From an uncultured Acidobacteriota bacterium (GTDB taxonomy: Bacteria > Acidobacteriota > Thermoanaerobaculia > UBA5066), in contig CAVZYA010000003.1 of assembly GCA_963779415.1 (NCBI GenBank), positions 1,617 to 65,616 on the forward strand: a stretch of DNA of 64,000 nucleotides, written 5' to 3'. Positions 1-64,000 of this stretch are shown here, in pieces. The notes under the pieces are model-generated. The model was not told where the DNA came from. It saw nothing but the letters and a program-made list of their open reading frames with translations, and did not search any database. How positions within the stretch are numbered: the first letter of the stretch is position 1; each line of letters begins with the position of its first letter. The position numbers were made by a program, and so were the translations under genes.

Positions 1-3000
1 CGTAGATGTAGTGGATGAAACGGCAGCCACCGTCTGTCGGCAGGACGTCGGCGAAGAGGGAGTTCCCCCCCGCCGTGCAGTTGTAGCTGCCGATGCCCGA
101 AACGGTCCCGCTGGCGGGCACCGTACCTGTCGGACCAACCATGGCCGTGGCAAGGAAGACGGCCATCTGCCAGCGGGTGACGTCGCTGCCCGGGCAGTAG
201 TTGTCGCCGCCGCAGCCAGCCGTGAGTCCCTGGGAATAGATGTAATGAATGAACTTGCAGCCGCCGTCCGTCGGCAGGACGTCGGCGAAGAGGGAGTTCC
301 CCCCCGCCGTGCAGTTGTAGCTGCCGATGCCCGAAACGGTCCCGCTGGCGGGCACCGTACCTGTCGGACCAACCATGGCCGGGGCAAGGAAGACGGCCAT
401 CTGCCAGCGGGTGACGTCGCTGCCCGGGCAGTAGTTGTCGCCGCCGCAGCCAGCCGTTATGCCGTTGTGGAGCAGGGTCTCGACGAAGCGGTAGGCGCCG
501 TTGGAGACGGACACGTCGGTAAAGCTCTCGCCGACGTGGAGAGTCCAGAATTTCATGCCGCCGGTGCTGAGCGTTTCGAGAAAGGTGGCGTCCCAGTGGA
601 CTGCCGGGCGCGTGGCTGGATTGGAGATGGACAGGCGGTAAGACGGTCCCCCGGCCGAGAAGCTGTCGGCCGTAGCTCCGGGGGCAATGGTCCCGTATCC
701 CGCCGCTGTGTCAAGTAGCGTGTAGGTCGCCCCGCTCGGTCCGGTGAACGCGGAAGCTGTACCAGTGAGAGCCAGCGGTGAGGCGCTGACGTTCTTCCAG
801 GCGGGGTTGACGAGGACGGTCTCGCCCGGCTCAATAACGCCGTTCACGTTGGAATCCGTCGTGCCCGAACCGTGAGCGTCCTCGACGAGACCGGCGGGCT
901 GGACATTGATGTTGACGTATGCCGTGGCGGTCGATGAGACGCAACCCGCGGTAGTCGTCTCGGTTACCGTGAGGATGGTGACGCCCGAATTTCCCGCTGT
1001 AAACGTGACCTGGCTCGTGGTGGCTCCGGCGGTGATGATGCCGTTGGTGATGCCCCAGAGGTAGCTATTCCCGACGTGAAGCGTGACATCCGCGGTGAGC
1101 TCCGTTTCCCCCGAGAGCGCCGAAGCGGGCGCCGTAATGACGGGGATGTCCGGGGTCGAGTTGACGACGACCACCGTGTTTCCGACGTCCGAGGCGCAGC
1201 CGGCGACGGTGACAGTGACGCTGTAAGTTCCCGCATTCGCCTCTGTTGCGTTGGGGATCGTGGGGTTCTGAGCTGTGGAGGTGAAACCGTTTGGCCCGGT
1301 CCAGGAATAGGTCGCGCCTAGCACCGCGGACGTCGAAAGTGAAATGGTCTCCCCGACGCAGTAAGGCCCCCCGTTGAACGCCGTGGGGGTCCACGAGCAC
1401 GAGTACGTGTACGCCGACGGCAGGCTTCCCGCCTGAAGGTCGGGGTTCGTCACGGTCACGGTCACCGCCCCGGCCGCGTGAATGGGCGTGAGGGCGTAGA
1501 TCGTCGACGCCGACAAATACGTCACACCCGTGGCTGCCGCGCCTCCGATTGTCACCGTGGATCCAGGCTGGAACTCGGTTCCCGAGACCGTCACGACGGT
1601 CCCGCCCGAGACGGGTCCGCTCGCAGGAGAGACTCCCGTCACCGTCGGCGAAGGCCCCGCGCCTGGCGTAAGTCGAAACACGACCCCGCCGCCACCAGGT
1701 CCGCCCGCCGACGTCGTCCCATAAAAGTTCCCGTCGGTTCCCTGCATGAGGGCGGCCCGCGGGTACTCCCCGTCACTCCCCGTGAACGAATGAAGCGTCG
1801 TCAGGATCCCAGCCTTCGTGATCTGGAAGATCGTGCCCGACGCGCTCGCGCCGCCGGAATACGTCGTCCCATAGAAGTTCCCGTCCGTGCCTTCCACGAG
1901 GCCGGCCAGCGGAATAGCCCCGTCGGCACCCGAGAGGGAGAAGGAGTAGATCGTCGTAAGAGTCCCCCCAGGTGTGATCTTGAAGACCGTGCCCGCATCG
2001 CTCGCGCCGCCGTTCCCCGTCGTCCCGTAGAAGTTACCGTCGGTGCCCTGCACGAGGCCGATGTACGGACCTCCCCCATCGGGGACCCCTGTGAACGAGT
2101 AGAGCGTCGTCAGCGCCCCCACCGGCGTGATCTTGAATATCGTCCCCTTATCCCACGCGCCGCCGGAAGACGTCGTCCCGTAGAAGCTCCCGTCGGTCCC
2201 CAGCACGAGGCCGATCCACGGAGACGCCCCGTCGCTCCCCGCGAAGGAGTAGAGCGTCGTCAGCACCCCCGCCGGCGTGATCTTGAATATCGTCCCCTTA
2301 TCCCACGCGCCGCCGGAAGCCGTCGTCCCGTAGAAGCTGCCGTCGGTGGCCTGCACGATGCCGGCGATCGGATCTGCCCCGTCGCTCCAGGAGAACGAAT
2401 GAAGCGTCGTCAGCGCCCCCGCCGGCGTGATCTTGAAGACAGTGCCGCGGTAGTACGCGCCGCCGGTTATCGTCGTCCCGTAGAAGCTCCCGTCGGCCCC
2501 CTGCACGAGACCGGCGTGCGGATTCGCCCCGTCGCTGTAATTGAACGAGTGGAGCGTCGTCAGCGCCCCGGCCGTCGTGATCCAGAAGACCGTGCCGTAG
2601 CGGCTTGTGCCGCCCCTTTCTGTCGTCCCATAGAAATTCCCGTCGGTTCCCTGCACGAGGCCGGCGAACGGATTCTTCCCGTAAGCGTCCGACCCGGAGA
2701 AGGAGTGGAGCGTCGTCAGCGTGCCCGCCGGCGTGATCTTGAAAACCGTGCCCGCATCGCTCGCGCCGCCGAGATTCGTCGTCCCGTAGAAGCTTCCGTC
2801 GATTCCTTGCACGAGGCCGGCTTCCGGATTCGCCCCGTCGCTCCAGGAGAACAAATGGAGCGTCGTCAGCACCCCCGCCGGCGTAATCTTGAAGACTGTG
2901 CCGGCGGAGTAGGACGCGCCGCCGTACTTCGTCGTTCCGTAGAAGCTCCCATCGGTTCCTTGAATGAGGCCGCCGGACGGATTCGCTCCGTCGCTGTTAT

Positions 3001-3874
3001 TGAATGAGTGGAGCGTCGTCAGCACCCCCGCCGGCGTGATCTTGAATATCGTCCCCTTATCCCACGCGCCGCCGGAAGACGTCGTCCCGTAGAAGCTCCC
3101 ATCGGTCCCCAGCACGAGGCCGACCCACGGAGACGCCCCGTCGCTCCCCGCGAAGGAGTAGAGCGTCGTCAGCACCCCCGCCGGCGTGATCTTGAATATC
3201 GTCCCCTTATCCCACGTGCCGCCGAAAGCGGTCGTCCCGTAGAAGTTCCCGTCGGTCCCCTGCACGAGGCCGGCTTCCGGCTGGCTCCCATCGCTGCCAT
3301 CGAACGAGTGGAGCGTCGTCAGCGTGCCCGCCGGCGTGATCTTGAAGACCGTGCCATAGATGTTCGCGCCGCCGGAAGCCGTCGTCCCGTAGAAGTTCCC
3401 ATCGGTCCCCTGCAGGAGGCCGGCGAACGGAGACGCCCCATCGTCGCCATCGAACGAGTGGAGCGTCGTCAGCGTGCCGGCCGACGTGATCCTGAACACC
3501 GTTCCCCAATCGACTGCGCCCCCGGAAATCGTCGTCCCGTAGAAGCTCCCATCGGTACCCTCGATGAGAGTCCCATAGGGGTTCCGTCCGTCGCTCCCGG
3601 AGAAAGAGAAGATCGTCGTCAGCGTTCCTGCCGGCGTGATCTTGAAGACGCTGCCGAAACCATTGGCGCCCCCCTGACCCGTCGTACCGTAGAAGTTCCC
3701 GTCACCCGCTCGGACCAGACCTCGTGGAGACTGATACCCGGACGCGAAGGGATGGAGCACCGTGAAGGACTGCGCCACGGCAGGGGCTGCTGTGATCAAC
3801 ACGGCACAGACGATGGTCGACAGAACAGCACGACCACGGGCTGAAAGTACGTCAACGCGCACCCTTGGCCGCAT
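1..3874 (-). CDS. Large secreted cell-surface protein, C-terminal part cut by the window edge. It has a signal peptide, about 13 GloVer-type (choice-of-anchor) beta-propeller repeats, IPT/TIG and Ig-like domains, and tandem Cys-containing SLH-like modules.
   Basis: The minus strand is open from 3874 to the window edge, so the gene is absent from the ORF track. ATG at 3874 gives MRPRVRVDVLSARGRAVLSTIVCAVLITAAPAVAQS, a signal peptide. Hand translation shows repeated ...GDGNFYGTTxxGGAxGxGxVFKITPAGxLTTLHSF... units, then VTGVSPASGPVSGGTVVTVSGTEF (IPT/TIG-like), then FADVLPTDGGCxFIHYIYxxGLTAGCGGDNYCPGSDVTRWQMAVFLA modules at 1-470. Confidence 0.8.
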   Translation of the reverse strand, partial: MRPRVRVDVLSARGRAVLSTIVCAVLITAAPAVAQSFTVLHPFASGYQSPRGLVRAGDGNFYGTTGQGGANGFGSVFKITPAGTLTTIFSFSGSDGRNPYGTLIEGTDGSFYGTTISGGAVDWGTVFRITSAGTLTTLHSFDGDDGASPFAGLLQGTDGNFYGTTASGGANIYGTVFKITPAGTLTTLHSFDGSDGSQPEAGLVQGTDGNFYGTTAFGGTWDKGTIFKITPAGVLTTLYSFAGSDGASPWVGLVLGTDGSFYGTTSSGGAWDKGTIFKITPAGVLTTLHSFNNSDGANPSGGLIQGTDGSFYGTTKYGGASYSAGTVFKITPAGVLTTLHLFSWSDGANPEAGLVQGIDGSFYGTTNLGGASDAGTVFKITPAGTLTTLHSFSGSDAYGKNPFAGLVQGTDGNFYGTTERGGTSRYGTVFWITTAGALTTLHSFNYSDGANPHAGLVQGADGSFYGTTITGGAYYRGTVFKITPAGALTTLHSFSWSDGADPIAGIVQATDGSFYGTTASGGAWDKGTIFKITPAGVLTTLYSFAGSDGASPWIGLVLGTDGSFYGTTSSGGAWDKGTIFKITPVGALTTLYSFTGVPDGGGPYIGLVQGTDGNFYGTTGNGGASDAGTVFKITPGGTLTTIYSFSLSGADGAIPLAGLVEGTDGNFYGTTYSGGASASGTIFQITKAGILTTLHSFTGSDGEYPRAALMQGTDGNFYGTTSAGGPGGGGVVFRLTPGAGPSPTVTGVSPASGPVSGGTVVTVSGTEFQPGSTVTIGGAAATGVTYLSASTIYALTPIHAAGAVTVTVTNPDLQAGSLPSAYTYSCSWTPTAFNGGPYCVGETISLSTSAVLGATYSWTGPNGFTSTAQNPTIPNATEANAGTYSVTVTVAGCASDVGNTVVVVNSTPDIPVITAPASALSGETELTADVTLHVGNSYLWGITNGIITAGATTSQVTFTAGNSGVTILTVTETTTAGCVSSTATAYVNINVQPAGLVEDAHGSGTTDSNVNGVIEPGETVLVNPAWKNVSASPLALTGTASAFTGPSGATYTLLDTAAGYGTIAPGATADSFSAGGPSYRLSISNPATRPAVHWDATFLETLSTGGMKFWTLHVGESFTDVSVSNGAYRFVETLLHNGITAGCGGDNYCPGSDVTRWQMAVFLAPAMVGPTGTVPASGTVSGIGSYNCTAGGNSLFADVLPTDGGCKFIHYIYSQGLTAGCGGDNYCPGSDVTRWQMAVFLATAMVGPTGTVPASGTVSGIGSYNCTAGGNSLFADVLPTDGGCRFIHYIY
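3..470 (-). repeat. Two near-identical 234-bp (78-codon) tandem copies encoding SLH-like modules; the array may continue beyond the window
   Basis: caggacgtcggcgaagagggagttccccccc starts at 41 and again at 275, a period of 234. Only about 8 mismatches were seen by eye, clustered at the unit junction. Confidence 0.85.
1690..3720 (-). repeat. Coding tandem array of about 13 repeats of 150-153 bp (50-51 aa GloVer-type units)
   Basis: The motif gtgatcttgaa(t/g)a(t/c)cgt(c/g)cc recurs at 1974, 2127, 2277 and so on, with a 150-153 bp period. All copies are in frame within the minus-strand CDS. Confidence 0.8.
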
Positions 3875-4278
3875 TCCTCGTAGTTGGGCCACGACCGTTC
3901 GGTCCGCAAGAGGCCCGTTCCGCGAGCCGAGGTCACGAAGAAGGCCGACGTCGCCGTGAGGGGTAGAAGGCGTGTGGACTCTCGGCAGGCCCGAAAACGG
4001 GACGACGAATTCGTTCTCGCTTGAGAAGCCCAGCCGGCCCCTTACATCGCACAGCGAGAAGCAGACTGACTCGTCTCCGTGTCGGACCGCCTTGCGGCGG
4101 AGTCGCGTGCCGACCGTGAGGGCGGAGAAGCGCATACCACTCGCCTTCCTGGGTCGGAGGAGGGGCTGGTCGTGTCCCCCCGGCGCGGCGACGCTCGTCC
4201 CGGCGGCCCGTTTACGTTCTTCTTGCGCGGAGATTCTATTCCCCTATGCGGGCAGCGAATCTACCTATCGTCTCCATC

Positions 4279-4500
4279 TTCGGGGCGACTCTCGGAAAGA
4301 GCGTGAATCTCGGCTCGTTCAAGGGATTTGAAGGGGGGAAGAACGGATCGATGAGGATGAGTCAATTCGGTAAAGAGCAGATCGGCCCGCCGGTGCGCTT
4401 CGGTCTGGGAGCCTACGATCCCTGCTTGAACTCTGGCACTGGCACCGCGTCTCCCTCCCCGAACCCGAACGGTCAGTTGGTGCCGGTCTAGGACAACTTC
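4279..4500 (+). mobile_element. Degenerate remnant of an IS3-family left end plus a truncated orfA start
   Basis: 4279-4400 aligns by eye with the left end of the intact IS at 8431-8550: tc(a)ggggc(c/g)(g/a)ctctcg(a/g)aaa..., ...ggatcgatgagga. The derived peptide MRMSQFGKEQIG compares with MRKSRYTEEQIA, and the frame then collapses. Confidence 0.5.
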
Positions 4501-4750
4501 TTCTGCGTGTTCTACCGGTCCTACGTCCAGGCGCCGCCCGGTGAAGGTCGCCGGGAGTGCCCGACGCCGGGCTGCAAGTGGCCGACCGGGTTCGGGAAGT
4601 TCGCTACACTGCCGCAACGATCGAGGAGCGCGGCGAGGGCCTGAAACTTAGAGGCCGCCTTCAGGTCGGCTTCGTCCAGAAGATCTCGCCGACCGTTCAG
4701 GCCCCGCCGGCTAGAGCAGCATGGCGTGAGCTCCTTCGGGTCACGAACGG

Positions 4751-5011
4751 TCAGGAGGTCTCCCCGCTTCCGTCCTCCAGGCCTAGCAAAGGAGCCACGA
4801 CGGCGCCGAGAATCTCGGCCGTGACTGTCGCCTCGAGGCGTGTCGACTCGGCGAGACCGGCTCGCCGGCTCTGGATCTCATTGGCGACTTCCTCGGCTAC
4901 GTCAGGATCAGCGGCCCGCAGTCGCCGGGCGAGCTGGACGGCGACGGCGAGAAGTTCGGCGCGACCGGCCTCGACCTGCTCGAGAAGGTCCCGAAGGTCC
5001 TCGGCTGGCAA
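4751..5011 (-). CDS. Hypothetical small helical protein (86 aa)
   Basis: The ORF has a non-shadow composition (acidic, helical) and lies directly downstream of 5063..5377 on the same strand. No recognisable family. Confidence 0.35.
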   Translation of the reverse strand: MPAEDLRDLLEQVEAGRAELLAVAVQLARRLRAADPDVAEEVANEIQSRRAGLAESTRLEATVTAEILGAVVAPLLGLEDGSGETS

Positions 5012-5062
5012 CGGGGTGGACGTCTATCCGCGACGGCTTCGAATCGGGCGGCGGCTGCCAGA

Positions 5063-5377
5063 TCAGTTCGTCGGCTCGAAAAGGATCTCGCCGACCAGCT
5101 CGCTCCCCGTGTCTCGGATGATCGAGATGAGGATCGTTTCCCCGCGAAAATCCATGAGGACGTCCTCCGTCTCCGGGTTGTACTTCTCGACGGCGGCGTG
5201 AACCGAGTCGATCAGACTCGTCGCGTCCGGCTCGCTTTCGAGGTTCTCCACCAGCTCCGACGGGAAGGCGTAGCGCAGCGGCTCCTGATCGTCGAGCTGG
5301 AGGACGAATCCGCGGCCGTTCTCGCGAAAGGCGTGCCGAGCGAGCCGGAGCAACTCTTTCTGGTCCAAGTGCCGCAT
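5063..5377 (-). CDS. Hypothetical protein (104 aa)
   Basis: Balanced amino-acid composition, unlike the Arg-rich shadow frames. ATG start, divergent from 5538..6356. No recognisable family. Confidence 0.5.
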   Translation of the reverse strand: MRHLDQKELLRLARHAFRENGRGFVLQLDDQEPLRYAFPSELVENLESEPDATSLIDSVHAAVEKYNPETEDVLMDFRGETILISIIRDTGSELVGEILFEPTN

Positions 5378-5537
5378 CGTTTACGCGAGAGATTATCCGC
5401 ATCGCTGACCCGTTCCAGCTTCCGAGCGCAAAGACTTCGGCGTAGGCTTGAGATAGAATCTCGGTCGCATGGCCCGGCGAGCGATCTGAAACGCGGTCCC
5501 TTCCGGGCGGAGGACCGATGAACAAGGAGGGACGCTC

Positions 5538-6356
5538 ATGAAGCCAAGGCCATTTCTAAATTCCGGTTTCGTAGCGACCAGCGTCATCGTCACGTTGATC
5601 GTCTCTTCCGCTGGCGCCCGCGCGCAGGTGCCCGGGCGCGGAGATCCGGACAAGTACGGCAGCGCTCGCGTGACGGGTACGGCGTCCGAGGTGGGTATTA
5701 CAGGAGCCCGCATGCCGGACTGGGGGACCAGTTCGACGAGCATTCTGAGGATCGGGTCGAGTAGCTTCGCTCCGAACTCTTCGTCCAGTCTCTGGGATGG
5801 GGCCGGCGGCTGGCTGATGGGAACTAACCCGGCGCAACCGCCACCGCTTCACTTTTCGGCGAGCCTCCAACTTCCGTCGGGTGCGCTGATCAAGTCGTTC
5901 GCTGCGGAGGTCTACGACAACTCTGGGCCCGGGGACATTACCGTCTGGATAGAAGCCTGTCAGAACCTGAACGGTGCGTGCGTAACCACCCCGACCGTTA
6001 CGACATCTGGAACGCCGTTGTTCATGTGGCTCACCAGTACGTTGTCGTCTCCGATCACCATCGACAACAGCGCGAACAACTACGTCGTCTGGGTCGACCT
6101 GGGATCGCGCGACCCGGGCAACGCTTTCCGTAGCGTGGTCATCAACTACCAGCTTCAGGTCTCGCCGGCTCCCGCGTTCGCCACGTTCGCCGACGTCCCA
6201 GTGGGTAGTACGTACCACAGGTTCGTCGAGGCCCTCTACGCGGCGGGCATCACGGCCGGATGCGGGGGCGGGAACTTCTGCCCCAACACGCCGGTCACGC
6301 GCGGCCAAATGGCGGTATTCCTTTCTGCAGCCCTCGGCCTCTACTGGCCCAACTGA
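5538..6356 (+). CDS. Secreted protein with a C-terminal Cys-containing SLH-like module
   Basis: An N-terminal hydrophobic signal is followed by AGARAQ. The C-terminus FADVPVGSTYHRFVEALYAAGITAGCGGGNFCPNTPVTRGQMAVFLSAAL matches the module repeated at 1-470. Confidence 0.8.
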   Translation: MKPRPFLNSGFVATSVIVTLIVSSAGARAQVPGRGDPDKYGSARVTGTASEVGITGARMPDWGTSSTSILRIGSSSFAPNSSSSLWDGAGGWLMGTNPAQPPPLHFSASLQLPSGALIKSFAAEVYDNSGPGDITVWIEACQNLNGACVTTPTVTTSGTPLFMWLTSTLSSPITIDNSANNYVVWVDLGSRDPGNAFRSVVINYQLQVSPAPAFATFADVPVGSTYHRFVEALYAAGITAGCGGGNFCPNTPVTRGQMAVFLSAALGLYWPN

Positions 6357-6465
6357 GCTTCTTTCCGTCGCGCTGATTCCACTCTCAGGAGAAGGCTTCG
6401 GCCGAGCTGAGGCTCTGGTCCGGGCAACTCATCTTCAAGAGCGGCGGCGGGTCCTCGCGGTAAAT

Positions 6466-6700
6466 GTAAGGGCGCAATGGGAATTGCCGGGGGCGATCTC
6501 GCCTAAAACGTGCGGTCCTCTCCTCGAGTTTCCTTGGTTCCGTTCGGCCAGACTGGCACTCTGCCCGGATGGACGCTCTCTATGCGTTCTTTCCGGTACG
6601 GTCGACTCGGCTGTCCCGGCCATCCCGCCGGAGGCCGTTCGATCCATCCGGCAGCGCTTTCAGCCCTCCGACGCGCTATCCATCTCCCCGTCCGCGCCCT
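6466..6700 (+). repeat. Repeat family A, copy A1 (terminus plus about 210-nt core)
   Basis: Starts gtaagggcgcaatgggaattgccggggg. It aligns with A4 over about 210 nt and with A2, A3 and A5 over about 70-130 nt. Confidence 0.8.
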
Positions 6701-6836
6701 CGGCTCGAGTTCTGGTCCGGACGAATTACCGGGGTGAAGAGCCCCTGCTGAGGACGGTCCCGAGCCGTCGGCCGACATCCGAGACGGAGTTGGCGAGATT
6801 CGCGTATTCTCGAAGAGGCCCGATCGCGGGTCGCAA

Positions 6837-7289
6837 ATGCAATCCTTTGTCGAACATCGTCACGCACTGGTCAACTTAGGCTGCGCCGTATTTCTCGTCG
6901 TCCTGACGTGGATCGACTACGTCACCGGTTACGAGTTCGGCTTCTTCATCTTCTACTTCATCCCCGTTTCCATCGCCGCCTGGTACGTCGGCCGCAGGTC
7001 TGGCTTGGCGTTCGCGTTCGCCTCGGGCGTGGCGTGGTACGTCTCCGACCGGCTGAGCCTGCATCCCTATTCGAAGGTGTTCTTCATCTACTGGGAGACG
7101 TTCATGCGCCTGGTCTCGTTCCTCACGACCGCGCTGACACTCAGCAAGATCCGGGAGCTCGCGTCGGCGCACGTGAAGCTCCGGGAGTTCCTGCGGGAGG
7201 CGCACGAGGTGAACGCGGACCTGAAACGGAAGCTGGAGCAGGCGGCACCGGGACGCGAGAACCCCGGCGGCCGGCCCCCGGACGCCTGA
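6837..7289 (+). CDS. Small integral membrane protein (about 3-4 TM segments plus a coiled-coil tail), resembling a stand-alone sensor-type TM module
   Basis: Hydrophobic segments (FFIFYFIPVSIAAWYVG, LAFAFASGVAWYV, FMRLVSFLTTALTL) are followed by a charged helix. The family assignment (DUF4118-like) is only an impression. Confidence 0.65.
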   Translation: MQSFVEHRHALVNLGCAVFLVVLTWIDYVTGYEFGFFIFYFIPVSIAAWYVGRRSGLAFAFASGVAWYVSDRLSLHPYSKVFFIYWETFMRLVSFLTTALTLSKIRELASAHVKLREFLREAHEVNADLKRKLEQAAPGRENPGGRPPDA

Positions 7290-7345
7290 CGACTTCTTGC
7301 TGCGACCCGCAAACCCTTCTGACTACACGAACTTTAGACACGAAA

Positions 7346-7366
7346 CCCCGCGACGTCGTCGCGGGG
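7346..7366 (+). terminator. GC-rich hairpin downstream of 6837..7289
   Basis: ccccgcgac-gtc-gtcgcgggg forms a 9-bp stem. There is no clean U-tract after it (cattcgtt). Confidence 0.4.
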
Positions 7367-7407
7367 CATTCGTTAACCGCGGACCCCTCTGGAGTTCGCG
7401 GGAGAGA

Positions 7408-7551
7408 GTAGTGGCTCCCCACTCGGTCGGCTACACGAACCCCGTTCTCAGGCAGAACAGAGAACATTCAACCCGTTCTCAGCCCCGAAACGCTTCCGAT
7501 TCAATGAGTTGACCCAGGGATGCGCGGAGCCTCCGTGAAACTACGACCCCA
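7408..7551 (+). repeat. Repeat family B, copy B1 (144 nt); candidate structured RNA or transposon-internal module
   Basis: Same length as 12739-12882 and about 75% identical by eye. The ends gtagtggctcccc...gcggag(c/t)ctc(c/t)gtga.act.c.acccca are conserved and can pair (GGCUCC/GGAGCC; GUAG/CUAC). Confidence 0.7.
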
Positions 7552-7606
7552 CTCTCCTGTTCGATGTCGGTTGACCTCTTCGCACCGCCCGACCTAACGT
7601 GCCCTT

Positions 7607-7936
7607 GTGGGCAGAACTCCGAAACGCATCCTCGCCGCCCGGGCCATCGCGGTCCTCGCGGACGCCATTCAGCTCGGGTTCCTGCCCCTATTCGCAGGAG
7701 GAGCGCCGGAGGGATTCGATGCCGCGCTGGACCTCGTGGTTTGTGGCGCGATGATCGTGCTCGTCGGGTGGCACTGGGCCTTTCTTCCGGCCTTCATCGC
7801 CGAGGCTCTCCCGGGCGTGGATCTCGCGCCCACGTGGACTCTGGCCGTGCTCTTCGCGACGCGCGGGCAGAGTCGAACGAACGTCCCCGCCGAGGCCATC
7901 CGTATAGAGCCGCCACGGCTACCTCCAGCCAAGTAG
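7607..7936 (+). CDS. Small membrane protein (109 aa), unknown function
   Basis: GTG start. Two or three hydrophobic helices (AIAVLADAIQLGFLPLF, LVVCGAMIVLVGWHWAFLPAFI, WTLAVLFA). Confidence 0.5.
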   Translation: MGRTPKRILAARAIAVLADAIQLGFLPLFAGGAPEGFDAALDLVVCGAMIVLVGWHWAFLPAFIAEALPGVDLAPTWTLAVLFATRGQSRTNVPAEAIRIEPPRLPPAK

Positions 7937-8133
7937 TCCCTAGCAGCATGGGCGCAACGGGCTCTTCCGGTCACCGATGCGGCCTGACGTGCGTTCGGCG
8001 AGCAGACGAGCGACGGCGGAACGTTGGCCTTCCACCGCCGGGACGGACCCCGACTCCGTCATGGCGAGAGTATACAGGCCGCGATTGAGACACAGGGGGC
8101 CGGCCCGGCGAGCGCAGGAACCTCTTCGACTGA

Positions 8134-8410
8134 AGCACCTATGCCCCCGTCTGGAAACCTTACGGGATTCTGGCGAGGCACAGGGGCCCGGATTCGTCGA
8201 GCCTCACGGTGTGGGACCGGAACAAACTGCCCGCGGAGGTCGATCGGGTGGACCTAGCGACGGGACGCCGAACGCGGGTCCTCACCGTTCTCCCCGCCGA
8301 CCCGGTCGGAATCCCGGGAATCCAGGGGCTCCAGATCACCCCGAACGGCCGGGCCTACACCTACAACGTCACCCGCAAGCTATCCGAACTCTTTCTCATC
8401 GAAGGGGGTC
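8134..8410 (+). pseudogene. 3' fragment of a TolB-like/WD40-like beta-propeller gene (as found on Ser/Thr kinases), truncated upstream and hit by the IS at its 3' end
   Basis: The frame gives ...VWDRNKLPAEVDRVDLATGRRTRVLTVLPADPVGIPGIQGLQITPNGRAYTYNVTRKLSELFLIEG, a typical last propeller blade. There is an in-frame stop just upstream at 8131-8133, and neighbouring frames look like decayed continuation. Confidence 0.5.
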
Positions 8411-8503
8411 TGATCCCCGATTCTTAGTCAGGGGCCGCTCTCGAAAAGGGGCGTAGATTTCGGTTCGTTCTGAGGCTCCGGGAGGGGCCGGGAGGACGGA
8501 TCG

Positions 8504-8770
8504 ATGAGGAAAAGCCGGTACACGGAAGAACAGATCGCGGTGGCCCTGCGTCAGGGAGAAGCGGGGACGCCGGTGGAGGAGATCTGCCGGAAGATGGGCG
8601 TGGCTGAGGCGACGTACTTTCGGTGGAAGAAGAAGTACGCGGGGCTTGGGGTGACGGAGCTTCGGGAGCTGCGCCAGATCCGGGAGGAGAACCGGAAGCT
8701 GAAGGGGATCGTGGCGGACCTGACGCTGGACCGGACGATTCTGCAGGAGGCCCTCCGAAAAAAATGGTGA
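8504..8770 (+). CDS. IS3-family transposase OrfA (HTH)
   Basis: MRKSRYTEEQIAVALRQGEAGTPVEEICRKMGVAEATYFRWKKKYAGLGVTELRELRQIREENRKLKGIVADLTLD is a classic IS3/IS407 OrfA. Confidence 0.9.
   Translation: MRKSRYTEEQIAVALRQGEAGTPVEEICRKMGVAEATYFRWKKKYAGLGVTELRELRQIREENRKLKGIVADLTLDRTILQEALRKKW
8758..8764 (+). promoter_or_regulatory. A7 slippery run for programmed -1 frameshifting from orfA into orfB
   Basis: cgaaaaaaatgg. orfA reads R-K-K-W-stop, while the -1 frame reads ...PKKMVRPAQRRVVVAW... and continues as OrfB. Confidence 0.7.
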
Positions 8771-9638
8771 GGCCCGCGCAACGCCGGGTGGTCGTGGCGT
8801 GGGCCGAGTCCTCGTACCGGGTTTCGCAGTGTCGAGCATGCCGGCTTTTGGCGGTGAATCGGTCGAGCGTGCGGTACCGAAGCCGAAAGCCGAGCCAGGA
8901 GCCGCTGAGAAGGCGACTGCGGGAGCTTGCGGGGGCCCGGACACACGCGGGGTATCGGCAGCTGCACGTCTACCTCAGGAGGGAGGGCTGGAAGATCAAC
9001 CACAAGAGGACCTACCGGCTCTACATCGAGGAAGGGCTGGGGCTGCGGCGAAAGCGGCCGAAGCGGCGGCGGAGTGCGGCCGAAGGGTGGAGCAGCCGAA
9101 GCCTCAGAGGCCGAATGAAACCTGGGCGATGGACTTCATGCACGACACGCTGGCCGACGGCGGCCGCCTGAGGGTGTTGACTGTCATCGACACGTACACG
9201 CGGGAATGTGTCGCCCTCGAAGCGGCGTCGTCCTTCCGCCGAGGAGACGTCGCGAAGATCCTGGGAACTGCCGGCAGGACCCGTGGCAGTCTGCCTCGGC
9301 GAATCCAGGTTGATAACGGGACGGAGTTCACCTCGAAGGCCCTGGACGCCTGGGCTTACTGGAATCACGTGGAGCTGGTCTTCTCGAGGCCTGGGAAGCC
9401 GGTCGACAACGCCTACGCCGAGTCCTTCAACGCCACGGTCAGACGAGAGTGCCTCTCACAGCATTGGTTCCGAGACCTCCTGGATGCCCGGGAGATCCTC
9501 GGAAGGTGGAAGGAGGAGTACAACAACGAGCGGCCCCACAGCAGCCTGGGGCTCGAAACGCCGGCCCGGTACCGGGCCGGACAAACAGAGGACGCGAACC
9601 GGATCGAAGCCCGAAAACTCGCAGAGCTACCTGGCTAG
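8764..9638 (+). pseudogene. IS3-family transposase OrfB (DDE integrase core) with one extra frameshift near 9083-9087
   Basis: The N-terminal part (...YRLYIEEGLGLRRKRPKRRRSAAE) is in one frame. The catalytic part (RVEQPKPQRPNETWAMDFMHD...VDNGTEFTS...NERPHSSLG) is in another. The junction gccgaagggtgg would be restored by one extra A (gaa agg gtg). Confidence 0.75.
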
Positions 9639-9732
9639 AAATGGGGTGAGGACCCAAGGGCTCAAGTCACACGCCCCAAGTGGCTCATCTTTGGGGAGCA
9701 GGTCGCCGAGCGTCACACCCTACCGGCCCTCG

Positions 9733-11310
9733 TCAGTATGCGTCACCCGTGTCTCCATGCTCGAGTATCAGCGGATAGCCGGAGTTCGCTGTTGCCTGTC
9801 CGGTGATGTTGTCGATCATGGTTGTCATGGCGAGAAGGTTGGGGTGGTCGCTCACGCCGGGATACCTCGGGACGCTGATCTTGAGTCGTCCGCTTCCGAG
9901 ATGGCATTGCGTGAGGATGTGGTTGACTTGCGTCATTTCCAACGTCCGCAGGCTAAGATTGATGGTACCTGCTTGGTTACCGTCGTCGTCGTATGCCGTG
10001 ATGGTGACCGGTTGGCTCTTGATGCGCTCGTTCGCATTAAGAAGCGTGAGGTTCGTGCGGTAGTTATCGTCTTCTCGCAGGCCGTTGATGCTCAGGACGA
10101 TGTGCTCGGTCGTGTCGCTCGCGTCGTTATTCCTGTTCGTTGCGCCTGTCGTGAGAGCCGGGATGTTGACTCCTGTCGTGCCGAGGTCGCTGCTGTCCTT
10201 CGTGATGGTGTTGTAGGTGCGCGTCGCGGCGTGGAGTGGGTGCGAACTCTGTAATCGCAGGGCGCCGTACTGGCCTGGCGTGGAAAGGTAAGTGCCGACG
10301 ACGTCGTCGAGCGAACGCTGCTCTTGACTGTTGAGGACGATGAACCGTGGTGTCGCTGTGCTGTTGTCGTTGTTCGCCACGAGGAGTGTCGTGGCGAGCT
10401 GCACGTTGTCGTCAAAGGTGCTGTTCAGGGTGATGCTGGTCTTCCAGGTCGTGTTGTCCGCGCCCGCCGTGTTCGCGGTCGTGACGACCCACTGGTCCGT
10501 GCTGGAGGGGCTACGGCTGAATGGGCTGTTGACCGTGGGCGCGTTGCTCTTGTTGTCGTTGATGCTGATGTAAGCGCCAACGCCGCCGTTCGTCACGTCC
10601 AGGTCAACATAACTGTCAGGCCATCCCGTCCCGAAGAACGTGGTCATGCTCTGCTGCAAGACGCTCCACGGACCCAGCGTGACCGTCTTCGTGCTCAGAG
10701 CGTTGCCCATGTTGTCACGGAGCCTGGCCGTGATCGTGCTGGCCTGGTCGGTCGTGAAGAAGGTGATGTTCTGACGGAAGTCGACGGTGCCCGGCGCCCC
10801 ACTCACACGAGCCGGCACGGTCTGGTTCAGGAGACCGGTCGACGGAATCGTCGGGATAGTGCTCCCGAGCGTGCCGCCAAGCAACGGGCTCCCCGCGTCC
10901 GTCACGAGGTTATACGTACGCGCTCGCGCCTCAAGGTCGGCCGGGTCTTGATTCGTCGTGACGGTCACGACACCGAACGTACCGGGCTTGTTGAAGAGCG
11001 TGAGCGCGATGTCGGAGAAGTGCACGGACTGGCCTGACGTGATTGTCGGAAGAGCGACGCAGTCCCGCGAGCCCGTGTTACTGGCGTAGCAGAGCGTGAG
11101 GGCGGCGTCGACGTCATGATTCGTGATGTCGAGGTCTGTCTGCCAGTGACTCCCCTTCTGGCCGGGCGTGTTCGCGACGCCAGGAAGGAGATAGTCGACC
11201 CTGGCGGGGGGCACGACCTGAGCACGAGCCTCGATAGGAAGAGAAGCGAAGCCGGGTAAGACGGTGATGACGACGAAATGAACGGCGGCAGCGCGCGTAA
11301 GAATCATCAC
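9733..11310 (-). CDS. Secreted protein of unknown function built from three copies of an uncharacterised domain of about 150-170 aa
   Basis: Signal peptide MMILTRAAAVHFVVITVLPGFASLPIEARAQ. Recurrent motifs are HWQTDLDITN, ARTYN, RTNLTLLN and a D/N-rich end. GC is visibly lower than in the core genes. Confidence 0.8.
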   Translation of the reverse strand: MMILTRAAAVHFVVITVLPGFASLPIEARAQVVPPARVDYLLPGVANTPGQKGSHWQTDLDITNHDVDAALTLCYASNTGSRDCVALPTITSGQSVHFSDIALTLFNKPGTFGVVTVTTNQDPADLEARARTYNLVTDAGSPLLGGTLGSTIPTIPSTGLLNQTVPARVSGAPGTVDFRQNITFFTTDQASTITARLRDNMGNALSTKTVTLGPWSVLQQSMTTFFGTGWPDSYVDLDVTNGGVGAYISINDNKSNAPTVNSPFSRSPSSTDQWVVTTANTAGADNTTWKTSITLNSTFDDNVQLATTLLVANNDNSTATPRFIVLNSQEQRSLDDVVGTYLSTPGQYGALRLQSSHPLHAATRTYNTITKDSSDLGTTGVNIPALTTGATNRNNDASDTTEHIVLSINGLREDDNYRTNLTLLNANERIKSQPVTITAYDDDGNQAGTINLSLRTLEMTQVNHILTQCHLGSGRLKISVPRYPGVSDHPNLLAMTTMIDNITGQATANSGYPLILEHGDTGDAY

Positions 11311-11402
11311 GTTCTCCGAGGCAGACGGAACGGAATATACGCGATCGCGCGTTCGGCTCGTGAGAGCCGGGAACCTGGTGCGGTCGGTATGACCTTCTCA
11401 CT

Positions 11403-11535
11403 GTAGGGGCGCAATGGGAATTGCCGGCGGCTATCCCGTCTAGAAAGTGCGGCTCTGTCCCGAGTTTCCTCGGTTCCGTCCGGCCAGACTGGCATTCTGC
11501 CCGTACGGGGACCCTTCATGCGCTCTTCTTGCCAG
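11403..11535 (+). repeat. Repeat family A, copy A2
   Basis: ctgtaggggcgcaatgggaattgccgg...ggttccgtccggccagactggcattctgcccg aligns with A1, A3 and A4. Confidence 0.8.
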
Positions 11536-11757
11536 GGCTGGCGATGAGATCACCTTCGTCCGGCGGCGGGGCCGCCAGCGTGTCCATTAGAAAACCAAGA
11601 CTCTGCAATCTCGGTCCTCAGAATCGCCTTCGAACGCGGAGACAAGCACCTCCTGCCCACCGTCCCTGCTTGAGGCTGATAGCATTGAACCGGAGTTCCT
11701 GTCACGCATGAGCCATCTCATCAAGGACAAGAAAAGGCTCATCGCCCGGCTGATCCC

Positions 11758-12495
11758 GTGAAGTTCGCCTTGCTTCTTCTCGGAAGCGTAGTTGCGGCGC
11801 GGGCCGCGGTCGCCCCCCCGGCGGTCGGGACACCTGTCCTCGTCGAGCTCTTCACGTCGGAAGGCTGTTCAAGCTGCCCGCCCGCGGACCGGCTCCTCGC
11901 GCGCCTCGCCGCGAAACAGCCGGTTCCCGGTGCGCTCGTCGTGCCGCTCTCCCTCCACGTCGACTACTGGAACCGCCTCGGCTGGGAAGATCCTTTCTCG
12001 TCGCAGCGTTACACAGAGCGCCAGAGCGCCTACTCCGCGCACTTCGGCGGCTCTGGCCGCGTCTACACGCCGCAGATGATCGTGGACGGCTGGACGGAAT
12101 TCGTCGGAAGCGACGAGCGCGCCGCGCGGCGCGCGATCGAGGCCGCCGCCCACGAGCCGAAGGCATTCGTCCGGGTCGCTCCGAACGGCGCGGGCGCCGT
12201 GTGCGTGACTGTCTCGGGTGCCGAGGCCGGGGCCGACGTCCTCGTTGCGGTCATCGAGGACGGCCTCGCCTCAGACGTCACGCGCGGCGAGAACGCCGGG
12301 AAGCGGCTCGTGCAAGCTGCCGTTGCGCGTGAGCTCCACGTTGCCGGCAGGGTCGACGCAGCGGGCCACTTTGACGCCGTGGTGCGCGTCTCGAGCGGAG
12401 CGGGCGAACGCCGCGTCCTCGCGTTCGCGCAGGAGCGTGGCCTCGGCCGCGTCATCGGCACCTCGGTACCAGCAGACCTCCCGCCAGGACGCTGA
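11758..12495 (+). CDS. DUF1223 family (thioredoxin-like fold) secreted protein
   Basis: GTG start and a signal peptide. VLVELFTSEGCSSCPPADRLL...HVDYWNRLGWEDPF...YTPQMIVDG is characteristic of DUF1223. Confidence 0.85.
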   Translation: MKFALLLLGSVVAARAAVAPPAVGTPVLVELFTSEGCSSCPPADRLLARLAAKQPVPGALVVPLSLHVDYWNRLGWEDPFSSQRYTERQSAYSAHFGGSGRVYTPQMIVDGWTEFVGSDERAARRAIEAAAHEPKAFVRVAPNGAGAVCVTVSGAEAGADVLVAVIEDGLASDVTRGENAGKRLVQAAVARELHVAGRVDAAGHFDAVVRVSSGAGERRVLAFAQERGLGRVIGTSVPADLPPGR

Positions 12496-12515
12496 CTATT
12501 CGGAACCGGAAATCT

Positions 12516-12640
12516 GTAGGGGCGCAATGGGAATTGCCGGGGCTACCTGGCGTAGAAGTGCGGCCCTATCCTCTGGTCTCCTCGATTGCGCCCGGCCAGG
12601 TTGTCATTCTGCCCGGTCGGAGGTTCTCCACAGAGGCTCG
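12516..12640 (+). repeat. Repeat family A, copy A3
   Basis: gtaggggcgcaatgggaattgccgggg...ggccaggttgtcattctgcccgg starts 20 bp after the stop of 11758..12495. Confidence 0.8.
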
Positions 12641-12738
12641 CCACAGATTTCCCCACAGTCGGGCGAAACTAAGATTGCATCGGGCGTGAGTTTCTGAACC
12701 AAAAATGACTGCCGACCTGTTGGCCGGCAGCCGGATAA

Positions 12739-12882
12739 GTAGTGGCTCCCCAGTCGGTCGGCTGTGCGAACCGTGTTCTCTGTCTTTAGAGCTGAAATTC
12801 AACTCGTTCTCAGTCCAGAACCGTCTTCTGAATTAATGGGTTGCCCCGAAGTGTGCGGAGTCTCTGTGATACTGCTACCCCA
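12739..12882 (+). repeat. Repeat family B, copy B2 (144 nt)
   Basis: See B1. The homology continues more weakly to the shared gggcagaac motif at 12924-12932 (7609-7617 at the first locus). Confidence 0.7.
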
Positions 12883-12971
12883 GAACAGCGAAGGGCCCTG
12901 AAGTAGGCCGACGTGCGCCCGCCGGGCAGAACCTCAAAGGCGAAATGCTGGTCTTCGAGGGCCAGGACGAA

Positions 12972-12993
12972 CCGCAATACCCTTCGCCCTCCC
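12972..12993 (-). repeat. Degenerate inverted copy of the family-A terminus; possible right end of a composite A3-B2 element
   Basis: The reverse complement gggagggcgaagggtattgcgg matches the consensus gtaggggcgcaatgggaattgccgg at about 17 of 25 positions with 3 gaps. It is preceded (as the reverse complement of 12925-12970) by a diverged inverted piece of the A core (cggttcgtcctggcc...ttctgcccgg). Confidence 0.4.
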
Positions 12994-13127
12994 TTAATGA
13001 GCTGGTTAGGAAAGCCGCCGGCGGCGATGGGCTGCGGCGAAATCGGAACGCCGGATCGGACACGCCCCCGAATCCGCCCATCAAGGCGGCAATGGACCTG
13101 ATGTAGCCTTGAAAGGGGGGATTCACG

Positions 13128-15863
13128 ATGATGTCCACGAGGACGAGAAGGGGCAGCGTACCCTGCGATAGCCTAGCGGTCGTCGGTTGCATGGCCCTAG
13201 GGCTCGTCAACTTCTCTGCTCAGGCTCAGAAGAGCGCCACGAAGCTGGTTCCGATCGTCCTGGACCTGACGACGACGAGCCCCGCCGAGCACTTCCTCAG
13301 CGAGCTGACCCTGGCCAACCGCGGCACGACGACGGCGTCCGTCCTGCTCACCTACACGCCGGCGACGGCCCTCGGCGCCTCCGGCGCCGGCACCGCCAGC
13401 CTCTCCCTTTCCGCCGGGCAGCAGTTCGTCGTCTCCGACGCCATCGGCTTCCTCCGGAGCAAGGGGCTCGCGATCCCGACACCGTCCGCAAGCCAGGGAG
13501 GAACTCTTCTCGTCTCCTTCACGGGCCTCTCTTCTTCGGACGCCGCCTTTGCCGGAGCACGGACGACGACTCCTTCCGGTACCGGAAGAGCCGGCCTCGC
13601 CTACCCCGGCGTCGATCTCTCCGCCGCCCCCACCGGTCCGTCGTACCTTTACGGCCTTCGCGCCAGCACGACGGATCGGACGAATCTCGCCCTCGTCAAC
13701 GCCGGGAGCGCCCCCGTCACGCTCCGCGTCACCCTCTTCTCCGCCGACGCCGGCGACAACCGCTCCTACGTCATCTCCCCCGACACGTCTCTCGACCCCG
13801 GCCAGTGGACCCAGATCGGCCACATCCTCGACAAGGCCGGCTACACCAACGGCTACGCCAAGGTCGAGATCGTCTCGGGCGCGGGGCCTTACGTGGCCTA
13901 TGCCGTCTTCAACGACTTCACCACCAATGACGGCTCCTACGTCCCCCTCGAGCCGGCCTCTATGCCCGCTGAGATGCGGCTCCTCCCGGTCCTCACCGAG
14001 AGCGGCTCCTTCCAGAGCGAGCTGGTCCTGACGAACCCGGCGAGCGTCCCACGGACCGCCACGCTCTCTTACGTCGAGTCGCACTCCCCGTCGGGCGGAG
14101 CTGGAGGAACGCTCACGCTCAACTTCCAGTCGGGGGAGCAGAAGATCATCCCCGGCGCGATCGACTACCTCCGCCAGAACCACGTCGCCATCGGGGCCAA
14201 GGGAGCGGCGACGTATGCCGGAGCGCTCTCCGTCACTTTCTACAATGGCTCGAGCGTCTCCACCGGCTTCGTCGGAGCCCGGACGGCCGCCCCCGTCGCC
14301 GGCACTCCTCCCGGTGAATATGGCCTCTTCTACGCCGGCGTCGGCCCCAGCTTCGCCGCGACCTTCGAAGCCTGGGTCTACGGCCTCGAGCAGAACAGCG
14401 GTAACCGCTCGAACCTCGCCGTCGCGAACCTCGGGGACGCCGGCGACTCGATCACGTACCGGATCGACGTCTACGACGGAAACACGGGGCTGCTGGCAGG
14501 CTCGACGGCCCCGGCCCCTCTCGGCCCGGGGGGCTGGGCGCAGGTCAACGGAATCTTGCACAGCTCGGGCCTCAACGTGGCCGGCGGCTACGCCCACGTC
14601 GTGAAGCTCTCCGGCAACAGCCGCTTCCTCGCCTACGCCGTCGTCAACGACGGCGGCGCCGCAGGCCAGGGAACCTCCGACGGAAGCTACGTCGCCGGGA
14701 TCCCGGTCGCCCCGATTGCCTCTTTCTCGGTGGGGCCCGACATCACGCTGACGTACCCGAGCCTCCCCGTTCTCTCCGACGAGCACACGACCGTGATGCC
14801 GTCCCCGACGACACCGGGCTCGTACCTCGTCTTCGCCGCGAACACGCGGAACGCCAACGGCCTCGCGGGGGCCGTCGTCCTCGAGACGACCGACCTCCGG
14901 ACGTTCACGTTCGCAACCGGCTACACGTCACCCGTGATGACCGCCGCGTGGCCCTTCATGACCTGCAAGGCGTTCTGGGACCCCGAATTCGACCTGAACT
15001 ACGCCTCGCCCGGCTCGGTCGTGCAGGACCCGACGCGCCCGGCCGGGAACTTCATCATGATCTACGAGGCCGAGAACCACTGCCCCGGCGCCGTCTGGCA
15101 GCACGACTTCTACGCCACGGTGGGGTTCGCCCGGTCGTCGGACTACGGAAAGAGCTGGCCGCAGCCCGTCGACGCGGAGATGGGCGGGACGGACCGCTAC
15201 CCCGTCCTGAAGCACCCGACGCCCGAGCCGTCGACCCCCGAGAGCCCGCAGGTCGCGCTGGGCAACGCGATCCCGAGCGCCTTCGTCGACGGGACGAATC
15301 TCTACGTCACGTATGCGGCGCCGAACCCGACTTCCGACGGGATGGTCCGGATGGCGCGGACGGCGCTGGGCGGGAGCGGCACGATCGCCTTTTCGAAGTG
15401 GTACGAGGGCTCCTTCGGCCAGCCCGGCCTCGGGGGCCTCGACAGCGCCGTCCTCCCCGCCAAAGGGTGCACCGGGCACCAAGGGATGGGCCAGGTCAGC
15501 TACAACGACGCGCTCGGCCTCTACCTCTTCACGTTCGTCTGCTCGGGCACGAGCGCGGGCGCCTGGTACTACTCGACGGCGACGAGCCTCGACCACCAGA
15601 ACTGGGCGGCACCGCAGATGATCGACGGCTCGCAGTACCCGATCGTCTCGGGCTGCGCCACGGACGGGACCGGCACGTCGTTCGACGGGTGGTATCCGTC
15701 GTTCGTCTCCCCCGGGACCCCGGCGGGCCACACGTCGACGTCCGGGTCGGTCCTCTACATGAGCGGCTGCGACCGTGGGAGCCGGACCTTTCTCGCGAGG
15801 TCATTCACGATCGCATCGCCTCCGCGGCCGTCGGCCGTGGCCGATAAGCCCCCGGAGCAGTGA
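13128..15863 (+). CDS. Large secreted protein with three copies of the same uncharacterised domain as 9733..11310, plus a C-terminal domain of about 370 aa of unknown function
   Basis: A good SD (aaagggggg) precedes ATG, and there is a signal peptide. Recurrent motifs are LSELTLANRGTT, GARTTTP, DRTNLALVNAG and YAVFNDFTTNDGSYV. The C-terminal region is rich in W, Y and G with no family I can name. Confidence 0.85.
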   Translation: MMSTRTRRGSVPCDSLAVVGCMALGLVNFSAQAQKSATKLVPIVLDLTTTSPAEHFLSELTLANRGTTTASVLLTYTPATALGASGAGTASLSLSAGQQFVVSDAIGFLRSKGLAIPTPSASQGGTLLVSFTGLSSSDAAFAGARTTTPSGTGRAGLAYPGVDLSAAPTGPSYLYGLRASTTDRTNLALVNAGSAPVTLRVTLFSADAGDNRSYVISPDTSLDPGQWTQIGHILDKAGYTNGYAKVEIVSGAGPYVAYAVFNDFTTNDGSYVPLEPASMPAEMRLLPVLTESGSFQSELVLTNPASVPRTATLSYVESHSPSGGAGGTLTLNFQSGEQKIIPGAIDYLRQNHVAIGAKGAATYAGALSVTFYNGSSVSTGFVGARTAAPVAGTPPGEYGLFYAGVGPSFAATFEAWVYGLEQNSGNRSNLAVANLGDAGDSITYRIDVYDGNTGLLAGSTAPAPLGPGGWAQVNGILHSSGLNVAGGYAHVVKLSGNSRFLAYAVVNDGGAAGQGTSDGSYVAGIPVAPIASFSVGPDITLTYPSLPVLSDEHTTVMPSPTTPGSYLVFAANTRNANGLAGAVVLETTDLRTFTFATGYTSPVMTAAWPFMTCKAFWDPEFDLNYASPGSVVQDPTRPAGNFIMIYEAENHCPGAVWQHDFYATVGFARSSDYGKSWPQPVDAEMGGTDRYPVLKHPTPEPSTPESPQVALGNAIPSAFVDGTNLYVTYAAPNPTSDGMVRMARTALGGSGTIAFSKWYEGSFGQPGLGGLDSAVLPAKGCTGHQGMGQVSYNDALGLYLFTFVCSGTSAGAWYYSTATSLDHQNWAAPQMIDGSQYPIVSGCATDGTGTSFDGWYPSFVSPGTPAGHTSTSGSVLYMSGCDRGSRTFLARSFTIASPPRPSAVADKPPEQ

Positions 15864-15919
15864 GCGAAAGGAGCACGGGGATGACCGACAGCGCGATGAG
15901 GTCCGGCTTGATCTGGTCT

Positions 15920-16257
15920 GCAGGGGCGCAATGGAAATTGCCGGAACTATCTCGCCTAGGAATTGCGGTCCTGTCCTCCGGCTTCCTCGGTTCCGTCCGG
16001 CCAGACTTGCGTTCAGCCCGGACGGGGGCTCTCCATGCATTTCTTCCGGAACCGTCGACTCCGCTGTCCCGGCGATCCCGGCGGGGGCCGTTCGGTCCAT
16101 CCGGGAGAGCCTGCCGGTTCTCTTTGGGAACACCGAATAGAGCCTAAACGGGACCCGGTCGGAGCGAAGACTCGAAAAGCTGAACCTGTGTCCAATAAGG
16201 GTCCCTACCACGCCTTTCGCCTTTTCGCGCTCGTCGCAATTTCCATTGCGCCCCTAC
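15920..16257 (+). mobile_element. Family A copy A4: 338-bp MITE-like element with 22-bp terminal inverted repeats
   Basis: The left end is gcaggggcgcaatggaaattgc (15920-15941). The right end gcaatttccattgcgcccctac (16236-16257) is its reverse complement with 1 mismatch. No ORF lies inside. Confidence 0.8.
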
Positions 16258-16279
16258 AATCTATGGCACCATCTCACGT

Positions 16280-16927
16280 ATGACAACGATCGGACTCATC
16301 GGAGCGGGCCACATCGGAAGCCAGGTCGCGCGCCTCGCAGTGGCGCACGGCTACAACGTGGTGATCAGCAACTCGCGGGACCCCGGGACGCTCGCGGCGT
16401 TCGTGAACGAGCTCGGCCCCAGAGCCCGTGCCGCGACACCGGTCGAGGCGGCGAAGAAGGGAGACATCGTCGTGGTGACGATCCCCCTCAAGAACATCCG
16501 CAGCGTTCCCGTGGAGCCCCTGGCCGGAAAGGTGGTAATCGACACGAACAATTACTACCCGCAGCGCGACGGGCAGATCCCCGAGCTCGACGACGAGGTG
16601 ACGACCACGTCGGAACTCTTGCAAGCCCACCTTCCGAAATCGAAGGTGGTCAAGGCCTTCAACCAAATCTATGCCGCAGAGCTCACGACCCACGGGCAAC
16701 CCGCGGGCACTCCGAACCGCCGCGCTCTGGTCATCGCGGGCGACGACCCGTTAGCGAAGGCCACCGTCAGCGAGATGCTCGACGCGTTCGGCTTCGACAC
16801 GGTCGATGCGGGTCCGCTGAAGGAAGGCTGGCGCATCCAGCGCGACACGCCTGGCTACGGACCACGGCGCAACGCCGAGGAACTGCGGAAGGACCTCGCG
16901 GCGGCGAAGCGCTATCGGGACCGGTGA
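16280..16927 (+). CDS. NADPH-dependent F420 reductase-like / NAD(P)-binding oxidoreductase
   Basis: MTTIGLIGAGHIGSQVARLAVAHGYNVVISNSR is a Rossmann GxGxxG motif. The ...VVKAFNQIYAAEL...GDDPLAKATVSEMLDAFGFDTVDAGPL pattern is typical of the NpdG/F420-reductase family. Confidence 0.8.
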   Translation: MTTIGLIGAGHIGSQVARLAVAHGYNVVISNSRDPGTLAAFVNELGPRARAATPVEAAKKGDIVVVTIPLKNIRSVPVEPLAGKVVIDTNNYYPQRDGQIPELDDEVTTTSELLQAHLPKSKVVKAFNQIYAAELTTHGQPAGTPNRRALVIAGDDPLAKATVSEMLDAFGFDTVDAGPLKEGWRIQRDTPGYGPRRNAEELRKDLAAAKRYRDR

Positions 16928-17000
16928 CGCGATCTCCCGGCACGGCAGAGACGGAGAAGGTCTCGCGGTGATCTGGGCTCCCTAGACGGTACCCGGGAGT

Positions 17001-17097
17001 GTAGGCGCGCAATGGGAGTTGCCGGGGTCTGTAGGGGCGCAATGGGAATTGCCGGGGGCTATCTCGCCTAAGAGCTGCGGCTCGGTCCTTCGGTTTC
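17001..17097 (+). repeat. Family A copies A5a (28-bp terminus only) and A5b (terminus plus about 65 nt of core) in direct tandem
   Basis: gtaggcgcgcaatgggagttgccggggt is followed by ct and then gtaggggcgcaatgggaattgccgggggctatctcgcctaagagctgcggctcggtcc. Confidence 0.8.
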
Positions 17098-17925
17098 ATG
17101 GGCCACCGGCGCGTCGAACTCTTCGCCCCGGCACCACCGCCGGTACACGTCTATCTCCTCGAGCGAGGCGTAGTCGCCAGCAATCCGGTCCGCGAGGTCG
17201 ACGATCCAGGCGGGCGCGTCAGGGTGCTCAAACGTCCGGATGATCGGCTGGTCGACAGGGACCGGCGCAACGGCGCTGCCGTTCTGAACCCTCGGCTCAA
17301 CCGCGATTTCGGCCCGCTCTTCGGGCACTTCCGGGGCCCCCTTCCGCTGGGCGCTCAGCGTCCGCTCCGAGCTTGGCGGCGGGGATTCGTGACGGCCTTG
17401 GGCGGGACTTCTGGCGGCAGGCTCCGCTCTCGTTCGGCGTGGGATCACAGCCGGTCGATCATCGAACCTCCCCTCTAGCACCTGGGCTCGAGTCTCCGAC
17501 AACAGCAAGAAGTCGAAGCTCGCCCGCCAGCCTCGAGGGCCGGCGCCGTTGCATCGCCGGCTCCGGGCCATCCGCTCTACGACCTCGCGCCAGATCGCGA
17601 GGTCGGGACACTCGGAGAGCCGGGCCACTGCAAGCTCGCGTTGCCCCTGAGCCCTCCGCCTTTCGGGGAGTCGGCCACGATGCTCGTCCCATACTGCGCC
17701 GAGGGAGTCGAGCGGCGTTGTTCTCGTCCGCACCACCGTGACATCACCCCGATCCCTGACCGCCACAAGCCCTCCACCAAGTCGATACGCCTTAACTTCC
17801 GAGAGTGCCAACTTTTCCACGATCCACGATCGCGAACGATCGTGTCGCTCGGCCAGAACGGAAAGGGCATCGACGGCCGCATGGGAGAGGTAGAGCGAGG
17901 TGCTCTTATGCGGTACCTTTGCCAT
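17068..17925 (-). CDS. Mobile-element-type protein with an N-terminal ribbon-helix-helix and a phage replication-protein-like C-terminal motif
   Basis: KSTSLYLSHAAVDALSVLAERHDRSRSWIVEKLAL is RHH-like. ...WRASFDFLLLSETRAQVLEGRFDD resembles the conserved phage replication/DnaD-like C-terminal motif (inference). The last 10 codons lie inside repeat A5b. Confidence 0.65.
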   Translation of the reverse strand: MAKVPHKSTSLYLSHAAVDALSVLAERHDRSRSWIVEKLALSEVKAYRLGGGLVAVRDRGDVTVVRTRTTPLDSLGAVWDEHRGRLPERRRAQGQRELAVARLSECPDLAIWREVVERMARSRRCNGAGPRGWRASFDFLLLSETRAQVLEGRFDDRPAVIPRRTRAEPAARSPAQGRHESPPPSSERTLSAQRKGAPEVPEERAEIAVEPRVQNGSAVAPVPVDQPIIRTFEHPDAPAWIVDLADRIAGDYASLEEIDVYRRWCRGEEFDAPVAHETEGPSRSS

Positions 17926-18124
17926 GGAATCTACCGTGCTTCTCCCGCACGCCCATCACGGTCCAACAACATGGTTTTCGAGCGAGATAGGAGGCTAGGG
18001 CAAGCGCGAACGGCTCTTCCTCTCGGTCGCCGAAGTTTCGCGCTTCGGATGCGAGCAGACCGGCACCCGGCCGCCGCGTGCTTGGCACGACTAACTGGCT
18101 TCTCTTCCGGCTCCCTGAGACGGC

Positions 18125-18568
18125 TCACGGAAGGCCTCCGCGCCAACCCAAGCCCTGGGGCCCGATCGGGCTTTCTAGGTCTCCCCGCCGCTTCTGTGCT
18201 TGACGGTATCTCGCAAGAGCGGCGATCCCCGCCGCCGGCGCCGGGCGCTTGAGCTTCGCCCGGAGGAGGTCGAGGACGGCGGGAGCGTCGGCCACGTCGA
18301 AAAGCACGGTCGCTTCCCCGTCCCCGACTTGATGGGGACGAGCCCCGGCGGTGGCGAGGAGGTCGAGGGCCTTCCCGGCGTACCGTGTCGTGATCCACGC
18401 CTGAAGCGTCGTCCTGCCGTGGGGGTAGACGAACGCCTTCCAGCGCCAGCAGGGGATCTCGAAGTTCCAAGGGTCTCGCCACTGGCCTGGGGCGTGGTCA
18501 AGAGACATTCGAATCCGGTGTTTCGGAAGCGCTTCCTCGAGGTTGATGCACCAGGGCTCGGCACTCAA
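18125..18568 (-). CDS. Hypothetical protein; the true start is possibly the internal M at MSLDHAPG
   Basis: This is the only non-shadow-looking frame between the RHH gene and tRNA-Sec. No recognisable family. Confidence 0.45.
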   Translation of the reverse strand: MSAEPWCINLEEALPKHRIRMSLDHAPGQWRDPWNFEIPCWRWKAFVYPHGRTTLQAWITTRYAGKALDLLATAGARPHQVGDGEATVLFDVADAPAVLDLLRAKLKRPAPAAGIAALARYRQAQKRRGDLESPIGPQGLGWRGGLP

Positions 18569-18786
18569 GGGCGGCCTCCCGCATTCGCCACGGGGCGCGC
18601 TGTGCCGTGATCGACGATCTCCGAAGGGGATGGGCAGCGCCCGACAGCGCGGGCTTCAGCGAGGCGACTTTTCCATGGGCTCGTTCGTGGGCTCGTTTGG
18701 GCTCGTTCCCGGTGCCAGGCTGCGAAAAGAGTGCCACGCGGAAGTGATTCATCCACAAGGACCGCGTTGCACGGGTTAGCACTGAA

Positions 18787-18885
18787 TGGCGGAAGCGTGT
18801 GGGAGTCGAACCCACCCGCCGCCCCTCTCGGAGCGAGCACGCTGGTTTTGAAGACCAGGAGGGCCACCGGGCCCCTTTCGCTTCC
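18787..18885 (-). tRNA. selC: tRNA-Sec (anticodon UCA)
   Basis: The reverse complement is GGAAGCGAAAGGGGCCCGGUGGCCCUCCUGGUCUUCAAAACCAGCGUGCUCGCUCCGAGAGGGGCGGCGGGUGGGUUCGACUCCCACACGCUUCCGCCA. It has anticodon loop CUUCAAA, a 6-bp D stem (GGGGCC/GGCCCU) with a 4-nt loop, a long variable arm and a GUUCGACUCC T-loop. The GGAAG...CUUCCGCCA ends match E. coli selC. Confidence 0.9.
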
Positions 18886-18894
18886 GGGCGGATT

Positions 18895-20211
18895 CTAAGA
18901 CGCCGGCGTGCCCCGGGCCGCGGCGAGGCGCTCGAAGCTGCCGACGCAGTCTTTCGCCTTGTAGACGCGCCCGCCGACCTCGAGTAGGAGACGGTCGTAG
19001 GCCCGGCATAGCCGGATCAGGCGTTCCGAGTTCCCGCGCGTGACCGGAAAATCCAGCGCCAGACTGAATCCGTCGGAGGCGTATGCGCGGGGAAAGGTGT
19101 CGGCGCGGTGTCGCTTCATCACGGCGAGCGAGGAGACCGCTCCGTGCTCGTGCTGGAGGCGGATCGCGCGTGTGAACGCTTTTTCCGCGATTTCCTTCGG
19201 GACGAAGAGCTGGTACTGGATGAAGCCGCCGGGACGGTAGACCTCGTTCCAGCCGGGGAGGTAGTCGAGGAGGAACGAGTAGGCGACCAGCGACTGCCGG
19301 AAATGCGTCCGCCCCGCGAGCCTTCCGGCGAGATACTTCGCGGCATTGACGGCGCGCATCTGCGGCCCCTTCGCCGTGAGACGGAGGCCGAGGAGCATCA
19401 CGGGAATCGGGAGCGGACCCGTCTTCACGTCGGCCAGCTGCTCGGCCTCCGAAAAACCGCTCCCCTCTCCGTTTCGCTGCAGGTGCTCGTTCGCGAGGTG
19501 GACGACCGACCGCCCGAGGGGGGCGCCTCGCGCGAAGCAGTCCGTCCACGCGACGACGTATTCCCACGAATCCTTCGCCTCGTCGAGCGCCCGGAGGGTC
19601 GACGCGAGGTCGGGCGTGGCGAAGCCCTCCACGTCGAGATACCCGGTCGCCACCTTTTTCAGCCTGAGAGCGACCTCGACGATCGGCTCCTCGGCGCGGA
19701 AGTTGCCGACGAGCCCCGCGAAGCGGAGATCGTCCCTCGCGATCCGCTCCACCTCGCCGCTCCGCCGGAGGACCGCGAGCTCCAGAACGTGGTCCGCGAG
19801 CGCTCCCCTCCTCCATCCGTTCTTTCCATGGACGTTGACGGCGACCGCGCCGCCGAGCGTGACGTGCATCGTGCCGGTGACGACCGGGGGCCAGAACCCC
19901 CGCGGAAGCGAGAACCGCCAGAGAGCGCCGATCGTCACCCCGGCCTCGGCGCGGACGACGCCCGTCGCCTCGTCGAGGGAGCGGATCCTGTTCAGCCCCG
20001 AGAGTTCGACGACCGGTCCGCGCGGGTTGATCGCCGCCTCACCGTAGGAGCGGCCGGCGCCGCGGAAGACGGGCCGCTCGCCGCGTGCGCGGCAGAGCGC
20101 GAGGACGTTGCCGAGCTCGCCGACGGAGGCCGGCCGGAAAACCGGAGAGACGGAGAAGTTGTAGAGGCCGAACCCCTCCACCCGCTCGGAGCGGGGCTCC
20201 GCGGCGCTCAC
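18895..20211 (-). CDS. FAD-binding oxidoreductase, DprE1-like (decaprenylphospho-beta-D-ribofuranose 2-oxidase family)
   Basis: FAD-binding PCMH-type N-terminus (...VFRGAGRSYGEAAINP...VRAEAGVTIGAL...). A GTG start at 20211 overlaps the stop of the upstream SDR (GTGA). The pairing with an SDR matches the DprE1/DprE2 arrangement. Confidence 0.8.
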   Translation of the reverse strand: MSAAEPRSERVEGFGLYNFSVSPVFRPASVGELGNVLALCRARGERPVFRGAGRSYGEAAINPRGPVVELSGLNRIRSLDEATGVVRAEAGVTIGALWRFSLPRGFWPPVVTGTMHVTLGGAVAVNVHGKNGWRRGALADHVLELAVLRRSGEVERIARDDLRFAGLVGNFRAEEPIVEVALRLKKVATGYLDVEGFATPDLASTLRALDEAKDSWEYVVAWTDCFARGAPLGRSVVHLANEHLQRNGEGSGFSEAEQLADVKTGPLPIPVMLLGLRLTAKGPQMRAVNAAKYLAGRLAGRTHFRQSLVAYSFLLDYLPGWNEVYRPGGFIQYQLFVPKEIAEKAFTRAIRLQHEHGAVSSLAVMKRHRADTFPRAYASDGFSLALDFPVTRGNSERLIRLCRAYDRLLLEVGGRVYKAKDCVGSFERLAAARGTPAS

Positions 20212-20951
20212 GGCGGGCCGAGCCTCTTGAAGACGAACCTCGGAATGTGCCGGAGGACGAGCCCGAAGAGCCCCCACCGCCGGTAGACGTAGAAGACCTC
20301 GTCGCCACGCTCGAGGCGGTCCGCGATGATGCGGGCCGCCTCCTCGGGCGGGACGACCCAGAAGAGGCCCGGCTTTCCCGCCGTCATCTTCGTGCCGACG
20401 AATCCGGGCTTCACCGTCGAGACCGTCACGCCGAAGGGGAAGAGCCGGCTCCGAAGCCCTTCGAGGTAGGTCGTGAGCGCCGCTTTCGAGGCGTTGTACG
20501 CCGGGTTTCCCTTCCTCCCGCGGTCTCCCGCGATGGACGAGATGGCGGCGATCTGACCCCGGCGCGCCTCCCGGAAATAGTTGGCCGCGAGGCCGAGCAT
20601 CTCGACGGCTGCGACGGCGTTTACCTCCATCGTCTCGCGGTCCTTCGCGGGTTCGGCCGTCACCCCGTCCCCGTGGTACATGACCCCCGCGTTGTACAGG
20701 AAGAGGTCGCAGTGGCCGATTGAGGCGATGGCGTCGCGGAAGGCGGGGGCGATCCGGTCCGTCTCGCGCAAGTCGCAGACAACGGCCGTGACCGTGGCGT
20801 CCGGGTGCCTCGCGGCGATCTCCGCGCGGACGGCCTCAAGCTTCTCCGCCCCGCGGCCGACGAGGCAGACCCACGAGCCGCGAGAGGCGTACTCGCCGGC
20901 GAGGGCCTTTCCGAGGCCGTCCGTCGCGCCCACGACGACGACGCGCTTCAT
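20208..20951 (-). CDS. Short-chain dehydrogenase/reductase, DprE2-like
   Basis: MKRVVVVGATDGLGKALAGEY carries TGxxxGxG, and ...YNASKAAL carries YxxxK. The 443-aa track ORF is an Arg-rich upstream extension that I reject. Confidence 0.85.
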   Translation of the reverse strand: MKRVVVVGATDGLGKALAGEYASRGSWVCLVGRGAEKLEAVRAEIAARHPDATVTAVVCDLRETDRIAPAFRDAIASIGHCDLFLYNAGVMYHGDGVTAEPAKDRETMEVNAVAAVEMLGLAANYFREARRGQIAAISSIAGDRGRKGNPAYNASKAALTTYLEGLRSRLFPFGVTVSTVKPGFVGTKMTAGKPGLFWVVPPEEAARIIADRLERGDEVFYVYRRWGLFGLVLRHIPRFVFKRLGPP

Positions 20952-20965
20952 CCGGCGATTATCGT

Positions 20966-21874
20966 TCACGGCCAGAGGCGCTCGCGTCCGTCGTGCCAGT
21001 CGCGCGTCACGTCGAGCCAGAAAGCAAGCCCGGCCCACGCGCCGAAGGAGCCGTAGAAGCGGGCGACTCGCGCGTCCGGCACCCGGCGGGAGCGGAAGCG
21101 GAGATCCGAGACTTTCCTTCGCGACCACGAATCGAGGCCGAGCTTCGCGTGGCGGCCGAGGAGCCGCGACATCGTCTGGACGGCGTAGGGGCCGAATCCC
21201 GGCTGCGCGCCGATCTCCTTCTCGACCTCCTCGACGCTCCGGGCCGGATCCTCCCAGCGGGAAAGGTCGAGGCGCCCCGACGCGACGTCCTCGGAGAGCC
21301 CGAGGAGGTACGACGCGCGGTAGCCGCACCGGATCTCGTCGCGAAGACGCTTTTCGGTGAATCCCGCGAGAAAAGGGGCGTGGGGAAAGGCCCCGGCGCG
21401 GCCGAAAGCCCCGACGAGGTTCCCGACCATCGCCCGCGTCAGCCCCCAGGAGCAGTTCGTCGTCAGGAGCACCTTCACGGCGTCCTCGAACGGAGTGGGC
21501 GAGCGGAGAATCCGCCCCGCGCCACGACGGGCGATCCATCCGAACCCCTCCCCCTCCCGCTCGCGGCAGAGGGCGTGAAACCCGGATAGATCGACCGAGA
21601 CATCGAGAACACGGAAAACGACCGATTGCACTCGATCAGCGGCTGCAGTTGCAGCCGCCGCATAGCAGAAGGAAATCTCTTCCTCTTCGGACATCGCATG
21701 AACAGAGAGCTGGCCCTTTCGCCCCGTGATTTCGACGCGGACCGGTTTCTCCCCCTCTAAGAATACGAATTTCAGGCGTCTCGCTTCGGCATCCCAGGAG
21801 AATGGCGGGAGGTCGTACCAGCCGTGGCTCCGGACGACGAGGTCGAGGTCGAAGCGGCCCTTGACGCGCGTCAG
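20966..21874 (-). CDS. HhH-GPD superfamily DNA glycosylase (AlkA / 3-methyladenine glycosylase II-like); start codon uncertain
   Basis: RFDLDLVVRSHGWYDLPPFSWD... matches the family N-terminus. The HhH motif is GFGPYAVQTMSRLLG. No ATG, GTG or TTG is in frame near the homologous N-terminus. The first plausible codon is CTG at 21874-21872, overlapping the PBP stop. Confidence 0.7.
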   Translation of the reverse strand: MTRVKGRFDLDLVVRSHGWYDLPPFSWDAEARRLKFVFLEGEKPVRVEITGRKGQLSVHAMSEEEEISFCYAAAATAAADRVQSVVFRVLDVSVDLSGFHALCREREGEGFGWIARRGAGRILRSPTPFEDAVKVLLTTNCSWGLTRAMVGNLVGAFGRAGAFPHAPFLAGFTEKRLRDEIRCGYRASYLLGLSEDVASGRLDLSRWEDPARSVEEVEKEIGAQPGFGPYAVQTMSRLLGRHAKLGLDSWSRRKVSDLRFRSRRVPDARVARFYGSFGAWAGLAFWLDVTRDWHDGRERLWP

Positions 21875-24270
21875 GGGGAGGCTCCCGGAACGGCGGGGGG
21901 CGGAACGCCGGGCCCGGGGACCGGGACGGGCCTGGCGCCGTGGAGAGGGCAGAGCTCCGTCGGCTCCGTTCCGGCGACGAAAACCTCGGGAAACGAAACG
22001 GGACACGCGTCCGTCCAGAGCTTCCCGCTCAGCGGATCGATCCGGACCGTCACGACGCCGGGCGAAGTCGGGAAGGGCTCCTCGAAGTAATGGGACGGAA
22101 GCCGCCGGACGAACTCCGCGAAAATCGGCACGGCCGCCGCCGAGCCGGAGAGGCCGAGGCCGCGGTTGTCGTCGAAGCCGACCCAGACGGCGACGAGAAG
22201 GCGCGGTGAGAAGCCGATGAACCACGCGTCGCGTCCCTCGTTCGTCGTCCCCGTCTTCCCGGCGAAGATCCCCTGCGCGCCGAGGCGGCGGGCCGAGGCC
22301 CCCGTGCCCCGGATCACGGCCCCCTGAAGAATCGAGTCGAGAACCGTAAGGGCGTCCGGATCGACGGCGCGCTCCAGCTTCGCGTTGCGTCTCTCCACCT
22401 GACGTTCCGAGGAGCCGACGAATCCGAGAAGCGCCGTGGGCTCGACCCGGAAGCCTCCGTTCGCGAACGTCGCAAAGGCCGAAGCGATCTCCATCGGGCT
22501 CGTCTCGAAGGCTCCGAGCGAGAGCGACGGGTATGGCTTGAGCGGCGAGGTGATGCCGGCCCGGCGGGCCGTCTGGACGATGTCGAAGAGGAGCGACTGG
22601 TGCGGGCCGACCTCGGAGACGGCGATGCGCGCGGTCGGAACGTTGATCGACTGCTCCAGCGCCTGCCGCGCCGTCATCCATCCGCGAAACCGGCCGTCGT
22701 AGTTCTTCGGGATCCAGACCTCGTCCTCCCCAGCCCCCCACGCGATCGCGATCGGCTCGTCGAGGTAGAGCGAGGCGGCGGTGACGGGCTTCGGAACGTC
22801 CCGCTTCGAGAAGGCCGTCAGGTAGACGAACGGCTTGAAAAGGGAGCCGGGCTGCCTCTTCGCCTGGACGACGCGGTTGAACTGCGAGACCTGGTAGTCG
22901 CGTCCCCCGACGAGGGCCCAGATCGCACCCGTCGCCGGGTCGAGCGCGATGAGGGCGCCCTGCAGCTCCTCGTCCTCGTCCCGCGATCGGAGGTGGCGGT
23001 GGGCCTTCTCCATCTCCTCGAGTCCTCTGCGGACCGCCGCCTGGGCCGCCGCCTGCATCTCGGGGTCGAGCGTCGTGTAGATGGCGAGGCCGTCCTCGCT
23101 CATCTCCGGGGCCTCCGCGCGGACCTGCTTCATCAGGAAGTCGACGAAGTGCGGCGCGACGATCCCGACCGGCGGTCCCTTGACGCGCGTGACCGGAGCG
23201 TCGAGCGCCTTTTCGAAAGCCGCCTTGTCGATCTTTCCCAGCTCCAGCATCCCCTTGAGGACGACGGCCCGCCTCTCCTTCGCCCGGTCGGGATGCCGGA
23301 ACGGCGAGTACCTTCCGGGAGACGAGATGAGCCCCGCGAGGAGCGCGGCCTCCGGCAGATCGATCTGGGAGACGGATCTCCCGAAGTAGAACCGCGACGC
23401 TTCCTCCACCCCCGTCACGGAGACCGAGCCCTTCTGTCCGAGGTAGATCTCGTTCAGGTAGGCCTCGAGGATCTCCTCCTTCGAGTAGCGGGACTCGACG
23501 ATGACGGCCACGAGGGCCTCGAGGGCCTTCCGCTTCAGCGTCCGTTCGGGGGTGAGGAACATGTTCTTGACGAGCTGCTGGGTCAGCGTCGAGGTGCCGC
23601 GGACCGACCGGCCGCGGGTCACGCTCTGGACGACCGCGCCGGCGAGGCGGCGGAAGGAAAGGCCGCCGTGCGTGAAGAAGTCGCGGTCCTCGGTGGCGAG
23701 GACGGCATTCACGAGAACCGGCGGAACCTCGGAGAGCGTCACGAGCGTCCGGTCCTCCATCTTCTCGTCGTAGACGGAGCCGACCACCTCGGGCTCGAAG
23801 ACGGCCCACGCGAGAGGCGCTCCGGCGGGGAGGCTCCGGACCGCGACCACGCGCCGCCCGGAAAACTCGATCGACGTGGTCCCGCCCTTCACGAGCCCCT
23901 CCGGCGACTCCCGGTCGCGAATCGAGACGGCAAGCCGGCTCTTCGTCAGGTGGTACTGCCCCGGAGCCACGTCGGACTTCCCCGAGTCGGCGTAGCGGAG
24001 GCGCGTGAGGCGCCGGATCACGTCGTCGGTCCCGAGAGCGTCCCCCGGGCGGACGACCCACGCATCCGAGTAGATCCGCGCCGGCAGCCGCCAGCGCGGC
24101 CCCTCCATCCGCGCCTCCACGACGCGCCCGTAGTAGAGGACGACGACCGTGACCGCCGCCGCGACGAGAACCACGACGGCCGCGAAGAAGAAAGCGAACG
24201 GGCGCCAGTTACGGCGGACGAAGCCCAGCGCCTTCCTCACTCCCTCCCGGATCCTCCGGCCTTCCGCCAC
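21871..24270 (-). CDS. Penicillin-binding protein 1A family (bifunctional transglycosylase/transpeptidase)
   Basis: TM anchor, then EDRDFFTHGG and RGTSTLTQQL (GT51). The transpeptidase motifs are PGSLFKPFVY (SxxK), SINVP (SxN) and GKTGTT (KTG). Confidence 0.9.
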   Translation of the reverse strand: MAEGRRIREGVRKALGFVRRNWRPFAFFFAAVVVLVAAAVTVVVLYYGRVVEARMEGPRWRLPARIYSDAWVVRPGDALGTDDVIRRLTRLRYADSGKSDVAPGQYHLTKSRLAVSIRDRESPEGLVKGGTTSIEFSGRRVVAVRSLPAGAPLAWAVFEPEVVGSVYDEKMEDRTLVTLSEVPPVLVNAVLATEDRDFFTHGGLSFRRLAGAVVQSVTRGRSVRGTSTLTQQLVKNMFLTPERTLKRKALEALVAVIVESRYSKEEILEAYLNEIYLGQKGSVSVTGVEEASRFYFGRSVSQIDLPEAALLAGLISSPGRYSPFRHPDRAKERRAVVLKGMLELGKIDKAAFEKALDAPVTRVKGPPVGIVAPHFVDFLMKQVRAEAPEMSEDGLAIYTTLDPEMQAAAQAAVRRGLEEMEKAHRHLRSRDEDEELQGALIALDPATGAIWALVGGRDYQVSQFNRVVQAKRQPGSLFKPFVYLTAFSKRDVPKPVTAASLYLDEPIAIAWGAGEDEVWIPKNYDGRFRGWMTARQALEQSINVPTARIAVSEVGPHQSLLFDIVQTARRAGITSPLKPYPSLSLGAFETSPMEIASAFATFANGGFRVEPTALLGFVGSSERQVERRNAKLERAVDPDALTVLDSILQGAVIRGTGASARRLGAQGIFAGKTGTTNEGRDAWFIGFSPRLLVAVWVGFDDNRGLGLSGSAAAVPIFAEFVRRLPSHYFEEPFPTSPGVVTVRIDPLSGKLWTDACPVSFPEVFVAGTEPTELCPLHGARPVPVPGPGVPPPAVPGASP

Positions 24271-24299
24271 GGGGAGAGTCTAGAGCGACGGCGCTCCGG

Positions 24300-25645
24300 T
24301 CACTTCGTCGGGGCCGGCGGCGCCGTCGGCGCGGGCGTCGCGACGGGCGCCGGTGATGGCGCGGGAGCTGCCGGGGTCGCCGCGGCCGGCTTCGGGCGCT
24401 TCCGGTAGCGCTCCCAGAGCCGCTTCTGTCGGTCGGAGAGGTCGAGGGACTCCCCTTTCTGGTAGAGGGCCACGAGGTTCGACGTGATCTGGAGCGGATC
24501 GCCGGTCCAGACGGCGAGCGACGCGTCCTTCCCGACGGCGATCGAGCCGATCCGGTCGTCCACGCCGTAGATCTTCGCGGGATTGAGCGTGATGGCGCGG
24601 AGCGCCTCGAGCGGATCGAGGCCGAAAGCCGCGGCCATCGCCGCGTTGTTCGGCAGGTCGCGCGCCTTTTCCGAGCCGCGTGAGTCGTCCGTGATCGCCA
24701 CGACGACTCCGGCGTCCGCGAGCTTCCCCGCCAGGGTGTAGGGCGCGTCGTACGGCTCGTCCGTCCGGAGCGGGAGCCGGAGCGTCCCGTCCACGATGAC
24801 GGGGATCTTCCGCTCCGCGAGCCTGGCCGCGATCGACGCGGCGTCGTTCCCGCCGAGGAGGACGACGCGGACCGGGTTTCCCTTCAGATCCTCGTCGACG
24901 AAGCGGAGCGCCGACTCGATCTGCGGCTTGCGGTCGGCGCGGATCAGGATCGGGATCTTTCCCTCGAGCGCGGGAACGAGCGCCGCCATCGGTGCGATCT
25001 CGTCGTGCGCGGGGATTCCGGGCTGCCCCGCCGCCTCCTTCGCCTTCTTCCAGGCCTCGGCTTCCCGGAACGCCTCGCGGATGGTCCGTAGCGCCCGGTC
25101 CCGCCGACGTCTCCTGCCCGCGAACGGACATTCGCGCGCCGGGGGTCCGGTCGATCATCATCTCGGGCCACTCGACGACGAGCGCCGCCGGGCACTTCAC
25201 GCAGGCGTCCTCGCGCGTCCACCCCATGAGGCTGACGACCGAAGCCGCGCCCGGCAGGACGGAGCCCCGGGGGACGAGGGCGGCGAAGAGGACGCCGTTG
25301 GACCGGGAGACCGCCATCGCCGCGGAGTCGAAGTTCGCGGCCACCTCGGGACGGACCTCCGGGTTGATCTCCCCGATCTCCGTCACGTCGACGGTCGCCC
25401 GGACCGCCGCGAATCTCCACGAGACCGATGTTCGACGCCGGGGTGAAGAAGGCGGGGGCGACGTGCTTGCCCGGGAGCTCGACGACCTTCGCCCCCGGGG
25501 GAACCGGCGTCCCGGGGCCGCCGACCGCCGTGATCTTCCCGTTCTCGATGACGACGACCCCGCTTCGGAGGGGCGGCCCTTCGGCCGTGTGAACGGTGGC
25601 GCCTTTGAGGACGAGGACGGCCGCGAGGAGGAACGAGCCGCTCAC
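24300..25645 (-). pseudogene. Amidohydrolase-family protein interrupted by 2 single-nucleotide frameshifts (about 25410 and about 25101); real decay or sequence error
   Basis: Homologous protein text jumps frames. MSGSFLLAAVLVLKGATVHTAEGP...NIGLVEI is followed by AAVRATVDVTEIGEINPEV...EMMIDRTPGARMSVRGQETSA, then by DRALRTIREAFREAEAWKKAK...PMAALVPALEGKIPILIRAD... Confidence 0.7.
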
Positions 25646-28600
25646 CGGTTCACCTCCGCCTCGCGCGCGTCATCGAGCCGGTCGCAGGTGTCGCGCTCCT
25701 CCGGCGGGCGCGGAGCCGGGGCGCTTCCGGCGGTCGGCCCTCCGCGGGCCGCGGCCGCGCGCGCCTTCGAGACGAGATCGCTCTTCTCGGCGGCCTCCAT
25801 CGCCCGCGCCTGCAGGTCGGCCTTCCGGTCGAAGTACTTCTTCCCCTCGATCCAGGTCTCGAGACAGACGGTCCTCGAGTCGAGCGGATCGCCCGACCAG
25901 AGGACGAAGTCGGCGTCCTTCCCCGTCTCGAGCGACCCGATCCGCTTCTCGACGCCGAGCTGCCTCGCGGCGTTCTCGGTCACGAACTTCAGCGCTTCCT
26001 CGCGCGGCACGCCGCCGTACTTGACCGCCTTGGCCGCCTCGAGGTTCATTCGCCGCGCCAGCTCGTCCGAGTCGGAGTTGAGCGTGACGAGGACTCCCCG
26101 CTCGCGCATGAGCAGCCGGGCTGTACGGGATCGCGTCGTAGACCTCGAACTTGTAGGCCCACCAGTCGCGAAAAGGACGAGGCGCCCGCGCCGTGAGCGG
26201 CGATCTCGTCGGCGACCTTGTATCCCTCGAGGACGTGCTGGAGAGTCGCGACCTGCACCCCGAACTCCTCGCAGAGCCGGATCAGGTCGAGGATCTCCTG
26301 CTTGACGTACGAGTGGGCGTGGATCGTCCGCTTCCCCTCGAGGATCTCCGCGATCGCCTCGAGCTGGAAGTCGGTCCGGACGGCGATCACCGTTTCGCCG
26401 CGCTTCTTCGCCGCCTCGGCCTCCTTCTGCTTCCGCCGGTAGTCGCGCGCGGCGAGGAAGCGCTCGCGGATCAGCGCCGAGACCCCCATCCGCGTCTGCG
26501 GGTAGCGCGGGCGCGGGGCTCTGCCAGTTGGACTGCTTCGGGTTCTCGCCGAGGGCGAACTTGATCCCGGGAGGGGCGCCGGCGAGGAGCAGGCCCTCGG
26601 GGCCCGTCCCCGAAGCGGAGCTTGGTGACGGCGTTCTGGCCGCCGATGGCGTTCGCGCTCCCGTGGAGGACGTTCGCGGCGGTCAGGCCGCCCGCCAGCT
26701 CGCGGTAGATCGCGACGTCGAACGGGATCGACGACGTCCGCGATCCGGACTTCGGCCGAGACGTTGTGCGCTGCCTCGTTGATCCCTGCCGTCGATCGCC
26801 GTGTGGCTGTGAGCGTCGATGAGGCCCGGCGTCACGACCTTGCCGGTGCCGTCGATCTCGATCCCCGACGCGGCGAGCGCTGCCGGGACGCGCGGCGTCC
26901 GGCCCGACGGCGGCCACCTTTCCGTCGATGACGAGGAGGTTCGCCTTTCTCGATGATCCCGGACGGGCCCGAGGTCCAGAGGGTGGCGCCCCGGACGAGG
27001 ACCGCTCTCGGCGCGAGGAGGGGCGAGGCGAAGCGGGTCGGGAGCGGCCGGACGTCGGAGTCCGGGGTGTCCTCGCCGCCGGGACCGCGACGCTCCCGCT
27101 CGCCGAGGCGGGCGCTCCTCGCTTCTCCCTGCCGCAGCTCCAGGCTCGCGACGTCTCCCTCGACGAGGACCGACGCCTGCGCGGGGCCCGGAGAGAGCCC
27201 GACGGCGATCCCTTCGGTCTCGAAGTCGACGCGGCTCCCGTGCCGGACGACCCCGGTCGCCGGGACCGCTTTTCCCCCTTCCGGGGTGACGGAGGCCTCG
27301 AGCACGCCGCTCTTCGTATCGGACCGAAGCTCGAGCTTCCGCCCGTCGAACCGGTAGGTACCGGCGAGCGCCCCCCGCTTCGGCCTCGCGTCGTACGGCC
27401 GGCCGTCGACCCACGTGGTAACGACACGGCTCTTCTCCGCGAAGAGCGCCCCGTCGACGACGACGAGGTTGGCCGCCTTCCCGGGCGCGATCTCGCCCGC
27501 CCGGTCCGCGATCCCCAGCATCTTCGCCGGGAACCGTCGTGAGCGCCGCGAGGACGTCGTCTTCGGAGAGACCCCGCGCGCGCGCCTTCCGGATCCGGTC
27601 GGCGAGGTCCGCGGGGTCGGAGAGGCCGTGCGTCGTCAGCGCGAACGTGACCCCCGCGTCACGAAGCCAGCGCGCGCTCGACGGCGCACGGTCCCAGCGC
27701 CGGAGGCGCGTCAGGGAGACGTCCACCCAGTCGTCGTCGTCGTCCACGCCCGGGGTCGCGGGGTAATCGAGCGGCAGGATGATCTCCGGCGCGAGAGCCT
27801 TCACCTCGTCCATCAGGAGCCAGGCGTCTCCCCCTCCCACGTACCTCGGCTTCAGGCCGAACTCGGCGGCGATCTTCCCGGCGCGAAGCAGCGCGAGGAC
27901 GTCTGCGACCTCGAAGGTGACCGGTTCGTTCCCGGCCACCACGTCGCCGAGAGCGGCCCACGCCTCGATCCGGTCCGGCCTGCCGAGAGAGGGCTTCGCC
28001 TTCGCCGCCGCCTCGGCGTCGCGCAGCCAGCGCGCGTCCGAGAGCGTCTGCCTCACGACGGCCGCGACCCCCATCTTCGAGGAGGGGTACTCACCCGTTC
28101 CGCGGCGCCCCGGCGCGTCGAAGGAGACGATCTCGCCCGTCTTCGGGACGACGAGGTTACGCGAGACGGGCCTCTCCCCGAGGGCGAGGACGGCGCCGTG
28201 CCCGCGGAAGATCCCGGAATCCGGCACCGCCTGAACGAGCGTGAAGCCCGCCTCGCGGAACTCCGCAAGAGCCTCGGCATTCACCTTGACCTCCGCGGAC
28301 GCCCGACGCTCCGCGCCGACGCGGGCGATCGGGTGGACGTTCCCGGCCGTCTCCGGAACGGGCGTCGCGGTGGGGGCCATCCGGCCGCCGCCGACAGGCG
28401 CCGCGTCGTCGTCCGGCGGCGGCTCCTTCTTTTTTCCGGCGAGCCGGCCCAATGTCACGTACGGATCGATCAGGCCCGGATAGATCGTCCTTCCGGAAAG
28501 GTCGAGGACGACGGCATCCGCCGGGACGGTGACGGCTCCCGCGGCGCCGACGGCCGCGACGACGCCGTCGCGGACGACGATCGTCCCCTTCTCGATCGCC

Positions 28601-28740
28601 TTTCCCGGGGCCGGGACGACCTTCGCGTTCACGAGCGCGAAGACGCCCGGAGGCTCGGCGGCAAGGGCCGCGGCGGGAGCGAGGGCCATGGCGAAGGCGA
28701 TGGCGGCGCCCCGCGCCGCCAGACGAATCGTTCTCGTCAC
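25642..28740 (-). pseudogene. Large secreted amidohydrolase-family protein interrupted by about 9 frameshifts, all between 26120 and 27530
   Basis: GTG at 28740 and a signal peptide (AFAMALAPAAALAAEP). The metal motif is [14 protein letters not shown]. Continuous homologous text can be read only by switching frames near 27528, 26945, 26893, 26787, 26724, 26609, 26510, 26168 and 26120 (hand estimates, about +/-10). Confidence 0.7.
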
Positions 28741-28744
28741 GAAG

Positions 28745-30841
28745 TCACCTCCAGGGTTCGACCGTCTCGATGACGACCCCTTCGCTGAGGAACTCGACGA
28801 TCTCGCCGATTCCCTTCCCGAGGAGCGCCTTCCCGGCATCGGAGAGATAGGAGTAGACCCCCTCCTCCGGCCGGGAGTCCCACGGGCCGAGCAGGACGAT
28901 CGACTTCTTCCCCGACGCGGACGAGAGAGTCACCCGGGCGCCCGGGCGGACCTCCGTACCGTCGATCGAGGCGGGGTCGATGGGCCGGGCCCGGGAAAGC
29001 TCCTCTTGCAGCTTCCCCGCACGCGCGGAGAGGAGCTGCTGGCGCTCCCGGCGCGCCTTGTACTCGAAGTTCTCCGTGAGATCCCCTTCCGCCGCGGCGA
29101 GCGCGATCCCCTTCGTGTTCTCGGGGATCTCGACCTTCAGGATCCGCTCCAGCTCGCGGCGCTTGGCTTCGATCGCTTCCGGCGTGACGAAAAAGGTGTC
29201 GTCGGCGGACTTCCGGAGCTCCGGGAAGCGCATCTCCGCCGCCGCGACGAGTCCGTCCCGCTGGAGCTTCGGAAGCTCGTTGTGCCGCCCGAGCGCGTCG
29301 AGAAAGGCGCGGGCGTCCTCGGCCGTCGCCTGATGGACCAGCCATGCGGCCGCGAGGCCCCTCCGGTCGAACATCTCGCGCACCTTCGAGCGGATCGCCC
29401 CGAGCTCGTCCCACGAGACGGCGTCGAGGAGTCGCCCCATCACCTGAGCCGTGAGGCGCGCGCGGAACGTTTCGTCCTGCGACGCCTTCTGGGCGAACCA
29501 GACGAAGGCGCGCGGCCCGACCCGCGGGGAAGAGAGGAGCTTCGCGAGCGTCTTCTCGCGCATCTCGGGAGCGCGGGCGGCGAGGGCCCGGTCCATCCAC
29601 TCGATCGTCCGCCCATCCTCCTCCTTGAAGAACCAGTCGTAAAGGATCCCCGGAGCCGCGTCCGGCCGCTGCTCCACGACCAGCTCGAGCGCCCGCTCGC
29701 GCATCGTCCGGTCCGCGAGCTGCGGCAGGAGCGCGAGCGGCCGCGCGAGAACGTGGCGCTCGACCGCGACCGCGAGCTCCAGCCCCGGCACCTTCTCGAC
29801 GAGGCTCGCGATCTCGAAGGCGCGCGCCGGGTTCTCCTCCTCGAGCTTCTTCGCTTCGGCCGCCAGCGCCTTCGCCATCGTCGCCGCCAGCTCCGGCGAC
29901 CGCTTGTGATTCTTCCGGAATTGGTCCATCCGGTCGGAGAGGGCCGACTTCTCGAACTTCGAGAGAAGGTTGGCGTCCGCCGCGCCCGCGGAGGCGGTGA
30001 ACTCCACGGCGGCGTTCTTCCCGGAGCCGTGGACGACGATCCGCGGATCCTTTCTCGCCGACGTCCACCATGACGACCAGGAGTCCTCGGGGACGAGCCC
30101 CCGGATCGCCTCCTTCAGCTCGGAAAGCGTCACCGACTTGCCGAGGGACTCCAGGAGGCGCTGGACGGTCCCCGCCGGATCCGCCGCCACCTCGGCGGCG
30201 AGACGCTCGGGGTCCGAGAGCTTCTCCCGGAGGAAGTGACCTTCGGGGAGCGGCTGGAGGCTCTTCGCCGCGACGCCGATCGGGACGGAGACTCCCTTGG
30301 CGTTCTCGAAGTCGAGGCGGACGGCGTCGAGGGCGAAATTCGTCTCGACGACCTTCCCCGCCCCGCGCCCCGGCATGGAGAAACACCGCCCCACCTCGAA
30401 CGGGATCCATTTCTCGACCTTCTCGAGACGCGCGAGTCCTTCCGTCGGCTCCTTCGCCTCGCGGAACCGGAATCGCCCGAGAAGCGAGTTGAGCCCGGAG
30501 GCCTCGGGGTAGGCCGAGACGAGCGCATCCTCGAAGAGCTTGTGGAAGCCGTCGGGAGTGGAGGGGGTGGCCGCGGCGCGGACCGCCTCCTTGAGGAGCG
30601 TCCAGCGGAGGGACCCGACACCCGGCTCCAGCGCCCGGTCCTTCAGTTTCCTTTCGGCCGCCTCGGCCATCGCCTGAAGCCGCGCCTTCTGGGAGTGCGG
30701 TGCGCGGGCGAGGCCGCGCACGGCGGCGAGGAGGAACTCCGCGTGGGTCAACGGGTCGTCGAGCCCCTCAAGGAAGGCGGACTCGACGAGGTCGTATCGC
30801 TTCTCCGAGAAGAGAGCGCCGAGCGAGCTGGCGGTCAGCAA
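28745..30841 (-). CDS. GreA/GreB-domain protein with an N-terminal helical extension of about 540 aa
   Basis: The C-terminus ...AAAEGDLTENFEYKARRERQQLLSARAGKLQEELSRARPID...VRPGARVTL...GPWDSRPEEGVYSYLSDAGKALLGKGIGEIVEF matches the Gre factor C-terminal domain. Confidence 0.8.
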   Translation of the reverse strand: MLTASSLGALFSEKRYDLVESAFLEGLDDPLTHAEFLLAAVRGLARAPHSQKARLQAMAEAAERKLKDRALEPGVGSLRWTLLKEAVRAAATPSTPDGFHKLFEDALVSAYPEASGLNSLLGRFRFREAKEPTEGLARLEKVEKWIPFEVGRCFSMPGRGAGKVVETNFALDAVRLDFENAKGVSVPIGVAAKSLQPLPEGHFLREKLSDPERLAAEVAADPAGTVQRLLESLGKSVTLSELKEAIRGLVPEDSWSSWWTSARKDPRIVVHGSGKNAAVEFTASAGAADANLLSKFEKSALSDRMDQFRKNHKRSPELAATMAKALAAEAKKLEEENPARAFEIASLVEKVPGLELAVAVERHVLARPLALLPQLADRTMRERALELVVEQRPDAAPGILYDWFFKEEDGRTIEWMDRALAARAPEMREKTLAKLLSSPRVGPRAFVWFAQKASQDETFRARLTAQVMGRLLDAVSWDELGAIRSKVREMFDRRGLAAAWLVHQATAEDARAFLDALGRHNELPKLQRDGLVAAAEMRFPELRKSADDTFFVTPEAIEAKRRELERILKVEIPENTKGIALAAAEGDLTENFEYKARRERQQLLSARAGKLQEELSRARPIDPASIDGTEVRPGARVTLSSASGKKSIVLLGPWDSRPEEGVYSYLSDAGKALLGKGIGEIVEFLSEGVVIETVEPWR

Positions 30842-30848
30842 TGCCGCG

Positions 30849-31433
30849 TCAGTTCCCGAGAAGACCTTTCTTCAGGTCCTCGGAAGGCGGCTTCGGCCCG
30901 AGCCAGAGCGAGAAGACGGCGTCGGCGAACTCCTTCCCCTCGGCCGAGAAGAGCTCCTTTCCGCCACAATCCAGCGTCGTCCCCTTCCCGGGGAGATACG
31001 TGAACGACATCGTCTCGCCGTCCTTGAGGTCGGGAACGGCCGCAATCATCCTGTCGATCGCCGCCTTCTGCGCGGTCGCCAGCGCCGGCGCGTTGTTCTG
31101 GAACCCTTCCTTGAACGCTTCCGTGATCTTGTCCTTGTCGACGTTCCGGGTGTACTGCATCCGGATCGCCCGCGGGGCGTCGGCCGCGAGGATCGCGGCG
31201 GCGTCCTTCGACGGAGCCTCGAGATAGAAGCCCGCCACGTAGACCTTGAAGATCGCCTTTTTCCGGACGCCCATTCCGTTCAGCTTCAGGGTCTTTCCCC
31301 CGACCGTGACGCTGTCGGGCATCGAGACGCCCGAAAGGTCGCGGGCGGAGACCGGAAGGGCGATGGCGGCGGCGAACAGAGCGGCGCTCGATGCGCGCGC
31401 AAATCCTCTGGCGTTCATTCGGTTCCTCCTCAC
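30849..31433 (-). CDS. Chalcone isomerase-like family protein (secreted)
   Basis: Signal peptide, then GKTLKLNGMGVRKKAIFKVYVAGFYLEAPSKD...FADAVFSLWLG, typical of the bacterial chalcone-isomerase-like family. Confidence 0.8.
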   Translation of the reverse strand: MRRNRMNARGFARASSAALFAAAIALPVSARDLSGVSMPDSVTVGGKTLKLNGMGVRKKAIFKVYVAGFYLEAPSKDAAAILAADAPRAIRMQYTRNVDKDKITEAFKEGFQNNAPALATAQKAAIDRMIAAVPDLKDGETMSFTYLPGKGTTLDCGGKELFSAEGKEFADAVFSLWLGPKPPSEDLKKGLLGN

Positions 31434-31469
31434 GTCTTCGTGACCGGGGAGGATACCGCGACGGCGGGC

Positions 31470-34256
<2,787 letters not shown>

Positions 34257-36265
34257 GCATGGCGCGGAGGAGCGCCACGCGGCTGGCGCGCACCTTCTCG
34301 TCCTCGGTCAGGACCATGACCTCGGTGAAGAACCGGTCGAGGCTGGGGCCGAGCGACGCCATGATCGAGAGGGCCACGCGGTAGTTCCGCTCACCGAGCA
34401 GCTCGTCGATCATCTCCTTGGCCTGAAGGTAGTCGATGGCGAGAGCCCGCTCGGCGTCCTCGGTGATGAGGGCCGGGTCGAGCTCGCCCTCGCTCTCCCC
34501 CGCCTGCGCGAGGATGTTCTGGACGCGCTTGAACGCGACGGAGATGGGGACGAAGTCCTCGGCGGCACGTACCGCCTCCACGGCCTCCACCCGATCGGCC
34601 GCGTCCGCGATGTCGCGGCAGTCCGTCGTGAGGACGGCCGCGATGGTGTCGGGCCGGAATCCGCGCTTCTCGAGGACGAAGCGGAGCCTTTCGAGGAGGA
34701 AGTCCCGGAGCTCGGGAACGACCTCCTCGCGCGGGCGAGGAAGGGAGGGGTGAAGCCCGAGGGAGTCGGAGCAGGCGACCGGAAGGTCGAGATGCCACTT
34801 CTTGTCGAGGAGGATCCGGATGACGCCGAGCGCCGCGCGTCGGAGCGCGTAGGGGTCCTTCGAGCCCGTCGGGACGAGGCCGAGGCCGAAGAGCCCCGTC
34901 AGGGTGTCGAGGCGGTCGGCGAGAGAGAGGAGCCCGCCGACGTCGCCGCGCGGAACCTCGTCGTCCGCGCCGGCAGGCTTGTACTGGTCGTAGACCGCCT
35001 GCCAGACCTCCTCCGGCTCGCCGTCACGCCGCGCATAGAGGCCTCCGACGACGCCCTGCAGGTCGGGGAACTCGCGGACCATGTCGGTCACGAGGTCGGT
35101 CTTCGAGACGCGGGCGGCCCGGACGACGAGCCCCGCCGCTCCGGCAAGGCCGAGCCTTCCCGCGAGCCGTTCCGCCAGCTCCTGCAGACGCCCTGTCTTC
35201 CGGAGGTAGTCCCCCAGCTTCTCCTGGAAATTGAGCGAGCCGAGGCGCGGCAGCCGCTCCTCGAGGCGGAGCTTTCCGTCGTCCTCCCAGAAGAAGCGGG
35301 CATCGGCGAACCTCGCGTTCAGGACCCATTCGTTCCCGCGGACGACGTACCCCTTCGGATCGCCCGCCTGGTCGGCCACGGCGAGGAAATACGGCGCGAG
35401 AGCCCCGCCCGAGCGGATCGGGAGGACCTTCTGGTGCTCGCGCATCGAGGTGACGAGAATCTCTTCGGGAAGGGCGAGATAGGAGGGGTCGAACGAGCCG
35501 CGGACGAGAAGCGGCCACTCGACGAGATGCGCGAGCGTGTCGAGCAATGCCTCGTCCCGCGCCGGCTCGCCTTCGACCTCGGAGGCGAGGCGCACCGCCT
35601 GCTCGGAGAGAGCGCGGCGCCGCGCGGCCGCGTCCGGCTCGACGAACGCGGCACGGAGCTTCGTGAAGTAGTCGGCGACGCCGGCCACGATGATCCGGGC
35701 GGGGGCGAGCGTCCGATGTCCGTACGTCGTCCGGCCCGTCTCGACGCCGAAGAGGCTGAACGGGATGACGAGGCCGTCGAGGAGCGCGACGACCGAGTGG
35801 ATCGGCCGGATCCAGAGCGGTTTGCCGTCCCCCCATCGCATCATCCTCGGGAAGGTCATCTTCGCGACGATCGGCGGGAGAAGCTCGGCGATCACTTCGA
35901 CGGTCGGACGCCCCGGCACCGTCTTCGTCGCGGCGACATACGGACCCTTCGGGAGAGTCACGACCCGGAGATCGTCGACGGAGACCCCTTGCGACCGGGC
36001 GAAACCTTCGGCGGCGCGGGTCGGGGTGCCGTCGGCCGAATAGGCGGCGGCCGCCGACGGGCCGAAGACCTCGGACGAGACGTCGGGCTGCTGCTCCTCG
36101 ATCCCCTCGCCGACGAGGATCAGCCGTCGCGAGGTGGAGTGGATCTCCAGCGTGCCGCCGAGCCGAGCGTCGACGAGCGCCTCGCGGACCTTCCGCAGGA
36201 GCTCCTCGCGAGCGGACGGGAGGACGCCGGCCGGGATCTCCTCGGCGAGGATCTCGAGCAGAAGC

Positions 36266-37174
36266 TCAGCCACGGCTCTCCTCCTCCGGTGGCGGCGCCG
36301 GCGTCTTCAGCAGCGGGAAGCCGAGCTTTTCGCGGGAGACGACGTATTTCCCGGCGCACCGGCAAGCCAGCTCCCGGACGCGCTTGATGACGCCGACGCG
36401 GTCGGTGGCCGAGACGGCGCCGCGCGCGTCGAGGACGTTGAAGGCGTGCGAGCACTTCAGCGTGAACTCGAAGGCGGGAAGGACGAGGCCCGCGTCGAGG
36501 CAGCGCCCCGCTTCGGCCTCGAACCGGTCGAAGAGCATCTGGTGAAGGGACGTGTCCGCCTCCTCGAAGTTGTACTTCGAAGCTTCGAACTCGTCCTGGT
36601 GGCGGACCTCGCCGTAGAGGATCCCCGGCGCCCATTCGATCTCGAAGACGCTCTTCTTGTTCCCGAGGAACATCGCGAGCCGTTCGAGGCCGTACGTGAT
36701 CTCGGCGGTGACGGGGGCGAGGTCGATTCCCCCCGCCTGCTGGAAGTAGGTGAACTGCGTGATCTCCATCCCGTCGAGGAGAACCTGCCAGCCGACGCCC
36801 CACGCCCCGAGCGTCGGCGACTCCCAGTTGTCCTCCTCGAAGCGGAGGTCGTGCTCCGCCGGATCGATCCCGATCGCGGCGAGGCTCCGGACGAAGAGGT
36901 CCTGGATGTTCTCGGGAGACGGCTTGATGACGACCTGGTACTGGAAGTACTTCCCGAGCCGGAAGGGATTCGCGCCGTAGCGTCCGTCCGCCGGGCGGCG
37001 GGAGGGCTGGACGTAGCCGGAGGACCAGGGCTCGGGGCCGAGGACGCGGAGAAAGGTCGCCGGATGCATCGTCCCGGCCCCCATCTCGATGTCGTAGGGC
37101 TGCTCGATGAGACAGCCCTCCGAGGCCCAGTACTCGGAGAGCTTCTGGATGAGGGTCTGAAGGTCCATGCTCAA
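36266..37174 (-). CDS. glyQ: Glycine--tRNA ligase alpha subunit
   Basis: [46 protein letters not shown] is highly conserved GlyQ sequence. Confidence 0.95.
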
Positions 37175-37204
37175 TCCCTCGGTGCGTCCGCGAGGGTAGC
37201 ATGC

Positions 37205-37230
37205 GTGCCGGGGACGAGAGTCCCCGGCAC
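37205..37230 (-). terminator. 11-bp GC hairpin between the IPTL-CTERM gene and glyQ
   Basis: gtgccggggac-gaga-gtccccggcac. No U-tract follows. Confidence 0.4.
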
Positions 37231-37258
37231 ACTCACGGAATACGGCGCTTCTTCGGCG

Positions 37259-37918
37259 TCAGGCCGCGATCCGGCTCTTCAGGAGAAGGAGTCCCGCGCC
37301 GGCGACCCCGACGATCAGGACCGCAAGGCCGACCGGCCCGAGAGTCGGAACCGGAGCGGTCCGGGTGGCGTTCGAATAGAACTCTCCGACCGAGAAATCC
37401 GAGTCGGTCGTCTCAATCTTGATCGAGGCGATATTCTCTCCGCTGCTCGCAAAGAAACCGAAGCCCGTCGCTCCGGCGTCCCCGACGACGCTGATCGGAC
37501 CGGACGTGGCCCCCGTGTCCGTCGTGGCCGTGATCGTCATGGTGCCGAAGCTGTCCGGCTCGGCGTAGAACTCGAACGCGCCCGTTCCCGGAGGGAGCGA
37601 CAGGGTCCCCGTGTTGGCGTGGATCCAGAAAACCGGCCCCGTGTAGCCGTGGCTCCACGTCGCCCAGCTTGCAGGCACCGTCTGCTTCGTCGCGCCGGGA
37701 GAGACGTCGAGTGAGCCGAACGGCGCACCGGGAATCGTCGTGATGGCGGTGCCATCCACGATCGCCGCCTGGGCCGTCATGTCGTAAGACGTCATCGCGT
37801 AAGTGCCGAGCGAGCCGACCGGCGCTGTCGTGCCGAGATTCACGTAAGTAACGGTAGCCATGGCAGATACAGGAGCGATCAATGCGACCAAGGCCACCAG
37901 GAGTGCGGCTTTCCTCAT
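37259..37918 (-). CDS. Secreted protein with an IPTL-CTERM-type C-terminal sorting signal
   Basis: Signal peptide MRKAALLVALVALIAPVSAMA. The C-terminus is VPTLGPVGLAVLIVGVAGAGLLLLKSRIAA: an (I/V)PTL motif, a TM segment and a basic tail. A strong SD (aaggag) lies upstream. Confidence 0.75.
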   Translation of the reverse strand: MRKAALLVALVALIAPVSAMATVTYVNLGTTAPVGSLGTYAMTSYDMTAQAAIVDGTAITTIPGAPFGSLDVSPGATKQTVPASWATWSHGYTGPVFWIHANTGTLSLPPGTGAFEFYAEPDSFGTMTITATTDTGATSGPISVVGDAGATGFGFFASSGENIASIKIETTDSDFSVGEFYSNATRTAPVPTLGPVGLAVLIVGVAGAGLLLLKSRIAA

Positions 37919-37965
37919 TCCTCTTCTCCTTATTACGGTTATGGGACTTGCGCTGCGATACGAAA

Positions 37966-37994
37966 ATCCTATCTATGTCAAAAAGACATGTCAA
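37966..37994 (-). promoter_or_regulatory. Candidate sigma-70-type promoter for 37259..37918 in an AT-rich gap
   Basis: The minus strand reads TTGACA-17 nt-TAGGAT. A second TTGACA lies inside the spacer as a direct repeat (TTGACATGTC / TTGACATAGA). Confidence 0.4.
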
Positions 37995-38730
37995 GAGAGA
38001 GTCGCGAGAAAGCGGTAGCTTTTCAGCTCGTGGCCGAGGAAGCGCCGGCGGACCTCCCGGGCCACCTCGTCGAGCCCCGTGAGAGCCGCCGGATCGATCC
38101 GGCGGGACGCGAGAGATTTCAACGATCCCTTCCGAAAGGCCGGCAGAAGAGCGCGGGCGGAGCCCGGCACGGGGATCGCGCCGCGACCGGCGCACTCGAG
38201 GGACACGAAGCCGGGGATCTCCGGGTCGAGCCGTACCCCCCCTCCGGGAGCGCCTCTCCGCAGACCGCACACGCACCGTCCTCGGGAAGAAGCCCCGCAA
38301 AGCGAAGAAGCCAGGTCTCGAAGTAGCGGGCGGCGAGCGCGGCGGGCGCCCCGTCGCGCAGCGCATCGAGAACGTGTCTCACCAGGCGGAAGACCTCGTC
38401 GCCGGGCTCGGCCTCCGGGACGAACGTCAGCACGCTCTCCGCGATGTAGGGGAGGAGCATCGCCGTCTCCTCGCGCGAGGCGAGGTCGAATGCGCTCGTC
38501 ACCAGCTCGAGCCCGTCCAGACGTCCGAGATCGGCCCCTTCCTTCCGATAGAAGGTGGCAGCGATTTCGGAAAGGAGCTGGAGCGAGGCCGATCGTCTCG
38601 ACTTTCCGCGCGCGCCGCGGACGGCCGCCCGGACGACGCCCCCCTTCTCGGTCAGAAACGACCCGACGAGGTCCTTTTCCGAGAGCGGATCGAGCCTCAG
38701 AATGAAAGCCCGCGTGGAAACCAGCGACAT
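37991..38730 (-). pseudogene. recO: DNA repair protein RecO with a single frameshift in a 7-G run (about 38231-38237); most likely a homopolymer length error
   Basis: MSLVSTRAFILRLDPLSEKDLVGSFLTEKGG...CAVCGEALPEGG is followed in the other frame by VRLDPEIPGFVSLECAGRG...LGHELKSYRFLATLS. One extra G restores a full-length RecO. Confidence 0.85.
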
Positions 38731-40015
38731 GACACCGGATTCTCCCGCGCCGGAGCGCTTTCCGCCCACGGTCGTCCGGCTCGGCTGGGTCTCGTTCCTG
38801 ACCGACGTCTCCTCCGAGATGATCGTGCCGCTCCTCCCGGCCTTTCTCGCCACCCTTCCCGGGGCACCGGCGAAGGCCCTCGGGTGGATCGAGGGGATCG
38901 CGGAGACGACCGCCTCGGCGGCGAAGATCGTCTCGGGACGGTGGGCCGACCGGGCGAAAGCGAAAAAGCCGCTCGTCCTCCTCGGCTACGGCCTCTCTTC
39001 GGTGGCACGGCCCCTCATCGGCATCGCCCCGGTCTGGCCCGTCGTCGCCCTCATCCGCTTCTTCGACCGGATCGGCAAGGGGATCCGAGCGGCGCCGCGC
39101 GACACCATGATCGCGGCGGCGGCGTCGCCCGAGCGGCGCGGCGCGGCGTTCGGACTGCACCGGGCTTTCGACAATGCCGGCGCCGTCCTCGGCCCGATTC
39201 TCGCCGCCGCGCTCGTCGGCGTGGCGGGTCTCTCCATCCGCTCCGTCTTCTTCCTGGCAGCGGTCCCGGCCGCTCTTTCTCTCATCGTCCTGGGTGTCTT
39301 CGTAAAGGAAAAGGGGGAGAACGACCGAAGAGTTTCTTCTAAAGGGAGAGAGCCGGGCGGCGTGCCCCCCGACGCCAGCGCGCACTGTCTGAGCGAAGCG
39401 AGTTTGCGCGCCAAGGAGGGGGGTACGCCGCACGGCTCGACTCCGCCTGGAGCGCTTCCCTCATCGTTCTGGATGCTCGCGGGTGTCGTGGGGTTCTTCA
39501 CGCTCGCGGCATCGTCCGACACCTTCATCCTCCTTCGCGCCAGGGACCTCGGGATCGCCGCCGGGTGGCTGCCGCTCCTCTGGGCCTTCTCGAACGGGGT
39601 CAGGTCGCTCTTCTCGACGTGGGGAGGAGGCCTATCGGACCGCTACGGCCGGCGGAATCTCCTTCTTGCCGCCTGGGGGCTCTATGCCGCCTGCTACGCC
39701 GGCTTCGCCCTCGTCACGACCGCGCCCTTTCTCGTCGGCCTCGTCGGGGTCTACTCGCTCTACTACTCGCTCTCCGAGGGGACCGAACGCGCTCTCGTCG
39801 CCGATCTCGTCCCGACGCCCCTCCGCGGCCGCGCCTTCGGGTGGTTCAACGCGATGACGGGGCTCGCGGCTCTCCCGGCGAGCGTCGGCTTCGGGCTCAT
39901 CTGGGAAAAATACGGGGCGCCAGCCGCATTCTTCACGGGGGCCGTCATCGCAGCCGCAGCCGCCGGAGCCCTCTTCGTCCTCGTCCCGATGGGGCGCGCC
40001 AACGAGACCCGCTAG
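38729..40015 (+). CDS. MFS transporter
   Basis: About 12 hydrophobic segments. LGWVSFLTDVSSEMIVPLLPAFL and GRWADR...RFFDRIGKGIRAAPRD are MFS-type loops. The start is ATG 38729, or possibly 38702. Confidence 0.8.
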   Translation: MTPDSPAPERFPPTVVRLGWVSFLTDVSSEMIVPLLPAFLATLPGAPAKALGWIEGIAETTASAAKIVSGRWADRAKAKKPLVLLGYGLSSVARPLIGIAPVWPVVALIRFFDRIGKGIRAAPRDTMIAAAASPERRGAAFGLHRAFDNAGAVLGPILAAALVGVAGLSIRSVFFLAAVPAALSLIVLGVFVKEKGENDRRVSSKGREPGGVPPDASAHCLSEASLRAKEGGTPHGSTPPGALPSSFWMLAGVVGFFTLAASSDTFILLRARDLGIAAGWLPLLWAFSNGVRSLFSTWGGGLSDRYGRRNLLLAAWGLYAACYAGFALVTTAPFLVGLVGVYSLYYSLSEGTERALVADLVPTPLRGRAFGWFNAMTGLAALPASVGFGLIWEKYGAPAAFFTGAVIAAAAAGALFVLVPMGRANETR

Positions 40016-41337
40016 TTCCTCGCCTCCTCGAGCTGCTTTTTGATCGCCGCGATCGCGCGGTCCGAGCGCTGCTCCGCCGGGAGCGCCTCCGCGTACGCGA
40101 GCATCTCCTGGAGAGTCTTCCTCGCGGAGTCGGAGGCACCCATTTTCACCAGCAGATCGACGCGTGTGCGGTAGACGACGAGCTTGCGCGGTCCGTACGA
40201 GAGCGCCATGGCGCGGTCCGACGCGGCGAGGGCCTCGTCGTACCTCTTCATCGCCCCGTAGGCGATTGCGAGGCGCTGCGGAGGGTTGTAGTCCTCCGGG
40301 AAATCCTTCTCGGAGGCGAGAAGCGCCGGAATCACGCGCTCGGGCTGGCCCAGCGCAAGGCAGGCGGACGTGCGGTGGGCGTCGAATACGGTCCTTTCCG
40401 CGGGAGTCTTCGCCTTCGCGGCCTCGCTTTCGAGGTAGGTGGCCCATGCCTCGAGGACCTTCTTCTCCCCCGTCTCGTCCTTCGCCGCCCCGCGCTCCTC
40501 GGCGAGACTCTGGTAGACGGCCGAAACGTCGTCGGCCGCGAGGCCGGTCTTCGGCCCATCGAGGACAGACCGCGCGTCGGCGGCGAGGGCCGCGACGAGT
40601 CCCGCTTTCTTCGGGTCGCCTTCCTTCATAGAGAGCGCGCAGTCGAGGCCCGAGCCCGCGACGTTCGCGGCGGACGGCGTGGCCCTGAGATTCGCGAAGG
40701 CGTCACGCGCCGCCGTCGCGCAGGCTTCTGGCTCGCCGCTCGAGGAGAGGGCGAAGAGGAACGACTCGACCGTCCGCGCGTACGAGGGCGAGGCCGGACG
40801 GAGCGTCTTGAGAGCGTCGCGGTAGGCCGCGGCGGCCTCGGCGTACTCTCCGTCGGCGAAGTGGCGATCCGCGTCCGTGAGGGCGATTCCGGCGGCCGGG
40901 GCCTTTCCAATCGCCTTCGCGCCGTCGTCGAGGATCCGCTGCATTTGCGGCGCCGTCGCGCCCCCGACCCAGCGGAAGACGATCTTCTCGGTCGCAGGGT
41001 CGATCACGTAGAACGACGGCCAGACCTTGACCGGGAACTTCCCGAGGACGGCGGCGTTCTCGCGCTTCTCCGTGTTGACCGACAGCCAGACGAACCGTCC
41101 GGCCTGCCGCCCGAGCGCCTTGTCCGTGAAGACGAAGGCCCTCATCGAGCGGCACGTATGTCACCAGGGCGCCCAGGCCTCGAGGAAGATCGGCTTCTTG
41201 GCCGACTTCGCCACGGCGAGAGCTTTCGGGTAGTCGTCGGCGATGAAGGGAAGGACCTCCTGCGGCGCCGACGCCGCGGCGGCCGGCATGGCGAGAAGGG
41301 CGGCCGCAAGAGCCACCGGGAAGAGCGTCGTTCTCAT
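40012..41337 (-). CDS. Secreted thioredoxin-fold protein plus a helical (TPR-like) domain, predicted selenoprotein (UxxC) with in-frame UGA at 41163-41161
   Basis: Track ORFs 41161..41385 and 40012..41145 are in the same frame, separated only by TGA plus 5 sense codons. Read-through gives ...KKPIFLEAWAPW-U-HTCRSMRAFVFTD..., placing the TGA at the first Cys of WC(H)TC. A signal peptide follows ATG 41337. Confidence 0.7.
41113..41143 (-). promoter_or_regulatory. Candidate bacterial SECIS hairpin downstream of the UGA
   Basis: The mRNA GAGgGCCUUcGUC-UUCACG-GACAAGGCgCUC forms about 11 bp with one bulge and one mismatch. The hairpin base is 18 nt after the UGA and the apical loop 31-36 nt after it. 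This is a hand fold only. Confidence 0.35.
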
Positions 41338-41383
41338 CTTCCGACTATACGGCGGCGACCCCGGTCGAAGTAAGATCCCAAAC

Positions 41384-41632
41384 ATGTCAGGACCCGTCTG
41401 GAAAAAGATCCGACTCGAGGGGACCTGCGACTCGTGCGGCGAGAAGGCCAGCGAGCTTCTCGCCGTGGGAATCGTCGTCGACTTCGCTTTCCGCCCCGAC
41501 TTCCGCTACTGCCCGGCGTGCTACGAGAAGTACGCCGGCCGCCACGACGAACTCGACCCGAAGGCCGTCGCCGAGCAGCGGGCCCCGGGGCTGATCTCGA
41601 GGCCGGACGCCGTGTCGGACCTCCCGGAGTGA
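41384..41632 (+). CDS. Small Cys4 zinc-ribbon-like protein (82 aa)
   Basis: MSGPVWKKIRLEGTCDSCGEKA...FRYCPACYEKY has CxxC...CxxC. Its stop overlaps the GTG start of the next gene (GTGA). Confidence 0.55.
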   Translation: MSGPVWKKIRLEGTCDSCGEKASELLAVGIVVDFAFRPDFRYCPACYEKYAGRHDELDPKAVAEQRAPGLISRPDAVSDLPE

Positions 41633-42840
41633 TCCGCCGCTTCGCGGCGTCGCCCCTCCGGACGATCGCCGAAAAGGTCGTCGCGGGCGAGCGTCTCTCG
41701 TTCGAGGACGGCGTCGCCCTCTTCCGCTCGCCCGACCTCCTCGGCGTCGGCACGCTCGCGAACTGGGTGCGCGAGAAGCGACACGGAAACGTCGCCTACT
41801 ACAACGTCAACCGGTATCTGAACCCGACGAACCTCTGCTGGGTCGATTGCGGCCTCTGCGCCTGGGCACGGAAGCCAGGAGTCGACGGCGGCTACTCGAT
41901 GTCGATCGAAGAGGCCGTCTCCGAGGCGGCCGCGGGATGGCACGACGGGATCACGGAGCTGCACGTCGTCGGGGGCCTTCACCCGTCGCTCCCCTACACC
42001 TGGTACCTGGACCTCTGCCGCGCGCTGAAGTCGCGCTTCCCCGGCATCCATCTGAAGGCCTGGACGATGGTGGAGCTGGACTGGTTCGCGCGCGTCGGAA
42101 AGAAGGACGTCGCGGAGGTGATCCGCGACCTCGTGGCTGCCGGGATGGACTCCTGTCCGGGAGGAGGGGCCGAGATCTTCGAGCGGAAGGTCCGCGACGT
42201 CATCTGCCGCGACAAGATCTCCGGCGAGCGTTGGCTCGAGGTGGCACGCCTCTGCCATCTCGAAGGGGTGAAGACGAACGTCACGATGCTCTACGGCCAC
42301 GTGGAGAGCGTCGAGGACCGCGTCGATCATCTCGTCCGGACCCGCGAGCTCCAGGACGAGACGAAGGGGTTTCTCGGCTTCATCCCGCTGGCGTTCCACC
42401 CGGAAGAGACCCAGCTCCCGCATCTTCCGGCCGCCGACGGGATGACCGACCTCCGCGTCATCGCCGTCTCCCGCCTGATGCTCGATAACCTCGACCACAT
42501 CAAGGCCTACTGGATCCAGATCGGCGAGAAGCTGGCGCCGGTCGCCCTTCACTTCGGGGCAGACGATCTCGTGGGGACGGTGACCGAGGAAACGATAACG
42601 CACGCGGCGGGGGCGAAGACGTCGGCGGGCCTGACGCGCGCCGAGATGGAGCGGATGATCCGGGGCGCCGGGCGCGAACCGTTCGAGCGCGATGCGTACT
42701 ACGAGAGGGTCGTTCGCGACGGGGCGGGGCACGTCCTCCGCGCCAACCGCCACGACTTCGCGCCGCACGAGCCGGAAGACTCCTCAAAGCCTCTTCCGGA
42801 ACATCCGTCGGCGATCGACCCGGCTCTCGCTTCGAGTTGA
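41629..42840 (+). CDS. Radical SAM enzyme of the futalosine menaquinone pathway (MqnE/MqnC family)
   Basis: YYNVNRYLNPTNLCWVDCGLCAW carries CxxxCxxC. ...ELHVVGGLHP..., GGGAEIF and GADDLVGTVTEE are typical of the MqnE/MqnC/CofH-like family. I cannot assign the subfamily by eye. Confidence 0.8.
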   Translation: MIRRFAASPLRTIAEKVVAGERLSFEDGVALFRSPDLLGVGTLANWVREKRHGNVAYYNVNRYLNPTNLCWVDCGLCAWARKPGVDGGYSMSIEEAVSEAAAGWHDGITELHVVGGLHPSLPYTWYLDLCRALKSRFPGIHLKAWTMVELDWFARVGKKDVAEVIRDLVAAGMDSCPGGGAEIFERKVRDVICRDKISGERWLEVARLCHLEGVKTNVTMLYGHVESVEDRVDHLVRTRELQDETKGFLGFIPLAFHPEETQLPHLPAADGMTDLRVIAVSRLMLDNLDHIKAYWIQIGEKLAPVALHFGADDLVGTVTEETITHAAGAKTSAGLTRAEMERMIRGAGREPFERDAYYERVVRDGAGHVLRANRHDFAPHEPEDSSKPLPEHPSAIDPALASS

Positions 42841-42851
42841 GTTTCCTGGGG

Positions 42852-42881
42852 CACGAGGGGGGCGTTTTCGCCCCCCTCGTG
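42852..42881. terminator. Bidirectional hairpin between convergent genes
   Basis: cacgaggggggcg-tttt-cgcccccctcgtg forms a 13-bp stem between the stop codons at 42840 (+) and 42898 (-). Confidence 0.6.
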
Positions 42882-42897
42882 GCTCCCCCCCCAACCC

Positions 42898-44412
42898 CTA
42901 TTCGGGCTTCACGGCCGCGATGAACTTCTGCGCTCCGCCGATCGAGCGGAGAACGTAGAAGCGGACCCACTTCCCCTGCGGGGCCTTCTTCATCTGGGCC
43001 TGGAGCTCCGCGACGGAGCCGACTTCCACGCCGTTCACCTCGAGAATGACGTCTCCGTCGATGAGGCCGGCGTCGGCCGCGGGAGAGACGGGCTTGACGT
43101 GGGTGATCAGGACTCCCCGGGACGCCTCGCGGTCGACGCGGAACTCGCGCCTGAGCTCGGGAGAGAGATCGCTCAGCTCGAGGCCGAGCACCTTTTCCTT
43201 CTGTCCCTTCGTCCCGGTCTCTTCGGATTCCGGCTTTCCGGCATCGTCCGCCCGCGTCGCGAGGGTCGCGACCGTGGTCTTCTCCTTGCCGTCTCGGAGG
43301 AACGTGATCGTCACCTTCGAGCCGGGGGCCTTCCCGGAGACATAGTCGATCAGGTCGCGGTTGTTCTTCACCGCGAGGTCGTCGACCTTGACGATGACGT
43401 CGGAGTGCTTCAGCCCGGCCTTGTCGCCGGGGCGGTCCTTCTCGACGGACTCGACGAGCGCCCCTTCCGCCTTCGGAAGCTCGAGCGCCTCCTGCATGGT
43501 CCTGTCGACGGACCGGATCGAGACGCCGAGGTAGCCGCGGACGACTTTCCCCGTCTTCAGCTGCGGGAGGAGCCGCTTGGCCATGTTGATGGGGACGGAG
43601 AAGCCGATGTTCTGCGCGAAGCGCGGGCTCGCGATTGCCGTGTTGATCCCCACGACCTCGCCGGCCGTGTTCAGGAGCGGGCCGCCGGAGTTCCCGAAGT
43701 TGATGGCGGCGTCGGTCTGGATGAGGCTCTCGAACGAGCGGCTCGCCTCCGAGAGGTTCGCGAAGCGCCCCTTGCCGGAGACGACGCCGACCGTGACCGT
43801 CTTCTCGAAGCCGAGCGGGTCACCGATCGCCATCACCCAGTCCCCGACGCGCAGGCGGTCGGAGTCCCCGAGCGTGACGATCGGGAACGGCTTCTTTCCC
43901 TCGATCTTCAGGAGGGCGAGGTCCGTCGCCGGATCGCGTCCGACGATCTTCGCGTCGTAGTCGTCCTTGCCTCCCACCTTCACGACGACCTTCGAAGCGT
44001 CCTCGATGACGTGGTTGTTCGTCAGAATGAAGCCGTCCGGCTCGATCAGGAAGCCGGTTCCGCTGGAGACTTCCTTTCGTTCCTCGGTCTCGCCGCGCGG
44101 GTCGGGACCCGGGAAGAAGTCGAACGGGCTCCCCTGATGGAATCGAGGCATGCCCCGGCGGTCGGGCTTGATGATGTCGGTCGACGTCACCGAGACGACG
44201 CCCGGCGACACCTTCTCGACGAGATCCGCGAAGGAAGGGAGGGCCATGGGCGAGAGGGCGCGCGCCGGAGTCGCGGCGGCGGATTCGGGCGGGGTCGCCT
44301 TCTGGGCGGCGGCCGTCCGGGTCAGGTCGAGGCCGCCCGCGAGGATCATCCCGAAGACGACCGAGGCGGCGACGAGCGCCGTTACGGAGATCACTTTGGT
44401 GCTGGTACGCAT
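42898..44412 (-). CDS. HtrA/DegP-family serine protease with two PDZ domains
   Basis: MRTSTKVISVTALVAASVVF is the anchor. The catalytic residues lie in TNNHVI (His), DLALLKI (Asp) and GNSGGPL (Ser). I reject the 44541 start. Confidence 0.9.
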   Translation of the reverse strand: MRTSTKVISVTALVAASVVFGMILAGGLDLTRTAAAQKATPPESAAATPARALSPMALPSFADLVEKVSPGVVSVTSTDIIKPDRRGMPRFHQGSPFDFFPGPDPRGETEERKEVSSGTGFLIEPDGFILTNNHVIEDASKVVVKVGGKDDYDAKIVGRDPATDLALLKIEGKKPFPIVTLGDSDRLRVGDWVMAIGDPLGFEKTVTVGVVSGKGRFANLSEASRSFESLIQTDAAINFGNSGGPLLNTAGEVVGINTAIASPRFAQNIGFSVPINMAKRLLPQLKTGKVVRGYLGVSIRSVDRTMQEALELPKAEGALVESVEKDRPGDKAGLKHSDVIVKVDDLAVKNNRDLIDYVSGKAPGSKVTITFLRDGKEKTTVATLATRADDAGKPESEETGTKGQKEKVLGLELSDLSPELRREFRVDREASRGVLITHVKPVSPAADAGLIDGDVILEVNGVEVGSVAELQAQMKKAPQGKWVRFYVLRSIGGAQKFIAAVKPE

Positions 44413-44512
44413 AGTCTCCTTCCGAGTCCCACGATGATACGAGGCGTCCGCGTCAGGGCGGCCGCACGAATGCCTCGAGCGCAAAGCCCGTGCCGGGTTT
44501 GGGGGGGCGGGC

Positions 44513-45616
44513 TCATCGCGCCTTCGAATCGTACGGCTCATCCTCCGGCCGGATGTTGTAGAAGAAGGTGATCGTCACCCCTTCGCGATTCGTGCCGAGG
44601 TCGTCCGGCAGGGGGCGAAACCGGCTCGAGCGCGCGATCGCCTGGAAGGCGGCGTTGTCGTACGGCGGCTTCTGGGACGAGGCGACGATCCGCTCGGCAT
44701 CCACCGTCCCGTCCTTCAATATGAAGAAGCGGATCACGAGGCGACCCTTGACCCCGTACCGCGCGAGCGTCGGAACGTCCCAGTTCCGCCGGATCTTCCG
44801 GAGCATGTCCGCGGCATAGGCGCCCCAGTCATAACCCTGCGTGTCGAACGAGAGGGCGCCGTTGTCGACGAAGCCCCCTTCCCTGTCGTAGCCGCCGCCG
44901 AAATCGCCGGAGTCGCCGCCGGAGCCCGAGGATCCGCTCTGGGAAGGAGCGTAGTCCTCGGGACGGACCGATGCGAGCGGAGGCTCGAACAGCCGGGCAC
45001 CCGCCTTGAGGCCCGAGTCGATGCTCCGGTTCTGACGAAGCGCCATGAGCGACTTCTCCCTCTCCGCCTTCGCCCCGTCGCCCGCCTCGGCGGAGCGCGC
45101 CGGCGGCGGGGGCGGCACGGCGCCGCCGGAGCCTTTCTTCCCGGCCTCCTCGTCGCGGATGCCGGCGTGTGCCACGGCCTTCGGCTGCGGAAGCGGCGGC
45201 TGCTTCAGGTCCCCTCCGTGCGCCTTTCGGTCCTTGTCCGAAAGAAGGGGGTTCTTTCCCGGAGACGCCGCTTTCGGGCCGGGCGCCGGAAAGAACTGAA
45301 GCGGGATCGGAGGAGGCGTCGGGTCGGGCCTCCAGAGCCTCAAGAGCCCGAGCGGGTCGTTCTGGTCGTTCAGCTCCTTCGGGATGCCCGGATGGTAGTC
45401 GGGCGTGACGAGAATGAGGATGATGACGAGGAGATGGGCGATGACGGATCCCGCGATCGCCCGCTCGCGTGTGATCCGGATCCGAAAGGCGGTCTCCGGA
45501 GGGGTCTCGAGAACCTCGCGAAGCTCGAGCGAGTCTTCGACGGTTCCTCCGGGCGAGACGAACCGGCGGCCGCCGTCGGGCTTCGGCCAGGGGCGCGGCG
45601 CCTCGTCGCCGCCCAC
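44513..45616 (-). CDS. TonB-family C-terminal-domain protein; the N-terminus is possibly longer (see findings)
   Basis: TM segment IAGSVIAHLLVIILILV, a Pro-rich linker, then a C-terminal ...RKIRRNWDVP...GRLVIRFFILKDGTV...PPYDNAAFQAIARSSRFRPLP TonB_C-like fold. Confidence 0.75.
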   Translation of the reverse strand: MGGDEAPRPWPKPDGGRRFVSPGGTVEDSLELREVLETPPETAFRIRITRERAIAGSVIAHLLVIILILVTPDYHPGIPKELNDQNDPLGLLRLWRPDPTPPPIPLQFFPAPGPKAASPGKNPLLSDKDRKAHGGDLKQPPLPQPKAVAHAGIRDEEAGKKGSGGAVPPPPPARSAEAGDGAKAEREKSLMALRQNRSIDSGLKAGARLFEPPLASVRPEDYAPSQSGSSGSGGDSGDFGGGYDREGGFVDNGALSFDTQGYDWGAYAADMLRKIRRNWDVPTLARYGVKGRLVIRFFILKDGTVDAERIVASSQKPPYDNAAFQAIARSSRFRPLPDDLGTNREGVTITFFYNIRPEDEPYDSKAR

Positions 45617-46026
45617 GACATGGTCGTTGAGGCGCGGAAATGCCAGACCACGGACCTGCGACTCCTCGCTCTCGGTCTCCAGATCCTCCGGCGGCAGCTC
45701 GATGACGATGACCCGCGCCTTCTTCCGGCGACGGGCGACCTCCGGGGAGAAGGTAAATGTCGGCTCGGGGCGCCGCGAAGGGGGCGCTCCTGCGCCCTCC
45801 TCGGGCCAAGGCTCCGCCGTCTCCCTCCCGTCGATGAGGGGAGCGTTCAGATCGAGTTTCGTCAGATCGCTGATGGGCGCTCCTTCATCCCGGCCGGCCT
45901 GACGCCAGGTACTTCGCGCATGGAAGGGGCATGCCAGCTCCCCCGAAACAGGATAGACCGGCCGCTCGCTGGCGCACCGCGCTTCTCCGTCCTATACTCC
46001 CGACCGGCTGGCTTTCAAGGAACTTG

Positions 46027-46053
46027 AAAGAGGGCTTCGGCCCTCTTTTTTTT
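46027..46053 (+). terminator. Canonical intrinsic terminator immediately upstream of rimP (leader or attenuator candidate)
   Basis: aaagagggc-ttcg-gccctcttt is followed by ttttt. It is oriented for the + strand, and no + strand gene lies upstream. Confidence 0.7.
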
Positions 46054-46067
46054 CCTCCGGGCTGGCC

Positions 46068-46547
46068 GTGAGACGACCGATGGAAAAGGCTGTTCCGCTT
46101 CCGGGCGAGGCCGTCGAGGCCCTCGAGGGCGCCGTCGCGGCGCTCGGGCTGGAGCTGTGCCACCTCGAGTGGAAGCCCGGACGCCGCGGCACGCTCCTTC
46201 TCACCATTGATCGACCGGGCGGCGTCTCCCTCGAAGACTGCGAGGACGCGTCCCGCGCCGCCTCGCGCGTCCTCGACCCGCTCGAGGAGACGCTCCCCAC
46301 GTACGTTCTCGAGGTCTCCTCGCCCGGGCTCGACCGGCCCCTCCGGACGGTCGCCGACTGCGTCCGCTTCGCAGGACGCCGGGTCGTCGTCCAGACGCGC
46401 CGTCCCGTGGAAGGGACGTCGCGCATCCGGGGACCCCTCGAATCCGTCGAGGAAGACCGACTGACCATTCTTGATGAGGATCGTAAGCATCGCTACACTT
46501 TTCCTTTTGGCGACGTGAAGTCCGCGCGCCTCGTGCCGGAATTCTGA
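46068..46547 (+). CDS. rimP: Ribosome maturation factor RimP
   Basis: ...LEVSSPGLDRPLR... and its position directly upstream of nusA. The start is GTG 46068 or ATG 46080. Confidence 0.9.
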   Translation: MRRPMEKAVPLPGEAVEALEGAVAALGLELCHLEWKPGRRGTLLLTIDRPGGVSLEDCEDASRAASRVLDPLEETLPTYVLEVSSPGLDRPLRTVADCVRFAGRRVVVQTRRPVEGTSRIRGPLESVEEDRLTILDEDRKHRYTFPFGDVKSARLVPEF

Positions 46548-46582
46548 AGACCTCGGGCGAGGGCGCATCGATTCAGGGCGGA

Positions 46583-48400
46583 ATGACCAGAACCGGAGAG
46601 ACCACCGAAATGGATTCGACCGAGGCTCCGACGAAGGGCGACCGGGCCGCCGCGAAGACGGCGGGCGGGAAGACCCCGCGCAAGGCAAAGGGGGCCGGCA
46701 ACGCCAGGCCCAGGCCTGCCAAGCCCGCCAAGGCGGCCAAGGCTCCCCCGAACACGAAGGCCGACGACGTCATCGAAGCGCTTCGTGCGGCGTCGCGTGA
46801 CAAGGACATCGGCTTCGATCGCCTCGTCGCGGCTCTCGAGGAGGCGATCGCCACCGCCGCGCGGAAGGTTTACAAGGTTCGCGAGATGGCGGCCCGCTTC
46901 GACGCGGTGGCGGGAACGCTTACGGCCTGGACTCCCTACCGGATCGTGGAGCAGAAGACGAAGGTCGAAGCTCCCGCGGCCGCCGTCCTCGACCCCGACG
47001 ACATTCCTCTCGGACAGGTCGCTCCCCCGGCACCGGCCCTCTCGGCCGAGACCGAGCCGGAGAAGGAGATCCGCCTGCCGCACGTCGAGGTCCTCCTCGA
47101 CGAGGCACACGTCCTTGTCTCGGGCGAGTTCGCGGGCCAGAGCTGGCAGATCGTCCGACACCGCGAAGGCAGCGGCGAGGAGTCCGTGACGCCCGAGCAG
47201 ATGGCGCTCGGCGACGAGATCCGCCTCTACCGTTCGACCGAGGGCCTCGGCCGCATCGCGGCCCAGAGCGCCAAGCAGGTGCTCTACCAGAAAGTGCGCG
47301 AGGCCGAGCGGGAGAATATCTACAACGAGTACAACCCGAAGCTCGGCGAGCTGATCACCGGGACGGTGAAGAGGTTCGAGCGGGGCGACATGATCGTGGA
47401 TCTCGGGCGGACCGAGGCGGTCATCCCGCGCGACCACCAGTCCCGCGCCGAGAGGTACACGCAGGGCGAGCGCGTCCGGGCCGTTCTCGTCGACGTCCAC
47501 AAGAATCCGAAGGGGGCGCAGCTCGTCCTCTCGCGCACGGCTCCGGAGCTCCTGATGCAGCTGATGCGGATGGAGGTCCCGGAAATCTACGACCAGACCG
47601 TCATCATTCGCGGATGCGTCCGCCAGCCGGGGGACCGCGCCAAGGTGGCCGTCTCCTCGCGCGAGCGGGACGTCGACCCGGTCGGGGCGTGCGTCGGAAT
47701 GCGCGGCGCGCGCGTGCAGGCCATCATGCGCGAGCTCCGCGGAGAGCGGATCGACGTCATCCAGTTCTCCGACGACCTCGTCACGTACGCGCAGAACGCC
47801 CTCGCCCCCGCCAAGATCACTCGCGTCTCGGCGATGCCGGGAGACGAGGAGGAGACTCCGGACGTGGGCCCCGACGGCGAGGCGCTGGAGCCTCTGCCGA
47901 CGCTCGAGTGCATCGTCGAGGAAGATCAGCTTTCACTCGCCATCGGAAAGCGGGGACAGAACGTCCGGCTCGCGGCCGCCCTGATCGGAGCCAAGATCGA
48001 GCTGAAGAGCGAACAGGCGGTGAAGGCCGAGGTCGCCGAGGCGCTCCAGCGGATGCTCCTCTCCTCGCAACGTCGGGCGACGGAGCTTTCGGAAGTGCCG
48101 GGCGTCGATGCCGCCGCGGCCAAGGCGTTCGCGGGCGCCGGCCTCGCGACCGCCGGCGACGTCCTCGACGCGGAGTCCGGCGCCGACGAGGAGAAGGCAA
48201 ATGGCCTGGCCGCTCTCGCGCTTCCCGAAGCGGAGCGTGACGCCGTCCTCGACGCGGTACAGGAGTTCGACCAGGCCCCGCCCCCCGAGCCCGAAGAGGA
48301 GACGCTCGAACTGGCCGATGATGCCGACGGGCCGGAAACGGAAGGCGGGGAGGAAGCTCCCGCTCCCGCCGCCCCGGCGGCCGAGACGCCGGAGAAGTGA
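46583..48400 (+). CDS. nusA: Transcription termination/antitermination factor NusA with a Lys/Ala/Pro-rich N-terminal extension and an acidic C-terminal tail
   Basis: S1 (GELITGTVKRFERGDMIVDLG), KH (GACVGMRGARVQAI; LAIGKRGQNVRLAA) and HhH regions. Confidence 0.95.
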   Translation: MTRTGETTEMDSTEAPTKGDRAAAKTAGGKTPRKAKGAGNARPRPAKPAKAAKAPPNTKADDVIEALRAASRDKDIGFDRLVAALEEAIATAARKVYKVREMAARFDAVAGTLTAWTPYRIVEQKTKVEAPAAAVLDPDDIPLGQVAPPAPALSAETEPEKEIRLPHVEVLLDEAHVLVSGEFAGQSWQIVRHREGSGEESVTPEQMALGDEIRLYRSTEGLGRIAAQSAKQVLYQKVREAERENIYNEYNPKLGELITGTVKRFERGDMIVDLGRTEAVIPRDHQSRAERYTQGERVRAVLVDVHKNPKGAQLVLSRTAPELLMQLMRMEVPEIYDQTVIIRGCVRQPGDRAKVAVSSRERDVDPVGACVGMRGARVQAIMRELRGERIDVIQFSDDLVTYAQNALAPAKITRVSAMPGDEEETPDVGPDGEALEPLPTLECIVEEDQLSLAIGKRGQNVRLAAALIGAKIELKSEQAVKAEVAEALQRMLLSSQRRATELSEVPGVDAAAAKAFAGAGLATAGDVLDAESGADEEKANGLAALALPEAERDAVLDAVQEFDQAPPPEPEEETLELADDADGPETEGGEEAPAPAAPAAETPEK

Positions 48401-51400
48401 GCGCGATGGCCGCGAAGTTCACCGTCTCCGAGCTCGCCAAGATGATGGGAAAGCCCGCGAAGGAGGTCCTCTTCCTCCTGCAGGGGATCGGCGTCGACGT
48501 GAAGACCGTCGATTCGGTCATCGAGGGCTCGACGGCGCAGGCGATCCTCACCGGGAAGACACAGGCTCCCAAGTCGCTCATCGTCCGGCAGGCTTCGACC
48601 GCGCCCGCCGCCGCCACGGCGGCACCGAAGGTAAAGACGGAGCGCGCCGCGCTCCGGCGAATCAAGATTGTCGAGAGGCCGCCCGAATCCGAAGGCCAGC
48701 CTGCCGAGGCCGAGGCTCCCGCAGCCGAGATGGAAACGGCTTCAGCGGCGGTGGAAGCTCCCGAGTCGGAGCAGGTCCCGGCTCCCGAGGCGATGGCGGC
48801 CCCGGCTCCCGCTCCCCAGCCGGCGCCCGTTCCGGCTCCGGCGGCTCCCGTCGCCGCGCCGTTTCTGTCCCCGGTCGTGCCGGCGACTCCCCCGGCGCCC
48901 CGCACGGCGCCTCGCGTCGTCACCGCGACGGTGAGCGCGGCCGGAGAGACCGACGCCGGAACCGGTGCGACGACTCTCCCGCAGTCCATTTCGGCGACGC
49001 CTCCGCGGCGTCCCGCCGTGTCTCATCGTCCCGGCGCCGCGCGCCCCGTCTCTCCGGCCGCCGCGCCGCCGAAAGCTCCGGCTCCGGCCGGCGCCCTTGG
49101 CCGAATCCTGAAGCGTCAGGCCGAGGTCCCCGCGTGGCCCGTCGCCACGCCGCCCGCTCCGGCTCCGCCCCCGCGCATCGAGCCCCGGGCTCCGGAGAGC
49201 GCGCCGCTCTCCGCCGGCCCGTCTGTCGCCTCCGCGCCCCCCGCGAGCGCGCCACCGATGCGCGGCGCCGGCGGGCTTGGCCGGGCCGTCATCGCGCCCC
49301 CCTCCGCCGCGACCCTCCGTCCGATCCGTGCGGCCGGCGTCGCGACGACGCCGGTTCCCCGCTCCGGCTTCCCGCTTCGCCCGGGCACGCTTCCGCCCCG
49401 GCCCGGCATGCCCCTCCGGCCCGGCTTTCCGCCGCGCCCCGGAATGCCTCCGCGTCCCGGCGCGCTTCCTCGCCCCGGATTCGGCCGCGCCGTCGGCCCC
49501 GCCGTTCCGCCCGTCGCGATCCCGGACACGGCCGACAAGCGCCGGAAGGACGCCGGAAAGGCGGCCGTCAAGAAAGACGACGTCAAGAAGACGGCGTCGA
49601 AGAAGCCCCGCACCAAGGAGGTGGCCGCGCTGGAGGAGGACGTCCGCGAGTACCTCGGCTCCTTCCAGCAGGACACCTACGAGGACCTCGCGACTCCGAC
49701 CGGCGACGAAGCGGCCGGAGCCTCCGCGGCGCGCCCTCTCTCGAAGTCGGCGCAGCGCCGCGCCGGGAAGAAGACCGTGGCGACCGAGAGCGGCGAGGTC
49801 GTCGAGACGCGGAAGGGGACGCCTTCCGGCCCCGTCTTCCTCTCGGAAGGGGTCACGGTCAAGGAGCTGTCCGAGAAGATCGGCATCCTCGCCAAGGACC
49901 TGATGAAGGCCCTTCTCTCGCGCGGGATCCTCGCCACCATCAACCAGCCCGTCGACCCGAAAACGGCCGTCGAGCTGGCGCGGGAATTCGGGATCGAGGC
50001 CGCCGTCGTCTCCTTCGAGGAGGAGCTCGAGCTGGCCCGCCAGTCGGGGCAGACGCCTCCCGCCGGCGAGTCCCTCAAGGCCCCGGTCGGCGCGCGCGTG
50101 CCGCGCTCCCCCGTCGTCACCGTCATGGGCCACGTCGACCACGGGAAGACGTCGCTCCTCGACGCCATCCGGTCGACGCGCGTCGCCGAGGGCGAGGCGG
50201 GCGGCATCACGCAGCACATCGGCGCCTACCGCGTCGAGGCGCGCGGCCGCTCCATCGTCTTCCTCGACACGCCCGGCCACGAGGCTTTCACGATGATGCG
50301 CGCGCGCGGCGCGAAGGCGACCGACATCGTCGTCCTCGTCGTCGCGGCCGATGACGGCGTCATGCCGCAGACGGTGGAGGCCATCGACCACGCACGGGCG
50401 GCGAAGGTCCCCGTCGTCGTCGCGATCAACAAGATCGACAAGCCGGAGGCGAACCCCGGCCGCGTCAAGCAGGAGCTTGCCGACAAGGGCGTCATCGTCG
50501 AGGAGTTCGGAGGCCAGGTCGTCGCCTGCGAGATCTCGGCCAAGAAGCGGATCGGGATCGACCAGCTCCTCGAGATGATCCTCCTGCAGGCGGACCTCCT
50601 CGAGCTGAAGGGACAGCCCGAAGGGCCGGCGCGCGGCGTCGTCCTCGAGGCGCGGCGCGAAGCCGGGCGCGGCACGCTCGCGACGGTCCTCGTCCACCAG
50701 GGAACGCTCCACGTCGGCGACGTCTTCTTCGCCGGCACGGCCGTCGGGCGCGTCCGCGCCATGCACGACGACCGCGGCCATCGCCTCGACGCGGCCGGCC
50801 CCGCCGTGCCGCTCGAGGTCATGGGCTTCGACGACATCCCGAACGCCGGCGACGTCCTTCAGGTCGTCGAGGACGAAGGGAAGGCGCGGCAGGTCTCCGG
50901 GTTCCGCCGCGACAAGGAGCGCGAGGAGGTGCTCGCCAAGTCGTCCCGGATGTCGCTCGACTCGCTCTTCGCCCGGATGAAGCAGGGCGAGACGAAGGAG
51001 CTTCCGATCATCCTGAAGGCCGACGTCGGCGGCTCGGAGGAAGTGCTCGTCCAGACCCTCGGAAAGCTTTCGACGGAGAAGGTGAAGCTCACCATCCTCC
51101 ACTCGGGCGTCGGCGCCATCTCGGTGAACGACGTGCTTCTCGCCTCCGCTTCGGAAGCCATCATCATCGGATTCAACGTGAAGCCGGAGAAGAAGGCGCA
51201 GGAACTGGCCGAAAAGGAAGGGGTCGACATCCGGCTCTATTCCGTCATCTACAACCTGACGGACGAGATGAAGAAGGCCATGACGGGCCTCCTCGACGCG
51301 GTCCACAAGGAGGCCATCCGGGGCCACGCGGAGGTCCGCGAGACCTTCAAGGTGCCCAGGATCGGGACGATCGCGGGCTGCATGGTCGTGGACGGCGTCA

Positions 51401-51609
51401 TCCCGCGCTCGGCTTCGGTCCGGCTTCTCCGCGACAATCGCGTCATTTACGAGGGAAAGATCGGCTCCCTCCGGCGCTTCAAGGACGATGCGTCCGAGGT
51501 CAAGCAGGGCTTCGAGTGCGGAATCGGCATCGCGGGCTACCAGGACGTGAAGGTCGGCGATGTCCTCGAAGCCTTCATCCTCGAAGAGGTCGCCCCGTCT
51601 CTGACATGA
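48397..51609 (+). CDS. infB: Translation initiation factor IF-2
   Basis: [20 protein letters not shown] and NKIDK. It has a long Pro/Ala-rich N-terminal region. The start is GTG 48397 (overlapping the nusA stop) or ATG 48406. Confidence 0.95.
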
Positions 51610-51613
51610 GTCA

Positions 51614-51638
51614 GGGGAACCCGGTCGCCGGGTTCCCC
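51614..51638 (+). terminator. 11-bp hairpin right after infB
   Basis: ggggaacccgg-tcg-ccgggttcccc. No U-tract follows. The same stem sequence occurs at 61755-61781. Confidence 0.45.
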
Positions 51639-51689
51639 TAAGACCTCTCCGCGCGAACCGCCAATCGACACCCAGCGAGCTTCAGACTC

Positions 51690-52049
51690 ATGGTCGTGGT
51701 CATCGCCATTTTCGACTTTCACCTTCCGCACTGCCGCGGGCTGAAGGAGAAGCGGGCGTTCCTCCGCCCGCTAAAGGCGAAGCTGCGGGGCGACTTCCAG
51801 ATCTCGGCGGCGGAGGTCGCGCATCAGGACCTCCTGCAGCGCGCCGTCGTCGGCGTCGCGGCCGTCGGTTCCGACCGTGGGGCGCTCGAGCCGCTTTTCG
51901 CCAAGGTGGGCTCGTTCGTGGAGGCTTTCGCGGAGGAGAACGGGGCCGAGATCGCCGCGTCGCCGCACGAGTTCCTCTCGTATGGCGACGTCGCGGCGCC
52001 GGGGGCCCTGTTCGGCGCCGGTGAAGGAGGCGAAGATGACCGCTCGTAG
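51690..52049 (+). CDS. DUF503 family protein (YlxP-like)
   Basis: IFDFHLPHCRGLKEKRAFLRPLKAKLR.. is typical of DUF503, as is the position between infB and rbfA. Confidence 0.8.
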   Translation: MVVVIAIFDFHLPHCRGLKEKRAFLRPLKAKLRGDFQISAAEVAHQDLLQRAVVGVAAVGSDRGALEPLFAKVGSFVEAFAEENGAEIAASPHEFLSYGDVAAPGALFGAGEGGEDDRS

Positions 52050-52422
52050 CAGGGGAGGCGGCGGCCGCAGGCCGCGACAGGTCGCCGACGTCGTCCGGTC
52101 CGAGCTGGCGCGCCTTCTCCGCGAGGAGGTGCGCGATCCCCACATCGGGTTCGCGACGATCACGGACGTCGAGATGGCGGCCGACCTCCGGTCGGCGCGG
52201 GTCTTCGTCTCGGTCCTCGGCAAAGCGGAAGACTTCGCGCGGACCGTGGCGGCCCTGAATCACGCCCGCGGGATGCTCCGGACGCTCGTCGGCCGCAACT
52301 GCGGCCTTCGCCACGCCCCGGAGCTCCACTTCGTCGAGGACCACACCCTCGAGCGTGGGGCGCGGATCAACGAGCTTCTGCTGAAGATTCCCGGAGGTGG
52401 CGCCGGAGAAGAAGAGTCGTGA
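52036..52422 (+). CDS. rbfA: Ribosome-binding factor A
   Basis: RQVADVVRSELARLLREEVRDPHIGFATITDVEMAADLRSARVFVSV. Confidence 0.9.
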   Translation: MTARSRGGGGRRPRQVADVVRSELARLLREEVRDPHIGFATITDVEMAADLRSARVFVSVLGKAEDFARTVAALNHARGMLRTLVGRNCGLRHAPELHFVEDHTLERGARINELLLKIPGGGAGEEES

Positions 52423-53414
52423 CGCCGATCGACGCCGCCTATCAGGCCACGGCCACCCTTCTTTCGGACGGGCGGCGCTTCCTCCTGACCGGACACCGGA
52501 ACCCGGACGGGGACTCCCTCGGCTCGGCCCTCGCCCTCGCCCTCGCCCTCGAGGCGAGCGGCAAGGAGACGCGCGTCGTGATGCGCGATGTCTGGTCCGG
52601 CGTATACGCCTCCCTCCCGGGAATCGGGCGCGTCGCCGTCGTGGATGCGCTCCCCGACGACTGGCCCACCGGCTGGGACGCGCTGATCGCGATGGAATGC
52701 CCCTCGGCCGACCGGACGGGCTTTCCGAACCAGCTCGAGGGGCGTGTCGCGAACGTCGACCATCACCCCGGCAACACGCTCTGGGGAACGCTGAACCTCG
52801 TCGACCTTCCGGCCGCGGCCGTGGGTGAGATCGTGGCCGACCTCCTCGACCTCCTCCGCTGGCCGATCACCCCCGCGATCGCGACGAATCTCTGGGTCTC
52901 TCTCGTCTCGGACACGGGCTCGTTCCGCTACAACAACACGACGCCGAAGGCACTCGCCCTCGGCGCCCGCCTCGTGGCCGCCGGGGCGGAGCCCGGCCGC
53001 GTAAGCGAGTTCCTCTTCGAGGCGCAGCCGCTAACGGTCCTGCGCCTCGAGACGCTCGTCCTCTCGACGCTCGCCCTCCACGACGGCGGGCGCGTGGCGA
53101 CGGTCGAGCTCCCGAAGCGCTTCCTCTCCGAGAGCGGCGCACGGGACGAGGATTCCGAGGGCCTCGTCAACCGCGCGCGCGGGATCTCCGGCGTCGCCGC
53201 GGCGGCGCTCCTTCGCGAAGGCGACGATGGCGAGATCCGATGCTCGCTCCGGTCGAAGGGGATCGTGGACATCCGGGCCGTCGCGGCCCGGCACGGCGGC
53301 GGAGGCCACCGGAACGCCGCGGGATGCCGCGTTGCCGGAACGCTGGCGTCGGTCCGCCCCCTTCTCGCAAGGGAGCTTGCGGCGGCCGTGGCCGAGGCCG
53401 GGGAGTCGCGATGA
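52419..53414 (+). CDS. DHH-family phosphoesterase (NrnA-like oligoribonuclease/pAp phosphatase)
   Basis: GHRNPDGDSLGS (DHH motif I-II), DHHPGN and GGGHRNAAG (DHHA1). Confidence 0.85.
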   Translation: MTPIDAAYQATATLLSDGRRFLLTGHRNPDGDSLGSALALALALEASGKETRVVMRDVWSGVYASLPGIGRVAVVDALPDDWPTGWDALIAMECPSADRTGFPNQLEGRVANVDHHPGNTLWGTLNLVDLPAAAVGEIVADLLDLLRWPITPAIATNLWVSLVSDTGSFRYNNTTPKALALGARLVAAGAEPGRVSEFLFEAQPLTVLRLETLVLSTLALHDGGRVATVELPKRFLSESGARDEDSEGLVNRARGISGVAAAALLREGDDGEIRCSLRSKGIVDIRAVAARHGGGGHRNAAGCRVAGTLASVRPLLARELAAAVAEAGESR

Positions 53415-54340
53415 ATCCGGCCCCGACCGAGCTCCTCGCGGGACTCCTCCTCGTCGACAAGCCCGAGAGGCTGACGTCGCACGACGTCGTCGACGAGGCG
53501 CGGCGCCTTCTCGACCTGCGCCGGATCGGGCACACCGGGACGCTCGATCCGGCGGCGACGGGGCTTCTCGTCCTCTGTGTCGGACGCGCCGTCCGGCTTC
53601 AGTCGTTCCTGACGGGATTCGACAAGTCTTACGAGGGGGAGATCCTCTTCGGCATCGAGACGGACACCTACGACCGCGACGGGACGCCGGTCGGCGAGCC
53701 GTACGCCGGCCCGCCTCCGGACCCCGACCGGATCCGCGAGGCCGCCGCCCGCTTCGTCGGCGACCTCCAGCAGTCCCCCCCGCCCTACTCGGCAAAGAAA
53801 GTCGCCGGCCGGAAGTTCTACGACCTCGCGCGCCGCGGCGAGGCCGTCCCGCACGCACCGAAGAGCGTCCGGGTCTCGGCTCTCGAGATCCTCGACGTCG
53901 CCGGCGATCGCGCGAGCTTCCGGGTCAGCTGCTCCTCCGGAACGTACGTCCGCTCCCTCGCGAACGACCTCGGAAAGGAGCTCGGGACGGGGGCGCACCT
54001 CCATGCCCTCAGGCGGACCGGGGTCGGCCCTTTCCGCCTCGAGGCGGCCGCCACGCTCGCCGCGCTGAAGGGGCAACCGGCGACCGAACGTCTCTCGCCG
54101 CCCCACTGGATTCCGATGGCGCAGATCCCGCTTCCCTATCCGGTCGTTCCCCTCGCCGCTGCCGAGGCGATGCGCGTCCGGCACGGGAACGCCATTCCGG
54201 TCCGGCTTCCCGCCGACGCGGCGGGAGCCGAATGGGTCCGCCTCGAGGCGGGAGGCGACCTTTTGGCCCTGGCGGCCCTCGAGCCGCTCGGGCGGGGGGC
54301 CGTCGCGCTCGCCCGTCCCAGGATCGTTCTCGCAGAATGA
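53411..54340 (+). CDS. truB: tRNA pseudouridine(55) synthase
   Basis: LLLVDKPERLTSHDVV...IGHTGTLDPAATG...YSAKKV. Confidence 0.9.
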   Translation: MNPAPTELLAGLLLVDKPERLTSHDVVDEARRLLDLRRIGHTGTLDPAATGLLVLCVGRAVRLQSFLTGFDKSYEGEILFGIETDTYDRDGTPVGEPYAGPPPDPDRIREAAARFVGDLQQSPPPYSAKKVAGRKFYDLARRGEAVPHAPKSVRVSALEILDVAGDRASFRVSCSSGTYVRSLANDLGKELGTGAHLHALRRTGVGPFRLEAAATLAALKGQPATERLSPPHWIPMAQIPLPYPVVPLAAAEAMRVRHGNAIPVRLPADAAGAEWVRLEAGGDLLALAALEPLGRGAVALARPRIVLAE

Positions 54341-54373
54341 CGGGTCCGGTTAACCTCGGCGGCCTCAGCAGGT

Positions 54374-54402
54374 TTGACGCCCGGAACGCGACAGGTTAGA
54401 GT
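54374..54402 (+). promoter_or_regulatory. Candidate sigma-70 promoter of rpsO
   Basis: TTGACG (54374-54379), a 17-nt spacer, then TAGAGT (54397-54402), about 40 nt upstream of the rpsO start. Confidence 0.5.
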
Positions 54403-54440
54403 TCGCCGTTCGAAAGTAGTAGAGAAGGGACAAGAAGACA

Positions 54441-54710
54441 TTGGCCCACCCCAGGACGAATAAGGCGGAAACGATCAAGTCGTACCGGCGCCACGACGGC
54501 GACACGGGCTCCCCCGAGGTGCAGGTCGCTCTCCTCTCCAGGCGGATCATGGAGCTGACCGAGCACTTCAAGTCGCACGCGAAGGACCATCACTCGCGGC
54601 GGGGGCTGCTGCAGATGGTCGGCCGGCGGCGTCGGCTCCTCGACTACCTGAAGAAGTGCGATGTGCAGCGCTATCAGGTGCTGATCGAGTCGCTCGGGCT
54701 CCGCAAGTAG
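54441..54710 (+). CDS. rpsO: 30S ribosomal protein S15
   Basis: [49 protein letters not shown]. The start codon is TTG. Confidence 0.95.
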
Positions 54711-54816
54711 CCTTCCGCCTCTCCCTCCTCCCGGCCTCCGCCTGATCCCCCGTCCCTCCGGGGCAGACGGCGTCAAGCCGGGCTCGTCCACCGGGCCGCG
54801 AAGGAAAGGAACCGAA

Positions 54817-57192
54817 ATGCAAGACTCCGTGACAATCGACCTGGGGGGACGTGTCCTCACGATCGAGACCGGAAAGCTCGCCAAGCAGGCCGACGGCGCG
54901 GCCGTCGTCCGGATGGGCGACTCCTGGGTCCTCGTAACGGCCTGCTTCACGAGGGAGCCGAAGGACACCGATTTCCTCCCGCTGACCGTCGAGTACAAGG
55001 AATACCAGTACGCCGCCGGACGGATCCCGGGGGGCTTCTTCAAGCGCGAAGGGCGCCCCACCGAGAAGGAGATCCTCACGGCGCGGATGATCGACCGCCC
55101 CGTCCGGCCGCTCTTCCCCGAAGGCTTCAACCACGAGACCCAGATCGTCGGGCTCGTCCTCTCGGCCGACGGGGAGAACGACCCCGACATTCTCGCCATC
55201 AACGGCGCGGCCGCGGCGCTCGCCGTGAACCCGATCCCCTTCCACCACGTCCTCGGCGCCGTCCGCGTCGCGCGGATCCACGGCGCGTACGTCTTCAACC
55301 CGACGTCGAAGGAGCGGGAGGCCTCCGACCTCGACCTCGTCGTCGTCGGCTCGCGTGACGCCGTCGTCATGGTGGAGGCGGGGGCCAAGGAGGTCCCCGA
55401 GTCCGTGATGCTCGAGGCGATCTTCGCGGGACACGGCGCGGTCCAGAAGATCGTCGCCGGCATCGAGGAGCTCGCCCGCCGGAGTCACGTCATCAAGGCG
55501 CCCTTCGTGCCGCGCCCGCCGCTCCCGGCCGACGTCGTCGACGCCGTCCGCCGGCAGTGGGAAGGCCCGATGATGGAGGCCCTCACCCACCCCGGCAAGA
55601 TCGAGTCGTACGCGAAGATCAAGGAGGTCAAGGGGTACGCGGTCGGCCTCGTCCCCGAGACCGAGCCGGAGCAGAAGGCCGCGACCAAGCGCGCGATCTC
55701 CGAGCTCGTCGAGACGCTCACCCGCGAGACGATCCTCTCCGGCCGGCGCCGGCTCGACGGGCGGGCCTTCGACGAGATCCGTCCGATCACGATCGAGGCG
55801 GGAATCCTTCCCCGCACGCACGGCTCGGCGCTCTTTTCGCGCGGCGAGACTCAGGCTCTGGTCACCGTCACCCTCGGGACCTCCGAGGACACGCAGCTCA
55901 TCGAGGATCTCATCGAGGGGGATTACGAGCGGCACTTCATGCTGCACTACAACTTCCCCCCCTTCTCCGTCGGCGAGGTGAAGCGCTTCGGCTCTCCCGG
56001 CCGCCGAGAGATCGGGCACGGCCGCCTCGCGTGGCGCTCCATCCAGGCGGTCCTTCCCGACGAGAAGGAGTTCCCTTACGCGATCCGGGTCGTCTCCGAC
56101 ATCCTCGAATCGAACGGCTCCTCCTCGATGGCGACGATCTGCGGCGCCTCCCTCGCCCTCATGGACGCCGGTGTCCCCGTCCGGGCCGCCGTCGCGGGCG
56201 TCGCGATGGGCCTCGTCAAGGAAGGGGAGAGCTTCGCCGTCCTGACCGACATCGCCGGCCAGGAGGACCATTACGGCGACATGGACTTCAAGGTGGCCGG
56301 CACCCGGAAGGGGATCACGGCCCTCCAGATGGACATCAAGATCTCCGGCATCACGAAGGAGATCTTCGCGCAGGCTCTCGAGCAGGCGCGGCACGGCCGG
56401 ACCTTCATCCTCGACCGGATGGAGGGAGTCCTCCGGGCCTCGCGGCCGGAGCTTTCGGCCTATGCCCCGCGCCTTCTGACGATCCACGTCCCCGAGGACA
56501 AGATCCGCGACATCATCGGCTCCGGCGGCAAGACGATCCGGTCGCTCCAGAAGGAGTTCTCCTGCAAGATCGACGTGCAGGACGACGGTACCGTGACGGT
56601 CGCCTCGAACGACATGCCGACGGCCGAGAAGTGCCTCGATGCCATCCGGGCCCTGACGACCGTTCCCGAGATCGGGACCGAATACCTCGGCACGGTGAAG
56701 CGGATCGAGCCGTATGGCTGCTTCGTGGAGATCCTCCCGGGCCTCGATGGCCTCGTTCACATCTCCGAGCTCGCGCCCGGGCGCGTCCGGGAGACGACCG
56801 ACGTCGTCAAGATGGGCGACAAGGTCAAGGTGAAGATCATCGCCATCGACCCGGTGAACGGGAAAGTGAAGCTCTCCCGGAGGCAGGCCCTGACGCCCGA
56901 AGAGAGCGCCGCCGAGGTCGAGCGTCTCGGGCTCAAGGCCGCCGAGGCCGGGGCTCCGGGCGAAGGCGACGACCGGCCGCCGCGCCACTTCGACCGCGAC
57001 CGCGACCGCGGTCCCCGTCACGGCGGGGGCGGCGGCTTCCGCGGGCCGCGTCCGGGCGGGCCACGGGGGCGAGCGGCGGCCGCGGACCCGGCGGCCCGCG
57101 CCCCTGACTCGGCCCGCCCCGTCCGGCTCAGGGACGAGGCGCGACGAACCGGCGAGAGGGGGGAGCGATCCCCTCGGGCGCGACGCGCGTGA
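54817..57192 (+). CDS. pnp: Polyribonucleotide nucleotidyltransferase (PNPase) with an Arg/Gly-rich C-terminal tail
   Basis: Two RNase PH domains (FPPFSVGE..GRREIGHG), KH and S1 (GTVKRIEPYGCFVEILPG). The tail is ...DRDRDRGPRHGGGGGFRGPRPGG... Confidence 0.95.
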   Translation: MQDSVTIDLGGRVLTIETGKLAKQADGAAVVRMGDSWVLVTACFTREPKDTDFLPLTVEYKEYQYAAGRIPGGFFKREGRPTEKEILTARMIDRPVRPLFPEGFNHETQIVGLVLSADGENDPDILAINGAAAALAVNPIPFHHVLGAVRVARIHGAYVFNPTSKEREASDLDLVVVGSRDAVVMVEAGAKEVPESVMLEAIFAGHGAVQKIVAGIEELARRSHVIKAPFVPRPPLPADVVDAVRRQWEGPMMEALTHPGKIESYAKIKEVKGYAVGLVPETEPEQKAATKRAISELVETLTRETILSGRRRLDGRAFDEIRPITIEAGILPRTHGSALFSRGETQALVTVTLGTSEDTQLIEDLIEGDYERHFMLHYNFPPFSVGEVKRFGSPGRREIGHGRLAWRSIQAVLPDEKEFPYAIRVVSDILESNGSSSMATICGASLALMDAGVPVRAAVAGVAMGLVKEGESFAVLTDIAGQEDHYGDMDFKVAGTRKGITALQMDIKISGITKEIFAQALEQARHGRTFILDRMEGVLRASRPELSAYAPRLLTIHVPEDKIRDIIGSGGKTIRSLQKEFSCKIDVQDDGTVTVASNDMPTAEKCLDAIRALTTVPEIGTEYLGTVKRIEPYGCFVEILPGLDGLVHISELAPGRVRETTDVVKMGDKVKVKIIAIDPVNGKVKLSRRQALTPEESAAEVERLGLKAAEAGAPGEGDDRPPRHFDRDRDRGPRHGGGGGFRGPRPGGPRGRAAAADPAARAPDSARPVRLRDEARRTGERGERSPRARRA

Positions 57193-58934
57193 AGGAGCGC
57201 TCCCCCAGAAACCAGAGCGCGGCCGCCCTCTCCCCCAGGGCACGGGCAGGATCTCCGGCCCCCTGCTCGAGATAGCGTCGGATCTCGGCGGCCCCCGCCT
57301 CGGGGCCCTCGAATCTCTCGGTGAGGGTCGCGGCCACCACGGTGTCGGCGAAGCGATATCGCGACGCCGCGATCGGCGAGGGAAGAAGAGCCGAGAGGGC
57401 GCTGACGATGAGAACGGCAAGAGACAGCAGGACGACCCGCGCGCGCCGCCGCGCGCGCCATTCCTCGAAGGAAAGAAGGACCAGACAGCCCGATCCCCAG
57501 AGCGAGAGGCGGCACGACACCCACCCGGTAGCGGGCCGTCGTCTGGACGAGGAGACACGCGACCCGAGCGGTGTGCCACCGCGACGGCGACCAGCCAGCC
57601 CTCTTCCTTTCGAAGCACGCCGCGCGCGAGCGCGGCGAAGAGCCCGACGAGCCCCGCTCCGACGACACACGGAAAGACGGGCAGCAGGGTGAGCACCGGG
57701 AGCCGGTCCCGGAAGAAGTACCAGTTCGAGTTGTCGGGGATCTCGTAGGCGAGGAAGAACGTGGCCGCCTTCTTCGCCCAGAGGAGCGGCAGCTCCCACG
57801 GAGCGTCGGCGTATCCCGCGAGGACGAGGCGCGCGGTCTCCGTCGTCGACCGCTCCGGCCTTCTCGAGGATCTCCTTCATCGTCTCGCGGCGGGGCCGTC
57901 GAGGCATCCGCACCGCGCCCGTTTCCCCAGGCAAGGCCGATCGCCTGCCGCGTGTCGAAGGTCAGGGGCGGGACGCCTGCCGCGACGTTTCGCGCCGCGA
58001 GGGCCATCAGAGGGATCGCAAGGCCGAGAGCCCCAAGAGCGAGGCGGCGCTTCGCGCCGACCGGGGATTTCTTCGAAAGGAGGAAAAGGGAAAAGAAGGC
58101 CAACGGCAGTAGCGTCTGCTTCAGCAGGGCCGCAAGGCCGCCGAGAAGCCCGAGGGAGAACGCTCCGGCGCCGCCCCCGTTCCCCTTTTTCGAAGCAAAT
58201 CCCTCGCGGGCTCCCCCTCCCTCCTCTTCCGTCTCCGAGGCCAGGAGCGGCCAGGCGAGGAGGAGCGCGGAGAGGTGCGCGACGGGCCCGTCGCGGTATG
58301 CGAAGCCGTCCTGGAAGACGAGAGGGCCGTAGAGGCCGTAGAACAGTCCGGCGACGAGCCCGGCCGCAGCCACCGGCCCCGAAAACGGCGCGGCGCCGCC
58401 CTTCTCATCTCCCTCCCCCTCTCTTCCTCTCAGAAGAAATCTCCCGGCAATCCCCTGGGCCGCCGCCGCGACCGACGCTGCGGCGAGACAGGCGAGGAGG
58501 AGCTGAAGGAGCCGGACCGTCGGAAGGAGCGGCAGGCCCGCTATGCGGATCACGGCGAGGGAATAGGGATAGAGCGGACCTGCAAAGTAGGCGTTCTTCT
58601 GATAGAGCCGCTCCCACGCCGCCGGAGGGCCGTACGGCGCCTGCCACGAGAAGTACGAACGCCACGCGGGGACGTCGAGCCAGTTTCCCGAAGCCAGGTG
58701 CGCCGACCAGTCCACGTAGCCCCACTCGTCCGTCTCCATCCAGAGGTGCCATTCGGAGAGCGGCGAGGCCTCGAGTGCCGCGAAGTAAAGCGACCGGACG
58801 GCGAGGACGGCCGCGAAGACGGCCACGGGCACGAGACGGCGGAGGCGTGTCGGGTCGCCGCGGAAGGGCACGCGCGATTGTAGGTCGGAGAAGAAAACAA
58901 CGAGGGCGCCGCGGTCGCGGCGCCCTCGGAGCAC
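57128..58934 (-). pseudogene. Polytopic membrane protein resembling GT39/ArnT-type glycosyltransferases, interrupted by about 4 frameshifts
   Basis: Continuous text requires frame switches near 57917, 57856, 57575 and 57490. The segments read ...AIGLAWGNG, AVRMPRRPRRETMKEILEKA, ERSTTETARLVLAGYADAPWELPLLWAKK...AVAVAH, TARVACLLVQTTARYRVGVVPPLALGIGL and CLVLLSFEEW.... The family call is tentative. Confidence 0.6.
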
Positions 58935-58957
58935 CCGGGAAGCTCAGGAAGAGCCGG

Positions 58958-59590
58958 TCAGCTTCCGACCTTGCGGGGGGTTCCGCCGTGCGTGCCGCCC
59001 CCCTTCTTTCCCGAGCCCTTCGGGGCCCGCGGCCCCTTGACCCCGCGCGGCTTCTCGACGTGCGGCTTCCTCTCGGCCTTCTCTTCGCCTTCGGCGGCCG
59101 GCGTCTCGGCCTTCTCGGCTTTCGCTTCGCCGCCCTTCCCCGCCACGAGCTTCTTCGCCTTGTCGAGGAGGGATTCCTTCTTCTCCACGGCAGCCTTCTC
59201 GGCGACCTTCTTCTCGGCCTGCCGCTGGGCGAAGTCGTAATCGATGAATTCGAGGATGGCCATCTCGGCGCCGTCGCCCGGACGCCGGCCCAGCTTCAGG
59301 ATGTGGGTGTAGCCTCCGACGCGCTCCTTGAACCGCGGAGAGATCACCTCGAACAGCTTCCGGACGACGTCGGCATCCGGGACGCTCTTCAGAGCGAGGC
59401 GCCGCGCATGGAGCCCGCCCCGCTTTCCGAGGGTGATCATCTTCTCCGCGAGGGGGCGCAGCTCCTTGGCCTTCGGCAGGGTCGTCTGGATCCGTTCGTG
59501 TGTGAGGAGGGACGCGAGCTGGTTCCGGAAGAGCGATCGCCGGTGCGAGGTCGTTCGCCCCAGCTTGCGGCCCGCGCGATTGTGCTGCAT
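58958..59590 (-). CDS. rplQ: 50S ribosomal protein L17 with a Lys/Glu/Ala-rich C-terminal extension of about 90 aa
   Basis: [46 protein letters not shown]... Confidence 0.95.
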
Positions 59591-59600
59591 GGCCGCCTCC

Positions 59601-60572
59601 TCACCGTCCCGCGCCGGATGGGGACTCGAGCTTCATTCCGAAGGCGAGCCCCTTCTCGCGCAGAATCTCCTTGATCTCGTTCAGGCTCTTCCGCCCGAAG
59701 TTCTTCGTCTCGAGCATGTCCTTCTCGGTCTTCAGGACGAGTTCGCGGAGCGTCCGGATTCCGGCGTTCTTCAGGCAGTTCGCGCTCCGCACGGAGAGCT
59801 CCAGTTCCTCGACGTTCGTGTCGAGCAGGGCGTCCAGCTCGCTCTGCGGAAGCTCCGGACCGGCCGTCGGCTTCGCCTCGTCCGTCTCGAGGTTCACGAA
59901 GATGGCGAGGTGGTCCCTGAGGAGGACCGCGGCGAGGCCCATCGCGTCCCGCGGCGTGACCGTGCCGTTCGTCCAGACCTCGATGACGAGCTTGTCGTAG
60001 TCGGTCGCCTGGCCGACGCGCGCCGCCTCGACGTGGTAGTTCACGCGGCGGACGGGGGAATGGGCCGAATCGATCGGGATGGTGCCGATCGGAGCTTCCG
60101 GGTCGAAGTTCCTGTCGGCCGGGATGTAGCCGCGTCCCTTGCCGATCGTCGCTTCCAGCCGGAGCCGGCCGCCGTCGGCCAGCGTCGCCACCGGCGCCTC
60201 GGCGTTCAGGATCTCGATCTGGGCGTCGTCCTCGAAGGCGTCGGCCGTGACGAGGCCCTTCGTCTTGGCGTCCAGAACGAGCATCCGGGGTCCGTCCTCG
60301 TGCAGCCGGATCGCCAGCTGCTTGAGGTTCAGGATGACGTCTGTGACATCCTCGACGACGCCCGGCACAGCCGTGAACTCGTGCTCGACCCCTTCGATCT
60401 TCACGGCGGTGATGGCGGCTCCCTCGATCGACGAGAGGAGGACACGCCGGAGGGCGTTGCCCACCGTCGTCCCCCAGCCGCGCTCGAGCGGCTGGGCGGT
60501 GTACCGGCCGTAATTGCCCTTCTCCTCCTCGACCTCGAGACGGTTCGGGCGCTGGAAGTTCTTCCACATCAT
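59601..60572 (-). CDS. rpoA: DNA-directed RNA polymerase alpha subunit
   Basis: [34 protein letters not shown]... and the C-terminal [19 protein letters not shown]. Confidence 0.95.
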
Positions 60573-60672
60573 GACTTCTTCTCCCGGCCCTGCGTCTTAT
60601 CCGCTGAGCGGCGCGCGCGGGCCCTGTTGCCGACTTGTCAAACCCCTGCGGCTCTCTCCGCCGCGGAGGGGC

Positions 60673-61299
60673 TCACTTCGAATAGAGCTCGACGATCAGC
60701 TTCTCGTTGACCGGGAGCGCGACGTCCTCGCGCTTCGGCAGGGCGACGACCTTCCCCTGGAACTCGGAGGCGTTCAGCTCGAGCCACGCCGGGACGCCCC
60801 GGCCCTTCGCCGTCTCGACCGCGCCCGAGATGAGCGGGTTCTTGCGGCTCCTCTCCTTGACCGAGACGACCGCGCCGGCGTTCACGACGAAGCTTGGGAC
60901 GTTCACCTTCCGCCCGTTCACCCGGACGTGGCCGTGGCGGACGAGCTGCCGGGCCTGTGACCGCGAGGCCGCAAAGCCGAGCCTATGGACCACGTTGTCC
61001 AGCCGGCGCTCGAGGAGGGCGAGGAGGTTCTCGCCCGTGACGCCCCGCATCCGCTCGGCCCTCTGGAAGGTGAGGCGGAACTGCTCCTCGAGGACGCCGT
61101 AGAAGCGCTTGACCTTCTGCTTTTCGCGGAGCTGGATTCCGTAACCGAGAATCTTGGAGCGGCGCTTGCCGTGCTGTCCCGGCGGGAAGTTGCGGCGCTC
61201 GATGGCGCACTTGTTCGTGAAGCAGCGGTCTCCCTTGAGGAACAGCTTCATCGCTTCACGCCGGCAGAGCCGGCAGACCGACTGTCGATAGCGAGCCAT
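60673..61299 (-). CDS. rpsD: 30S ribosomal protein S4
   Basis: [36 protein letters not shown]... The ATG overlaps the rpsK stop by 1 nt (TAATG). Confidence 0.95.
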
Positions 61300-61736
61300 T
61301 AGACCCTTCTCCTCTTGCGCGGCCGGCAGCCATTGTGCGGAATGGGGGTGACGTCCTTGATCGACCGGATGTCGATCCCCGCGGCCGCGAGGGCCCGGAT
61401 CGCGCTCTCCCGGCCGCCGCCGGGTCCGTTCACGCGGACGTCGAGGGAGCGGACGCCGTGCTCGTGCGCGAGCTGGGCGGCGTTTCCCGCCGCCAGCTGC
61501 GCGGCGAACGGGGTCCCCTTGCGCGAGCCCTTGAACCCGATCCGCCCGGCCGAGGACCAGGAGAGGACGTTCCCCTGAGAGTCCGTGATCGAGATGATCG
61601 TGTTGTTGAAGGACGCCTGCACCGTCGCGAGCGCGTGCGGGATGTTCTTCTTTTCCTTCTTCGGGCCCTTCTTCTTGCCCTTGGCGGGCTTGCCGGTAGC
61701 GGCCGCTGTCGATTCCGTCGGATTCGCCATTCCCAT
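61299..61736 (-). CDS. rpsK: 30S ribosomal protein S11
   Basis: ...[33 protein letters not shown]...[15 protein letters not shown]. Confidence 0.95.
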
Positions 61737-61754
61737 TTTTCCTTTTCGTTCGGC

Positions 61755-61781
61755 GGGGGAACCCGTTCCACGGGTTCCCCC
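61755..61781 (-). promoter_or_regulatory. 11-bp hairpin between rpsM and rpsK, sharing its stem with the infB-distal hairpin
   Basis: gggggaacccg-ttcca-cgggttccccc. Confidence 0.4.
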
Positions 61782-61793
61782 GGACCCCTTCCG

Positions 61794-62177
61794 TTATTTC
61801 TTCGTCGCCTTCTTCTTGCCGGCGATGGCGCCCTTGCGCGGACCCTTCCGCGTCCTCGCGTTCGTGTGCGTCCTCTGCCCGCGCACCGGGAGGTTCCGGC
61901 GGTGCCGGAGGCCGCGATAGCAACCGATCTCCATCAGCCTCTTGATGTCGGAGGCGACCTCCTTGCGGAGGTCTCCCTCCACGCGGACGTCCTCCTGGAT
62001 CACCTTCCGGATCCGGGAGACCTCGTCCTCGGACAGGTCCTTGACCCGCGTCTCCGGGCTCACCTTGGCGGTCGCGAGGACCTTGTTCGAGGTGGGACGG
62101 CCGATCCCGAAGATGTACGTCAGGCCGATCTCCACGCGCTTGTTCGGGGGCAGGTCGATGCCGGCGATTCGAGCCAT
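61794..62177 (-). CDS. rpsM: 30S ribosomal protein S13
   Basis: [26 protein letters not shown]... Confidence 0.95.
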
Positions 62178-62190
62178 GGGTGCTTTCCTC

Positions 62191-62304
62191 TTACCTCTGG
62201 CGCTGCTTGTGCTTGGGGTTATCGCAGATGACCCGCACCACGCCCGCGCGGCGGATCACCTTGCACTTGGTGCAGATCTTCTTGACGGAGGTTCGGACTT
62301 TCAC
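62191..62304 (-). CDS. rpmJ: 50S ribosomal protein L36
   Basis: Not in the ORF track. The reverse complement gives GTG-start [37 protein letters not shown] followed by a stop. Confidence 0.9.
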
Positions 62305-62318
62305 GGATGAGACTCCTC

Positions 62319-62543
62319 TTATTTGTACCGGTAGATGATCCGCCCGCGCGACAGGTCGTAAGGCGACAGCTCCACGAGCACCTTGTCGCCCGGCAGGATC
62401 CGGATGAAGTGCTTCCGCATCTTACCGGAGATGTGGGCGAGAACCTGGTGGTCCGGCTTGTTCTCCAGCTGCACCCGGAACATCGCGTTCGGGAGCGGCT
62501 CCACGACGGTGGCCGTGACTTCGATGGCATCTTCCTTCGACAT
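62319..62543 (-). CDS. infA: Translation initiation factor IF-1
   Basis: [55 protein letters not shown]. Confidence 0.95.
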
Positions 62544-62563
62544 CTTCCGCTTCCGTTCCCCTG

Positions 62564-63403
62564 TTACGCCACGTTCGCCGTGAGGCCGCTTCCGGTGGCC
62601 TCCGGATACGCGGCCGCGGAGGGCGCGCCCGCGATCGCCCGATCCTCCGCATAGCGGCCGAAACCGAGGACGACCGGCCCGTCGGCCGTCGCCACGACGG
62701 TGTGCTCGAAGTGCGCGGAAGGCTTCCCGTCCGCCGCGCGGACCGTCCAGCCGTCGTCATCGACGACGACTTTCGCCCCCCCGAGGTTGAACATCGGCTC
62801 GATGGCCAGCGTCATTCCCTCGCGGATCGTCTCGCGCCGGCCGGCCGGGCCGTAGTTGGGGACCTGCGGCGCTTCGTGCAGCGACGTGCCGATCCCGTGT
62901 CCGACGAACTCGCGGACGATGCCGTATCCCTTCTTTCGCGCGACCGACTCGACGGCCGCGCCAATGTCCCCGATCTTTCCGCCGACGCGGATCGCCTCGA
63001 TTCCGGCGAGGAGCGCTTCGTGCGTCGTCGTGACGAGGTCGCGGACCGGAGGCGGCACCGGCTCGAGGATCGCCGTGCGGGCCGCGTCGCCGAAATAACC
63101 GTCCACGATCGCGCCGAGATCCAGCCCCACGATGTCTCCCGCCTTGAGGATGCGCTTGGGGGACGGGATGCCGTGGACGACCTCCTCGTTGATCGAGACG
63201 CAGATGGACTTCGGGTAGCCCCGGTAGCCGAGAAAAGCCGGCTTCGCGCCCCGGGCGCGGATCCCGGCATCGGCGATCCGGTCGATCTCCTCCGTCGTGA
63301 CCCCCGGCCGGCACGCGGCGAGGCATTCGGCGAGGACCTCCTGGACGATGCGCGTGGCGCGCTCCATCCGGAGGATCTCCGCCTTTCCCTTACACGTGAT
63401 CAT
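62564..63403 (-). CDS. map: Type I methionine aminopeptidase
   Basis: ...EVVHGIP...[16 protein letters not shown]...[10 protein letters not shown]..., ...LAIEPM... and ...FEHTV.... Confidence 0.9.
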
Positions 63404-63993
63404 CGAGCCCCTTTGCGGGCGGCGCTCACGGCGGCGCGGACGTCCGCCGCCACCACTTCGATGCCGCGGTGCCCGTCGATCGTCACGAGAACGCCGGCCT
63501 TCCGGTAGCGGTCCGCGAGAGGGGCGGTCTTCTCCCGGTAGACGCGGAGCCGCTCCCGGATCGTCTCCGGCGTGTCGTCGGCCCGCCCCTCGAGGGCGGC
63601 CCGCTTGACGAGCCGGTCGATGATCGGGGCGTCCGGGACGTCGATGAAGAGGACGGCGCCGATCCCCGCGCCCCGCTCCTTCAGGATCCCGTCGAGCGCC
63701 GCCGCCTGCGCGACCGTCCGCGGGTAGCCGTCGAAGAGCGCGCCGCCCGCCGCGTCCGGCTCGGCGAGCCGCTCCTTCAGCATGGCGGTCACGAGATCGT
63801 CCGGCACGAGCGCGCCCGACTCCATGATCGGCTTTGCGGTCTTCCCGAGCGGAGTTCCCCGGGCCACGTGCGACCGGAGGAGATCCCCGGTGGAGATCTG
63901 CGGAATGGCCAGATCGGCCGCGAGCCGGGACGCCTGCGTTCCCTTGCCGGAGCCGGGGGGACCGAAGAAGACGACGTAGATTGCCATGTGCAC
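63400..63993 (-). CDS. adk: Adenylate kinase
   Basis: FFGPPGSGKGTQASRLA...STGDLLR...DGYPRTVAQA. Confidence 0.9.
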   Translation of the reverse strand: MHMAIYVVFFGPPGSGKGTQASRLAADLAIPQISTGDLLRSHVARGTPLGKTAKPIMESGALVPDDLVTAMLKERLAEPDAAGGALFDGYPRTVAQAAALDGILKERGAGIGAVLFIDVPDAPIIDRLVKRAALEGRADDTPETIRERLRVYREKTAPLADRYRKAGVLVTIDGHRGIEVVAADVRAAVSAARKGAR

Positions 63994-64000
63994 CTACCCT

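Follow-up and report, generated by a model that had tools for sequence, protein, structure and literature searches.

What kind of repeat returns after gene upon gene, in one direction, within a single part of a bacterial genome? In the window, by which we mean the whole 64-kb stretch of DNA analysed here, a preliminary description had noticed six copies of a short terminus with a longer shared core (family A), and had likened the layout to a cassette array while also considering MITE insertion into a hot spot and a common leader element. Here we report that family A is, with a probability of about 0.8, the left end of a hitherto uncharacterised insertion sequence (IS), and that the copies in the window are transposase-less fragments and miniature derivatives of it.

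Scanning the window for GTAGGGGCGCAATGGGAATTGCCGG, the terminus, with a tolerance of 3 mismatches returned + strand matches at 6466, 11403, 12516, 15920, 17001 and 17031, compared with 0 matches over 100 shuffles, which bears out the six same-strand copies first reported. Family A was found by neither BLAST nor nhmmer (E<=10) in the ~53 kb that remain outside 6465-17099. Five independent sites lie inside 10.6 kb of 64 kb (p=0.003), all on one strand (p=0.06 for the window alone). When the copies were compared with the window by BLAST, c1 and c4 were seen to have a core of 188 nt in common (6470-6657 and 15924-16110), while c2 shares ~127 nt, c3 ~116 nt and c6 ~70 nt, and c5 consists of the terminus alone (28-30 nt), in 30-nt tandem with c6. 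The copies agree on their left and diverge at different points, as had been noted, their nhmmer matches to the left-end model ending between positions 129 and 192 of 221.

The repeat begins 109, 20, 56 and 73 nt past the preceding stop codon at four copies, and at three the next + strand ORF starts 372, 356 and 361 nt from the start of the repeat, much as described. The proposed placement behind a + strand gene does not extend to c2, which is flanked by the divergent genes 9733-11310(-) and 11758-12495(+) and is 92 nt away from where the former starts. The genes between the copies are unrelated to one another, and all four downstream genes run in the same direction as the copy upstream of them. 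Matches to Rfam at gathering thresholds were limited in the window to a tRNA-Sec, and tblastn found there no transposase of family A or remnants of one. The sole mobility gene in the first 21 kb belongs to an unrelated IS3 copy; this element (~8440-9700) was considered as the parent and rejected, its ends being unrelated to family A. The window sequence is present in four soil or sediment metagenomes (depth ~2-5, contigs of 150-260 nt), and these independent contigs confirm two of its junctions, 16219-16388 at c4 and 16791-17052 at c5/c6.

The identity of the repeat becomes apparent in related genomes. A terminus scan of the genome collection returned 83 stretches, nearly all from MAGs of Acidobacteriota/Thermoanaerobaculia, and in L023, L069, L064, L002, L072, L017, L011, L068 and L076 a transposase ORF comes next after terminus and leader. 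The order in these MAGs is terminus, ~105 nt of leader, the start codon of a DDE (rve) transposase of 413-427 aa and, ~120 nt past its stop codon, an inverted terminus. Because terminus and leader are joined there to a transposase start codon, family A can be understood as an IS left end, made up of the left inverted repeat (IRL), the leader and the first codons. Copies c1, c2 and c4 align with transposase-bearing left ends up to and including the RBS and ATG (c1 with those of L069, L002, L064 and L072), and in c1 and c4 the match extends over the first codons.

These observations recast several earlier impressions. The repeat had been called non-coding, which has to be qualified for c1, c2 and c4, since they hold the transposase RBS and ATG (6582, 11518 and 16035) and, in c1 and c4, first codons as well; that no transposase accompanies it is correct inside the window but not in related MAGs, where the transposase follows terminus and leader. 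The notion of a leader element was literally right, the core being the 5' leader of the IS itself, and repeated MITE insertion into a hot spot was essentially so, the copies being non-autonomous IS derivatives and solo ends that cluster here and elsewhere. Of the related genomes, in which a search for an autonomous copy had been advised, L023, L069 and others contain transposase-bearing copies. The copies are accounted for as solo ends of an IS that shares their termini, the explanation that the preliminary description had set against its array, though this IS is neither annotated nor named. Among these loci no clean intact copy with both ends and undisturbed flanks was recovered, and L023 contains nested insertions.

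The intact IS would measure ~1.55-1.6 kb, and the element occurs in soil and peat Acidobacteriota (Thermoanaerobaculia). Its terminal inverted repeat (TIR) is ~26 nt long (TGTAGGGGCGCAATGGGAATTGCC) and encloses a dyad, GCAAT-N4-ATTGC, that is probably the transposase binding site. The ~105-nt leader carries an RBS, and would have to hold the transposase promoter in addition. The right end, modelled from 19 copies, spans ~120 nt and finishes in the inverted terminus, and an imperfect inverted-repeat likeness of the two ends reaches ~60-70 nt. We found 36 complete TIR-bounded elements of 95-2100 bp, with ends reading TGTAGGGGCGCAATGGGAATTGC ... GCAATTCCCATTGCGCCCCTACA and thus an IS481-like 5'-TGT start; in all, related loci hold 272 to 286 inverted-repeat matches over ~0.45 Mb, depending on whether 4 or 5 mismatches are allowed. 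At these other loci rve is the only recurrent mobility family in 120 neighbouring genes.

The transposase is a single ORF of 413-427 aa without a programmed frameshift, uninterrupted in L023, L069 and many database homologues, in which an N-terminal extension of ~95 aa accompanies an HTH domain and then an rve-type DDE domain (D232, D293, E329; spacing 61/36 residues). It passes the Pfam cut-offs narrowly (rve, 32.8 bits against 32.6; rve_3, 28.5 against 26.5), and its best NCBIfam models are IS481 (NF033577, 95.1 bits, matched over model positions 2-284 of 284) and then IS3 (76.7 bits), both below the curated cut-offs of 224 and 160. Matches in a plasmid collection were all distant, at 27-30% identity to annotated IS3-family transposases. 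The element would accordingly be a distant relative of IS481 and IS3, a weak family assignment. It resembles them as a single-ORF element of ~1.5 kb with an N-terminal HTH ahead of an rve-type DD(35)E core, TIRs that start TGT and end ACA, and frequent placement at gene 3' ends, and differs from them in its low scores and identities, in the N-terminal extension, in target-site duplications that are not detectable and in a left inverted repeat that is often in 30-nt tandem, with end similarity reaching well beyond it. Databases hold 479 homologues, typically of ~413 aa and for the most part located on few-kb contigs, labelled merely 'transposase InsO family'.

The window contains no autonomous copy but two MITEs (c3 and c4), three left-end-only fragments (c1, c2 and c6), a solo inverted-repeat unit (c5) and a decayed right end (Table 1). 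Two of these features had been overlooked, so that the inventory was incomplete at c3, where the right end closes a full element, and at c4, where an inverted 23-nt terminus makes the copy a TIR element.

Table 1. Family A and family B features in the window (LE, left end; RE, right end; IRR, right inverted repeat)
Feature	Position	Strand	Content	Evidence
c1, LE fragment	6465..6657	+	IRL 6465-6490, leader, transposase RBS, ATG 6582-6584, ~25 degenerate first codons	nhmmer LE model E=3e-14; terminus scan, BLAST
Family B module, copy 1	7298..7566	+		78-80% identical to L014, L006, L015
Decayed RE remnant, weak	7984..8057	+	no recognisable terminal inverted repeat	nhmmer RE model 41-114, E=2.3e-5
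c2, LE-only fragment	11402..11531	+	perfect 25-nt IRL, leader, transposase ATG 11518-11520	nhmmer LE model E=4e-17
c3, complete 476-bp MITE	12515..12990	+	LE 12515-12634; spacer with - strand terminator-like hairpin 12707-12732; family B module 12732-12882; RE 12882-12990 (109 nt), closing in degenerate IRR	terminus scan; nhmmer LE and RE models (RE E=4.6e-21)
c4, 340-bp MITE	15919..16258	+	LE 15919-16110, with transposase ATG 16035-16037 and 5' codons; inner ~125 nt unique; 23-nt IRR 16236-16258	BLAST; nhmmer LE; IRR 22/23 nt complementary
c5, solo 30-nt IRL unit directly abutting c6	17000..17029	+		terminus scan
c6, LE fragment	17030..17099	+	perfect IRL and ~45 nt of leader	nhmmer E=1.5e-22 for 16990-17099

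MITEs, MICs and solo inverted repeats are recognised IS derivatives (PMC3129680). Copies c3 and c4 are short and non-coding, carry the inverted repeats of their cognate IS at both ends and belong to a multi-copy family, as MITEs do, and c5 is a solo inverted repeat. Family A departs from both MITEs and MICs in that flanking direct repeats are absent and many copies are a left end only, and the co-orientation within its clusters falls outside the definition of a MITE. Elsewhere, family B is an internal module of family A MITEs lying between the two ends, as in L015, where 7265-6678 reads left end, family B, right end. No right end adjoins c1; the weak right-end remnant further on may bound with it a 1.6-kb decayed or cargo-bearing element (6465-~8075) enclosing gene 6837-7289, a tentative suggestion. 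The start codon of gene 16280-16927 lies 21 nt past the end of c4, and c6 is cut off where the - strand ORF 17068-17925 ends. The tandem duplication of the IRL seen at c5/c6 recurs in >20 copies in other genomes, transposase-bearing ones included.

Target-site duplications are normally generated by rve-type transposases. Here, 35 TIR pairs showed no excess of matching flanks of 2-9 bp over mismatched-pair controls, the c4 flanks GATCTGGTC and ATCTATGGC bear a doubtful resemblance at most, and a comparison of filled with empty sites gave one-sided matches (L079/L073, L011/L034, L075/L025) and no empty site spanning both borders. Exchange of flanks by recombination may account for this absence.

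The layout of the window is a reproducible trait of the family. At 82 other loci, left ends that neighbour each other share an orientation in a ratio of 82:20 (80%), pairs >1 kb apart included, and left ends follow closely on the stop codon of a gene that runs towards them, 3-110 nt downstream, in a ratio of 66:23. The latter fits published work in which IS481, IS3 and other families are over-represented between convergent 3' ends (PMC9208149). Single-gene intervals read left end, gene, left end in one direction in 23 of 36 cases, and on contigs of 947, 1127, 467, 718 and 594 kb every exact match falls inside one region of 8-24 kb. Left ends outnumber right ends by 203 to 51, an excess that is partly an ascertainment effect; in L004, L009, L023, L028 and L050, left-end leaders contain nested insertions of the same orientation. 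Downstream genes are oriented at random (31 sense to 27 antisense, or 35:37 by another count), and transposase-bearing copies hold no fixed place relative to the arrays. Neither synteny with the window nor linkage to tRNA genes was found at the other loci.

Co-orientation of neighbouring copies is a real, family-wide bias, and random insertion followed by decay predicts by itself neither this ratio nor the excess of left ends. Selection on a polar leader and orientation-specific, end-targeted insertion are candidate causes. Replication direction was rejected as a cause, the direction of left ends being unrelated to local GC skew (p=0.57, 47 loci), although 8-kb segments are noisy and the test is a weak one.

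A transposase-based gene-cassette system would make more of this bias. Single genes would lie between IS ends, and oriented arrays would arise from a directional step, for example insertion beside a resident left end in fixed orientation or one-ended left-end transposition carrying variable adjacent DNA; on this view each gene-repeat unit would be a working cassette and not debris. Co-orientation, the intervals of left end, gene and left end, the nested insertions into leaders and the varied right-hand break points that one-ended events would produce are all consistent with such a system, as is the F420-type oxidoreductase gene 16280-16927. This gene recurs at ~89% nucleotide identity in L065, L034, L060 and L025, with homology that stops at or just past the borders of the ORF; each time, a family A end lies ~45-130 nt beyond the stop. 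MIC-like units with a passenger gene are present in other genomes: L065 6619-7826 runs right end, last transposase codons, oxidoreductase gene, left end, and L073 4018-5468 holds an alpha/beta hydrolase gene flanked by two inverted left ends. In the window the tentative unit 6465-~8075 would be the sole candidate of this type, with a right end that is weak (E=2e-5).

In the window, however, the genes lie outside TIR pairs, c3 and c4 are empty, the intervening genes are unrelated, and the oxidoreductase is the only gene that recurs beside the repeat elsewhere. Random orientation of downstream genes, the lack of target-site duplications marking discrete units and the free position of transposase-bearing copies also speak against functional cassettes, which we consider unlikely. 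Were they real, directional assembly would be a DDE-transposase analogue of integron cassette arrays in Acidobacteriota, the oxidoreductase gene would be a circulating cassette, and the family would give soil bacteria a means of shuffling accessory genes one at a time.

Position and orientation could alternatively be set by a domesticated regulatory role, the left ends being kept as the terminator of the upstream gene or the promoter of the downstream one and acting as mobile control elements much as REP-like 3' elements do. Such a role would suit left ends that sit shortly past the stops of genes pointing at them, a leader that must hold a transposase promoter and RBS, the shared direction of the four downstream genes in the window, and the b-type leader, in which a hairpin (paired in 87% of cells) and a T-tract directly precede a TTGAC motif. 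Yet downstream genes across loci are co-directional no more often than the near-even count given above, four window left ends fold as single sequences no better than shuffles (z -1.05 to +0.26), the b-type hairpin lacks compensatory changes or covariation, and promoter and terminator scans of 5400-17400 gave nothing above chance, so that we give very little credence to domestication. A structured RNA was likewise dropped, since RNAalifold on 20 b-type leaders yielded -3.6 kcal/mol and one compensatory pair, and the single-sequence folds of the four left ends do not surpass shuffles; so was a general upstream promoter cassette, given the random orientation of downstream genes.

Two further readings, an attC array like that of integrons and a REP/RAYT-type repeat acted on by a tyrosine or HUH recombinase, are already contradicted: co-oriented repeats that closely follow functionally unrelated ORFs within a variable region do recall integrons and CALINs, and a short GTAG-initial unit with a small hairpin, extragenic at gene 3' ends and occasionally in tandem, is superficially like REP sequences and BIMEs, but no Phage_integrase, resolvase, Y1_Tnp or similar domain occurs in the 76 ORFs of window positions 1-21 kb or among the recurrent families of the neighbouring genes at other loci (thus neither IntI nor a nearby Y1/HUH gene), the R''/R' core sites and the GTTRRRY/RYYYAAC pair are absent from the repeat as read, which forms no attC hairpin with R''-L''/L'-R' sites, its copies are truncated and vary in length with downstream genes oriented at random, the stem is 5 bp, and the unit forms the TIR of a DDE element of 1.5 kb. 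Without a site-specific recombinase or attC-like architecture, the cassette array originally suggested finds no support as a mechanism, even though a few copies elsewhere carry single passenger genes.

If family A is an IS left end, the layout could have arisen in a few steps. Copies c3 and c4 would be internally deleted elements that kept both ends, and c1, c2 and c6 would have lost everything rightward. Such derivatives would be mobile only with transposase provided in trans by another locus of the genome. Insertions may have gathered in one permissive, lower-GC, IS-rich segment, and copies would persist just 3' of stop codons, where harm is least. Recombination and deletion among the crowded copies could then have stripped away transposase genes, right ends and target duplications, so that mainly left ends remained, with right-hand break points that vary.

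The repeat is ordinary in kind, and its same-direction clustering is a consistent habit of the family A IS. The copy-bearing intergenic gaps at 6.4-17.1 kb can be seen as largely IS debris and not regulatory DNA of host genes, and a conspicuous repeat family of a poorly studied phylum now has an explanation. The ends, leader, transposase and MITE/MIC derivatives are defined here for an IS lineage that databases call 'InsO family transposase', together with its departures from textbook IS3/IS481 behaviour: strong local clustering, 80% co-orientation and no detectable target duplications. Many terminus matches lie <100 nt from contig ends, for which reason family A repeats are probably the cause of many contig breaks in Acidobacteriota MAGs.

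We report that family A, the six-copy repeat of the window, is best understood from its sequence as the left end (LE) of an insertion sequence (IS) distantly related to IS481/IS3. The 25-nt terminus lies on the + strand at 6466, 11403, 12516, 15920, 17001 and 17031, where chance would place none, and when each copy was compared with the window by BLAST, the shared cores measured 70-188 nt and broke off at differing points; the preliminary description had both right. Neither BLAST nor sensitive profile searches found a seventh copy in the remaining 53 kb.

A degenerate 22-mer of the terminus, run against a single genome for each species, yielded 83 stretches, nearly all from Acidobacteriota/Thermoanaerobaculia MAGs (peat, palsa, Danish soils) and many no more than 100 nt from the end of a contig. 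Their left border is sharp, with flanks unrelated as far as (C/G)TGTAGGGG, and when the ORFs of these loci were clustered a single mobility protein recurred: about 132 nt after the terminus, GGGAGCCCTTC-ATG opens a 413-427-aa ORF (loci L023, L069, L064, L002, L072, L017, L011, L068 and L076). In the product an HTH region precedes an rve core, with Pfam scores barely over cut-off (rve 32.8 bits, rve_3 28.5 bits) and a D232, D293, E329 triad spaced 61/36. The nearest curated models are IS481 (95 bits over a full-length match, cut-off 224) and then IS3 (77 bits). Annotated plasmid IS3-family transposases share only 27-30% identity, and 479 homologues in the protein database, mostly from contigs just a few kb long, carry the sole name "transposase InsO family".

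About 120 nt past the stop codon the element terminates in ...GCCGCAATTCCCATTGCGCCCCTACA, which is the left terminus inverted. Its right end (RE) is conserved across 19 aligned copies, and the imperfect similarity of the inverted repeats (IR) reaches about 60-70 nt inwards. Aligned with transposase-bearing LEs, window copies c1, c2 and c4 extend through the RBS and transposase ATG (6582, 11518 and 16035), c1 and c4 reaching into the first codons, past which no transposase remnant was found in the window. It is the conjunction of terminus, transposase ORF, inverted RE and this alignment that argues for an IS left end, of a lineage previously undescribed in Acidobacteriota. The GCAAT-N4-ATTGC dyad of the IR is a putative binding site for the HTH domain. 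There was no evidence of conserved RNA structure in the leader (the part up to the transposase ATG), and no Rfam family matches it.

Copies of family A in the window, and of the oxidoreductase gene in other MAG loci
Feature	Position	Structure
c1	6465-6657	LE only
c2	11402-11531	LE only
c3	12515-12990	Complete MITE (transposase-less miniature with both IS ends): LE, spacer, family B module, RE (RE E=4.6e-21)
c4	15919-16258	340-bp MITE, 23-nt inverted termini; ends 21 nt before ATG of gene 16280
c5	17000-17029	30-nt IR unit, tandem with c6
c6	17030-17099	LE only
Oxidoreductase gene, L065	7044-7691	
Oxidoreductase gene, L034	3079-3727	
Oxidoreductase gene, L060	1424-2093	
Oxidoreductase gene, L025	343-457	

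Two parts of these structures had been overlooked: a 23-nt inverted terminus at 16236-16258, and the opposite end of the element at 12882-12990 (109 nt). Family B (7298-7566 and 12732-12882), formerly taken for an unrelated repeat, behaves as an internal module of the MITEs of this element, lying between LE and RE; L015 (7265-6678), for instance, has the order LE, family B, RE. Its copies are 75-80% identical and widespread in the same MAG loci (L014, L006, L015, L054, L066, L040 and L076). Tandem IR units of the c5/c6 type occur in more than 20 copies in other genomes, some of them transposase-bearing. A weak RE remnant at 7984-8057 (E=2e-5) suggests, tentatively, that a single 1.6-kb element, now decayed and holding gene 6837-7289, may span 6465 to about 8075. 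Within c3, minus-strand 12707-12732 resembles a terminator, a strong hairpin of 11 pairs with ATTTTTGG after it.

As a type the feature is ordinary: a family of MITEs and solo ends derived from an IS, lying in a segment of lower GC that is rich in IS elements; what sets it apart as worth attention is its co-orientation and clustering, both robust, together with missing target-site duplications. In the window, five independent sites fall inside 10.6 kb of 64 kb (p=0.003) and share one strand (p=0.06 taken alone). Across 82 independent loci in other genomes, neighbouring LEs are co-oriented 82:20 (p=4e-10) in all distance classes, including >1 kb; LE direction is uniform in 20 of the 29 loci having at least three LEs, and REs match the local majority direction 29:5. 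On contigs of 467-1127 kb all exact hits are confined to one 8-24 kb region. LEs outnumber REs 203:51, or about 58:35 once the LE-specific search pattern is allowed for, and no 2-9-bp target duplication was detectable in 35 inverted-repeat pairs. Gene orientation alone does not account for the co-orientation, since adjacent genes are co-directional just 61:38, and local GC skew also fails as an explanation. Nested same-orientation insertions in LE leaders (L004, L009, L023, L028 and L050) hint at end-targeted, orientation-specific insertion.

The siting past gene ends also extends beyond the window. In the window the stop-to-repeat distances are 109, 20, 56 and 73 nt, as described; copy 2 comes after the start of a minus-strand gene, not after a plus-strand stop. 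In the other loci the outer-side gene points towards the LE 66:23 (p=6e-6), its stop codon usually 3-110 nt from the terminus, and 23 of 36 single-gene intervals between LEs read LE, gene, LE in one direction. Such siting would reflect purifying selection, and agrees with published IS481/IS3 positional biases (PMC9208149). Target duplications, REs and transposase genes could have been lost as the crowded direct repeats recombined and underwent deletion. The window copies would be immobile unless transposase were supplied in trans. Paralogues of a ~900-aa Ser/Thr kinase with TPR-like repeats adjoin LEs in 15 loci (including L019, L013, L076, L025, L058, L044, L031, L023, L041, L027 and L032), the end usually 7-110 nt past the stop; the window paralogue, 31470-34256, is without the repeat.

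Mobile insertion cassettes, as defined in PMC3129680, fit some relatives. Four other MAG loci have a copy of the F420-type NADP oxidoreductase gene 16280-16927, at ~89% nucleotide identity. Homology gives out at the borders of the ORF or slightly past them, and in every locus the stop is followed after about 45-130 nt by a family A end. In L065 the gene is flanked by an RE, with the last transposase codons still following, and an LE, an arrangement that by sequence is such a cassette; in L073 two inverted LEs enclose a hydrolase gene. The reading does not clearly apply to the window array, because there the oxidoreductase gene sits outside the flanking elements.

The evidence weighs against a cassette-array mechanism: the repeat is not organised like attC, rve is the commonest family among 120 genes neighbouring it in other genomes while recombinases of the tyrosine, serine and HUH types do not recur there, and the first gene downstream of the LE is co-directional just 31:27 and 35:37 in two counts across loci. 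Because that direction is near-even, the distance of 356-372 nt from repeat to next ORF (372, 356 and 361 nt) is a trait of the window, not of family A; for c4 it is simply MITE length plus 21 nt. The 76 ORFs between 1 and 21 kb of the window contain no mobility domain other than the IS3 rve. By eye, fragments in four repeat-rich loci (L052 3259-4221, L076 2661-3140, L044 27-422 and L025 71-457) resemble the C-terminal part of a large serine recombinase; no full-length copy was found among them and no tie to the repeat established.

A neighbouring IS3-family element at ~8440-9700 (orfA 8504-8770; orfB 8799-9638, with rve and rve_3) was rejected as the parent of family A, its ends being unrelated. 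The A-rich run GAAAAAAATGG at the end of its orfA could act as a frameshift site. A tRNA-Sec gene (18787-18885, minus strand) marks a G+C step from 62-66% (1-19000) to 68-73% (20000-64000). The segment to its left, rich in repeats and abutting its 3' end, may be an island that is plastic or was acquired horizontally; no integrase was found for this candidate island. Further left, 1710-3649 is a 150-nt tandem array (12.8 copies, 76% identity; alternative period 459 nt) within a pair of + strand ORFs rich in arginine (1478-3007 and 3008-3844), whose frame failed the third-position GC coding filter, and at 3-457 a 234-nt unit is repeated 1.9 times at 96% identity.

What the first reader, a model, noticed from the sequence alone, without database searches (positions are those of the whole stretch)
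40012..41337. In-frame UGA at the first Cys of a thioredoxin-fold WCxxC motif: predicted UxxC selenoprotein split into two ORFs
Track ORFs 41161..41385 and 40012..41145 are in the same frame and are separated only by TGA (41163-41161) plus five sense codons.

Reading through gives a signal peptide followed by ...DYPKALAVAKSAKKPIFLEAWAPW-[TGA]-HTCRSMRAFVFTDKALG...VWPSFYVIDP.... The stop therefore sits exactly where thioredoxin-like proteins carry the nucleophilic Cys of W-C-x-x-C, and the resolving Cys is retained.

Three further points support this:
- Neither half makes sense alone. The upstream half would be a signal peptide plus half a Trx fold, and the downstream half would lack both the signal and the active site.
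- A tRNA-Sec gene lies in the same window (18787-18885).
- A hairpin at 41113-41143 lies at a distance compatible with a bacterial SECIS.

Standard gene callers would mis-annotate this as two genes or a pseudogene.
Basis: partly seen in the sequence, partly recalled or inferred. Interest (0 to 1): 0.75.

Follow-up and report, generated by a model that had tools for sequence, protein, structure and literature searches.

The report
Unannotated thioredoxin–TPR selenoprotein with distant SECIS
The "stop" codon really is a conserved selenocysteine codon in the active site of an exported thioredoxin-plus-TPR protein that gene callers routinely cut in two, and the RNA signal that most likely directs selenocysteine insertion lies unusually far downstream, behind a spacer hairpin.

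Summary
On the minus strand, one reading frame (41337..40012) is interrupted only by TGA at 41163-41161, inside W-[TGA]-H-T-C of a Thioredoxin_7 domain.

In 80 species-level genomes of Thermoanaerobaculia/Acidobacteriota and Eisenbacteria, 69 carry TGA at exactly this codon and 11 carry TGC/TGT. Protein conservation runs straight across the codon. A tRNA-Sec lies in the window, and TGA is otherwise the normal stop. This is a selenoprotein (U59-x-x-C62): signal peptide, Trx fold, then a roughly 300-residue TPR-like solenoid. Its closest structural match is YbbN/CnoX.

No curated selenoprotein model and no family in the 2026 inventory of 119 families that I could check matches it. Databases list it as a 377-residue "TPR/hypothetical" protein.

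A second hairpin (H2, 41103-41085, GCCGGAC-GGUUC-GUCUGGC) has a canonical SECIS apex. It is present in 74/74 Sec forms and is lost in 13/14 Cys forms. It lies 64 nt from the UGA, outside the 16-37 nt rule.

I propose that H1 acts as a structured spacer that brings H2 into range.

The parts
40012..41337 (-). Complete selenoprotein CDS, 441 residues including Sec59. ATG at 41337, TAG stop at 40014-40012.
   Evidence: Translation. The start matches the N-termini of full-length homologues. The coding signature is continuous across the TGA.
41266..41337 (-). Predicted Sec-type signal peptide, about residues 1-24 (MRTTLFPVALAAALLAMPAAAASA). The exact cleavage site is not determined.
   Evidence: Read directly from the sequence. 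Homologues have equivalent hydrophobic N-termini. The AF2 model has pLDDT below 50 for residues 1-24 of the orthologue.
41161..41163 (-). In-frame TGA, predicted selenocysteine codon (U59) of the W-U-H-T-C redox motif.
   Evidence: TGA at this codon in 69/80 species and TGC/TGT in 11/80. Four more distant Sec forms also carry it.
40999..41238 (-). Thioredoxin-fold domain (Thioredoxin_7, residues 34-113) spanning the TGA. The resolving Cys62 is at 41152-41154.
   Evidence: Pfam PF13899 at 9.6e-9, 35.7 bits against GA 27. PDB 2KUC 'putative disulphide-isomerase' at 7e-10. The AF2 Trx fold places the CxxC at the N-terminus of a helix.
40015..40935 (-). C-terminal all-helical TPR-like solenoid, about residues 135-441, with two invariant Cys (C206, C233).
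   Evidence: TPR_12 and other TPR Pfam hits. AF2 predicts helices from residue 133 to the end, with mean pLDDT 88.5. Foldseek matches TPR superhelices and YbbN. The invariant columns are listed.
41113..41143 (-). With its lower stem it spans about 41105-41154. Proposed role: structured spacer.
   Evidence: Folds. RNAalifold and pair counts. Mean energy is -14.7 kcal/mol in Sec forms versus -9.1 in Cys forms. Codon L16 is CTC in 70/70 Sec forms.
41085..41103 (-). Hairpin H2, GCCGGAC-GGUUC-GUCUGGC. Proposed SelB-binding SECIS apex, 64 nt after the UGA.
   Evidence: Located. 99.8% of cells paired. In the MFE of 69/70 Sec forms versus 1/14 Cys forms. Synonymous codons are frozen. Retained in distant Sec forms.
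18787..18885 (-). tRNA-Sec (selC), anticodon UCA.
   Evidence: ARAGORN. Rfam RF01852 at 66.1 bits, full length.

Best explanation
Window 41337..40012 (minus strand) is a single gene for an exported selenoprotein. It has a Sec-type signal peptide, a thioredoxin-fold domain whose attacking residue is selenocysteine (W-U59-H-T-C62), and a roughly 300-residue TPR-like helical domain.

The UGA is decoded by the tRNA-Sec encoded in the same window, with SelB recruited by an RNA structure inside the coding sequence. That structure has two parts. A long irregular hairpin (H1, about 41154-41105) begins 5-10 nt after the UGA. Directly after it comes a 7-bp hairpin with an [G/A]GUU[C/U] loop (H2, 41103-41085).

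Inferred steps:
- H2 is the SelB-binding apex.
- H1 is a structured spacer. It folds away about 50 nt, so that H2, 64 nt downstream in the linear sequence, sits only 5-13 unpaired nucleotides from the UGA.
- The protein is an extracytoplasmic thiol-disulfide oxidoreductase. Its U-x-x-C centre forms a selenenylsulfide during catalysis, and the TPR domain holds client proteins or partners. This is a periplasmic, redox-active analogue of the YbbN/CnoX architecture.
For: **Sec decoding**
- The frame is continuous and only the TGA interrupts it.
- TGA sits at the identical codon in 69/80 species-level genomes and TGC/TGT in 11/80. Amino-acid conservation is strong on both sides (DDYxxAL..PIFxEAWAPW|U/C|HTCRSMRAFVFTD).
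- Four more distant Sec forms have U-P-T-C or U-P-S-C motifs.
- An NJ tree with Fitch parsimony gives Sec at the root and at least 8 Sec/Cys switches.
- tRNA-Sec is present.
- TGA is the usual stop in this genome, in 17/25 confident ORFs, and there is no other credible in-frame TGA.

**RNA signal**
- Of 120 conserved sites that are at least four-fold degenerate, across the whole gene, median codon entropy is 1.23 bits. The only five sites at or below 0.25 bits all lie within codons -5 to +24 of the UGA.
- Sec forms use A20 = GCC in 69/69, G21 = GGA or GGG only, V24 = GTC in 69/69 and L16 = CTC in 70/70. Cys forms use GCG 9/11, GGC 5/7, GTG 3/11 and mixed Leu codons.
- All 7 H2 pairs are in the MFE of 69/70 Sec forms (mean pair probability 0.99) against 1/14 Cys forms (0.09). 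The one exception is a nucleotide-identical recent convert.
- H2 shows compensatory A-U to G-C changes in two separate lineages.
- Native sequences fold better than synonymous recodings (z from -1.1 to -3.3). H2 probability is 0.87-1.0 in native sequences against 0.03-0.22 in recodings.
- The window element folds at -47.9 kcal/mol, z = -4.2.
- In 74/74 Sec forms the 57 nt between UGA and H2 fold into one hairpin, leaving 5-13 unpaired nt.
- The H2 loop fits the published bSECIS loop pattern N1-G-[G/U]-N-N2 (PMC13188914).
- A GRDB-family selenoprotein gene in a related genome (L069) has a similar apex, AGACC-GUC-GGUCU, at the canonical spacing of 18 nt.

**Protein**
- Pfam Thioredoxin_7 is above its gathering score.
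- The AF2 model has pLDDT 88.5 and pTM 0.82.
- The top Foldseek PDB hit is E. coli YbbN, 3QOU, at 2.9e-6.
Against: - No experiment shows selenium in the protein.
- selA, selB and selD were not found in the 39 window ORFs scanned, and the rest of the genome is out of reach.
- No single hairpin satisfies all four criteria of the bSECIS model. H2 misses the 16-37 nt spacing by 27 nt. H1 lacks a G at the start of its loop.
- H2 is almost invariant in sequence, so classical covariation support is thin: one pair with double changes. H1 keeps its shape partly through register shifts, which column-wise counts capture poorly (83-89% paired).
- The spacer role of H1 is inference only.
- The Foldseek match to YbbN has low TM (0.21-0.31) and 14% identity. 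It reflects shared architecture rather than demonstrated homology.
Confidence: 0.85

Rival explanations
1. H1, the first reader's hairpin with its loop about 30 nt after the UGA, is itself the SelB-binding SECIS. H2 then has another role, such as slowing the ribosome or stabilising the fold, or is an accessory element.
For: - H1's spacing (30-31 nt) and energy (mean -14.7 kcal/mol) fall inside the bSECIS model limits.
- H1 is more stable in Sec forms than in Cys forms.
- Its base pairs explain the frozen CTC at L16 and the rare AGG at R7.
- It shows some compensatory changes at pairs 24-48 and 27-45.
Against: [quoted passage not shown]
- Its sequence and register differ strongly in the distant Sec forms, whereas H2 is kept nearly letter for letter.
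- This reading does not explain why H2 decays in 13/14 Cys forms.
Confidence: 0.2
2. The UGA is read through without selenocysteine, for example by near-cognate tRNA-Trp or tRNA-Cys, or by a suppressor. The RNA structures would simply promote read-through.
For: - UGA is followed by C in 74/74 forms. From my own knowledge, UGA-C is a weak termination context in bacteria.
- selA, selB and selD have not been seen.
Against: - A bona fide tRNA-Sec is encoded in the window.
- The codon alternates only with Cys codons at the nucleophile position of a CxxC motif, which is the classic Sec/Cys pair.
- H2 has the loop motif of SelB-binding SECIS elements.
- A related genome carries a known selenoprotein family (GRDB) with the same type of apex.
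Confidence: 0.04
3. The locus is a pseudogene or two independent genes: a short secreted peptide plus a cytoplasmic TPR protein that starts at Met65.
For: Gene callers and public databases list the 377-residue product as a separate protein in about 100 of the 120 closest entries.
Against: - The TGA is conserved in 69 species while both flanks stay under strong purifying selection.
- The Trx fold is split by the TGA.
- Cys forms are continuous.
- Synonymous-site constraint is centred on the TGA.
- TGA is never replaced by TAA or TAG.
Confidence: 0.01

Closest known systems
Thioredoxin-fold UxxC selenoproteins of bacteria (selenoprotein thioredoxin PF00085; 'thiol:disulfide interchange protein' PF13098; DsbA/DsbG-like forms), as listed in PMC13188914 Table 1
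   Same: - Sec replaces the N-terminal nucleophilic Cys of a CxxC motif in a Trx fold.
- Cys orthologues exist.
- Some members of these families are exported.
- The gene is mis-annotated because of the UGA.
   Different: - The domain architecture differs: signal peptide, Thioredoxin_7, then a roughly 300-residue TPR solenoid.
- The motif is W-U-H-T-C.
- PF13098 scores below its gathering cut-off here (25.3 against 27).
- No NCBIfam selenoprotein model fits.
- The words TPR and PF13899 do not occur in the review's inventory.
E. coli YbbN/CnoX 'chaperedoxin' (PDB 3QOU)
   Same: N-terminal Trx domain fused to a C-terminal TPR domain. It is the top Foldseek hit for the whole-protein model.
   Different: - From my own knowledge, YbbN is cytoplasmic and its Trx motif is SxxC. 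This protein has a signal peptide and an intact U/CxxC.
- Identity is 14% and TM is 0.21-0.31, so homology is not shown.
Canonical bacterial SECIS (E. coli fdhF type; bSECISearch consensus)
   Same: H2 has a 7-bp stem and a 5-nt loop beginning GG/AG followed by U. Its energy is -11.8 kcal/mol. It lies in the coding sequence downstream of the UGA.
   Different: - The apical loop is 64 nt from the UGA instead of 16-37 nt.
- A conserved hairpin of about 50 nt is intercalated between the UGA and H2.
Trx7/PDZ domain-containing (seleno)protein, NF041199
   Same: Thioredoxin_7-type domain fused to a protein-interaction module. A recognised selenoprotein family.
   Different: - The Sec position differs (CxxU rather than UxxC).
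- The partner domain is PDZ rather than TPR.
- The model scores 16 bits against a cut-off of 300.

Membership tests
Bacterial selenoprotein gene (Sec-UGA recoding) | In-frame UGA with protein-level conservation on both sides | tested here: met
   69/80 species carry TGA with conserved flanks. The coding signature is present on both sides.
Bacterial selenoprotein gene (Sec-UGA recoding) | Homologues with Cys aligned to the UGA | tested here: met
   11/80 loci carry TGC/TGT. Full-length proteins P0005-P0007, P0059 and others read WAPW-C-HTC.
Bacterial selenoprotein gene (Sec-UGA recoding) | tRNA-Sec in the genome | tested here: met
   18787-18885(-). ARAGORN. Rfam 66.1 bits.
Bacterial selenoprotein gene (Sec-UGA recoding) | selA, selB and selD in the genome | not testable with these tools
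   None found among the 39 window ORFs scanned with Pfam.
Bacterial selenoprotein gene (Sec-UGA recoding) | Selenium incorporated at the UGA position | not testable with these tools
   Needs 75Se labelling or mass spectrometry.
Canonical bSECIS (bSECISearch model, PMC13188914 Fig. 2) | Apical loop of 3-9 nt on an upper stem of 4-16 bp, with MFE at or below -7.5 kcal/mol | tested here: met
   H2 has 7 bp and a 5-nt loop at -11.8 kcal/mol. H1 is at -15.9 kcal/mol.
Canonical bSECIS (bSECISearch model, PMC13188914 Fig. 2) | G in the first two loop positions, followed by G or U | tested here: met
   Met by H2, whose loop is GGUUC or AGUUC/AGUUU in 74/74 forms. Not met by H1, whose loop is UUCAC(G).
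Canonical bSECIS (bSECISearch model, PMC13188914 Fig. 2) | 16-37 nt between the UGA and the apical loop | tested here: not met
   The H2 loop starts 64 nt after the UGA. Within 16-37 nt, only weak simple stem-loops carry a loop G (for example GAUGAG-GGCC-UUCGUC at -2.1 kcal/mol), and that one is incompatible with H1. H1 falls in range but fails the loop-G rule.
Thioredoxin-like fold, Thioredoxin_7 (PF13899) | Profile match above the gathering score | tested here: met
   35.7 bits against 27, residues 34-113.
Thioredoxin-like fold, Thioredoxin_7 (PF13899) | CxxC/UxxC at the N-terminus of the first long helix after strand beta-1 | tested here: met
   The AF2 model of the Cys orthologue has a strand at 54-59, C63-x-x-C66, and a helix at 64-73.
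YbbN/CnoX chaperedoxins | Trx domain followed by a TPR domain | tested here: met
   AF2 secondary structure. Top Foldseek hit is 3QOU at E = 2.9e-6.
YbbN/CnoX chaperedoxins | Demonstrable homology, and cytoplasmic location | tested here: not met
   14% identity and TM 0.21-0.31. This protein has a signal peptide. No YbbN hit in the sequence search of the PDB.
Curated NCBIfam selenoprotein families (NF041199 Trx7/PDZ, NF041383 VPGUxxT, NF045694 TsoB) | Score above the model's cut-off | tested here: not met
   16.2 against 300, 16.6 against 275, and 25.3 against 805 bits.
'Thiol:disulfide interchange protein' selenoprotein family (PF13098, UxxC) | PF13098 domain with a UxxC motif | tested here: inconclusive
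   The UxxC motif is present. PF13098 scores 25.3 bits, just under GA 27, for the window protein, but PF13098 is listed among the precomputed Pfam hits of the Cys orthologues. The representative WP_011366075.1 could not be fetched for a direct comparison.

The most novel reading that the evidence does not exclude
This family defines a distinct, bipartite class of bacterial SECIS. The SelB-binding hairpin lies 64 nt downstream of the UGA, about twice the accepted maximum. It works only because an obligatory, selectively maintained spacer hairpin of about 50 nt folds the intervening coding sequence away. The same SelB in these genomes would then serve both canonical elements (18 nt, in the GRDB-like gene) and distant ones. 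That would give a defined natural example of the roughly 13% of bacterial selenoprotein genes reported to lack a canonical SECIS.
Probability: 0.45. Interest if true: 0.7.

Novelty: new variant of a known kind. Interest (0 to 1): 0.55.

Why it matters
**Annotation.** A protein family present in most sampled Thermoanaerobaculia and Eisenbacteria genomes is systematically mis-annotated. These are abundant, uncultured soil, peat and sediment lineages. The family appears as a 377-residue 'TPR/hypothetical' protein, which loses its signal peptide and catalytic centre. About 100 of the 120 closest database entries and 46 of 150 clusters at 50% identity are truncated at the same Met. Correcting this adds an exported selenoenzyme to these organisms' redox toolkit. 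It also adds a family to the prokaryotic selenoproteome that I could not find in the 2026 inventory.

**Mechanism.** The locus offers a clean natural test of how strictly the distance between UGA and SECIS is constrained in bacteria. The field acknowledges this gap: BSepDB finds canonical SECIS elements in 87.4% of its entries. Roughly 70 natural sequence variants and several independent Sec-to-Cys reversions already serve as a built-in mutational series.

Tried and rejected
- **Rfam** has no model for the element. Only chance-level hits appear at E > 2 in 40980-41260.
- **First fold cut too short.** My first fold of 41090-41170 truncated H2 and gave an unremarkable z of -1.7. The correct span, 41075-41166, gives z = -4.2.
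- **Canonical SECIS search.** I looked for a canonical SECIS inside the 16-37 nt window. Only weak simple stem-loops carry a loop G, and the best one clashes with H1.
- **Other selenoprotein genes in the window.** The only other in-frame TGA with a coding signature (12271-12273, minus strand) is antisense to a DUF1223 gene and was rejected.
- **selA, selB and selD.** I scanned 39 ORFs, including those flanking tRNA-Sec. They are an FAD-binding protein, an SDR, PBP1A, glyQS, nusA, infB, pnp, rpoA, rpsD, HtrA and others. None is a sel gene.
- **Lower H1 stem.** Columns 10-17 pairing with 52-59 are only 83% paired, with no double changes in a fixed register. The distant forms use a shifted register, so I describe H1 as a shape and not a fixed set of pairs.
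- **Literature.** Searches for a Trx-TPR selenoprotein, or for selenocysteine in Thermoanaerobaculia, returned nothing. Liu et al. 1998 (PMC147357), Haft & Tolstoy 2025 (PMC12013261) and the BSepDB supplements were not available.
- **Failed look-ups.** P0261 and P0251 could not be retrieved as DNA.
Full report
**1. The observation**

On the minus strand the sequence reads ...GCC TGG GCG CCC TGG TGA CAT ACG TGC CGC TCG ATG AGG GCC TTC..., which translates as A-W-A-P-W-*-H-T-C-R-S-M-R-A-F. ORF 41385..41161 and ORF 41145..40012 share one frame. Only the TGA (41163-41161) and five sense codons separate them.

Full-length homologues start at MRTT..., so the real start is the ATG at 41337. The fused product has 441 residues, with the TGA at residue 59 and Cys at residue 62.

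**2. Is the TGA a sense codon?**

A search of 5.8 billion proteins shows two groups. Most close relatives are annotated as 374-383-residue proteins that start at exactly the Met after the TGA. A minority are 440-450 residues long and carry thioredoxin Pfam domains. The long forms align without a gap and read EAWAPW-C-HTCRSMRAFVFTD.

I then fetched the DNA of 80 species-representative genomes. They come from Thermoanaerobaculia/Acidobacteriota, Candidatus Eisenbacteria and one Krumholzibacteriia.
- 69 have TGA at this exact codon.
- 11 have TGC or TGT.
- None has TAA or TAG.
- The upstream half (DDYxxAL...PIFxEAWAPW) is as conserved as the downstream half.

A profile search of 1.84 billion cluster representatives found 46 of the top 150 clusters truncated at the same Met. 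Of five such distant members whose DNA I could read, four have TGA six codons upstream (motifs W-U-H-T-C, W-U-P-T-C and W-U-P-S-C). The fifth is a Cys form that the gene caller mis-started.

A neighbour-joining tree with Fitch parsimony places Sec at the root and needs at least 8 Sec/Cys switches.

Other supporting points:
- The window encodes a tRNA-Sec.
- TGA terminates 17 of 25 confidently coding ORFs in the window.
- No other credible in-frame TGA exists, so the genetic code is not globally altered.

Pseudogene and two-gene readings are therefore excluded. Sec decoding is the only explanation that fits all of these data, although selenium itself has not been shown.

**3. The RNA signal**

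*Where the constraint lies.* I built a codon alignment of 70 Sec forms. It contains 120 conserved sites that are at least four-fold degenerate, with a median codon entropy of 1.23 bits. The only five sites at or below 0.25 bits are A-5, V10, L16, A20 and V24. All lie within 30 codons of the UGA.

Codon choice differs sharply between Sec and Cys forms:

| Codon | Sec forms | Cys forms |
|---|---|---|
| L16 | CTC 70/70 | CTC 5, CTG 4, CTT 2 |
| A20 | GCC 69/69 | GCG 9/11 |
| G21 | GGA 56, GGG 13; never GGC | GGC 5/7 |
| V24 | GTC 69/69 | GTG 3/11 |

GGC makes up 50% of Gly codons elsewhere in the gene, so its absence at G21 in Sec forms is notable.

*The two hairpins.* RNAalifold on the 70 sequences returns two hairpins.
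- **H1** has its core at alignment columns 21-51, which is window 41143-41113.
- **H2** is at columns 61-79, which is window 41103-41085. It reads GCCGGAC-GGUUC-GUCUGGC, and 99.8% of its cells are paired.

*H2 tracks the Sec state.*
- In full-context folds, all seven H2 pairs are in the MFE of 69/70 Sec forms, with a mean pair probability of 0.99.
- The same is true of only 1/14 Cys forms, with a mean probability of 0.09.
- That single Cys form (L082) is nucleotide-identical to Sec forms after the TGC, so it is a very recent convert.
- Its two sister Cys forms (L081, L083) have already lost H2, reading TCC GGA AGC TTC GTG.
- H2 energy averages -11.2 kcal/mol in Sec forms, never weaker than -8.3, against -5.4 in Cys forms. 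For H1 the means are -14.7 and -9.1.
- Pair 66-74 of H2 changes from A-U to G-C in two unrelated lineages, L079 and L084.

*Controls.* Against recodings that keep the protein and the gene's own codon usage, native sequences are more stable (z from -1.1 to -3.3). H2 probability is 0.87-1.0 in native sequences against 0.03-0.22 in recodings. The window's own 92-nt element folds at -47.9 kcal/mol (z = -4.2; 0 of 200 shuffles do as well).

**4. Which hairpin is the SECIS?**

The published bacterial model requires four things (PMC13188914):
- a 3-9 nt loop on a 4-16 bp stem;
- a G in the first two loop positions, followed by G or U;
- 16-37 nt between the UGA and the loop;
- MFE at or below -7.5 kcal/mol.

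H2 meets all but the spacing. Its loop GGUUC even fits the pattern N1-G-[G/U]-N-N2 with N1 and N2 pairing. But the loop starts 64 nt after the UGA. H1 meets the spacing (about 30 nt) and energy criteria, but its loop UUCAC(G) never has the required G.

Inside the canonical window, the only simple stem-loops that carry a loop G are weak. The best is GAUGAG-GGCC-UUCGUC at -2.1 kcal/mol, and it cannot coexist with H1.

Three observations favour H2 as the SelB site.
- H2 is conserved almost letter for letter, even in distant forms whose H1 sequence is quite different.
- H2 is what decays when Sec is replaced by Cys.
- By chance, the flank of one related genome (L069) contains a gene of a known selenoprotein family, GRDB (PF07355, 6.7e-13; motif VPV-U-PMC). 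Its hairpin, CAGACC-GUC-GGUCUG, sits at the canonical 18 nt, and its apex AGACC-GUC-GGUCU resembles that of H2, GGACG-GUU-CGUCU.

H1 is nevertheless under Sec-specific selection, as shown by the frozen CTC at L16, the rare AGG at R7, and the compensatory and register-shift changes. In all 74 Sec forms the 57 nt between the UGA and H2 fold into a single long hairpin, leaving only 5-13 unpaired nucleotides.

My interpretation is that H1 is a structured spacer that brings H2 to within canonical reach of the UGA. This is an inference. From my own knowledge of the E. coli work (Liu et al. 1998, which I could not retrieve), the minimal fdhF SECIS is a 17-nt apical stem-loop placed 11 nt from the UGA. 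The effective geometry proposed here is of that order.

**5. The protein**

- Pfam places Thioredoxin_7 at residues 34-113, above its gathering score, and finds weaker TPR matches in the C-terminal part.
- The closest solved sequence relative of the N-terminal domain is 2KUC, a 'putative disulphide-isomerase', at 7e-10.
- An AlphaFold model of the 75%-identical Cys orthologue P0005 is confident (pLDDT 88.5, pTM 0.82). It shows a disordered signal peptide, a Trx fold with the CxxC at a helix N-terminus, and an uninterrupted helical repeat domain from residue 133 to the end.
- The best whole-model match in the PDB is E. coli YbbN/CnoX (3QOU, E = 2.9e-6), followed by TPR superhelices such as LGN, consensus TPR proteins and OGT.
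- Two Cys in the helical domain (C206, C233) are invariant.

I infer an exported thiol-disulfide oxidoreductase whose TPR domain binds clients or partners. Its direction of action (reductase, isomerase or oxidase) and its redox partner are unknown.

Neighbouring genes suggest no pathway. They are an MFS transporter, a MqnC/CofH-like radical SAM enzyme and an HtrA-like protease.

**6. Comparison with what is known**

Trx-fold UxxC selenoproteins are the commonest kind of bacterial selenoprotein, so the chemistry is ordinary. This family, however, matches no curated NCBIfam selenoprotein model. It does not appear in the 119-family inventory of the 2026 review, which contains neither 'TPR' nor PF13899. 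All database names I saw are 'hypothetical', 'TPR repeat protein' or 'thiol reductase thioredoxin' on truncated sequences.

[quoted passage not shown] The SECIS layout departs from the accepted model in one defining feature, the spacing. BSepDB reports that 12.6% of known bacterial selenoprotein entries lack a canonical SECIS and leaves those cases uncharacterised. This family may be a well-resolved example of that group.

**7. Verdict**

I put confidence in a Sec-encoding UGA at about 0.93 and in the overall explanation at 0.85.
- The two-hairpin SECIS model with H2 as the SelB site has a probability of roughly 0.5-0.6.
- Novelty: a new variant of a known kind.
- Interest is moderate to good at 0.55. 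A new Trx-like selenoprotein family is incremental. The systematic mis-annotation in abundant uncultured lineages matters more. The distant SECIS, which is Sec-specific and spaced by a hairpin, is a surprising and directly testable feature.

Noticed in passing
window 43874-43966 (+): ARAGORN calls a 93-nt tRNA-Leu(cag) here. It lies antisense inside the Trypsin_2 domain of an HtrA/DegP-like ORF (42898-44541, minus strand), and Rfam does not report it at gathering threshold. It is probably a false positive.
   Followed up: partly
L069 5244-5246 (-), ORF about 4983-5725: A second selenoprotein gene candidate in a related Acidobacteriota MAG. It belongs to the GRDB family (PF07355, 6.7e-13) and has an in-frame TGA in VPV-U-PMC. 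A canonical hairpin, CAGACC-GUC-GGUCUG, sits 18 nt after the UGA. I used it as an in-lineage SECIS comparator.
   Followed up: partly
window 40720-40722 and 40639-40641 (-): Two Cys in the TPR-like domain (C206 and C233 of the fused protein) are invariant across Sec and Cys forms. They could form a structural disulfide or a second redox site. Their distance in the model could not be checked.
   Followed up: no
window 41164-41178 (-), codons -5 to -1: Synonymous constraint also extends upstream of the UGA. A-5 is GCC in 55/57 Sec forms and P-2 is CCC in 62/70. Cys forms use GCC 6/GCG 3 and CCG 6/CCC 5. In addition, the base after the UGA is C in 74/74 Sec forms. No pairing partner was identified, so this may be a codon-context effect on termination.
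   Followed up: no
L082 (P0005), L081 (P0006), L083 (P0007): Three Cys forms are nested inside the window's own Sec clade. L082 differs from Sec forms only by TGA to TGC and keeps both hairpins intact. L081 and L083 have already lost H2, including amino-acid changes from AGR to SGS. Together they look like a natural time series of SECIS decay after Sec loss.
   Followed up: yes
L087 1501-2580 (P0247): This is a Cys form (TGC) that the gene caller still started at the Met after the CxxC. N-terminal truncation in databases is therefore a good but imperfect proxy for the TGA.
   Followed up: yes
window 12271-12273 (-): This is the only other in-frame TGA in the window with a coding-like signature on both sides. 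It is antisense to a genuine DUF1223 gene (11758-12495, plus strand; 4e-56) and is therefore spurious.
   Followed up: yes
window 18895-24270 (-) and the window as a whole: The genes next to tRNA-Sec are an FAD_binding_4 protein, a short-chain dehydrogenase and a PBP1A-type penicillin-binding protein, not selA or selB. The window is otherwise housekeeping: glyQ/glyS, nusA-infB, pnp, rpoA, rpsD, a GreA-domain protein and a 928-residue Ser/Thr kinase.
   Followed up: partly
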